NCBI GenBank assembly: GCA_964591795.1
Contig: CAZQEL010000011.1
Span: 1 to 28,005 of the forward strand
DNA length: 28,005 nucleotides
Source of the DNA: an uncultured archaeon
GTDB lineage: Archaea > Iainarchaeota > Iainarchaeia > Iainarchaeales > CSSED10-239
Direction: 5' to 3'
This document shows positions 1 to 28,005 of the stretch, in pieces. Under the pieces are notes generated by a model that saw only the letters and a list, made by a program, of their open reading frames with translations, searched no databases and had not been told where the DNA came from. A program made the translations under genes and the position numbers. The stretch's first letter is position 1. The number at the start of each line of letters is the position of its first letter.

Positions 1-12
1 ACTTTTGGATTT

Positions 13-582
13 ATGGTATTTTTAATATTATATAAATATCCTTTTTATCTTTTAAATTCTAAAAAAAGAAAGATTGATGATGAATTTAAAAAAACAATAA
101 GACATTTAGCTGTTTTAAGAGATGATAATTTAACCATAACTGATGTTTTGAATGTTTTTAAAAACTTAGAAACTAATTTTTTTTTAAGTAAAGAAGCAAA
201 AAAAATAATTTCTTTAACAGATTATAATCATAATTTAAGAGATACTTTTAAGTCTGTAATAAATGAAAGTTTTTCTGAAATAGAAAAGAACTTTTTTAGA
301 AAATTAATAGATGTAATAGATAAGAAAGAAAATTTAGATCATGTTGTTTTAGAATTTTTAAATAATCTTGAACAGTCTAGAAGAGAAATTAGTGAACAAA
401 AGAAAAGTAGAGTTAATTTATTATTTTTAGTGTCAATATTTTTATTTTTTATATTTTTAACCATTTTAATTATTTTGTTTGTTATTCTTTCAACAAGTAT
501 TTATTTAAAACAAGCATTATTGTTTTTTTCAATTATATTTTCAGTTATAGAATTTGTGCTTGTAATTATTTTATATAAATAA
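13..582 (+). CDS. Type IV filament platform protein half (T2SS-F / TadB / FlaJ-like), probably 5'-truncated by the window edge
   Basis: Frame 1 stays open back to base 1 (TFGF precedes the first Met), so the true start is probably upstream of the window. Layout is a hydrophobic N-terminus, a soluble helical segment (DEFKKTIRHLAVLRDDNLTITDVL...) and C-terminal TM helices. This is the same layout as 13412..14158, which follows a secretion ATPase. Family call is by eye. Confidence 0.5.
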   Translation: MVFLILYKYPFYLLNSKKRKIDDEFKKTIRHLAVLRDDNLTITDVLNVFKNLETNFFLSKEAKKIISLTDYNHNLRDTFKSVINESFSEIEKNFFRKLIDVIDKKENLDHVVLEFLNNLEQSRREISEQKKSRVNLLFLVSIFLFFIFLTILIILFVILSTSIYLKQALLFFSIIFSVIEFVLVIILYK

Positions 583-588
583 AAACCA

Positions 589-1737
589 ATGAGTTATATT
601 ATGGATCCAGAAAAAAATTTTGTAAATAAACTTAATGTTAAATTACAATTATTTTTGTATAGCTATGAGTATCAAATATTAATTCTTGCGAGTATTTTTT
701 CTGGTCTTTTAATTGTTTATATTGCAAATAATTATTTTATTTATACATCTTATTACTATTATTTATTAATTTTTGGAATAATTGTAAGTTGTCTTGGATT
801 TGTTTTAGAAAATATAATTAAGCATTTTAAAAAGAAAGCAATTGAAACTTCTTTTAATTATTTTTTGCAAGATTTATCTAGAGAATATAAAATAACAAAT
901 AATATATCTTTAGCTTTAATAAATATAAATAAAGCTAACGCATATGGTTCAATTGATAGTGAAATAAAAAGAATAGCAAATAGAGTCTCTTGGGGAGATG
1001 ATTTTGAAAATGCACTATTAAGTGTTAATGAAACTATTAAAAGTCCAATTATTGATCACACTTTAGTGCTATTACATACTTTTAAGGATAGCTCAATACC
1101 TCTTGATAAAGTAATTTTTAATATTTCTAAAGACTTAACTGTTTTTAAAGAAGAAACACAAAAGAAAAAATATTTTCTTAATCTTTATTATTTATCCATA
1201 GTATTGTTTTTTGTGTTTTTATTTGTAATACTTTTTGTTAATATTTTGTTAGGTACTAACTTTTTATGGTATGGAAATGAGCAACTTGTAACTAGAATTT
1301 TTTTTGATAATTTCCTATTATATATTTCAATCTTGCTTAGTATGTTTACAGCGTTTATAATGTATTCAATTAAGGAAGAAAATAATTTTAATTTCATAAA
1401 ATATGTGTTTATATTTTTCATAATAACTCTTTTACTATTTCAAGTAGTTGTGCCAAAACCAGATGCTGAAAACGTTTTAATTGATACCTTAACGTATATG
1501 AATGCTAATAATTTGAATGATATTAGTATAGATAGTATTATTGCATTAAAGTCAATTAGTTCTAAGTATATTTTAGATAAAACTTACAGTGATACTTTGT
1601 ATTTTGTGCCAATGGACGAGAAAGATTGCGGGCTTGTCTGTGCTGAATATGTTATTTTCATTCCTGATGCAGTTTTCTTAAATTTTGAAATTATGAAAAA
1701 TGAAACTAATTTTGTAATTGCATATAAATTTATATAA
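589..1737 (+). CDS. Type IV filament platform protein half (T2SS-F / TadC / FlaJ-like) with a C-terminal non-membrane extension
   Basis: ATG lies 6 nt after the previous stop. It has an N-terminal TM pair and a soluble helical segment (ETSFNYFLQDLSREYKITNNISLALININKA...IKRIANRVSWGDDFENALLSV). More TM helices follow, then a tail of about 95 aa containing CGLVC. Confidence 0.5.
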   Translation: MSYIMDPEKNFVNKLNVKLQLFLYSYEYQILILASIFSGLLIVYIANNYFIYTSYYYYLLIFGIIVSCLGFVLENIIKHFKKKAIETSFNYFLQDLSREYKITNNISLALININKANAYGSIDSEIKRIANRVSWGDDFENALLSVNETIKSPIIDHTLVLLHTFKDSSIPLDKVIFNISKDLTVFKEETQKKKYFLNLYYLSIVLFFVFLFVILFVNILLGTNFLWYGNEQLVTRIFFDNFLLYISILLSMFTAFIMYSIKEENNFNFIKYVFIFFIITLLLFQVVVPKPDAENVLIDTLTYMNANNLNDISIDSIIALKSISSKYILDKTYSDTLYFVPMDEKDCGLVCAEYVIFIPDAVFLNFEIMKNETNFVIAYKFI

Positions 1738-1746
1738 TTCAGCAAA

Positions 1747-2097
1747 TTGATTTTTATGATTAAAGTAAATAATAAAATATTAATTAAAAATACAAAAGTA
1801 TTAAGTTCTTTAAATCAAGGATTAGGGCTTATGTTTTATCCACGTAAAAAATTTAATTTTGGTTTAATTTTTGAAAGACCAACTGAGTCAATAGTCGGTT
1901 CTTCTATACATATGATATTTGTATTTTTCCCAATTAATGTACTTTTTTTAAATTCAAAAAAAGAAATTGTAGATATTAAATTAAATTTAAAACCATTTAG
2001 ATTATATGTTCCTAAGAAAAGGGCAAAATACATTATCGAATTTCCTGTAGAAACAGATTTATCTAACATTAAATTAAAAGACAATATTTCTTGGTAG
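1747..2097 (+). CDS. DUF192 (COG1430) family protein
   Basis: The track start is TTG; ATG at 1756 (MIKVNNK) is an alternative start. GLGLMF, IHMIFVFFPINVLFLNSKKEIVDI and AKYIIEFPVE resemble the conserved blocks of DUF192 as I remember the family. Size (about 115 aa) fits. Confidence 0.6.
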   Translation: MIFMIKVNNKILIKNTKVLSSLNQGLGLMFYPRKKFNFGLIFERPTESIVGSSIHMIFVFFPINVLFLNSKKEIVDIKLNLKPFRLYVPKKRAKYIIEFPVETDLSNIKLKDNISW

Positions 2098-2220
2098 TTG
2101 TTTATATGTATTTTTTTTTAAAGCTTTTAATTTATATTAAAATTTTTATTTAAACCATATGTTTAAATTAGTTTTGTTGTTATCTATATCTATTTTTATA
2201 TAATATAAAGTAAGATATAT

Positions 2221-2754
2221 ATGGTTTTAAATAAAAAAGCAATTTCAGCTATAATTTCTGTAGTTTTATTAATTCTTGTAACTTCTGTTTTAGTTGCTGG
2301 TTTTTTATCTTGGTCTAAAGCATCTACAAGAGATAAATTAGATATTTCAAAGGATCAATTACAATCTATTTCAAACAGTGAATGTATGAAATACAATCTT
2401 GTGATTGAATCTTGTAGTCTTGATTATGATACTGGAAAGGTAACTTTACTTTTAAGAAATCCAACTCCTGTTGATTTTAAGAATCTTACTTTAACCTTAA
2501 AAGGAAAATCTCAAGGAAGTAATGAAATTTTAAAAATTTTTGGAAAGTTTGATTCTAGTGTTGATGCTGGTGAAATTAAATATTTATCAACAGATAATAA
2601 TTTTACATTTACTACAAATGATGTGAATGTATCTGAATCAAAAGTAATTGATCCATTTAACCTAAAATCATTTACTTTAACAACATCAACTTGTCCTAAA
2701 AAAGTTATAGATCTTAAAAGATGTGCTGTTAATCTTCCTGATTTTGAAACTTAA
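2221..2754 (+). CDS. Archaeal type IV pilin-like protein (class III signal peptide); ends at a TAA that is in frame with the next ORF
   Basis: N-terminus MVLNKKAISAIISVVLLILVTSVLVAGFL has a short basic leader, KKA-IS, and then about 20 hydrophobic residues. This is the archaeal prepilin (class III) signature cleaved by PibD/FlaK-type peptidases. About 150 aa of beta-rich sequence follow. Confidence 0.7.
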   Translation: MVLNKKAISAIISVVLLILVTSVLVAGFLSWSKASTRDKLDISKDQLQSISNSECMKYNLVIESCSLDYDTGKVTLLLRNPTPVDFKNLTLTLKGKSQGSNEILKIFGKFDSSVDAGEIKYLSTDNNFTFTTNDVNVSESKVIDPFNLKSFTLTTSTCPKKVIDLKRCAVNLPDFET

Positions 2755-4128
2755 ATTTTATCTCCATCTAATGCAGAAAATAAGAGAGTAAATACTTCAA
2801 TTGATTTTAATTCTAGTTATGTATTTAATGATGGAACTGTTAGTTGTGAATGGTATCAAACAATAGATAGTGGTTCTCAAGTAAGAATGAATCCTTCTGA
2901 TACAGATTGTAATACTAGTTATTCTTTTACAACTGTAGGAACTTATGATGTTTTACTTGTTGCAACAGACGATTTTAATACTTCTAATGATCAAATAACT
3001 CTTGATTTATGGGATGCTTTTTCAGGTGAAATTACAGAACCTGTTGATGGTACAAAATATAATATTAATAAAACTATTATTTTAAAGTCATTATTTGATA
3101 ATAATATGTCTATTGTTTCATGTGATTGGAGTCACAAAGAATCAGGACTTTCAACATATACTTCTTTTAGTACTGATTGTAATACAACTTATTCATTTAC
3201 AGATGTTAATAGTTTTACAATTAAATTAGATTCAAATGATATAGGTGACTCTTCTTTGTTATCTGAAACAATTGATTTAAATATTTTAGATGATTTAAAT
3301 TCAACAATAACTCCTCTTTCAAGAAGTATATGGAATAATGATGAATCAATCTCTTTTACTGGTACATATGATAATAATATTTCAACTGTTACTTGTGAAT
3401 GGGTTTCAAATTTAAGTGATGTTAATACTACAAGAGGAACTGATTGTTCATCTTTAAATTATACTTTTTCATCTACTGGAGTTTATACAGTTTTTTATAA
3501 AGTAACAGATTCAGGTACTAGTGATATTGCAATTTCAAGTGTTGATTTTAATGTTTATAATCCATTGACTGGAACCACATCTTCACCAGCATCAAGTTCA
3601 ATATATAATTTAAGTGAATCTATAACTTTTACAGTTTCTCCAAATTATAATTTAGGTGTTGTAACCTATCAATGGCAATATAATAGAGATAGTTTAGGTT
3701 GGACTGATTTTGGTACAAATTCAGTATCAATAAGTATTGGTTTTGCAACTGCAGGAACTTATCAATTTAGAGTTTCTTTAACTGATGCTGATAGAGTTTC
3801 ACCAATTAACCAAGTTTATTCAAATACTATTACTGGGGTTATTATTAGTGATCCATTATCTGTTAGTATTACTGCACCTACAACAGGAACTGCATATGAT
3901 ACTGACGCTAATATAAGTTTCACATCATCCGTTAGTAATGAAGTTTCAGGAGTATTATCATATAGTTGGGAATATAGTACTGATGAAAATAATTGGGTTG
4001 TTTTTGGAACAAGTATATCTAATCCATCCACTTCTTTTGCAACTTCAGGTACAAGATATATTAGAGTAACTGTTGAGGATGGTGCTACAAGAACTGCAAC
4101 TAGTTCTTCAATTACAGTAAGTATTTTA
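2755..4128 (+). repeat. Five tandem PKD-like domain repeats (about 88-96 codons each) at protein level
   Basis: Approximate unit boundaries are 2755-3012, 3013-3288, 3289-3558, 3559-3846 and 3847-4128. Units 1-3 share the Cys pair (VSCEW / VSCDW / VTCEW ... DCNT / DCNT / DCSS). Units 4-5 replace it (VTYQW, LSYSW) but keep F-x-T-x-G-T-Y/R. Confidence 0.7.
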
Positions 4129-4671
4129 GCTCCACCTTTAATTGATATAACTAGTTTTAGTAATTTAACAGGTTGGACAGTAGTAGGTGGAGCTGTTTCA
4201 GTTACTGGTGGGTATGTTTATAAAGATCCATGGTATGATCCAAATTCATTTGTGTTTCAAGGTTCAACAACTCAAGGTAATGTAGTTATTGAAGGTATAG
4301 TAAATGATGGTGGTAGTGGTGAAGGACAACAAATGGGTTACCTTTTTAATTATGGTAGTTCTTCAGCAACATATATATGTTATATAGATAATGATTATTA
4401 TGATGATGGACTTTATTTATATTATAATACTACACAATTAGCATCAGAAGTAGTTGGTTGGGGTGGTGTTGATTCTAGTCAATATAATATTAAAATAGAA
4501 GCTTTTGGTGATTCTAAAAAATGTAAATATTGGAAAGTTGGTGATTCTGAGCCTGATACTTGGGGAATAAGTATAACTCATTCAACAAGGAATGTTGGAC
4601 AATGGGGATTTTGGATTAAGGATGATGGTGATGGTAAAGTTCATTCAATAAAAGTTACAGATTATACTTAA
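2887..4671 (+). CDS. PKD-like repeat surface adhesin with a C-terminal concanavalin-A/LamG-like lectin domain
   Basis: The annotated Met lies inside a repeat unit, and the frame is open from 2755. No signal peptide of its own is present. The repeat signature is I-x-F...C-[ED]-W...DC-N-T-x-Y-x-F...G-x-Y-x-V...V-x-D. The C-terminal ~180 aa (GWTVVGG...GQWGFWIKDDGDGKVHSIKV) look like a beta-sandwich lectin/glucanase-like fold. Confidence 0.7.
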   Translation: MNPSDTDCNTSYSFTTVGTYDVLLVATDDFNTSNDQITLDLWDAFSGEITEPVDGTKYNINKTIILKSLFDNNMSIVSCDWSHKESGLSTYTSFSTDCNTTYSFTDVNSFTIKLDSNDIGDSSLLSETIDLNILDDLNSTITPLSRSIWNNDESISFTGTYDNNISTVTCEWVSNLSDVNTTRGTDCSSLNYTFSSTGVYTVFYKVTDSGTSDIAISSVDFNVYNPLTGTTSSPASSSIYNLSESITFTVSPNYNLGVVTYQWQYNRDSLGWTDFGTNSVSISIGFATAGTYQFRVSLTDADRVSPINQVYSNTITGVIISDPLSVSITAPTTGTAYDTDANISFTSSVSNEVSGVLSYSWEYSTDENNWVVFGTSISNPSTSFATSGTRYIRVTVEDGATRTATSSSITVSILAPPLIDITSFSNLTGWTVVGGAVSVTGGYVYKDPWYDPNSFVFQGSTTQGNVVIEGIVNDGGSGEGQQMGYLFNYGSSSATYICYIDNDYYDDGLYLYYNTTQLASEVVGWGGVDSSQYNIKIEAFGDSKKCKYWKVGDSEPDTWGISITHSTRNVGQWGFWIKDDGDGKVHSIKVTDYT

Positions 4672-4700
4672 ATATTACTTAAAAATATTAATTAGACATA

Positions 4701-4736
4701 AAAAAGTTTTGGTTTATAAACTTTTTATTGTTTTTA
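4701..4736 (+). terminator. Hairpin plus T-run downstream of the adhesin gene
   Basis: aaaaagttt (4701-4709) pairs with aaacttttt (4718-4726), giving 9 bp with an 8-nt loop. It is followed by attgttttt. Archaeal termination uses oligo-T tracts. Confidence 0.35.
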
Positions 4737-5046
4737 GTTCATTTTTACAACCTCCAAGCATATAAAAATAGTTTCGTCAATAATATATACGGTAATCTAT
4801 TACCGAATTTCACAAAAAAGGCAGAAAGAAGAAGGTAAGGGCACACTGTTATTCTAATGTGACAGATCCCTGTTCTTACTTTTCTTTATATTAAACGTAA
4901 TCTTTTAATCGATTTTTACTAAAATTATATTTATATACTTTTCTATCTATATATTATATTACATTATTACAATTTCTTTGTTATCAAATTTATTAAAAAC
5001 TAAGAAGTTTTCTAAAAATGAAAAATTTAAATTATAGGTGAATTTT

Positions 5047-5787
5047 ATGGCTTTAAGACCAGGACGTTGTTACAATCCAAAATACGAGAAAAGAGCATAT
5101 ACAAGAGTTGCAAAAAGAGTACACAGTAAAAATTATGTTGGTGGTGTACCAGCTTCAAAAGTAAGACAATATCACATGGGTTTTGGTGATAGAGATTATA
5201 CACACGTTGTGCATTATGTAACTCGTGAAAGAATACAAATTAGAGATAATGCTTTAGAAGCTGTAAGAACTACAGTTGTAAGAAACTTAACTAAAAAATT
5301 AACACAACAAAATTTTTATATGAAACTTAGAGTTTATCCTCAATTTTTCTTAAGAGAAAATAAACAAGCTCAAGGTGCTAAAGCCGACAGAATTCAACAA
5401 GGAATGAGTCAATGTCCTTTTGGAAAGGTTGTTGGTATTTGTGCAAGAGTAATTTCAAATCAAAAAATATATAGTGTTTTAGTAGATGAACCAAACGTTA
5501 AAATTGTTAAAGATATTTTTGAAAGATTAAATTCAAAACTTCCATGTAAAATGAAAGTTGTAGTTGAAGTAAACAAAGATAAATTAATTTCTGTTGGAAC
5601 AACAAAGAAAAGAAGAAAACTTGCTGAAATAGCTGAAGAAGAAAAGAAAGCTGAAGAAGCAAAAGCAATTTTAGAAAAAGACGCTGAAGGAGCAAAAGCT
5701 CCAGCTGGTAAAGATGCAAAAGCATCACCTGCAGGAAAAGATGCAAAAACAGCACCTGCAAAAAAAGATGATAAAAAGAAGAAATAG
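5047..5787 (+). CDS. rpl10e: 50S ribosomal protein uL16 (L10e) with a Lys/Ala/Pro-rich C-terminal extension
   Basis: MALRPGRCY...YVGGVP...QIRDNALEA.R...REN...GA.ADRIQQGM are classic L10e blocks. The track start GTG 5038 lies within the SD (taGGTGa); ATG 5047 follows it by 6 nt, so I use 5047. Confidence 0.9.
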   Translation: MALRPGRCYNPKYEKRAYTRVAKRVHSKNYVGGVPASKVRQYHMGFGDRDYTHVVHYVTRERIQIRDNALEAVRTTVVRNLTKKLTQQNFYMKLRVYPQFFLRENKQAQGAKADRIQQGMSQCPFGKVVGICARVISNQKIYSVLVDEPNVKIVKDIFERLNSKLPCKMKVVVEVNKDKLISVGTTKKRRKLAEIAEEEKKAEEAKAILEKDAEGAKAPAGKDAKASPAGKDAKTAPAKKDDKKKK

Positions 5788-5811
5788 TTTTTCTTCTTTT
5801 CTGATTTTTTT
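5774..5811 (+). terminator. Hairpin spanning the uL16 stop codon, followed by a T-run
   Basis: aaaagaagaaa (5774-5784) pairs with tttcttctttt (5790-5800) around the loop tagtt, then ctgattttttt. The purine/pyrimidine tract makes chance pairing possible. Confidence 0.35.
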
Positions 5812-5840
5812 ACATTCTTTAAAAAATTATTTGAAATATT

Positions 5841-7019
5841 ATGTACTTATTTTTATTTGGAAGGGATTATAAACTATCAACTTTAGAGGTTTTGTCCTAT
5901 TTTAAATCAAATAATATTTCTTATTCTTTAATTTCAACAACTACTTCTTATGCAATTTTTGATTTTAAAGGAATTAAGTTTAATTTTAAAAAAATTTTAA
6001 ACGAGTTAGGTGGAATTACAAGAATATACAGAATATTTTATAAATCTGAAAAATTCAGTGCTGATTTTTTAAATAAATTTGATGTTAATTATCCTAAAAA
6101 ATTTAATTATTCAATATCTTCTGTAAATATTACAGTTAACCAAATTCAATTTATAACAGAAACTTTTAAAGAACAATTTAAATTTGAAAAAACAAAAGCA
6201 GTTTATAAAAAACCAAAAAAACAACAGGATAAAAAAGAGAATACAATTGTTAATCCTCATAATTATTATTCTTATGGTTTAGATAAAGGTTTTGAGCTTT
6301 TTGTTGGAAAGCATTATGGTATTTATTATTATGGTATAGCAATTGAATGCTATGATCCAAAAGAATTAATTGCAAAGGACACATTAAGACCAATGCAAGA
6401 GAAATTACATTCAACTTCTTTTAGACTTACAAAAATAATGATTAATCTTTTAGGTTTAAAGAAAGGTAAAAAAATTTTAGATCCTTTTTGTGGTCTTGGT
6501 ACTTTTTTAATTGAAGGATTATATCAGGGTTATCAAGTAATTGGTATTGATAAAGATAGAGATATGGTTGTTAAATCAAAAAAAAATCTTATTTGGGCTA
6601 TTGGTAATTTTAAATTAAAAGATAATTTTACTGTTTTAAATGGGGATTCTTCAAAATTAAATTTTACAGTAGATGCTGTTGTTTTTGAACCCTATATGGG
6701 TCCTTTTATAAATAAGCTTCCAAATGCAGAAAGAGTAAATAATATTATAGGTACTTTAAAACCATTATACAGTAATTTATTTAAAAACCTATATAATAAT
6801 TTAAAACCAAAAACAAAAGTTGTATTTATTCTACCTGAATTTAAAACATATGATGGAAAAGTATTTGGAGTTACAGAAGATGTATTTTTAAGAAATGGTT
6901 TTGGTTTTTATGATTTTAAAAAAATCAATGCTACAATTGATATTAAAAATCCTGTTTTTTATCAAACTCCAAACGATTCCAAAATTAACAGGTATATATA
7001 CATTTTAGAACGTAAATAA
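5841..7019 (+). CDS. Putative tRNA (guanine-N2)-methyltransferase, Trm11/Trm-G10 (UPF0020)-like
   Basis: N-terminus MYLFLFGRDYKLSTLEVLSYF resembles the Trm11/Trm-G10 N-terminal domain. SAM motif I is ILDPFCGLGTFLIEG..GYQVIGIDKD. The motif IV position reads VFEPYMG instead of canonical DPPYG. Confidence 0.55.
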   Translation: MYLFLFGRDYKLSTLEVLSYFKSNNISYSLISTTTSYAIFDFKGIKFNFKKILNELGGITRIYRIFYKSEKFSADFLNKFDVNYPKKFNYSISSVNITVNQIQFITETFKEQFKFEKTKAVYKKPKKQQDKKENTIVNPHNYYSYGLDKGFELFVGKHYGIYYYGIAIECYDPKELIAKDTLRPMQEKLHSTSFRLTKIMINLLGLKKGKKILDPFCGLGTFLIEGLYQGYQVIGIDKDRDMVVKSKKNLIWAIGNFKLKDNFTVLNGDSSKLNFTVDAVVFEPYMGPFINKLPNAERVNNIIGTLKPLYSNLFKNLYNNLKPKTKVVFILPEFKTYDGKVFGVTEDVFLRNGFGFYDFKKINATIDIKNPVFYQTPNDSKINRYIYILERK

Positions 7020-7038
7020 TTTATAAGGTGATTAATAA

Positions 7039-7500
7039 ATGGAAAGAACATTAGTTATTTTTAAACCAGACTCATTAAACAGAGGTCTTGTAGGTGAACT
7101 TTTACATAGATTTGAAAGAAAAGGACTTAAACTTGTAGGTCTTAAAATGATTCACTTAAATGATGATTTAATAGGTCAACATTATTCTCAATTAAAAGAT
7201 AAACCATTCTTTCCTCATTTGAAAAGATTTATGCAAAGTGCTCCTTCGGTTTTAGTTGTAATTGAAGGAATGAATGCAATTACTGTTGTTAGAAATCTTG
7301 TTGGAGTTACAAAAGGTTATGAAGCTCAAGCAGGAACCATTAGAGGAGATTATTCTTTAAGTGGTCAATGTAATGTTGTACATGCTTCAGATTCACAAGT
7401 AAGTTCTGATATCGAAATTGTAAGGTTTTTCAAAGACGAAGAATTATTTTCCTATGAAAAGATTGATTTAGATTTTTTGTATTCTGTTGATGAAATGTAA
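7039..7500 (+). CDS. ndk: Nucleoside diphosphate kinase
   Basis: ERTLVIFKPD, RGLVGE...FE.KG, TIRGDY and the catalytic-His block NVVHASDS are present. SD aaGGTGa lies 8 nt upstream. Confidence 0.95.
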   Translation: MERTLVIFKPDSLNRGLVGELLHRFERKGLKLVGLKMIHLNDDLIGQHYSQLKDKPFFPHLKRFMQSAPSVLVVIEGMNAITVVRNLVGVTKGYEAQAGTIRGDYSLSGQCNVVHASDSQVSSDIEIVRFFKDEELFSYEKIDLDFLYSVDEM

Positions 7501-7596
7501 TTTTTATTTATAAAGAATACTTTTATAAATATATTATATATACAATATTATAGTATTTAATACTTAAATTAAATTAAATAAAAGGGGGCAAAATTT

Positions 7597-8049
7597 ATGT
7601 TTTCAAATATGTTATTTGCAGCAACAAATTTTGCAACAGATCCAGCTGCTATTGGTGGTTTAATGGGTTTAATTGCTGGAATGGTTGTAGTTGCAATAAT
7701 TGTTGGTATTGCTTTATACATATATATGGCTTTAGCGTTACAAACAATTGGAAAAAAATTAAATTATAAAAATAACTGGCTTGCATGGATACCTATTGCA
7801 AACTATGCAATGATATTAGAACTTGGTGGTTTTCATTGGGCATTAGTATTTTTGCTTTTAATACCATTTTTAGGTTGGGCAGCAGTTGCTGTGTTACAAT
7901 TCATTGCGCTTTGGAGAATTTTTGAAAAAAGAAATTATCCTGGATGGTTAATTTTAATACTTTTACTAAGTATTATTCCACTTTTAGGATTTTTAGCAAT
8001 AATTGCATACCTTATAATTTTTGGTATGGTAGCTTGGAAAGATAGATAA
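7597..8049 (+). CDS. Small polytopic membrane protein (paralogue A)
   Basis: SD aaGGGGG lies upstream. It has 4-5 TM helices. It shares TIGKK..Y..W.AWIP, IFEK.NYPG.L and IIP.L...A.IAYLII.G..A.K with 8144..8596. It resembles the DUF5684-type family from memory; this is unverified. Confidence 0.6.
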   Translation: MFSNMLFAATNFATDPAAIGGLMGLIAGMVVVAIIVGIALYIYMALALQTIGKKLNYKNNWLAWIPIANYAMILELGGFHWALVFLLLIPFLGWAAVAVLQFIALWRIFEKRNYPGWLILILLLSIIPLLGFLAIIAYLIIFGMVAWKDR

Positions 8050-8143
8050 TTTTCTGTTTTTCTCTTTTTTTTATTTTTCTTTTTTTAATAAGTTTCTTTT
8101 TATTACTTTTGTCTTATTATATATATAATGGGTGATTTAATTT

Positions 8144-8596
8144 ATGGTTTTTAATCTTTTTGAAAATGTTTATTTTTATTTGAGTGTTTTTTTAACATTT
8201 ATTTTAGTATATGTTTATGTTGCTTACGCTTGGCATACTATTGCAAAAAAACATAAATATCGAAAATATTGGATCGCATGGATACCTTTAGTTCAGTTTT
8301 TTTTATTACCAATCTTAGCTAAGAAAAAATGGTATTATGGTTTTGTATTTATTTTACCTTTTATTTTTTTAATTTTACCAAACTTTAAGGGATATGGTTT
8401 AATATTATTTTTACTTAGAATTGTTTGTATTTATTTTATTGTATCTTGGAGTTGGTATATTTTTGAAAAGCAAAATTATCCTGGATTTTTAAGTTTAGTT
8501 GTAATTTTATTTATTATTCCTGTTCTTAATATATTTGCATTTATTGCTTATTTAATAATATTAGGGTTTATTGCTTTTAAAACTAAAATTAAGTGA
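8144..8596 (+). CDS. Small polytopic membrane protein (paralogue B)
   Basis: SD tGGGTGa lies upstream. It is exactly the same length (150 aa) as 7597..8049 and carries the same conserved blocks. Confidence 0.6.
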   Translation: MVFNLFENVYFYLSVFLTFILVYVYVAYAWHTIAKKHKYRKYWIAWIPLVQFFLLPILAKKKWYYGFVFILPFIFLILPNFKGYGLILFLLRIVCIYFIVSWSWYIFEKQNYPGFLSLVVILFIIPVLNIFAFIAYLIILGFIAFKTKIK

Positions 8597-8607
8597 GTTT
8601 TTTAAAT

Positions 8608-9264
8608 ATGTTAAAATTAGTAATTTTTGATTTTGATGGAGTTATTTTTAATTCTGTAAAATATTATCTTAAAACAAGAGCATTTTATTTTAAAAAATAT
8701 GGTGTTAAGTTTACAAAAAAGGATAAAAAGGATAATCTTGCAACAACTACAAAAGATTTTGTAATGTATGTTAATAAAAAATACAATTTAAACGTTTCAT
8801 ATAAACAATACGTAAAAGGTAAAAAAGAAATATTTAATAGTTTTTTACCAAAAATAAAACCAAACTTAGGAATTATAAGACTTTTAAAAGAACTTAAGAA
8901 AAATAAAATTAAAATTGCTCTATCTTCTTCAAATAATAAAAAAATTGTTTTATTTTTATTAAATAAATACAAATTAACTGGTTATTTTGATTTAATTTTA
9001 GGTCTTGAAAATATAAAAAAGTATAAACCTAATCCTGAAGCATATCTTAAACCTTCAAAATTATTAAAAATAAATCCATTTAATTGTGTAGGTATAGAGG
9101 ATGCTTTACAGGGAGTTATTTCTATTAATTCTGCAAATATGAAATCAGTTGGTGTGTTGTCTGAGTTTACTACTTTAAGTGATTTTAAAAAAATAAATAC
9201 TGATTTAATTATTAAGTCAATGAATGATTTAAATTATAAAAAAATAGCTTTGTTATGTAAATGA
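8608..9264 (+). CDS. HAD-superfamily hydrolase (beta-phosphoglucomutase/phosphatase-like)
   Basis: HAD motif I is VIFDFDGVIFNS. Motif II is LSSS and motif III is K..KP. The C-terminal acidic motif is GIEDA..G. The track start GTG 8593 overlaps the previous gene; ATG 8608 gives the usual M-x-K-x-V-I-F-D-x-D-G N-terminus. Confidence 0.8.
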   Translation: MLKLVIFDFDGVIFNSVKYYLKTRAFYFKKYGVKFTKKDKKDNLATTTKDFVMYVNKKYNLNVSYKQYVKGKKEIFNSFLPKIKPNLGIIRLLKELKKNKIKIALSSSNNKKIVLFLLNKYKLTGYFDLILGLENIKKYKPNPEAYLKPSKLLKINPFNCVGIEDALQGVISINSANMKSVGVLSEFTTLSDFKKINTDLIIKSMNDLNYKKIALLCK

Positions 9265-9270
9265 TTAAGT

Positions 9271-10035
9271 ATGAGAAAAGTTAAAGAATATTATAATGTT
9301 TATAATTATCCTAAGATTAATTTTTATACTAAACAACAAGTTAAGAAACATCATAAGTTAATTACAAAAATATTAGCCTATGGAAATTTATCTGTTGAAG
9401 ATCTTAAATCTAAAACTATTTTAGATGCTGGATGTGGAACTGGTGAAAAATCTATTTTTTTTGCAAAACATGGAGCTAAAGTTACAGCTATAGATTTATC
9501 TTCAGGGCAATTAAAGGTTTTAAAAGAAAAGATTAAAATTGAAAAATTAGATATTGTTGTTAAAAAAAAAGATATTGTAAATGATGATTTGTTAGATCTA
9601 GGCACTTTTGATGTAGTTGTATGCACTGGGGTTTTACATCATACAGAGGCACCTTATAAAGGTTTTTTGAATCTTTTAAAGCTTTTAAGGCCTGGTGGAG
9701 TAATAATAATAGCACTTTACCATAAATATGCACGAATAAGGTACAGACTAATAAGGCTTTTCCTTCATTTGTTTATTTCTAGGGATCCTAAGAAGCTTGA
9801 AATGGCTTTTAATAAATTAAAATTTCTTTATTTTTTAAAAAATGCACCTGCAAATTCAATTTATGATAGATATTTAGTACCTCATGAGTCCTATCATACT
9901 ATTAGAGAAGTAAAAAAATGGTTTAAAAATAATAATGTAATTATAGGGTCTTTTTCTAAAGAGTTTAAAGGAATTGAAGAATTTAAGGTTTTTACAAAGA
10001 AAACTTTATTTTTTATATCTGGAATTAAAAAATAG
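9271..10035 (+). CDS. Class I SAM-dependent methyltransferase
   Basis: Motif I is ILDAGCGTGEKSIFFAKHGAKVTAIDLS. The post-I and motif III regions are FDVVVCTGVLHH and LRPGGVIII. Confidence 0.8.
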   Translation: MRKVKEYYNVYNYPKINFYTKQQVKKHHKLITKILAYGNLSVEDLKSKTILDAGCGTGEKSIFFAKHGAKVTAIDLSSGQLKVLKEKIKIEKLDIVVKKKDIVNDDLLDLGTFDVVVCTGVLHHTEAPYKGFLNLLKLLRPGGVIIIALYHKYARIRYRLIRLFLHLFISRDPKKLEMAFNKLKFLYFLKNAPANSIYDRYLVPHESYHTIREVKKWFKNNNVIIGSFSKEFKGIEEFKVFTKKTLFFISGIKK

Positions 10036-10072
10036 TTATTAATTTTAAAAAAATAAAGGGGAAAAAAAGAAA

Positions 10073-10546
10073 TTAAGCAATAATCATTGGTTTTGGTTCT
10101 TTTTTAACAGTTTCTTCAATAATTTTTTCTTTAAGCATGCTTTTATTACTAACAGTGTACCTAATATCTTTAATAATTTTAAATCTTACAATTACTTCAC
10201 CATCAGCAATTCCTCTAAGTAAAGCTCCACTAACAATATGAATTGGGTCTCTTATAATAGAGATATTAACATCTCCAAAATAATCTGTTTTTATTTTATT
10301 AAATTCACCTGAAACTTGTTTTATTTTTAAAGCTTCACTATAAGTTTTTTGTCTTAAGTTTCCTGCTCTTGAAACTGCCATTCTTGAATCTCTTATTTTA
10401 CCATCTGCTGATACAAGTATTGCTTTTTTGATGTTTTGTTCTTTGAAAGCGGTTTCAATACATGCAATCATTTCATCCCCGTCATCAAGGACTATAGTTA
10501 AATAATTATCATTTTTAATTTCGTTTTCAATTCCACTTTTTATCAT
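10073..10546 (-). CDS. PPC (DUF296) domain protein, putative DNA-binding
   Basis: YLTIVLDDGDEMIACIETAFKEQNIKKAILVSADGKI ... HIVSGALLRG...GEVIV fits the PPC/DUF296 beta-sandwich pattern as I recall it. Confidence 0.6.
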   Translation of the reverse strand: MIKSGIENEIKNDNYLTIVLDDGDEMIACIETAFKEQNIKKAILVSADGKIRDSRMAVSRAGNLRQKTYSEALKIKQVSGEFNKIKTDYFGDVNISIIRDPIHIVSGALLRGIADGEVIVRFKIIKDIRYTVSNKSMLKEKIIEETVKKEPKPMIIA

Positions 10547-10616
10547 TTTTCATCACAACCTTCATAAATATATAAATAGAATTAATATATATATAATATA
10601 TAGAAAGATATTTAAA

Positions 10617-11537
10617 TCATTTTAATACATTTTTAATGTTCTTTTTTTCAATAGTTCTTTTTATTAATTCTTCAATAATTCTTGTAGTTGATACAATCTT
10701 TATTTTATTTGATTTTGGGTGATTATGTGTTATCACATATATTTGTTTAATTATAGATTTTTCAATTAAAGGGATAGCTTTTTTATCTAAAATACCATGT
10801 GTTGCTATTACTGATATATTTTTTGCACCTTTTAAAGTAAGATAGTTTGAATATTTTGTAATGTTTTCTCCTGTTGCTATTGAGTCAGATACTATTAATA
10901 TATCTTTACTATTAACGTTACCTGTAATATTAAATACAGTTTTATTGTTTATAATATCTTTAGTTGGAAAAATTGTTGTTGATTTAATTCTTTTTGCAAT
11001 TTCTTTTGATGTTTCTTGCATTTCATAATCAATGGTTGTTATAATTAAATTTTCATTATTTAAAAAAATTTCATCTAATATTTTTGAAAAAATATTTATT
11101 AAAGGTACATTATAAAGAGGTAATTTTAAATAAAAACTAATTTTTGGAGAATATAATCCAAAAGTATATATTTTATCAATATTAGTTTCTTCTAAAAGCC
11201 TTGCAAACAAACTAAAATTAAGTTTATGTTCTGTTTTGTATTTTATTTTTGTATAAGGTAGATATGTTGTGATTAAATATATTTTTTCAGCACCTTCTTT
11301 TCTAATTGCATCTGCAATGAACAAGAGTTGCATTATTGATTCATTAACTGGTTGAGCAATATTATAAACTAAAAATACCTTTTTATTTACAACATAACTT
11401 TTTACATCAATACTAGTTTCTGAACCTTGGACGTGTCTTATGTTAATATCTCCTATTGTAAGATTTAGTTTATTTGCAATAGTAGTTATTTGTGCTTTTT
11501 CTTTATTTGAAGACAAGAGAATATATTCATCATCCAT
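10617..11537 (-). CDS. Ribose-phosphate pyrophosphokinase (Prs)-like protein with degenerate catalytic motifs
   Basis: Colinear with Prs: VQGSE (F-x-DGE), NESIMQLLFIADAIRKEGAEKIYLITTYLPY (N-D-x-LMELL...PY), VSDSIATGEN (DDIIDTGGT) and ATHGIL. However, the RQDRK and KRR-loop equivalents are not conserved. Confidence 0.6.
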   Translation of the reverse strand: MDDEYILLSSNKEKAQITTIANKLNLTIGDINIRHVQGSETSIDVKSYVVNKKVFLVYNIAQPVNESIMQLLFIADAIRKEGAEKIYLITTYLPYTKIKYKTEHKLNFSLFARLLEETNIDKIYTFGLYSPKISFYLKLPLYNVPLINIFSKILDEIFLNNENLIITTIDYEMQETSKEIAKRIKSTTIFPTKDIINNKTVFNITGNVNSKDILIVSDSIATGENITKYSNYLTLKGAKNISVIATHGILDKKAIPLIEKSIIKQIYVITHNHPKSNKIKIVSTTRIIEELIKRTIEKKNIKNVLK

Positions 11538-11642
11538 ATTTTATATTAGGGTATAATAGGTTTTTTAAAAGTATTTCATTTATAAATTTCACCTTAAATC
11601 TTATACCTTTATTAATGTTTTCCTTCTTTATATTTATTGTAG

Positions 11643-13400
11643 ATGTATCTTAAACCAAAATCAAAGATTTCAAAAGATGTTCATTTATTTCTAAATTGTC
11701 CTTACAATTTTAAATACAAAGATATTAAAGTAATATTTAACTGTGTTAATTGTAAAAATGCTCCTTGTATTTCAGCTTGTAAAAAAAATGCAATTTTTTA
11801 TATTTCAGATGGAATCGTATCTATTGATAAGAATAAATGCGATGGTTGTGGGGATTGTGTTTTAGCGTGTCCTTACAATGCTATTGTTTTAAATAAAAAA
11901 AAAGCTTATAAATGTGATTTATGTGCTTTAAGTTCTTTTTCTATGTTTTGTTATAAAAACAATAAGAATCTTTTAGAGTTAATAGATGATTATTCTCAAG
12001 ATGAAATTGATGTTATTTTAAATAGATACCTTGGTTATAAAATACTTTCATTTAAAGAAAATTTTCTAAGACAAATTTCTCTAAATATTATTGAAACAAA
12101 AGACAATATTAAAAATTATGTTGTGTATCATCCTGATTTATCACTTCAAGAAATTGAATTAATAAATTTTATTCTTGATTCATATAAGGATAAATCAGAA
12201 TTTATTGGAAAACTATCTAAAGAAAAAATTAAAGCGGATATTGAAAATGAACTTATTGATTATTGTTATATAAACAATATTGAGTTAGAAGAAGATCAAT
12301 TTAATTATATATTAGATGTTTCATTTAAAAATCTTCATGGGTATGGACCATTAAGTGATATCTTGAGTGATAATAATTTAGAAGAAATAGTGCTTCTTGG
12401 AGAAAACAAACCCTTGTTTGTTTATCATAAATATCATGGTTGGCTTGAAACTAATTTGTTATATACTTCTTTACAAATTATAAAAAATTTAATTAATAAG
12501 CTTTCCTGGCATTCTAACAAATATATAACTTTAAAAAATCCAATTTTGGATACTTATTTAAAAGATCATTCTAGATTGAATGCTTTGATTAATCCAATTA
12601 CTGAAAGTGCATCAATAACTATTAGAAAATTTTCAGAAAAGCCATTTACTATAAAGGATTTAATAAAATTTAATACTATTTCAAAAGAAGCTTTAGTTTT
12701 TTTAAGTTTATGTTTTTTAACAGATTTAAATATTATTGTTGTTGGTAATACTGGTTCTGGTAAAACAACTACATTAAACACATTACTTTCTTTTGTGCCA
12801 TTAAGTGAAAGAATTGTTGTTGTTGAAGAAGTACGGGAAATTAATATACCTCATAAACATAAAGTATTTACGTTAGTAAATCCTGAAATAGGAGTTACTT
12901 TAGAACATCTTGTTATTAATACTTTAAGAATGAGGCCTGACAGGGTTGTAATTGGAGAAATTAGAACTCGTGATGAATCAAAATATTTAATTGAATCCAT
13001 GCTTTGTGGTCAAGCAAAAGGAACATATACAACTTTTCATTCTCAAACTGCTAATGAAGCTTTACTAAGATTTAAATCATATGGTGTTTTAGAAACAGAT
13101 TTAGGGGTTGTTGATATAATTATCACACAAAGAAGATATAATAAATACACAAATAAAAAATCTATTGATTTAAGAAATATTACTGAAATTTGTGAAGTTA
13201 TTTTCGATGATTCTTCTTTAAAATTAAATAAATTGTTTGAATTTGATGTTTTTAAAAACAAATTAATTAAAAAAAATGATCCGGTTAAAGTGTTAGATAA
13301 ATTTAAAATTGCTTTCAATATAAATTCAAAAAAAGATTTAATTAATTTTTATAAAAAACAAGAAAAAGTTATTGATGGAATTTTAAATTCAATAAAATAG
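11643..13400 (+). CDS. Type II/IV secretion / archaeal type IV filament ATPase (FlaI/PilB/VirB11 superfamily) with an N-terminal DmsB/NrfC/CooF-type [4Fe-4S] ferredoxin module
   Basis: Cys motifs are CVNCKNAPCISAC, CDGCGDCVLACP and KCDLC-x8-C (nt ~11697-11951). Walker A is GNTGSGKTT (nt 12744-12770). EEVREI, RPDRVVIGEIR and the His box TFHS are also present. Confidence 0.85.
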   Translation: MYLKPKSKISKDVHLFLNCPYNFKYKDIKVIFNCVNCKNAPCISACKKNAIFYISDGIVSIDKNKCDGCGDCVLACPYNAIVLNKKKAYKCDLCALSSFSMFCYKNNKNLLELIDDYSQDEIDVILNRYLGYKILSFKENFLRQISLNIIETKDNIKNYVVYHPDLSLQEIELINFILDSYKDKSEFIGKLSKEKIKADIENELIDYCYINNIELEEDQFNYILDVSFKNLHGYGPLSDILSDNNLEEIVLLGENKPLFVYHKYHGWLETNLLYTSLQIIKNLINKLSWHSNKYITLKNPILDTYLKDHSRLNALINPITESASITIRKFSEKPFTIKDLIKFNTISKEALVFLSLCFLTDLNIIVVGNTGSGKTTTLNTLLSFVPLSERIVVVEEVREINIPHKHKVFTLVNPEIGVTLEHLVINTLRMRPDRVVIGEIRTRDESKYLIESMLCGQAKGTYTTFHSQTANEALLRFKSYGVLETDLGVVDIIITQRRYNKYTNKKSIDLRNITEICEVIFDDSSLKLNKLFEFDVFKNKLIKKNDPVKVLDKFKIAFNINSKKDLINFYKKQEKVIDGILNSIK

Positions 13401-13411
13401 ATTTGATAAAT

Positions 13412-14158
13412 ATGATTGATTTATATTTAATTAAAACCTATATATTTAATAAAAAAACCTGTACTCTTTTTTTAATAGTTTATTTTACAATAATGTTGAT
13501 TTTTTTTTTGATTGACTCTGTGATTGTGCCTTTGTCCTATGCTTATTTATTTAATATTTTTATTATGGTTTTTATAGTTTATTTTTTTGTAGTTTTTTTT
13601 CTGTATAAAATAAAAACTCAAAATTATCAACGTAAAATTAATAAAGAAATTCCTTTCTTTTTAAATAATTTGGCTAATGATATTGATAAAAATATTTCAT
13701 TGAAAATTGCTTTAGAAAATAGAATTGATGATTCATTAATTGGTTTTAAAATTAAACTAGTTATGCATAAGGTAAATACTTTAGGTTATTCACTTTCTGA
13801 ATCCTTAATTTCAGTAGGTATTGAGAATACAAATTTAAAAAGAGTATTTTATCAAATTGAAGATATTATTTCAACAGGTTCTAAAAATAAAGCTGATGCT
13901 TTAAGAACATTATCATTAAGTATAACTGAAAAACAAAATTATTTATTAAAAGATTATTCCACAAAATTAAGTTTGTTATCTTTAATATATATTGTTGTAT
14001 CTGCTATTGTGCCTGCTTTATTTTTAATGTTTCTTTTAGTTGGTAGTAATTTTCTAGAAATTTCTTTTTCACCAATAACTGTGATTTTTGTAATTGTAGT
14101 TTTATTTCCAATCATTGATATGTTTATATTTTTAGTTATGAAGGCTAATTTACCTTAA
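13412..14158 (+). CDS. Type IV filament platform protein half (T2SS-F / TadB / FlaJ-like)
   Basis: It sits directly downstream of the ATPase. The track start is TTG 13403; an ATG is at 13412. TM helices are followed by a soluble segment (KINKEIPFFLNNLANDIDKNISLKIALENR...) and then C-terminal TM helices. Confidence 0.6.
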   Translation: MIDLYLIKTYIFNKKTCTLFLIVYFTIMLIFFLIDSVIVPLSYAYLFNIFIMVFIVYFFVVFFLYKIKTQNYQRKINKEIPFFLNNLANDIDKNISLKIALENRIDDSLIGFKIKLVMHKVNTLGYSLSESLISVGIENTNLKRVFYQIEDIISTGSKNKADALRTLSLSITEKQNYLLKDYSTKLSLLSLIYIVVSAIVPALFLMFLLVGSNFLEISFSPITVIFVIVVLFPIIDMFIFLVMKANLP

Positions 14159-14178
14159 ATTAAACGAGATTTTTAATT

Positions 14179-14880
14179 ATGATAAATAAAATAAAATATT
14201 TTTTATTTAAAGATTATTTGTTTTCACTTAAAATAAAAAATTTAGATAATGGTTTAGTTGATGATATTTTAAGAATTTCAAGTGTTGTTAGATCTAATGA
14301 TTTAAAAGTAATTTTAAGTAAACTTGCAGCATCAAATAATAAATTAATTTCAAGAGAGTTTACTCTAGTTTTAACTAAAATTAATAAAGGACATAATCCT
14401 AAATATATTTTTAAAAGTTTAAAAGACAAATATAATTCTGAATTATTGTCTAAATTTTTAGATCTTTTAGATTATTCAGTTTCAACTGGGACTGTAACTT
14501 CTAAAGACTATAAAAATATAGTTAATGATTTTTTGAGATCACGCGAAATTATTGATGAAAGAAATTCAATTCTTTTAATGCAAAAATATACCATTATTTT
14601 TGCAGGTGGGGTAATTGTTCCTGGTATTTTAGGGGTTGTAATTTCTTTGGTGAGAAGTTTAACTGGTATTGTTGATATATCAGTTGTTGGTTTGACTTCT
14701 AGTGCGTCTTTATTTTTAGTAAGTTATTATTGTTCCATTATATATATTATTGAATATGTTGTAATTTCAGCAGTATATTTAGCCCATTTAGATGATAATT
14801 CAAAAAAGTTTTTATTATATCTCTGTTTTTTACTTCCCACAAGTCTTTTAATCTTTTTTGTATCTATATATATAATTTGA
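14179..14880 (+). CDS. Type IV filament platform protein half (T2SS-F / TadC / FlaJ-like)
   Basis: A soluble helical N-terminal region (DDILRISSVVRSNDLKVILSKLAASNNKLISREF...) is followed by TM helices. Together with 13412..14158 it would equal one two-domain FlaJ/PilC. Confidence 0.6.
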   Translation: MINKIKYFLFKDYLFSLKIKNLDNGLVDDILRISSVVRSNDLKVILSKLAASNNKLISREFTLVLTKINKGHNPKYIFKSLKDKYNSELLSKFLDLLDYSVSTGTVTSKDYKNIVNDFLRSREIIDERNSILLMQKYTIIFAGGVIVPGILGVVISLVRSLTGIVDISVVGLTSSASLFLVSYYCSIIYIIEYVVISAVYLAHLDDNSKKFLLYLCFLLPTSLLIFFVSIYII

Positions 14881-14922
14881 AATCTATTTTATAGTATATA
14901 TATATATTTTTGAGTTAAATTT

Positions 14923-15525
14923 ATGTTTGAAGAATTGATATTTAATTATGTTGCACACTTTTCAAGTAATTTTGGATATTTTGTAATTCTTATTCTAATG
15001 ATAATTGAAAGTTCATTTGTTCCATTTCCATCAGAATTTGTAATTATTCCTGCAGGTATAGCTGCATACATGGGTTCTTTAAATATTTTTTTAATTATTT
15101 TATTAGGTACTTTGGGTTCATTAATAGGTGCATCTATTAATTATTCAATTGGATATTATTTTGGACGTAAATATATTTTAAAAAATAAAAAGTTATTTTT
15201 CTTAAATATTAAACATTTAAAAAAAACAGAATATTTTTTTAAAAAGTATGGTAAACTTGCAACTTTTACTGGAAGATTGATTCCTGTTATTAAACAATAT
15301 ATTTCTTTACCAGCTGGTTTTTCTAGTATGAATTATTTTGATTTTATAGTGTATACTTTTTTAGGTTCTTTTTTATGGGTTACATTTTTAGCAATAATTG
15401 GTTATAAGTTAGGTCAAGAAATATCTAAAATAATTTTAAATTATTTTAATATTGTAGTTATAATATCTATATGTATATTTGTATTAGTTGTTGCTTTTAT
15501 TTACTTTTTAAAGAAAATTAAATAA
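14923..15525 (+). CDS. DedA / SNARE-associated family membrane protein
   Basis: ESSFVPFPSE.VIIPAG, a G-rich TM helix (LGTLGSLIGASINYSIGYYFGR), and GRLIPVIKQYISLPAGF are typical DedA blocks. Confidence 0.8.
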   Translation: MFEELIFNYVAHFSSNFGYFVILILMIIESSFVPFPSEFVIIPAGIAAYMGSLNIFLIILLGTLGSLIGASINYSIGYYFGRKYILKNKKLFFLNIKHLKKTEYFFKKYGKLATFTGRLIPVIKQYISLPAGFSSMNYFDFIVYTFLGSFLWVTFLAIIGYKLGQEISKIILNYFNIVVIISICIFVLVVAFIYFLKKIK

Positions 15526-15637
15526 TAGTTATAATTAATCATAATTTTTAAAAAAAGTAAGTCTTAGATATAAATATAAATGTTTTTGTTCATTAATTTA
15601 TTTATATAAAATCTAATTTTATATAACAATATAAAAT

Positions 15638-15709
15638 GCCCCAGTAGTCTATCGGTTAGGATGCGACCCTGTCAAGGTTGCGGGACGGGTCCGACTCCCG
15701 TCTGGGGCG
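15638..15709 (+). tRNA. tRNA-Asp (GTC)
   Basis: Acceptor gccccag/ctggggc. Anticodon stem cgacc/ggttg with loop ctGTCaa. T arm acggg-tccgact-cccgt. Discriminator G, no encoded CCA. It is a GC island in AT-rich DNA and is followed by a T-run. Confidence 0.92.
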
Positions 15710-15895
15710 CTTTTTATTTCTTTTTTTTATTTTATTATAATAATTGATCATTTTTTGCTTATTTTTCGTATTGTTTCGCTTTGTTTCCCTGAACCTATTT
15801 AAATACAAAAATTCATAGGTTTTGTATAACTTGAGGTTTTAACCAAACTTAAGCAAGTTATTTTTTGTTTAAAAAAATTAAAAGGTGAAAATAAA

Positions 15896-17410
15896 ATGAA
15901 TGAAAAAATTGAACTTTTAGGAATTGTTCTTTTAGCCTTTACTTTTGCAATCGGTGCTTTTTACATGATGCCAAAAGTAAATGCTCAAGATGTTCTCCTA
16001 TTTGATGGAAACGGATCAAATGGTAATACTGTATCTAATGATCACCCATATGGTAATGATGATTTAATTAATTGTCCTGCTGTATGTGTTCCTATGTGGA
16101 TTATACAAGGAAATGATTGTAAATTTATAGAATGTGGTAGTGGTTGTGGTGTTAATAATAAAAATTCTTTTGAAACAGAAGAAGAGTGTATTATATACAT
16201 TAAAGAAAAACCAATTAATAATCATCCTATACTACAAAATCAAAAAATAAGATTATTAGTAAAGTTTACTCCAGTAGAAAATCAAGTTTCAGAAATGATT
16301 AAAGAATCAATGAAAGTTTCTGATGATTCAGTTGAAATTGATAATGAATTAGATGCTGTGAAATTTGAAATTCCAACTGTAACAATATATGATATTTCAA
16401 AAATACATATAAGTATTGTTTCAAATATACCTTTAAATAATGACGGTTATAATTTGTCATTAAATATGATTGAAATGCCTTTAGGTAATTCTGAAAGTGA
16501 GTTACATAATCTTTACTTAAAATTAGATAATGTTGTTGGTGTTTCAGCAGGTTATACAAATCAAGAACGTGAATCTATTCAAAATAAATCTAATAACTTT
16601 GTAAGTAATTCAGTAGATATTAGTGAAGATAATGTTGAAGTTTATACCTCTATTAACTCAAACGCAGTTAATTCTAATAAACCAACTACTGAAAATGGAG
16701 CTGTTATAAATTCAACTTCTCAAGGTTCAGTAACTGTTTCTGATGATGTTGATGCTGATGAATACAGAAGAAAATTATATAGATATAATTATACTATTTC
16801 TCTTAAAAATAATTTAAATAAAATTAAATATGTTTTTGGAAAAAATTATAATGAAAAATCATATAATTTAGAGATTAATTTAGTTAAAAATGGGTCTTCT
16901 AGAGTAATTGTTAATGATGAAACTGCACCTCTAAAACCAGATGTTTTACCTGAAGTTTTATCTTCTAGAAAATTTATTTTAAACTTTGGATCTTTAAATG
17001 AAATTCCAAATTCATTTAATGATTCAATGCAAGAAAGGGTAAGAATTTCAAATAACTCTGTTGCTGCATCAATTTCTAATGAAATTAATAATATTAGAAA
17101 GAATTCAGTAAGTGTTAAATCATTTACAGATTCTGAAATAGTTATTGATGATAGTACTGATGAAATGTATGTTGTTACTGAAAATAAAGTTAAAAAAGTA
17201 ATATCTGTTAAAGAAATTTTATCTTCTAACAATATAAATTCTGAAAGTGTAATTGGAAACGTGGATTTAGTTTCAGTTGATGATAATCCAGAATATGCTT
17301 TCAAAATTAAAGAAAGAAGAAAAATACTTTGGATTATTCCTTTTGGATATAGAGAAAAATATATTTCATTAGATGCAACTGAACAAGTTCAAATAGATAG
17401 TGAAAATTAG
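15896..17410 (+). CDS. Secreted protein: signal peptide, small six-Cys module, long Asn/Ser-rich region
   Basis: SD aaaGGTGaaa lies upstream. The Sec-type signal is LLGIVLLAFTFAIGAFYMMPKVNA-QD. Cys spacing is C-x3-C-x10-C-x4-C-x3-C-x13-C (nt 16073-16189). I recognise no family for the remainder. Confidence 0.6.
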   Translation: MNEKIELLGIVLLAFTFAIGAFYMMPKVNAQDVLLFDGNGSNGNTVSNDHPYGNDDLINCPAVCVPMWIIQGNDCKFIECGSGCGVNNKNSFETEEECIIYIKEKPINNHPILQNQKIRLLVKFTPVENQVSEMIKESMKVSDDSVEIDNELDAVKFEIPTVTIYDISKIHISIVSNIPLNNDGYNLSLNMIEMPLGNSESELHNLYLKLDNVVGVSAGYTNQERESIQNKSNNFVSNSVDISEDNVEVYTSINSNAVNSNKPTTENGAVINSTSQGSVTVSDDVDADEYRRKLYRYNYTISLKNNLNKIKYVFGKNYNEKSYNLEINLVKNGSSRVIVNDETAPLKPDVLPEVLSSRKFILNFGSLNEIPNSFNDSMQERVRISNNSVAASISNEINNIRKNSVSVKSFTDSEIVIDDSTDEMYVVTENKVKKVISVKEILSSNNINSESVIGNVDLVSVDDNPEYAFKIKERRKILWIIPFGYREKYISLDATEQVQIDSEN

Positions 17411-17481
17411 TTTTTTCACTTTTTTTCTTTTTTTTTTATAAATAAAACTATTTAAATATTTTTGCTATCATAGGATAATAT

Positions 17482-18369
17482 ATGAATTTTAATAAATTTC
17501 TAATTTTTTTTATTATTATATTTATTTCATATAATATATCTGCTTTTAATGTTGAAAATATTAATACAAAAATAATTATTAGAGAAAATGGAACTTTACA
17601 AATATCAGATACAATTTTACTTACAAATGTGGAACCTTTAGAAAAAATAACTTTACTTATGGTTTCTGTTTATGATTTAATAATAGATAGTAATTTTAAA
17701 GATTTTAATTATAGTAATTCATTTAATTCTCTTACAATTAATATACCTGACTGTTGTATTTTGGATAATTCAGTATATTTAGATGTAATTTATTTAACTG
17801 ATGTTTATTCTTTTAAAAAAGAAGCTGTTTGGAGTATATCTTATTTACCTATATTTGGAGATGTTACTAATAATTTTAATTTAGTTTTTCCAAAAAATAC
17901 AAAATTAATTGATTTATCGGTAAATTTTAAGAATGTAAGTATTATTGATAATCAATTTGTAGTATCTTTAACTGATGTATCTAACTTTGACACTAATTAT
18001 TCTATTAATTATAAACTATTAAATAATTCTAATACTAAGAAAAGTTTATTTAATTTTATTTATATATTGATAATTATTTTAATTATTAGTTTTATGGTAT
18101 GTTATTTACTTAAGAAAAATAAATCTTTTGTTGTTATTAAAAAAAATAAAAATCTTCTTTTAGGTTTAAATGAAAATGAGCAAAAGATAATTAATTTACT
18201 TCTTTCTGAAAATAGACTTTCTCAGAAAAAAATTACTTTAAAATTATTTTTACCAAAAGGAACTATTTCTAGAAATATGAAAAAATTAGAACAAAAAGGA
18301 TATATTGAAATTAAAAAATATGGTGTTACAAATAAGGTATTTTTAGGTAAAGTATTTTCTAAAAAATAA
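17482..18369 (+). CDS. Membrane-anchored winged-helix (MarR/ArsR-like) transcription regulator with an extracytoplasmic N-terminal domain
   Basis: Signal peptide is FLIFFIIIFISYNISA-FN, followed by an extracytoplasmic domain of about 165 aa. A single TM helix is LFNFIYILIIILIISFMVCYLL (aa ~188-210). The C-terminal wHTH is LNENEQKIINLLLSENRLSQKKITLKLFLPKGTISRNMKKLEQKGYIEIKKYG. Confidence 0.65.
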   Translation: MNFNKFLIFFIIIFISYNISAFNVENINTKIIIRENGTLQISDTILLTNVEPLEKITLLMVSVYDLIIDSNFKDFNYSNSFNSLTINIPDCCILDNSVYLDVIYLTDVYSFKKEAVWSISYLPIFGDVTNNFNLVFPKNTKLIDLSVNFKNVSIIDNQFVVSLTDVSNFDTNYSINYKLLNNSNTKKSLFNFIYILIIILIISFMVCYLLKKNKSFVVIKKNKNLLLGLNENEQKIINLLLSENRLSQKKITLKLFLPKGTISRNMKKLEQKGYIEIKKYGVTNKVFLGKVFSKK

Positions 18370-18433
18370 AAGAAATACCTTTAAATACTTTTATAGCTAT
18401 TAATTATTTATAGCTAAAATTTAGTTATACTGT

Positions 18434-18516
18434 GCAGAGGTGGCAGAGTGGTCAAACGCGCTAGCCTGCTAAGCTAGAGTCTTACGACTACACGGGTTCG
18501 AATCCCGTTCTCTGCG
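18434..18516 (+). tRNA. tRNA-Ser (GCT)
   Basis: Acceptor gcagagg/tctctgc. Anticodon stem ctagc/gctag with loop ctGCTaa. It has a long variable arm. T arm acggg-ttcgaat-cccgt. Discriminator G, no encoded CCA. Confidence 0.92.
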
Positions 18517-18768
18517 CTTATTTTTTCTTTTTTTTAAAGTTAGTTTTAAAAAGAAATTTTTTATTTATGAAAAATATTTTAAGCAAATTAAAGCTTTTTT
18601 AAAAATTAAAAAATGCTATTTGTTTTAATTGATTTAAATAAAATTAAATAATTTTTTTAAATTGATTTTTTATTCTATTTTTAGGTTTTTACCTTATTAA
18701 AATATTCTATTTAAATATCTTTTCATATTATATATAATTAGTAAATTTATAATTTGAGGTGAAAATTA

Positions 18769-19662
18769 ATGAGTTTTAAAAATCAATTAACAAAGTTAAA
18801 GGATAACTGGTTATTAATTGTTTTAGTAATAGTTGTTCTTTTTATTGTAAGTGGTTTATTTAATGGTTCAGGTACAAGTTATGCTAAGGATTCATTACAA
18901 AATATTTCCTACAATAAATCTATGGGTATGTTTGATTCTTATGCTGGAGAAAGTTTGTATTCTAGTGGGGGTAGTAATTTTGCACCAGATGTTGAAGATA
19001 GAATGATTGTTAAAAGTGCACGGTTATCTGTTGAAGTAAAATATAAAACTTTTAAAAATGCTGAAGATAAATTGCACAATATAGTTTCATCAACAGACTC
19101 TTATTTTTTAAACGAAAATTCAAATTCAAAAAAATTAGGTAATAAAAGTATTTATTCTGGAAGTTATTCAATTAAAGTTGAATCTGATAAACTTGATTCT
19201 GTAATGTCTCAATTAAAAGAAATTGGACTTGTTACATCTGCAAATCTTGGACAAAATGATATTACTGGAACCTATGAAAATAAAGAAATTAATTTACAAC
19301 TTGAAAAAGATAGACTTTTAAAATATCAAGAAATATATGATAATTCTGCAGATATGAATGATAAATTAACTCTTACAGATAGAATGTTTAATCAAGAAAG
19401 AACAATTAAATATTTAGAAGATTCAATTAATAATATTGATCAAAGAGTTGAATATTCTACTATTAATTTAAGTATTTCTGAAAACTATAATTATTCAAAC
19501 GTAGTGTTTGTAAAATTATCTGATCTTGTAAGATCTCTTGTAAATAGTATTAATATTTTGCTTAAAATTATTTTTGTATTACTTCCATTTGCAATTGTTG
19601 GTTACTTAGGTTATTTGTTGTTTAGAAAGAAAAAAAGTAATGTTTTTATAAAGAAGAATTAA
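18769..19662 (+). CDS. DUF4349-like membrane protein (N- and C-terminal TM helices, coiled-coil ectodomain)
   Basis: SD tGAGGTGaaa lies upstream. The N-terminal TM helix is WLLIVLVIVVLFIV. The middle contains ARLSVEV ... DITGTYENKEINLQLEKDRLLKYQEIY ... IDQRVEYSTINLSISE. The C-terminal TM helix is IIFVLLPFAIVGYLGYLLF. This matches DUF4349 as I recall it. Confidence 0.6.
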   Translation: MSFKNQLTKLKDNWLLIVLVIVVLFIVSGLFNGSGTSYAKDSLQNISYNKSMGMFDSYAGESLYSSGGSNFAPDVEDRMIVKSARLSVEVKYKTFKNAEDKLHNIVSSTDSYFLNENSNSKKLGNKSIYSGSYSIKVESDKLDSVMSQLKEIGLVTSANLGQNDITGTYENKEINLQLEKDRLLKYQEIYDNSADMNDKLTLTDRMFNQERTIKYLEDSINNIDQRVEYSTINLSISENYNYSNVVFVKLSDLVRSLVNSINILLKIIFVLLPFAIVGYLGYLLFRKKKSNVFIKKN

Positions 19663-19718
19663 CTTCTTCTTTTTTTACTTCTTTTTAAAAACATATCTTT
19701 TCTTAATATATTTATAGA

Positions 19719-19800
19719 GCAGGGTTTCCCGAGTGGTCAAAGGGGATGGACTCAAAATCCATTGCTTAGTGCTTCGCAGGTTCGAATCCTGTACCCTGCA
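19719..19800 (+). tRNA. tRNA-Leu (CAA)
   Basis: Acceptor gcagggt/accctgc. Anticodon stem atgga/tccat with loop ctCAAaa. It has a long variable arm. T arm gcagg-ttcgaat-cctgt. Discriminator A, no encoded CCA. Confidence 0.92.
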
Positions 19801-19930
19801 TGTATATAATTTTTTAAATAATTTAAATATAATAATTTATTTTTATTAAATAAAAAGTGAATTATATTAATGTACTTTATATAAGTAAAAAATTTATAAT
19901 TGTTTAAATTAAAGAAAAAGAAATATTTAT

Positions 19931-20236
19931 TTAATTGTCTTTATTAAAATTATAATTTCCAGTTTTTTCAATTTTTATTGCTTTTCCGTTTATAAGGGCA
20001 TCTGCAATTTTTTTTCTAGCTTCAAGAATTAATCTATGAAAAGTTGGTTGAGATATTTTCATTTTTTCTGCACAGATTTTTTGTTCTAAACCTAAGTTAT
20101 CTTTTAATCTAATAGCTTCTAATTCAATTATACTTATAGATGATTCCTCAAGTTTATTTATGGGTATGCCTGCTGGTTTAAAATAAGTTATGTCTGGAAT
20201 GTTTCCAATTTGTCTAAATCTTCTTGGTCTTGGCAT
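19931..20236 (-). CDS. DUF134 (UPF0251) family putative DNA-binding protein
   Basis: MPRPRRFR...FKPAGIP...ELEAIRLKD..GLEQ...AEKM.ISQPTFHRL..EARKKIADAL..GKAI.I is the canonical DUF134 pattern. It combines a sigma-70 region 4-like HTH with the MPRPR N-terminus. Confidence 0.8.
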   Translation of the reverse strand: MPRPRRFRQIGNIPDITYFKPAGIPINKLEESSISIIELEAIRLKDNLGLEQKICAEKMKISQPTFHRLILEARKKIADALINGKAIKIEKTGNYNFNKDN

Positions 20237-20504
20237 ATTTAATCTTTTTAATGTTTATAATTTTTTTTTATATTGTTTAGGTTATCTATTACTTCTTTAA
20301 GTATTGTGTATTTGTTGATTTTTAATTTAATATTTTAATTATTTGGTTTACTGAAAACCCTTGTTTGTTATGATTTATTATATTTTAAAAAAAATTAATG
20401 ATTTTGTTTTTAAATCATATTTTGCAAAATAAGTATAATGATTACTTAATTTTGATTTTAAATTTTTGTTTTCTTTTAATGTAATTAATATATTTATATA
20501 AATA

Positions 20505-20544
20505 TATTAAAAAGAAAGAAATAAAAGAGCTATTGTGTAGCTCT
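20505..20544 (-). terminator. Hairpin overlapping the DUF5320 stop codon, followed by a T-rich tract on the minus strand
   Basis: agagcta (20526-20532) pairs with tagctct (20538-20544). The minus-strand downstream text is cttttatttctttcttttt. Confidence 0.4.
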
Positions 20545-20664
20545 TCTTCTTAATCCTAATCCTTTATTGCTGTTTTCTGTATTTCTATTAGGATTACATT
20601 TTCCTTGACCTCTTCCAGTCATAGGTCCTTTACCTTCAGGACCAGTTTTATCTTGTCTTGGCAT
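20530..20664 (-). CDS. DUF5320 family small protein (44 aa); not in the supplied ORF track
   Basis: The minus-strand translation is MPRQDKTGPEGKGPMTGRGQGKCNPNRNTENSNKGLGLRRRATQ*. The MPR-x-D-x-TGP-x-G-x-GPMTGRG-x-G-x-C signature is typical of DUF5320. SD aaaGGGGTGaaa lies 6 nt before the ATG. Confidence 0.7.
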   Translation of the reverse strand: MPRQDKTGPEGKGPMTGRGQGKCNPNRNTENSNKGLGLRRRATQ

Positions 20665-20686
20665 ATTTTTCACCCCTTTTTATTTA

Positions 20687-20750
20687 TGAATTTATATTCA
20701 TATAGTAATATTACTTCGAAATGTTTTTAAATGTATTGAATTTATATTCA
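20687..20750. promoter_or_regulatory. Two identical 14-bp palindromic sites TGAATTTATATTCA spaced exactly 50 bp apart (candidate operators)
   Basis: Copies lie at 20687-20700 and 20737-20750. Each is TGAAT-N4-ATTCA. They sit in the divergent region between the DUF5320 gene (ATG at 20664, minus strand) and the ORF starting at 20850. Confidence 0.4.
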
Positions 20751-20849
20751 AAACAACTATTTGTGAAATATAGTTGATTTTATAAACTCTTTTTTGTTTA
20801 TTATATTTAAATTAAAACAAAAGTTAATTAAATTAAGAAATGATAATAA

Positions 20850-21533
20850 ATGAAACCAAAAAATATACCTTTTAAAAAACCTGTTTTAAAACAAATAGAA
20901 GAACTTTATAAATTTGATAAAAAAGAATCAGCTTTTTTTAAATCAGTAAAAAGTGATGTTATAGTAAAAAAAATGATTTATAGATCTTTTAAAACTGTTA
21001 TTCATAATCCTAAAAAAACTAATAATGGTTTTGATATACACACTCATTATTATAAAACTCCTATTTTACCAAGTGTTATAGATATTTTTAAACCATATGG
21101 TTTAAAAAGAAAAAATAGTGATGTTATTGCTATTGTTTCTGATACAAAGGTTCAGGGCGCCATTGTTTTTAAAACTAATTATAAACTACTTGAAAAGAAA
21201 ATTAATAATTTAAGAGAAAGTGATGGTTTATTTAAAAAACTTTATTCAAAGATGTTTAATAAAAAAAGTGATCCTAGTTTTTTAGATTTTAAAGCTTTAA
21301 AAAAATATGTGAAATCTAGATCTATTTTAGAATTTAAACAAGCTTTAAAAACAAGGAAAATTGAAAAATATCTTGAAACTTATAACACAAATAAAAAGCA
21401 ACATGAACAACTAAATTCAATTTCAAATGCTATTATTTTAAACATTTATACAGAACTTGGTGTTAATATTAAGTTTATTGCAAACGAAGGATTTGTTTTT
21501 AAGAAAAATTTAATGTGTTTTAAGGAAAAATAA
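20850..21533 (+). CDS. Lysine-rich hypothetical protein with a JAMM/MPN-like H-x-H...S-x-x-D motif
   Basis: GFDIHTHYYKTPILPSVIDI (nt 21039-21083) reads H-x-H-x8-S-x2-D, with a candidate upstream Glu (KKESAFF). A downstream strand, DVIAIVSD..VQGAIVF, resembles the JAB core. Spacing is one residue longer than canonical, so the call is tentative. Confidence 0.3.
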   Translation: MKPKNIPFKKPVLKQIEELYKFDKKESAFFKSVKSDVIVKKMIYRSFKTVIHNPKKTNNGFDIHTHYYKTPILPSVIDIFKPYGLKRKNSDVIAIVSDTKVQGAIVFKTNYKLLEKKINNLRESDGLFKKLYSKMFNKKSDPSFLDFKALKKYVKSRSILEFKQALKTRKIEKYLETYNTNKKQHEQLNSISNAIILNIYTELGVNIKFIANEGFVFKKNLMCFKEK

Positions 21534-21616
21534 CCTTTATTTTATTTTTTGTTTTAAATATATATATTTATAAACTTATTTAACTTATATCTATTCTATT
21601 TAAGGAGTATTTATTT

Positions 21617-22336
21617 ATGATTAGAAAAATTAAATCAATAATTGAAGCAAGAAAACTAAAGGGTGTTAGTAATAAATCAGTGGGTAAAATAATTAAAAAA
21701 CCAATTAAAAAAGGGAAAACTTTTACTTCCATATACTCTACAAAAAGTGCTGAAAAGTTGCATTCGGAAAATCCTAAATTAGCCAATGCTATTAGTAAAA
21801 TATCTTCTCAATTAGGAAAATTAAACGGTAAACTTCCTTCTAAATTAATTATTGGTAATCTTAAATTAACTTTAATTAGTAAAAATAAAATTATGGCTCT
21901 TGGCGCTAAATCAACTTCAATTAAATATAGTTTAGAAGTTAATGGTAGAAGATATTTAATTAATTTAGAAAGTAATATGGTTACTGGTCTTAGAAATTAT
22001 ATTAAAAGTATAACTCAAGATAATGCTTTAAAAGAAACTTTAAAAGCAAATAATATTAATGTTGTTGAACCAATTTATAGAAAAGGAATTGCTTTTGTAG
22101 AAAATAGTAAAAAATCAAATCCAAATAGAGTAATTGAAGTTTATGATGTTTTTTTTAAATATAAAAATGTAGACAGAACTAATTTTAGTGATCATAAACT
22201 TAAATCTATTCAAAATGGTTTAAATAGAATTAATAATAATTTAATAAAGAAAAAAATACTTTCCACAAATGCTAAAATTGAACTTAAACACTTATTATTT
22301 TCACCAATTACAAAAAAATATTATATTCAGTTTTAA
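21617..22336 (+). CDS. Lysine-rich hypothetical protein, no recognisable family
   Basis: SD ttAAGGAGta lies 8 nt upstream. It is a 239-codon ORF in DNA where stop codons are frequent, and it is co-oriented with 20850..21533. Confidence 0.5.
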   Translation: MIRKIKSIIEARKLKGVSNKSVGKIIKKPIKKGKTFTSIYSTKSAEKLHSENPKLANAISKISSQLGKLNGKLPSKLIIGNLKLTLISKNKIMALGAKSTSIKYSLEVNGRRYLINLESNMVTGLRNYIKSITQDNALKETLKANNINVVEPIYRKGIAFVENSKKSNPNRVIEVYDVFFKYKNVDRTNFSDHKLKSIQNGLNRINNNLIKKKILSTNAKIELKHLLFSPITKKYYIQF

Positions 22337-22362
22337 TAAAAATAAAAAAAGAAAAAAAAATA

Positions 22363-24276
22363 TTATTTAATTTCTTTTGTTTTAATTTCTTTGTTCATTG
22401 TTTCAATAAGATTAGATGTTTTCATTTCACCTAAGATTGTTTCATCTCTTGTTCTTACATTAATTGTGTTATTTTCTTGTTCTTTGTCTCCAACAACTAA
22501 TATATAGTTAATTTTATCAATTTGTGCTGATCTTATTTTTTTATTCATAGTTTCAGATTTGTCGTTAATAGTTATTCTAAAGCCAGCTTTTTTAAATTCT
22601 GTTTTTAGTTTTTTAGAATATTCATTATGTCTGTCAGCAATTGGTAAAATTATTATTTGCATTGGTGAGATCCATAGTGGAAATTTACCTGTGAAATGCT
22701 CAACTAAAATACCCATGAATCTTTCAACTGAACCAAGAATTGTTCTATGAAGCATGATTGGTCTTTTTTTAGTGTTATCATCAGCTTCGTAAGTTAAGTT
22801 AAACTTTTCTGGCATTTGAAAGTCAAGTTGGATAGTTCCACATTGCCATTTCCTACCAATAGCATCAGTTAAATGAAAATCTATTTTAGGACCATAGAAA
22901 GCACCGTCACCAGGATTAATTTTAAAATCCTTTTTCATATCTTCTAAAACTTCTTGTAATTTTTTTTCAGCATATTCCCAAACCTTAGGATCACCCATAG
23001 CTTTTTCTGGTTTTGTTGAAAGTTCTATTGAGTAACTAAAGTTAAATGTTTTATATACAACATCCATAAAATCAATTAAATCTTTAATTTCTTCTTTTAA
23101 TTGATCTTCAGTACAAAAAACATGGGCATCATCTTGAGTGAATGCACGTACTCTGAAAAGACCTGAAAGAACACCTGAAAGTTCATGTCTATGAACTAAA
23201 CCAAATTCACCTGCTCTTATTGGAAGATCTCTATATGAATATTGATGTGCCTTGTAGATTAATATATTACCAGGACAGTTCATTGGTTTAACTGCGTAGT
23301 CTTGATTATCTATTTTTGTAAAATACATATTTTCTTTATAGTGATCCCAGTGACCTGATTGAAGCCATAAAGTTTTGTTTAAAATTATTGGAGTTTTATT
23401 TACTTCATAGTTTCTTTCTTCCATAATTTCTGAAACAAAAGAAACTAATTTATTCCAAATGTATGTTCCTTTATCATGGAAAAAAGGCATACCTGGTGCT
23501 TCTTCTTGAAACGAATAAAGATCAAGTTCACGACCAATTTTACGATGATCTCTTTTTGCAATTTCTTCAAGTCTTATTAAGTATTTTTTCATTTCTTCAT
23601 TAGTTGTAAAAGAGATACCGTATATTCTCTTTAATTGTTTGTTTTTAGCGTCAGCTCTCCAATAAGCTCCTGATGTCTTAGTTACTTTAAATGATTTTAT
23701 TTTTCCAGAGTGTTTTAAGTGTGGTCCTCTGCATAGATCTTTAAAGTCACCAAGTGAGTAGAATGTTAACTTTTCATTTTCTTTGTTAAATTCTTCAATC
23801 ATTTCTAACTTATATGGATTATTTTTAAACATTTCTTTAGCTTCTTCATAAGTAAAATCATGTTTTATAAAAGGAAGTTTTTCTGAAATTATTTTTTTAG
23901 CTTCAATTTCAATTTTTTCAAAGTCTTCTTCTGTTATTGGATTTTTTAAATCTAAATCGTAATAAAAACCATTTTCGATAGCTGGACCGATAGTTAACTT
24001 TACATCTGGATATAATTTTTGTATAGCGTAAGCTAATATATGTGCTGAACTATGCCAAAGAACTTCCTTAATTTCAGCATCTTTTGAAGTTAATACTTTA
24101 AAATCACAATCATTCGTTATAGGAGTTGTTATATCTTTAATATCATTATTTATTTTTACAGCTAAAGCTACATTTAATAAACCTTCACCAATTTCTTCGC
24201 GTATTACGTTTTCTGCACTTTTTCCATATTCAACTTCTTTAATTGAACCATCTGGAAATGTTACTTTTATGTTCAT
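22363..24276 (-). CDS. thrS: Threonine--tRNA ligase, bacterial/eukaryal-type architecture (TGS + N2 editing + class II core + anticodon-binding)
   Basis: The TGS-like N-terminus is MNIKVTFPDGS. Editing motifs are WHSSAHILA (HxxxH) and CRGPHL (CxxxH). The class II core contains FHDKGT, RAGEFGLVHRHELSG and FTQDDAHVF. The C-terminal anticodon-binding domain contains ILPI...Y. SD GGAG lies upstream. Confidence 0.95.
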   Translation of the reverse strand: MNIKVTFPDGSIKEVEYGKSAENVIREEIGEGLLNVALAVKINNDIKDITTPITNDCDFKVLTSKDAEIKEVLWHSSAHILAYAIQKLYPDVKLTIGPAIENGFYYDLDLKNPITEEDFEKIEIEAKKIISEKLPFIKHDFTYEEAKEMFKNNPYKLEMIEEFNKENEKLTFYSLGDFKDLCRGPHLKHSGKIKSFKVTKTSGAYWRADAKNKQLKRIYGISFTTNEEMKKYLIRLEEIAKRDHRKIGRELDLYSFQEEAPGMPFFHDKGTYIWNKLVSFVSEIMEERNYEVNKTPIILNKTLWLQSGHWDHYKENMYFTKIDNQDYAVKPMNCPGNILIYKAHQYSYRDLPIRAGEFGLVHRHELSGVLSGLFRVRAFTQDDAHVFCTEDQLKEEIKDLIDFMDVVYKTFNFSYSIELSTKPEKAMGDPKVWEYAEKKLQEVLEDMKKDFKINPGDGAFYGPKIDFHLTDAIGRKWQCGTIQLDFQMPEKFNLTYEADDNTKKRPIMLHRTILGSVERFMGILVEHFTGKFPLWISPMQIIILPIADRHNEYSKKLKTEFKKAGFRITINDKSETMNKKIRSAQIDKINYILVVGDKEQENNTINVRTRDETILGEMKTSNLIETMNKEIKTKEIK

Positions 24277-24403
24277 TTTATTTCCAACTCCTTATGTTGT
24301 GATGTTTAGTTATATAATATAGTAAAGAAACTAATAAAAATAGTATACTTGTGTTGTATTTTAAATTATAAAAAAAAAGAAAAAAAGGGAAAAGATGTTT
24401 TAT

Positions 24404-25513
24404 TTATAAAATATCTAAACCGTAGTTATCATCGTAAGATCTTCCACTTTTGCTACCACCGTAGCTTTGTGGTGAGTCTTTTCCTCTGAACATTTTACTA
24501 CCCTTTATGAATGGTGATTTTACACCTGTAAAGATAGCAATAACTTCAATTTTGTTTTCAAAGGTTGGATCAATTCTTGCACCCCAGATAACTGCTGCAT
24601 TAGAATCTGTTTGATCTGTTAACATTTCACCAACAGCGTTTGCTTCACCAAGTGTTAATTCAGTTCCACCTGTTATGTGTATTAAACATCCTGTTGCACC
24701 TGTTATGTCAACATCTAATAATGCATTCTTTAATGTGTCTTCAACAACTTCTTCAACTTTATTTACTGATTGTGATTCACCAACAGCAATAACTGATAAT
24801 CCTTTTCCACCCATTACTGTTCTAATATCGGCGTAATCAAGATTAATTAATGAAGGTTGTGTAATTGTTTCTGTAATTCCTCTTACTGTTCTTGCAATTA
24901 CTTCATCAGCAACTCTGAAAGCATCTTGCATTGGAAGGTTTGGAACTAATTCAACAAGTCTATTGTTATCAATTACAACAACAGTGTCACAAATATCCTT
25001 TAAAAGGTCAATACCTTCTTCAGCTTTGATTAAACGTGCTCTTTCAAGTGCGAATGGGTAAGTTATAATACACATTACAATTGCACCTTGTTGTTTAGCT
25101 ATTTGAGCTACTACTGGAGCTGCACCTGTTCCTGTTCCACCACCCATACCGGCAGTAATAAAAAGCATATCAACACCATCTAGAATTTCTTCTAATGCTG
25201 CTTTTGAAACTTCAGCTGCTTTTGCACCTATTTCTGGGTAAGCACCTGCACCTAAACCATTTGTTACTGATTTTCCAATTAATAATTTTGTTATATCATC
25301 TGAAATAATACCTAAGTGTTGTCTATCTGTGTTAATTGCAACTAATTGTGCACCTGCAACACCCATAGCACTTATTCTATTTACTGAATTATTTCCTGCA
25401 CCACCAATTCCCATAACCATAATCTTTGGAGCTGCAAATTCACTTTCTTTTAGATCCATAGTTTCAGCATTTGCTGATTTATGATCTACTGCATTTTCAA
25501 CAATTGATCTCAT
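24404..25513 (-). CDS. ftsZ: Cell division GTPase FtsZ
   Basis: GIGGAGNN, the tubulin signature [13 protein letters not shown], and NLDYADI are present. The track start TTG 25534 lies upstream of the SD (aatGAGGTGtatctaATG), so I take ATG 25513 (MRSIVENAV). Confidence 0.95.
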
Positions 25514-25646
25514 TAGATACACCTCATTTATCAATAATATAAGCTTAATTTAAGCTTTTTTTTATAAAACAACCCATTAACACACTTTATATTAATATCT
25601 TGTGAAATAATACGTTATTTTTATATTATATATATTACCCAAAGTG

Positions 25647-25658
25647 TTTTTAAATATA
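25647..25658 (+). promoter_or_regulatory. TATA-box-like element upstream of the SRP RNA
   Basis: tttttaaatata is centred about 28 bp before the first GC-rich bases of the RNA (25681). In DNA this AT-rich the match is weak evidence. Confidence 0.35.
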
Positions 25659-25680
25659 TCGTTGCTTTTATTATTTGTAT

Positions 25681-25910
25681 AGGCTAACTGGGGGGTTTGT
25701 AGTCCTCTGTTACCGGAAATCTATATATGCCGGAGTGATTACTATTGGAAGGAAAATAAGCAAAAGAACTTTCTTTGTAAAATTGCTGATAGTTCGTCCA
25801 GTAAGAGCGAATGTCTTAGCTAACCCTGTGAGATCTGGAAGGAAGCAGCAGTATTCTAAGTGTTTGTTGCTTATTGGGGCGCGGACTTGAGATTTTATAA
25901 AGCTCTTTGT
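25681..25910 (+). ncRNA. ffs: Signal recognition particle RNA (archaeal 7S RNA); ends approximate
   Basis: The helix 8 core is gagatctGGAAggaagcagcag (25830-25851), the universally conserved GGAA tetraloop plus AGCA symmetric-loop motif. Flanking pairings are cttag (25815-19)/ctaag (25856-60) and aataagca (25756-63)/tgcttatt (25868-75). The 5' text gggggtttgtagtcctctgttaccgg is Alu-domain-like. It is a GC island and a T8 run sits at 25910-25917. Confidence 0.8.
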
Positions 25911-26575
25911 TTTTTTTAACTGTTTTTCGACTAATAGGTGCCTGTACATTTGATATTTTTCTATTTTTTTGTTATATTCTTATTTATTTTAGGTCATTAT
26001 TGTATTTTTAACTAATTAAACTACATAAATTTAGTTAACTTTTAAGGTTTAATTGAAATAGAGTGTATTTTAGACTTTATATGGATTTTTATGTGTATTA
26101 TTTAGGTTATAAATGTATTTTTAGTTATTTTTTATAATTTTTTATAGTTTTTGCTATATTTTCATATATATTGTATATATTTATACATATAGGTTATAAT
26201 TTTAATTTTGTTAAAGTTTATTTATTGTTTAATAATTTATAAATTATTAATTAGCCTTATTTGTTGGACATTATAAATTATATTTTATTATGTTTAATAT
26301 TTTTAAAGGAATTTTAATAAATAAACATGAATTTGTAGTTGATATTTTTGAAGAAGAAATAATATTAGATTTTAAATTTAAATATTTTATTAATTTGGTT
26401 ATTGCAAAATTAGTTTTAAAAAAATAGAGTGCTAAAAACATTAAAATAATTATGATAAAAATTATTAATTTATTTATATATTCTCGTCTTTAGTATATTT
26501 ATTTTTCGAAAATATATAATTTTATTATTATATCTTTAAAAACATTTATATCATTAGTTATATAGTGATTATAAT

Positions 26576-27580
26576 ATGTATGAAGATAGAATATTTAAGG
26601 AAATAAAAAAACTTAAACAAAAATTAACTGTTGAAAAAGATTCTCCATTAGCTATACAAATTCCAGAAGGACTTAAACAGTATACTACAAAACTTTTAGA
26701 CGAATTTAAAGATTATAAACCAATTCTTTTTGTAGATCCTTGCTTTGGAGCATGCGATATTAAAGATCAGGAAGCAATTAATTTTGGTTGTAAATCACTT
26801 GTTCATTTTGGTCATACCTATATGAATAAACCAATTATTAATATTTATTTTGTTCCAATTAGTTATATTTTTTCACTTGATGAAAAAAGATTTATAATTT
26901 CTGAAATTAAAAAGCTTGATTTAAAAAAAATAAATCTTGTTACTACAATTAATTTTTTAGAAGAAATTTTGGATATTAAAAAAGAACTTCTAAATTTAGG
27001 TGTAGAAGTTGTTGATGCAAAAGAAACTATGCATGTAAGAGCACATATGGTTCTTGGTTGTGATTCTTCAACAATTACAGATTTAACTTGTCCAATAATC
27101 TATATTGGAGATGGTTTATTTCACCCTAATAATTTAGGTTTTGTTTTTAAAAAAACAGATGTTTTTATAATAAACCCAATTTTAAGAAAAACACAAAAGT
27201 TAGATCTTAATGATAAATTTTTAAGACAGAGATATGGTCTTGTATCAAAAGCCTTAATTTCAAAAACCTTTGGAATACTAGTAAGTACAAAGCACGGTCA
27301 ATTTAGATTAAGATTTGCAAGAAATATTCAAGAAAGATTAGAAAAATTAGGTAAAACTACTTATATTTTAGCTTCTGATTATATTAAGGAAGAATATGTT
27401 CTAGGAATGAAGATTGATTGTTATGTTAATACTGCTTGTCCTAGGATAGGTTACGATGATTTTCAAAGTTTTAAAAAACCAATTATTACTCCTCAAGAAA
27501 TATATTTACTTGAAGATATGACTAAAGAGTTTAAGGTTGATCAAATAAAGGAATTGGAAAATTTTTATTTAAAAGATTAG
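26576..27580 (+). CDS. dph2: 2-(3-amino-3-carboxypropyl)histidine synthase Dph2 (diphthamide biosynthesis)
   Basis: QIPEGLK is present. The three cluster-ligand Cys contexts are DPCFGACDI, VLGCDS and NTACPRI. VHFGH and the length (~334 aa) match archaeal Dph2. Confidence 0.9.
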   Translation: MYEDRIFKEIKKLKQKLTVEKDSPLAIQIPEGLKQYTTKLLDEFKDYKPILFVDPCFGACDIKDQEAINFGCKSLVHFGHTYMNKPIINIYFVPISYIFSLDEKRFIISEIKKLDLKKINLVTTINFLEEILDIKKELLNLGVEVVDAKETMHVRAHMVLGCDSSTITDLTCPIIYIGDGLFHPNNLGFVFKKTDVFIINPILRKTQKLDLNDKFLRQRYGLVSKALISKTFGILVSTKHGQFRLRFARNIQERLEKLGKTTYILASDYIKEEYVLGMKIDCYVNTACPRIGYDDFQSFKKPIITPQEIYLLEDMTKEFKVDQIKELENFYLKD

Positions 27581-27635
27581 TTATTTTAAATATATAGTAA
27601 AAAAATAAAAAGTTAGAAAATTAAAAAAATCTTCT

Positions 27636-27917
27636 TTAATCGTGTTTACCTATTTCTTTATCTGTAAATAAATAATCTTTTAATTCTTTTGAAAAAGTAG
27701 GATCGTTTCTTCTTATCCATTCAATAAGCATTGCAGCGTGTTCTTTTTCTTCATCTCTGTTATGTTCTAATATTTTTTTAAGTTTTTCATCTTTAGTTGC
27801 ATCTGCTCTTTGTTGATAAAGATCAACTGCTTCCATTTCTTCTCTTAATGAGTCAATCGCTCTTTTTAAGTCAAGAGTTTTTTCAGATACTTTAGATGTT
27901 TCTTCATATGTTGTCAT
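27636..27917 (-). CDS. Encapsulated-ferritin-like (EncFtn family) ferritin-like protein, no obvious targeting peptide
   Basis: EEMEAVDLYQQRADATKDEKLKKILEHNRDEEKEHAAMLIEWIRRNDP..F...LKDYLFT matches the EncFtn core (E-x-x-A-V-D-x-Y, H-N-R-D-E-E-K-E-H-A-A-M) as I remember it. Confidence 0.8.
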   Translation of the reverse strand: MTTYEETSKVSEKTLDLKRAIDSLREEMEAVDLYQQRADATKDEKLKKILEHNRDEEKEHAAMLIEWIRRNDPTFSKELKDYLFTDKEIGKHD

Positions 27918-28005
27918 ATAATTTCTCTTTCAGATTATATTTATAATCTAGAGATTAAAAAAGAAAATAATAAACTTACATTACATATATTCTATTATGG
28001 CTTAA

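Follow-up and report, generated by a model that had tools for sequence, protein, structure and literature searches.

The window analysed here, the whole 28,005-nt stretch of contig CAZQEL010000011.1 from an uncultured archaeon of the Iainarchaeales, carries a pilin-like ORF and, further on in the same frame, a PKD/lectin ORF, and a single TAA lies between them. An earlier note on this DNA had offered a recent nonsense mutation, a base-call or assembly error and programmed readthrough as explanations. The question is whether the locus has two genes, one broken gene, one misread gene, or one gene with two products. The features of the interrupted frame are given below.

2221..2751, + strand: pilin module of 177 aa, signal peptide and helix followed by a beta-sandwich head (residues ~56-168)
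~2221-2316, + strand: class-III-type signal peptide and hydrophobic alpha-1 helix, N-terminus KKAISAIISVVLLILV
2725..2766, + strand: inter-module linker (residues ~169-182), poorly conserved in the junction alignment and predicted to be disordered
2752..2754, + strand: in-frame TAA that arose from TTA (Leu) through a single T>A change, as judged from comparison of the window with its relative L005
2755..2886, + strand: 44 open codons, N-terminal half of PKD-like repeat 1, no start codon
2755..4137, + strand: five Ig/PKD-like repeats (2755-3030, 3031-3306, 3307-3576, 3577-3867, 3868-4137)
2887..4671, + strand: 594-aa ORF as called, its start an artefact, the Met being internal to the motif GSQVRMNP
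4138..4668, + strand: C-terminal concanavalin-A (ConA)-like lectin/carbohydrate-binding beta-sandwich module, predicted by AF2 model and Foldseek
4669..4671, + strand: authentic gene terminator, ACT TAA A, the same context as that of the internal stop

Translation of frame 1 from 2221 to 4671 gave 817 codons with codon 178 (TAA 2752-2754) as the sole internal stop, which confirmed the statement of the earlier note that 2221 and 2887 belong to one frame with no other stop between them. The 44 codons at 2755-2886 are open and read ILSPSNAENKRVNTSIDFNSSYVFNDGTVSCEWYQTIDSGSQVR, exactly as the note had them. A random stretch of this length and local base composition would stay open with P = 0.02, and of the open stretches in the region's other five frames, only 3% are 44 codons or longer. 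Neither ATG, GTG nor TTG was found in frame within 2755-2886. It means that the second ORF had to be called from the ATG at 2887, and that these codons are untranslated unless the TAA is read through. The Met at 2887 lies in the conserved motif GSQVRMNP, which every intact orthologue has; the “594-aa ORF” starting at this internal Met is an artefact of gene calling.

The downstream part is of the PKD type, with matches above the cut-offs to PF18911 PKD_4 (32.3 bits, cut-off 27) and PF00801 PKD (25.6 bits, cut-off 23.5). The PF00801 match spans residues 19-83 of the frame from 2755 (profile positions 14-78 of 80), and therefore runs across Met 2887, which is residue 45; from Met 2887 alone it shrinks to profile positions 49-78. 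Repeat 1, beginning ILSPSN, aligns end to end with repeats 2-5, and the invariant Trp of its CEW motif is found upstream of Met 2887. The profile and the five-repeat alignment agree that codons 2755-2886 are the missing N-terminal half of repeat 1, and the ORF called from Met 2887 does begin in mid-domain and without a signal peptide, both as the note had proposed. Its maximum Kyte-Doolittle 15-residue mean was 1.07, with no hydrophobic N-terminus, versus 3.16 for the upstream ORF.

The upstream ORF would supply a class-III-type signal peptide and a pilin-like domain, as judged from a subthreshold profile match, the predicted fold and its place in a pilus operon. TIGR02537 arch_flag_Nterm matched residues 4-26 with 16.2 bits (E = 0.0055), below its cut-off of 20, and the motif KK-AISAIISVVLLILV fits a class-III-type N-terminus by eye. 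The Pfam search of the window's pilin protein gave no match; among ten members of the pilin-domain family, five matched PF07790 Pilin_N over profile positions 1-30, all below the cut-off of 25.2 bits (best 22.4). The AF2 model of the pilin (pLDDT 67) has a helix at residues 6-32, a beta-sandwich at 61-154 and a disordered end at 170-177 (pLDDT < 50). Foldseek found no match to this model at E <= 1e-3; weak fold matches were 6w8x, 8fk7 and FlaF 4p94, with a best E of 8e-3 and TM of 0.3-0.5. A profile search of the PDB sequences with the pilin matched no solved structure.

Three genes lie in front of the pilin, two of them of the pilus platform type.

13..1737, + strand: two T2SSF-type pilus platform genes (Pfam PF00482), 13-582, cut by the window start, and 589-1737
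1747..2097, + strand: DUF192 gene (Pfam PF02643, E = 2.5e-9)

Both platform genes matched PF00482 T2SSF above the curated cut-off (E = 5e-10 and 2.5e-6). They lie directly upstream in the same operon, gene order was identical at all orthologous loci, and in every one of them the DUF192 gene separated the pilin gene from the platform genes. Genes for a Peptidase_A24/Arc_PepC_II prepilin peptidase were found upstream in the orthologous loci L006, L009 and L010. The pilin is thus encoded with assembly machinery, as archaeal type IV pilins are, with T2SSF in the window and the peptidase at orthologous loci. The two platform genes also follow each other in one frame (stop 580-582, start 589); this is coincidence, and the L001 orthologues are in different frames.

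No sequence signature was detected for the C-terminal lectin-like module in the Pfam search. Its AF2 model is all-beta (pLDDT 73.6, pTM 0.76), and Foldseek against the PDB gave 198 matches at E <= 1e-3, the top ones with TM of 0.5-0.62 to CBM66 (4b1m), phage Dit CBM2 (5ly8), GH43 C-terminal domains, galectins and L-type lectins (VIP36/ERGIC-53). The predicted fold of the module is a ConA-like jelly-roll beta-sandwich, and the module presumably binds glycans on a host cell or surface.

In other Iainarchaeia (DPANN), intact orthologues encode the same parts as one modular pilin of 813-815 aa, with other full-length examples of 933-934 aa: the pilin module with its signal peptide is followed by a short disordered linker, then by five PKD-like repeats and the ConA-like lectin module. 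Iainarchaeia thus probably build modular type IV pilins with a PKD stalk and a lectin-like head. The pilin-domain family carries many different grafted modules, with lengths from 259 to 2867 aa. The intact orthologues hold the modules in one polypeptide, but in the window the TAA splits them, and what is left there is a modular pilin in two pieces rather than a complete one. One candidate for a further truncation, P0080/L028, was rejected, being the other half of a gene split over two contigs in L016's assembly.

The stop is a derived state. The protein is uninterrupted in six orthologous lineages, and the alignment shows sense codons at the column of the window's stop (L, F, D, D, L, F). The closest relative, L005 (82% identical), has ACT TTA ATT TTA where the window has ACT TAA ATT TTA; the window stop is therefore a single-base change and not conserved. 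With TTA in the nearest orthologue and sense codons in all other intact ones, the evidence favours the recent nonsense mutation put forward in the earlier note. The window allele itself was found on one contig only in the protein collection, and scans of metagenomes and genomes gave no relative closer than those from this collection.

We think it likely that a recent nonsense mutation sheds the adhesin and leaves a plain pilin, and that this has been repeated convergently at the linker. The ancestral 2221-4671 gene would have encoded a single modular archaeal type IV pilin, incorporated into the pilus through its class-III signal peptide and its hydrophobic helix with the aid of the upstream T2SSF platform, and after the helix would have followed a beta-sandwich head, a flexible linker of ~10 residues, five PKD-like domains and a distal ConA-like lectin. 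In the window's lineage a T>A substitution would have converted the linker codon TTA (Leu) to TAA. Translation would then stop at the linker and give a plain pilin of 177 aa, of a size and end-point normal for the family, and the 638 downstream codons would be a very young relic in which decay has not yet begun. Breaks of the linker in two further lineages would be the same convergent shedding of the adhesin module.

The family itself is in line with a short product. About 15 of the 39 strong pilin-domain representatives (~40%) consist of a pilin alone, 163-179 aa long, and stop at the linker boundary, and some of these share operons with longer paralogues. The short product of the window is probably a functional pilin, and its downstream part is probably not usefully expressed.

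The other lesions were found in related lineages. Ca. Forterrea has a CAA>TAA change two codons upstream of the window's stop in an ungapped alignment. This TAA was identical in the 8 loci compared, which were taken from different samples and records, among them the complete genome record CP045477.1, and no intact allele was seen among them; with zero differences across the 8 loci, no pN/pS is computable. An Iainarchaeum MAG has a 2-nt deletion within the same linker. The three lesions fall in one 4-codon stretch of the linker, and the downstream frame is intact in all three lineages. Two more lineages have lesions elsewhere: L027, a near-identical sister of the Forterrea allele, has CAA at the site and its own 7-nt deletion in PKD2, and L005 has an A6>A4 frameshift in a poly-A run of the lectin module, both known from single short contigs in which an assembly error is possible. 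In total 5 of 11 lineages are disrupted, and the adhesin part is being inactivated repeatedly.

The clustering of lesions in the linker is non-random. Of the five known lesions, three fall in the linker, which makes up 12 of the 646 post-pilin codons (P = 6e-5), or P = 7e-4 when the window of counting is drawn post hoc around the first lesion; the independence of the lineages is blurred by mosaic recombination. The alleles are mosaic, and the C-terminal module has been swapped between relatives. A mutational hotspot as the cause was rejected, because the three linker lesions are of three different types, T>A, C>T and a 2-nt deletion. Selection rather than chance appears to place the lesions in the linker: we infer that a break exactly at this hinge is either tolerated or favoured, since the adhesin is then lost in full while the pilin still works.

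The Forterrea stop is young. The Forterrea allele and L027 differ at 8 positions over ~1170 nt around the site, one of them being the TAA/CAA itself. At a divergence of at most 0.7% this stop must be very recent, and its downstream frame would be expected to be still intact. The window has 638 codons after the stop without a second lesion; in an unconstrained downstream region, the probability of no new stop would be 0.13 at 2% neutral divergence. The window split from L005 at dS 0.13-0.27. By outgroup-polarised branch counts, N:S after the stop on the window branch was 18:13 against a neutral 3.4:1 (P = 0.013), which means either a stop far younger than the L005 split or continued selection on the region. 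Branch N:S was below neutral (P = 0.013 and 0.004), but the stops may be far younger than the branches. Segment-wise pairwise dN/dS and branch counts gave no clear relaxation, with low power because the stops are much younger than the branches. Among the 11 lineages there are three fresh linker lesions and no visibly decayed remnant, which is more than a simple neutral mutation supply predicts. This excess needs positive selection with short-lived alleles, or retained function.

Retained function leads to the alternative that survives best, which we nevertheless consider unlikely: a near-cognate tRNA might occasionally decode the TAA, with the downstream frame selected to stay open. One gene would then yield mostly a short major pilin and rarely an 816-aa pilin-anchored adhesin capping or decorating the filament. 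The intact downstream frames of the three linker-disrupted lineages fit with this, as do the lack of detectable relaxed constraint on the window and Forterrea branches and the clustering of lesions at the only position that would leave both products well formed. No second family pilin is encoded nearby in the window or in intact relatives, so a short pilin could be useful, and modular pilins are thought to occupy filament tips, where a low ratio is enough (PMC8179133). But the Forterrea stop, at 0.7% divergence or less, is so young that intactness of its frame needs no selection, and the lesions within the adhesin part of relatives show that the adhesin is dispensable.

The tests of recoding argue in the same direction. 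The stop is not conserved, its sister sequences being TTA and CAA in the window and Forterrea cases. The internal stop context ACT TAA A is an ordinary one, identical to the gene's own terminator, and an A follows 7 of the 17 genuine TAA stops in the window. Neither a leaky context nor a conserved stimulatory RNA structure was found downstream. The folding z-scores after the stops were +1.2 (window), +1.0 (L010) and -2.4 (Forterrea), with no structure in common, and the hairpin seen in Forterrea alone starts ~31 nt after the stop. The Rfam scan gave SRP RNA and tRNAs only, with nothing near the stop. No suppressor tRNA was identified in the window, whose only tRNAs are Asp(GTC), Ser(GCT) and Leu(CAA). 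In the third lineage the ribosome would have to shift frame at CCT GCC TGA A, a sequence that is not slippery. A 2021 review of archaeal recoding describes readthrough for Sec and Pyl only and does not mention UAA (PMC8211752). An alternative genetic code was rejected: each of the three stop codons ends housekeeping genes of normal length in the window, which shows the code to be unchanged; TAA ends 17 of 27 window genes, and ThrRS, FtsZ, L10e and NDK are of normal length.

With a stop that is not conserved, an ordinary context, no shared structure and TAA as the main stop of the genome, the programmed readthrough suggested in the earlier note is unsupported. The note had named beforehand further frameshifts in relatives as evidence against it, and such frameshifts were found, at other positions. 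If a low-level long form were real, it would be a new kind of archaeal recoding; the present evidence points the other way. A bolder version, in which the linker stop is a convergent dosage device of three Iainarchaeia lineages, giving mostly plain pilin plus, by rare readthrough or frameshifting at the hinge, a trace of full-length tip adhesin, seems to us still less probable; if true, no functional UAA readthrough would have been known from archaea before, nor any control of pilus composition by recoding.

On a par with this last version, and likewise improbable, is on/off switching at the population level. Truncation would then be a reversible contingency state, favoured by selection at times when the adhesin harms the cell, for instance by acting as a virus or host receptor. 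Back-mutation or homologous recombination with intact alleles would reverse it, and the relic would be kept as a reservoir. The disruption of 5 of 11 lineages is consistent with such switching, and so are the mosaic alleles with their C-terminal module exchanged among relatives; one report states that recombination shapes Forterrea populations (PMC5905446). One lesion does lie in a poly-A run, and decayed remnants were not seen among the lineages. However, the lesions of the window and of Forterrea each replace one base of a non-repetitive codon and do not alter a repeat tract, and the Forterrea TAA was the same in all 8 loci without an intact allele, where consensus assemblies could hide minor alleles.

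A sequencing or assembly error in the window, with TTA as the true codon and an intact gene, is very unlikely. The allele is known from a single contig and differs from the sister sequence by one base at this codon; but consensus substitution errors are rare, there is no homopolymer at the site, and the error would need to land by chance in a 4-codon linker that is broken in two other lineages and in several records. Because the parallel Forterrea stop is identical in 8 separate loci, a base-call error is not needed as explanation.

Fission into two functional genes, with the PKD-lectin part translated by re-initiation or from Met 2887, is hardly credible: both parts remain open and the downstream frame of L010 has a TTG overlapping the upstream stop region, but in the window 44 codons without a start follow the stop, Met 2887 is a conserved internal residue in the middle of domain 1, and a product without signal peptide or anchor could be neither exported nor attached as an extracellular adhesin.

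A recent nonsense mutation that sheds the adhesin thus remains the probable reading. On this reading neither the “594-aa PKD protein” nor its Ca. Forterrea counterpart GW835_01340 is a protein in its own right: both are 3' remnants of the pilin gene, which their annotation should make clear. The repeated discarding of the adhesin at the hinge would be a small natural experiment in module shedding.

The modular pilins of Iainarchaeia are an archaeal counterpart of the bacterial ones and a plausible tool for host attachment. In Streptococcus sanguinis, the modular type IV pilins are PilB with a vWA module and PilC with a ConA-like lectin module (PMC8179133, PMC9934059). Like these, the intact Iainarchaeia proteins have a small N-terminal pilin module, a short linker and a bulky adhesive module that is not pilus-specific. 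They are unlike them in the archaeal-type N-terminus and in the beta-sandwich head, the bacterial head being an alpha-beta roll, and in the five-domain PKD stalk between pilin and lectin; in the window, moreover, the modules are separated by a stop. The published survey of modular pilins used the bacterial signature IPR012902 and does not mention archaea.

With the archaeal type IV pilins of Saccharolobus and Pyrobaculum (6w8x, 8fk7) and the archaellin-like FlaF (4p94), the window pilin would share a class-III-type N-terminus, a long hydrophobic helix and an Ig-like beta-sandwich, and it has in common with them an operon containing T2SSF and, at orthologous loci, the A24/Arc_PepC_II peptidase. 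It is unlike them in that its sequence signatures are below the curated cut-offs and its fold matches are weak.

Recoding in archaea includes Sec (UGA), Pyl (UAG) and the -1 frameshifting in Saccharolobus solfataricus fucA1 (PMC8211752, PMC1616953). The window locus resembles such genes in having two annotated ORFs whose fusion matches full-length homologues elsewhere. But its stop is UAA and not conserved, there is no slippery site or shared structure, and in the datable case the stop is less than 1% divergence old, whereas interrupted fucA1 alleles share a conserved slippery site and stem-loop. The relatives were cut independently at the hinge, and the locus therefore resembles repeated adhesin loss and not programmed readthrough.

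Split pilins are also known from Geobacter, in which some lineages encode the N-terminal polymerising part (PilA-N) and the C-terminal part (PilA-C) of a type IV pilin in two neighbouring ORFs, and other lineages in a single fused one. There the two halves are both expressed, each has a function, and their separation is old and conserved. The window is unlike this case, its downstream half having no start codon or export signal and the splits being recent and independent. Recurrent loss of adhesins and receptors is also familiar, with independent inactivations of different types in the same surface-protein gene of related populations. Unlike in such general adhesin loss, lesions of the window type concentrate at a domain hinge, and a probably functional pilin core is retained where otherwise the whole gene would be lost.

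The reading of 2221-4671 as a single frame broken by one stop was borne out: frame 1 contains 817 codons, and TAA at 2752-2754 is its sole internal stop. Under the local base composition, the chance of an open stretch is P = 0.02 for the 44 codons and about 2e-25 for 638 codons. There is no in-frame ATG, GTG or TTG in 2755-2886, and the first start available to an ORF finder is ATG 2887. The codons behind the stop had been taken as the start of PKD-like repeat 1, and alignment of the five internal repeats agrees: the repeat begins with ILSPSN right behind the TAA, and its invariant Trp sits 5' of Met 2887. The Pfam PKD model runs across this Met (residues 19-83 of the frame from 2755 match profile positions 14-78 of 80), and the ORF from Met 2887 alone matches just the last third of the domain. 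This ORF of 594 aa thus begins mid-domain, as had been noted, and lacks the hydrophobic N-terminus present in the upstream ORF (2221-2751). It is an annotation artefact.

That the window is archaeal is confirmed by its tRNAs and SRP RNA:

15638-15710, tRNA-Asp(GTC)
18434-18517, tRNA-Ser(GCT)
19719-19800, tRNA-Leu(CAA)
25676-25948, archaeal SRP RNA (110 bits)

FtsZ, ThrRS and L10e are also archaeal, and the G+C content is about 23%. Syntenic orthologues belong to Iainarchaeia (Diapherotrites, DPANN), including the complete Candidatus Forterrea multitransposorum genome and two Iainarchaeum MAGs. In the pilus operon, two T2SSF platform genes and a DUF192 gene directly precede 2221-4671, and a prepilin peptidase (Peptidase_A24/Arc_PepC_II) lies 5' in orthologous loci. 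The DUF192 gene (1747-2097) stands between the platform genes and the pilin gene in every orthologous locus, and its product may be an undescribed accessory of the pilus system. A second type-IV-filament-like gene set was found at 11643-14880, with a 585-aa T2SSE ATPase carrying an N-terminal 4Fe-4S dicluster ferredoxin domain (Fer4 families, E down to 4e-9), an unusual fusion for a secretion ATPase, followed by two membrane proteins, the second only with a T2SSF match. Tandem paralogous 150-aa multi-pass membrane proteins are encoded at 7597-8049 and 8144-8596; the gene in this position in related loci has a weak DUF5684 match.

The pilin module (177 residues) opens with an N-terminus of archaeal pilin type, KKAISAIISVVLLILV, which scored 16.2 bits against TIGR02537, under the 20-bit cut-off; PF07790 matched five of ten pilin family members, all sub-threshold. 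In the predicted structure of this module, a long N-terminal helix is followed by a beta-sandwich, and residues 170-177 form a disordered tail; fold matches to archaeal pilins are weak. Cysteines C55, C65, C158 and C168 are invariant across pilin modules and form two close pairs, the second immediately preceding the linker; this spacing would fit two disulfide staples in the head. Behind the linker, five PKD-like repeats exceed Pfam thresholds, and the C-terminal 176-residue module (model pTM 0.76) resembles ConA-like lectins and carbohydrate-binding modules, with 198 PDB matches at E <= 1e-3. From this architecture, the ancestral product was probably an archaeal modular pilin with pilin, hinge, PKD stalk and lectin-like head.

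The family recovered by a profile search with the pilin module is small, at 67 representatives, 39 of which have E < 1e-10. Of these 39, some 15 stand alone as pilins (163-179 aa) and terminate within a few residues of a conserved C-x-V motif, and about 24 have C-terminal extensions (total length 259-2867 aa). Both forms occur together as paralogues in one operon of a more distant genome. Because the family has stand-alone members, the 177-aa product of the TAA is a normal family form.

Six orthologous lineages encode the uninterrupted protein, which where full-length measures 813-815 aa or, with a different C-terminal module, 933-934 aa. They were checked for a conserved stop; all have sense codons in the stop column (L, F, D, D, L and F), and the stop is unconserved. 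The window's closest relative (L005, 82% identical) reads ACT TTA ATT TTA against ACT TAA ATT TTA in the window. Therefore the TAA is derived by a single T>A change. Two loci, L009 (6001-8802) and L010 (7506-9806), have the pilin and PKD parts in common with the window and a different C-terminal module, Cadherin-like plus Gly_rich_2 of about 300 aa, where the window has the lectin-like one (4138-4668). L027, a sister allele of Forterrea's, is Forterrea-like over the 5' 1.3 kb and in its 3' part like the intact relative L006. Swapped modules and mosaic alleles point to cassette exchange by recombination.

The same hinge is broken elsewhere. Forterrea (L001) has the window's layout: a pilin ORF of 174 aa is followed by a single in-frame TAA, where relatives read CAA, and then by a 596-aa "PKD" ORF starting at the same internal Met. 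All 8 loci retrieved, which come from separate samples and records and include the complete genome, carry an identical allele. In the Iainarchaeum MAG GCA_037441475.1 (L010), a 2-nt deletion in the linker shifts the PKD part to the +1 frame, and an identical copy of this gene region occurs in a Logan assembly. A stand-alone 175-aa paralogue (6320-6847) adjoins that broken gene upstream; L005 has a second, diverged pilin copy (4403-4624) 430 nt past the first, running off the contig, and the window has neither kind of extra copy. The three hinge lesions lie 21, 19 and 18 codons past a conserved TCP anchor. A whole-family profile search, used to lessen ascertainment bias, added a single lesion, a 7-nt deletion in PKD2 of L027, and inspection gave an A6>A4 frameshift in the lectin module of L005; both come from single short contigs. 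This brings the lesions to five in 11 lineages, three in the hinge and none in the pilin module; recombination blurs the independence of the lineages. The probability of at least three of five within a 12-codon window of 646 codons is 6e-5, or 7e-4 when a window is drawn post hoc about the first lesion. A mutational hotspot is argued against since the three hinge lesions are of three mutation types. Repeated, differently caused breaks suggest that a clean cut at the hinge is tolerated or favoured, and cuts outside it would be rarer or short-lived.

Around the stop, L027 differs from Forterrea at 8 positions in about 1170 nt, one being the TAA/CAA base. The age of the Forterrea stop is thus no more than about 0.7% divergence, and even without selection the frame behind it should still be intact. 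No equally close relative was found for the window. In the frame behind the window's stop there are 308 one-step paths to a further stop codon. Without constraint, the probability of this frame being still open would be 0.36 after 1% neutral divergence and 0.13 after 2%; dS from L005 is 0.13-0.27. On the window branch, N:S after the stop is 18:13, under the neutral ratio (P = 0.013). Either the stop is much younger than the L005 split, or the post-stop region is still selected.

Of the three origins considered in the earlier note, recent nonsense mutation is favoured by the TTA of L005. Probably such a mutation in the hinge truncated the modular pilin to a plain pilin, and the adhesin-coding remainder would be a fresh relic. 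Low-level functional readthrough giving two products is unlikely; continued selection behind the stop, compatible with the N:S ratio, would suit it, but none of the testable defining features of programmed TAA readthrough (stop conservation, context, downstream structure) was found in the window. TAA terminates 17 of its 27 genes, all three stop codons are in use, and the gene's own terminator has exactly the context of the internal stop, ACT TAA A. In the window and L010, the RNA 3' of the stop folds less than shuffled controls do; structure is present in Forterrea only, as a hairpin beginning about 31 nt on (L001 5893-5968, -26 kcal/mol, z = -2.4, within PKD repeat 1); its counterpart is weaker in intact L006 (z = -0.4) and absent from the window. 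Direct reading of the L010 junction, CCT GCC TGA A, revealed no slippery re-pairing. The three window tRNAs are all ordinary, none of suppressor type, and a 2021 review gives only Sec and Pyl for archaeal readthrough, never mentioning UAA (PMC8211752). A reversible switch, alternating the two forms at population level, is unlikelier still. That the TAA is a sequencing error in the window is very improbable, and separate expression of the downstream part deserves hardly any credence.

Truncation of a gene by a nonsense mutation is nothing out of the ordinary. What is modestly new here is an archaeal pilin of modular build and the apparently convergent loss of its adhesin at the hinge. As in S. 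sanguinis PilB and PilC, a short linker joins a functional module to a pilin, and the PilC module is ConA-like as here (PMC8179133, PMC9934059). The published modular-pilin survey used a bacterial signature and does not mention archaea (PMC8179133); unlike PilB and PilC, the present gene comes from an archaeon and encodes a PKD stalk.

What the first reader, a model, noticed from the sequence alone, without database searches (positions are those of the whole stretch)
11643..13400. Pilus/secretion ATPase fused to an N-terminal DmsB/NrfC/CooF-type poly-[4Fe-4S] ferredoxin module
Seen: this is one uninterrupted 585-codon ORF.

Residues ~19-103 (nt ~11697-11951) hold 12 Cys. They are arranged CVNCKNAPCISAC (C-x2-C-x4-C-x3-C), CDGCGDCVLACP (C-x2-C-x2-C-x3-C-P) and KCDLC-x8-C. 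The linking text NAIFYISDGIVSIDKNKC and ACPYNAIVL is typical of the iron-sulfur subunits of the DmsB/NrfC/CooF family.

The remainder is a complete FlaI/PilB/VirB11-type ATPase. It has Walker A GNTGSGKTT (nt 12744-12770), EEVREI, RPDRVVIGEIR and the His box TFHS. Two platform genes follow immediately.

Established: these motors are controlled through variable N-terminal domains. Some bacterial members bind zinc through a tetracysteine motif in the C-terminal domain. I know of no characterised member with a multi-cluster ferredoxin module at the N-terminus.

Inference: filament assembly or export could be gated by redox state, oxygen or iron. Alternatively, the motor could dock to an electron-transfer partner.
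Basis: partly seen in the sequence, partly recalled or inferred. Interest (0 to 1): 0.78.

Follow-up and report, generated by a model that had tools for sequence, protein, structure and literature searches.

The report
Pilus motor ATPase with iron-sulfur domain
A very AT-rich DPANN-type archaeon encodes a pilus-assembly motor whose front end is a ferredoxin-like domain with binding sites for three iron-sulfur clusters; the fusion is real, conserved in well over 100 relatives and apparently undescribed, which suggests that building surface filaments in these tiny archaea depends on the cell's redox, oxygen or iron state.

Summary
ORF 11643-13400 (585 aa) joins a CooF/HycB/DmsB-type poly-[4Fe-4S] module (residues 1-107, 12 Cys, Fer4_11 above Pfam's cut-off) to a complete FlaI/GspE-type secretion ATPase with all catalytic motifs. 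Two platform (T2SSF) genes follow directly. It is not a chimera: more than 120 homologues from independent assemblies share the architecture, down to 35% identity. All named sources are DPANN archaea (Iainarchaeota/Diapherotrites, Micrarchaeota). The fused proteins form one clade (NJ bootstrap 100/100).

Most members carry 16 Cys, enough for four clusters. The window's sub-clade has lost one complete four-Cys ligand set, leaving three clusters. A second lineage has lost another complete set, leaving two. This all-or-none loss by ligand set is strong indirect evidence that the clusters are real. AlphaFold models are confident (pLDDT about 92). The module matches four-cluster electron-transfer subunits and the body matches afGspE/FlaI. 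No solved structure or paper I could search describes the fusion.

The function is inferred. Most likely the motor's activity or assembly depends on intact Fe-S clusters (about 0.45). A constitutive docking domain (0.25) and an electron relay (0.15) are the main rivals. I rate it a new variant of a known kind, interest about 0.6.

The parts
11643..13400 (+). Whole gene: ferredoxin-fused FlaI/GspE-type secretion/pilus ATPase, 585 aa
   Evidence: ORF. Pfam T2SSE plus Fer4_11. AF2 model at pLDDT 91.6, pTM 0.74.
11643..11963 (+). N-terminal poly-[4Fe-4S] ferredoxin module (residues 1-107), with 12 Cys predicted to bind three clusters
   Evidence: Fer4_11 at 36.9-41.2 bits against a cut-off of 26.2. 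AF2 model of residues 1-135 at pLDDT 91.7. Foldseek matches to four-cluster subunits 9mqx_E/G, 6x1o_B, 2vpw_B, 7qv7_A/B and 1kqf_B. The Cys are 96-100% conserved.
11694..11711 (+). Remnant of Cys motif I (NCPYNF). Only the fourth Cys (C19, followed by Pro) survives. It is the predicted fourth ligand of the cluster held by C91, C94 and C103.
   Evidence: In 16-Cys homologues this position is the last Cys of CxxCxxCxxxCP. C19 is conserved in 109/111.
11742..11780 (+). Cys motif II, CVNCKNAPCISAC (C34, C37, C42, C46)
   Evidence: Conservation is 107-111 of 111.
11838..11873 (+). Cys motif III, CDGCGDCVLACP (C66, C69, C72, C76)
   Evidence: C66, C69 and C72 are invariant; C76 is 109/111.
11913..11951 (+). 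Cys motif IV without its last Cys, CDLCALSSFSMFC (C91, C94, C103). The position of the fourth Cys is Asn107 here.
   Evidence: C91, C94 and C103 are invariant. Position 107 is Cys in 65 and Asn in 44 of 111.
11964..12332 (+). Junction and N-terminal extension of the ATPase (residues 108-230): short beta-strands, the conserved LG[YW] motif (G131 invariant) and a helical bundle
   Evidence: Secondary structure and pLDDT of 75-94. Invariant G131 and E170. Sequence alignment to afGspE and FlaI starts at about residue 145-148. This is the least conserved region.
12333..12662 (+). ATPase N-terminal domain (residues 231-340)
   Evidence: Foldseek superposition on 2oap and 4ii7. Mean identity to the query is 0.52.
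12663..13397 (+). ATPase catalytic C-terminal domain (residues 341-585), with Walker A 12744-12770, Asp box 12807-12842, Walker B 12933-12965 and His box 13032-13043
   Evidence: Motif coordinates. K374, T375, E395, E399, R431, D433, E439, R441 and H466 are invariant in 111 sequences. T2SSE E=3.6e-34.
13403..14158 (+). Platform protein, first half (single T2SSF-like domain, 251 aa). It starts 2 nt after the ATPase stop codon.
   Evidence: No Pfam hit itself, but 29% identical (E=3e-28) to L082 gene 11802-12602, which carries a T2SSF hit, and 75% identical to the L081 orthologue.
14179..14880 (+). Platform protein, second half (T2SSF, 233 aa)
   Evidence: Pfam T2SSF at 27.2 bits against a cut-off of 25.2. 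Orthologues sit in the same position in L081, L082, L085 and L086.
14923..15525 (+). VTT/DedA-family membrane protein, the last gene of the same-strand string. It is conserved after the platform pair only in the closer relatives.
   Evidence: Pfam VTT_dom E=4.3e-22. Same position in L081 and L086, absent in L082 and L085. tRNA-Asp at 15638-15710 follows.

Best explanation
What it is: the gene encodes a catalytically competent, hexamer-type FlaI/GspE-family motor ATPase. It drives a split (two-gene) platform protein of a type IV pilus-like or secretion machine. It belongs to a single-origin subfamily, so far seen only in DPANN archaea, in which a CooF/HycB-like poly-[4Fe-4S] domain sits in front of an otherwise complete ATPase.

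Predicted clusters: in this protein the domain should hold three [4Fe-4S] clusters.
- C91, C94, C103 plus C19
- C34, C37, C42 plus C76
- C66, C69, C72 plus C46

Proposed mechanism: the N-terminal domain is a cofactor-dependent structural and regulatory module. Its fold depends on intact clusters. Through it, the motor's ability to assemble, dock or hydrolyse ATP productively depends on those clusters. Filament assembly would then be permitted when the cell is anoxic, iron-replete and reduced, and shut down when clusters are oxidised or lost.

Shown: the architecture, its conservation, the single origin, the fold, the operon and intact catalytic motifs.
Inferred: that clusters are actually bound, the ligand assignment, and the whole regulatory mechanism.
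For: Architecture and reality:
- Fer4_11 and T2SSE both score above their cut-offs.
- More than 100 homologues at 35-79% identity from NCBI, JGI, ENA and Logan assemblies share the architecture.
- At least 12 further 50%-identity clusters are also fused.
- Collinear independent loci exist.

Single origin: 122 fused sequences are monophyletic on the ATPase core alone, with NJ bootstrap 100/100 against 25 non-fused relatives.

Real cofactor sites:
- The 12 Cys are 96-100% conserved.
- The module is as conserved as the ATPase N-terminal domain (0.49 vs 0.52 identity) and more so than the linker or tail (0.32-0.33).
- All 38 of 38 N-terminal modules sampled across the family hit Fer4 models.
- Confident ferredoxin-like models match solved four-cluster subunits.
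- Cys are lost only as complete ligand sets. 59 sequences have all 16 Cys. 44 have lost exactly I-1,2,3 plus IV-4. 2 clusters (one with 12 independently assembled members) have additionally lost exactly II-1,2,3 plus III-4.

Competent motor: Walker A, Asp box, Walker B and His box residues are invariant. The body superposes on afGspE and FlaI (TM 0.64/0.74). Platform genes are tightly linked.

Regulatory or structural role favoured over a wire:
- The two clusters kept in every variant are one per ferredoxin half-domain. The dispensable ones are the other member of each pair.
- In the two-cluster lineage the survivors are not neighbours in the canonical chain. This rests on established knowledge of FdnH and NarH, not on a test here.
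- No redox enzyme or membrane electron carrier is a conserved neighbour in five loci.
- Non-fused paralogues exist in the same phyla, so the fusion marks a specialised motor.

Context: the window carries other Fe-S and iron or oxidative-stress-related genes (Dph2-type diphthamide synthase, EncFtn/rubrerythrin-like).
Against: - No experiment shows cluster binding, redox sensitivity or any effect on ATPase activity.
- Known Fe-S sensors such as FNR, NreB and SoxR use one cluster. Chains of 3-4 clusters are otherwise a hallmark of electron transfer.
- Most family members (59 of 111) keep the full four-cluster chain under strong constraint, which a simple sensor would not need.
- The loss pattern rests on only two independent evolutionary events.
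- The locus has no pilin of its own, so the filament or substrate is unknown.
Confidence: 0.45

Rival explanations
1. Constitutive structural or docking domain. The Fe-S clusters only stabilise a compact N-terminal domain, as in ABCE1/Rli1. That domain positions the motor on its platform proteins or on another partner, with no physiological sensing of redox, oxygen or iron.
For: - One cluster per ferredoxin half-domain is retained in every variant, as expected if clusters mainly hold the fold.
- pLDDT is high through the junction, and an invariant G131 in a conserved LG[YW] motif suggests a fixed arrangement against the ATPase.
- In related genomes the neighbouring pilin and peptidase locus has only a Walker-A-less ATPase homologue, which could be a docking partner.
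- The ABCE1 precedent is my own knowledge.
Against: - A 100-aa domain needing 12-16 Fe is a costly scaffold for organisms with minimal genomes.
- Any [4Fe-4S] domain of this type is intrinsically oxygen-labile, so conditionality is hard to avoid.
- No partner has been identified.
Confidence: 0.25
2. Electron relay. The 3-4 cluster chain passes electrons between the ferredoxin pool or a redox partner and something at the membrane or platform. Six modules on the hexamer might form a ring or wire of 18-24 clusters, linking electron flow to filament function.
For: - The closest sequence and structure relatives are all electron-transfer subunits: PsrB, FdnH, HycB, HDCR HycB3/B4 and tungsten AOR Fe-S subunits.
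- From my own knowledge, HycB3/B4 and AorA polymerise into Fe-S nanowires.
- Most family members retain a full four-cluster chain.
Against: - No conserved redox-enzyme or cytochrome neighbour appears in five loci.
- The window's clade dropped a terminal cluster, and another lineage dropped an internal one, leaving two non-adjacent clusters.
- The DPANN genomes analysed in PMC8561730, which include Micrarchaeota and Diapherotrites lineages, are described as lacking electron-transport chains.
- No electron acceptor is evident.
Confidence: 0.15
3. Relic or different metal. The Cys-rich module no longer binds Fe-S, either because it is a degenerating ferredoxin or because it has become a Zn-binding domain, and it is functionally neutral or merely a spacer.
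For: - The window's clade has already lost 4 of 16 Cys, and another lineage has lost 8.
- Bacterial GspE and PilB bind Zn through a tetracysteine motif (PMC5061722).
Against: - The remaining Cys are invariant, with canonical CxxCxxCxxxCP spacing and a confident ferredoxin fold.
- Losses occur only as whole ligand sets, never piecemeal.
- The module is as conserved as the ATPase N-terminal domain.
Confidence: 0.05
4. Artefact. The join between the ferredoxin and ATPase parts is an assembly chimera or a gene-calling error.
For: None was found.
Against: - The same fusion with the same start appears in more than 120 clusters from independent assemblies, on contigs up to 840 kb.
- An independent assembly is collinear with the window.
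- There is no in-frame start upstream, and the N-terminus is conserved.
Confidence: 0.01

Closest known systems
Archaeal secretion-superfamily ATPases afGspE (Archaeoglobus fulgidus, PDB 2OAP) and FlaI/ArlI (Sulfolobus acidocaldarius, PDB 4II7/4IHQ)
   Same: - The N-terminal-domain plus catalytic-domain body is the same. The sequence match to 2oap is E=1.3e-50 over query residues 148-554.
- Foldseek gives TM 0.64/0.74 over about 480 columns.
- All four nucleotide-binding motifs are present.
- It is adjacent to FlaJ/TadC-type platform genes.
   Different: - It carries an extra 107-residue poly-[4Fe-4S] module at the N-terminus, which no solved member has.
- It scores only 170 bits against NCBIfam's FlaI model (cut-off 550).
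- No archaellum genes (archaellins, FlaF/G/H) lie in the window.
- The platform is split into two genes.
Four-[4Fe-4S] electron-transfer subunits of the CooF/HycB/DmsB/NrfC/PsrB family (Pfam Fer4_11; e.g. PsrB 2VPW_B, FdnH 1KQF_B, HDCR HycB3/B4 7QV7, tungsten AOR Fe-S subunits 9MQX_E/G, 6X1O_B, 8C0Z_C)
   Same: - Motif order, spacing and linking sequence are the same.
- Fer4_11 scores above its cut-off.
- They are the best structural matches.
- Distant family members carry the full 16-Cys complement.
   Different: - Here the module is fused to a motor ATPase instead of being a stand-alone subunit of an oxidoreductase.
- No catalytic or membrane-anchor partner is encoded nearby.
- The window protein keeps only 12 Cys (three sites).
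- All equivalog models (DsrO, TtrB, DmsB, NrfC, FdhB) score far below their cut-offs.
ABCE1/Rli1 (ribosome-recycling ABC ATPase with an N-terminal two-[4Fe-4S] ferredoxin-like domain); own knowledge
   Same: The design principle is the same: a bacterial-ferredoxin-type Fe-S domain at the N-terminus of a mechanochemical ATPase. There the clusters are structural and mechanical, not electron carriers, and they make the enzyme oxygen- and iron-sensitive.
   Different: - The ATPase fold is unrelated (ABC versus PilT/VirB11-class).
- ABCE1 has two clusters rather than three or four.
- The cellular process differs.
- This is an analogy only. No homology beyond the ferredoxin fold was tested.
Bacterial GspE/PilB/MshE motors with metal-binding or regulatory add-ons (tetracysteine Zn site in the C-terminal domain, PMC5061722; N-terminal c-di-GMP-binding and other cofactor domains, PMC11656802)
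   Same: It is the same superfamily, and the same theme applies: the motor is controlled through accessory N-terminal domains or bound metals.
   Different: The metal site here is a multi-cluster Fe-S domain at the N-terminus, not a single Zn site inside the catalytic domain. No nucleotide-second-messenger domain is present.

Membership tests
Secretion-superfamily (T2SSE / PilB / FlaI / VirB11) ATPases | Pfam T2SSE domain above the gathering score | tested here: met
   118.4 bits against a cut-off of 24.9, E=3.6e-34
Secretion-superfamily (T2SSE / PilB / FlaI / VirB11) ATPases | Walker A, Asp box, Walker B and His box with their catalytic residues | tested here: met
   GNTGSGKTT, ERIVVVEEVREI, RPDRVVIGEIR and TFHS are present. 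K374, T375, E395, E399, D433, E439 and H466 are invariant in 111 homologues.
Secretion-superfamily (T2SSE / PilB / FlaI / VirB11) ATPases | Two-domain fold (N-terminal domain plus RecA-like C-terminal domain) as in solved members | tested here: met
   AF2 pLDDT 91.6. Foldseek 2oap E=3e-36, TM 0.64/0.74; 4ii7 E=3e-32.
Secretion-superfamily (T2SSE / PilB / FlaI / VirB11) ATPases | Hexameric assembly and ATP hydrolysis | not testable with these tools
   Needs biochemistry or a multimer prediction.
Secretion-superfamily (T2SSE / PilB / FlaI / VirB11) ATPases | Genomic linkage to a polytopic platform protein (T2SSF / FlaJ / TadBC) | tested here: met
   Two T2SSF-type genes follow directly. The same holds in L081, L082, L085 and L086, but not in L084.
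Archaellum motor FlaI/ArlI (NCBIfam NF058587 equivalog) | Score at or above the equivalog cut-off | tested here: not met
   170.1 bits against a cut-off of 550
Archaellum motor FlaI/ArlI (NCBIfam NF058587 equivalog) | Archaellum operon context (archaellins, FlaF/G, FlaH) | tested here: not met
   None of these appears among the Pfam-scanned genes of the 28-kb window.
Four-cluster ferredoxin-type subunits (Pfam Fer4_11; CooF/HycB/DmsB/NrfC/PsrB) | Fer4_11 hit above the gathering score | tested here: met
   36.9 bits in the full protein and 41.2 bits on residues 1-135, against a cut-off of 26.2
Four-cluster ferredoxin-type subunits (Pfam Fer4_11; CooF/HycB/DmsB/NrfC/PsrB) | Four Cys groups (16 Cys) ligating four clusters | tested here: not met
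   The window protein has 12 Cys. Motif I keeps only its fourth Cys, and motif IV lacks its fourth Cys. 59 of 111 family members do have all 16.
Four-cluster ferredoxin-type subunits (Pfam Fer4_11; CooF/HycB/DmsB/NrfC/PsrB) | Double-ferredoxin fold | tested here: met
   AF2 pLDDT 91.7. Foldseek probability 1.0 to 9mqx_E/G, 6x1o_B, 2vpw_B, 7qv7_A/B and 1kqf_B, with TMq about 0.5.
Four-cluster ferredoxin-type subunits (Pfam Fer4_11; CooF/HycB/DmsB/NrfC/PsrB) | Actual binding of [4Fe-4S] clusters | not testable with these tools
   Only indirect support: invariant ligands and all-or-none loss by ligand set.
Four-cluster ferredoxin-type subunits (Pfam Fer4_11; CooF/HycB/DmsB/NrfC/PsrB) | Partnership with a catalytic (molybdopterin, Ni-Fe, W) subunit and/or membrane anchor encoded nearby | tested here: not met
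   No such gene lies in the window or in five related loci. The DsrO, TtrB, DmsB, NrfC and FdhB models all score far below their cut-offs.
ABCE1/Rli1-type Fe-S ATPases | Twin ABC-type nucleotide-binding domains behind the Fe-S domain | tested here: not met
   The ATPase part is T2SSE-class. ABC_tran gets only a 17-bit sub-threshold P-loop match. This is an analogy only.

The most novel reading that the evidence does not exclude
The hexameric motor carries a crown of 18-24 [4Fe-4S] clusters that is redox-active in vivo. In this reading electron input from the ferredoxin pool, or from a partner, directly sets what the motor does. For example, it could switch a single archaeal ATPase between filament extension and retraction, since archaea lack PilT and how retraction is controlled is open (PMC11178785). 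Or it could pass electrons on towards the platform or filament that contacts a host cell. That would be a pilus machine coupled to electron flow, not merely gated by cofactor integrity.
Probability: 0.12. Interest if true: 0.9.

Novelty: new variant of a known kind. Interest (0 to 1): 0.6.

Why it matters
Type IV pilus-like machines are the main surface organelles of DPANN archaea, organisms with minimal genomes that appear to depend on contact with other cells. How these archaea control their pili is unknown.

A monophyletic, strongly conserved motor subfamily with an oxygen-labile, iron-demanding, redox-active domain gives a concrete and testable link between cell physiology (anoxia, iron, ferredoxin redox state) and filament assembly. 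As far as I could find, it would also be the first Fe-S domain on any PilB/GspE/FlaI-class ATPase. That would add to the few cases, such as ABCE1, where ferredoxin modules have been recruited by mechanochemical ATPases.

The natural series of four-, three- and two-cluster variants is a ready-made mutational map for biochemistry.

Tried and rejected
- **Genome scan.** It returned only generic CpaF/TadA/FlaI relatives at 37% identity or less, none covering the ferredoxin part. Its archaeal loci were reused as non-fused comparators.
- **Cys geometry.** Model coordinates are not exposed, so I could not measure Cys-Cys geometry, cluster spacing or the domain interface.
- **Dead paralogue placement.** The first NJ tree placed the Walker-A-less paralogues as sister to the fused clade. 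BLAST shows their best hits are long non-fused PilB3_C-type ATPases. I treat the sister placement as long-branch attraction and leave their origin unresolved. A first bootstrap script timed out, and a faster version was used.
- **Split-gene forms.** The 132-aa and 464-aa members of one cluster are fragments on separate short contigs. The 132-aa piece is annotated 'partial' by its source.
- **Literature.** Eleven queries and paper look-ups found nothing on this architecture. A search for a citable description of the Cys-group ligand pairing also failed, so that rule is marked as my own knowledge. Subscription journals are largely outside the library.
- **Pilin in the operon.** Only one class-III-signal-peptide candidate exists in the window (2221-2754), and it belongs to the other locus.
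- **Pfam scan of the full 111-sequence alignment.** The 38-sequence N-terminal alignment was used instead.
Full report
**1. The observation.**
The window is very AT-rich (GC about 0.22). It is archaeal, with an archaeal SRP RNA at 25676-25948. It is a whole 28,005-bp public contig.

ORF 11643-13400 (+) is uninterrupted and encodes 585 aa. ATG 11643 is the first possible start after the upstream stop.

Against a background of 0.78% Cys in the other 27 proteins of the window, this gives P about 4e-12. The remaining 482 residues contain four Cys.

Pfam finds Fer4_11 above its gathering score (36.9 vs 26.2 bits, residues 33-95), along with other Fer4 families. It finds T2SSE at 118 bits. Walker A lies exactly at nt 12744-12770, and the Asp box, Walker B and His box are present.

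Two platform genes follow. The second hits T2SSF directly. The first is orthologous (E=3e-28) to T2SSF-annotated genes in related loci.

**2. It is neither an artefact nor a one-off.**
A search of 5.8 billion protein clusters returned the window protein itself plus more than 100 clusters at 35-79% identity. These have the same length (about 540-625 aa) and carry T2SSE plus Fer4 domains. They come from NCBI, JGI, ENA and Logan assemblies.

A filter-free search of 1.84 billion 50%-identity representatives with residues 1-250 added at least 12 more fused clusters. The remaining hits were ordinary stand-alone Fe-S subunits of 110-300 aa.

Where a source gives a name, it is Candidatus Iainarchaeum/Diapherotrites, Micrarchaeota/Micrarchaeia or 'archaeon'. 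JGI's pipeline labels some 'Flp pilus assembly CpaF family ATPase/ferredoxin'.

An independent NCBI assembly (L081, 74% identity) is collinear with the window over about 20 kb. Distant relatives at 35-56% identity also have the fused ATPase followed directly by two T2SSF genes (L082/L083, L085, L086). One Micrarchaeota locus (L084) lacks the platform pair.

The only short 'split' forms are fragments on short contigs.

On the ATPase core alone (267 columns, ferredoxin part excluded), all 122 fused sequences form one clade. NJ bootstrap is 100/100 against 25 non-fused archaeal and bacterial relatives. This indicates a single fusion event followed by diversification.

Conventional non-fused ATPases of about 500 aa, with no N-terminal Cys, also occur in Iainarchaeum, Micrarchaeota, Woese-, Aenigmat- and Parvarchaeota genomes. 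The fused form is therefore a specialised paralogue.

**3. Anatomy of the ferredoxin module.**
In the alignment of 111 homologues the 12 Cys are conserved in 107-111 sequences. C46, C66, C69, C72, C91, C94 and C103 are invariant.

The more distant members have four complete motifs:
- I: CxxCxxCxxxCP
- II: CxxCx4-6CxxxC
- III: CxxCxxCxxxCP
- IV: CxxCx5-8CxxxCP

That makes 16 Cys, the signature of four-cluster subunits such as CooF, HycB, DmsB, NrfC and PsrB.

In those proteins each cluster is held by the first three Cys of one motif plus the fourth Cys of its partner motif, pairing I with IV and II with III. This is established from the FdnH and NarH structures and is my own knowledge, not tested here. 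I label the four ligand sets as follows:
- Set A: I-1,2,3 + IV-4
- Set B: IV-1,2,3 + I-4
- Set C: II-1,2,3 + III-4
- Set D: III-1,2,3 + II-4

The distribution across the 111 sequences is all-or-none by set:

| State | Sequences |
|---|---|
| All four sets present | 59 |
| Lost all four Cys of set A only | 44 |
| Lost set A and set C | 2 |
| N-terminally truncated gene calls or single substitutions | 6 |

The 44 form the window's monophyletic sub-clade together with the two double-loss clusters (46 sequences in all, at least 53% identity to the query). One of the two clusters that also lost set C (P0016) has 12 members from independent assemblies.

These are only two evolutionary events. Each, however, removed four Cys that are far apart in sequence and meet at one predicted site, while every other Cys stayed invariant. 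I regard this as the strongest available evidence that the sites bind clusters.

The window protein is thus predicted to bind three [4Fe-4S] clusters:
- C91, C94, C103 + C19
- C34, C37, C42 + C76
- C66, C69, C72 + C46

The module is as conserved as the ATPase N-terminal domain (mean identity to the query 0.49 vs 0.52). It is more conserved than the linker or C-tail (0.32-0.33). All 38 of 38 sampled modules hit Fer4 models.

**4. Structure.**
AlphaFold2 with the 111-sequence alignment gives mean pLDDT 91.6 and pTM 0.74, with no disordered segment. The ferredoxin part scores 87-95. The N-terminal 135 residues modelled alone give pLDDT 91.7.

Foldseek places the body on afGspE (2OAP, E=3e-36, TM 0.64/0.74) and FlaI (4II7/4IHQ) over about 480 columns. 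Sequence alignment to both starts at about query residue 145-148. The ferredoxin module is therefore an add-on in front of a complete enzyme, not a replacement of its N-terminal domain.

The module alone matches only four-cluster electron-transfer subunits (sequence-level agreement):
- tungsten aldehyde oxidoreductase Fe-S subunits (9MQX_E/G, 6X1O_B, 8C0Z_C)
- PsrB (2VPW_B)
- HDCR HycB3/B4 (7QV7)
- FdnH (1KQF_B)
- HycB (7Z0S_B)

No PDB chain covers both parts.

**5. Genomic setting.**
The same-strand string runs as follows. The ATPase is followed after 2 nt by platform half 1, then after 20 nt by platform half 2, then after 42 nt by a VTT/DedA membrane protein. A tRNA-Asp at 15638-15710 closes the string.

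No pilin gene is in this string. The only class-III-signal-peptide candidate in the window is 2221-2754 (MVLNKKAISAIISVVLLILV...). It belongs to a second T4P-like locus at the left edge, which holds two T2SSF genes, DUF192, the pilin-like gene and a PKD-repeat protein.

In collinear loci on 0.66-0.69 Mb contigs, that second locus is preceded by a prepilin peptidase. It is also preceded by a 923-1116-aa homologue of the secretion ATPase with no Walker A and no acidic Asp-box or Walker B residues (GNTGSGKTT aligns with GDNDS--FM), that is, a pseudo-ATPase.

The fused enzyme 10 kb downstream may therefore be the active motor for that pilin locus, but this is conjecture.

No redox enzyme, cytochrome or membrane electron carrier is a conserved neighbour in any of the five loci examined.

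**6. How it most likely works.**
Shown:
- a competent-looking motor, with all catalytic residues invariant
- tight linkage to its platform
- a conserved N-terminal domain with three intact Fe-S ligand sets

Inferred: the role of that domain. I favour a cofactor-dependent structural and regulatory module at about 0.45. In this model the N-terminal domain folds only around intact clusters. The motor's ability to assemble, dock or turn over would then depend on anoxia, iron supply and a reduced state.

Arguments for this model:
- The clusters retained in every lineage (B and D) are one per ferredoxin half-domain.
- The dispensable ones (A and C) are the other member of each pair.
- In the canonical chain A-B-C-D (my own knowledge of FdnH and NarH), the two-cluster lineage keeps non-neighbouring clusters, which breaks any intramolecular wire.
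- No electron partner is conserved nearby.
- ABCE1 offers a precedent for a ferredoxin domain serving a mechanochemical ATPase without electron transfer (my own knowledge).

Arguments against it:
- Known Fe-S sensors use single clusters.
- Most family members preserve a full four-cluster chain.
- All the nearest relatives of the module are electron carriers. From my own knowledge, some of them polymerise into Fe-S nanowires.

The rivals are a constitutive docking scaffold (0.25), an electron relay or ring (0.15), a relic or Zn site (0.05) and an artefact (0.01 or less).

**7. Comparison with what is known, and novelty.**
The protein is a member of the secretion-superfamily ATPases (domain, motifs, fold and platform linkage all met). 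It is not an archaellum FlaI equivalog: it scores 170 against a 550-bit cut-off and has no archaellum genes nearby.

Its N-terminal part belongs to the Fer4_11 fold family. It fails two defining features of the four-cluster oxidoreductase subunits: it has 12 Cys rather than 16, and it has no catalytic or anchor partner.

The 2016 census of archaeal type IV pili does not mention ferredoxin or Fe-S. No paper in the searchable library combines these domains. Recent reviews of PilB regulation and of Zn in GspE describe other add-ons (PMC11656802, PMC5061722).

The architecture is visible in public databases through automatic labels. As far as I can tell, nobody has described or studied it. I classify it as a new variant of a known kind.

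**8. Verdict.**
The added value here is:
- the family-level picture (a single origin, seen only in DPANN archaea among named sources)
- the four-, three- and two-cluster series
- the operon and paralogue context

The mechanism remains inferred. Interest 0.6.

Noticed in passing
window 13-4671 (+): A second type IV pilus-like locus sits at the left edge. It holds two T2SSF platform genes (13-582, cut by the contig end, and 589-1737), DUF192 (1747-2097), the only pilin-like gene of the window (2221-2754, N-terminus MVLNKKAISAIISVVLLILV) and a 594-aa PKD-repeat surface protein (2887-4671). Its ATPase, if any, lies off the contig.
   Followed up: partly
L087:5784-9134 and L088:6302-9073 (collinear relatives of the window's left edge): The gene in the ATPase position of that second locus, next to a prepilin peptidase, encodes a 923-1116-aa distant homologue of the secretion ATPase. 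It has no Walker A (GDNDS--FM in place of GNTGSGKTT) and no acidic Asp-box or Walker B residues, and it carries a long Lys/Ser/Asp-rich N-terminal region. It looks like a catalytically dead pseudo-ATPase. Its origin is unresolved: an NJ tree puts it as sister to the fused clade, but BLAST favours PilB3_C-type long ATPases.
   Followed up: partly
L082:2842-3195, L084:7595-7921, L085:6838-7143, L087:11159-11500, window 1747-2097: A small DUF192 (COG1430) gene recurs next to or within a few kb upstream of the ferredoxin-fused ATPase, or next to the neighbouring platform pair, in all lineages examined. It may be an unrecognised component of these pilus systems.
   Followed up: partly
L082:8037-9800: In a distant relative (38% identity), a KaiC-like ATPase (PF06745, the family that includes archaellum FlaH) and a DUF4013 membrane protein lie directly upstream of the fused ATPase. 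They are not present in the window.
   Followed up: no
window 17482-18369 (+): A 295-aa protein has an N-terminal signal or transmembrane segment, an extracytoplasmic region of about 190 aa, a second transmembrane helix and a C-terminal winged-helix (HTH_24/TrmB/MarR) domain. This is a membrane-anchored one-component regulator. It is conserved in the same position downstream of the pilus operon in L081.
   Followed up: no
window 15896-17410 (+): A 504-aa protein with an N-terminal hydrophobic segment, a Cys-rich stretch (CPAVCVPMW...CKFIECGSGCG) and no Pfam hit. A 515-aa gene occupies the same position in L081, also with no Pfam hit; I did not compare the two sequences. It may be a secreted or surface protein.
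   Followed up: no
window 7597-8049 and 8144-8596 (+): Two tandem genes encode 150-aa polytopic membrane proteins. The first has a sub-threshold DUF5684 hit and the second has no Pfam hit. They look like a local duplication. L081 and L087 each show one gene of about 150 aa (149-153 aa) in this interval.
   Followed up: no
window 25676-25948 (+); 15638-15710, 18434-18517, 19719-19800 (+): An archaeal SRP RNA (110 bits, above the gathering score) lies in the AT-rich gap after ftsZ. There are three tRNA genes (Asp-GTC, Ser-GCT, Leu-CAA). The tRNA-Asp marks the end of the pilus gene string.
   Followed up: yes
window 27636-27917 (-) and 26576-27580 (+): An EncFtn-like/rubrerythrin-type ferritin (E=1.7e-38) and a Dph2-type diphthamide synthase lie here. 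From my own knowledge, Dph2 is itself a [4Fe-4S] enzyme. The organism therefore handles iron and oxidative stress and makes Fe-S proteins, which is relevant background for an Fe-S-dependent motor.
   Followed up: no
P0087, P0090, P0101, P0118, P0119 (Micrarchaeota-type family members): These members have a shortened motif III (CxxCxxCxC instead of CxxCxxCxxxCP), and the precomputed Pfam annotation shows no Fer4 hit for them, although all Cys are present. The ligand geometry of two clusters may differ in this lineage.
   Followed up: no
window 24404-25534 (-): The ftsZ gene stands out in base composition, with GC up to 0.35 against about 0.22 for the rest of the window. This is probably due to strong amino-acid constraint rather than foreign origin.
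   Followed up: no
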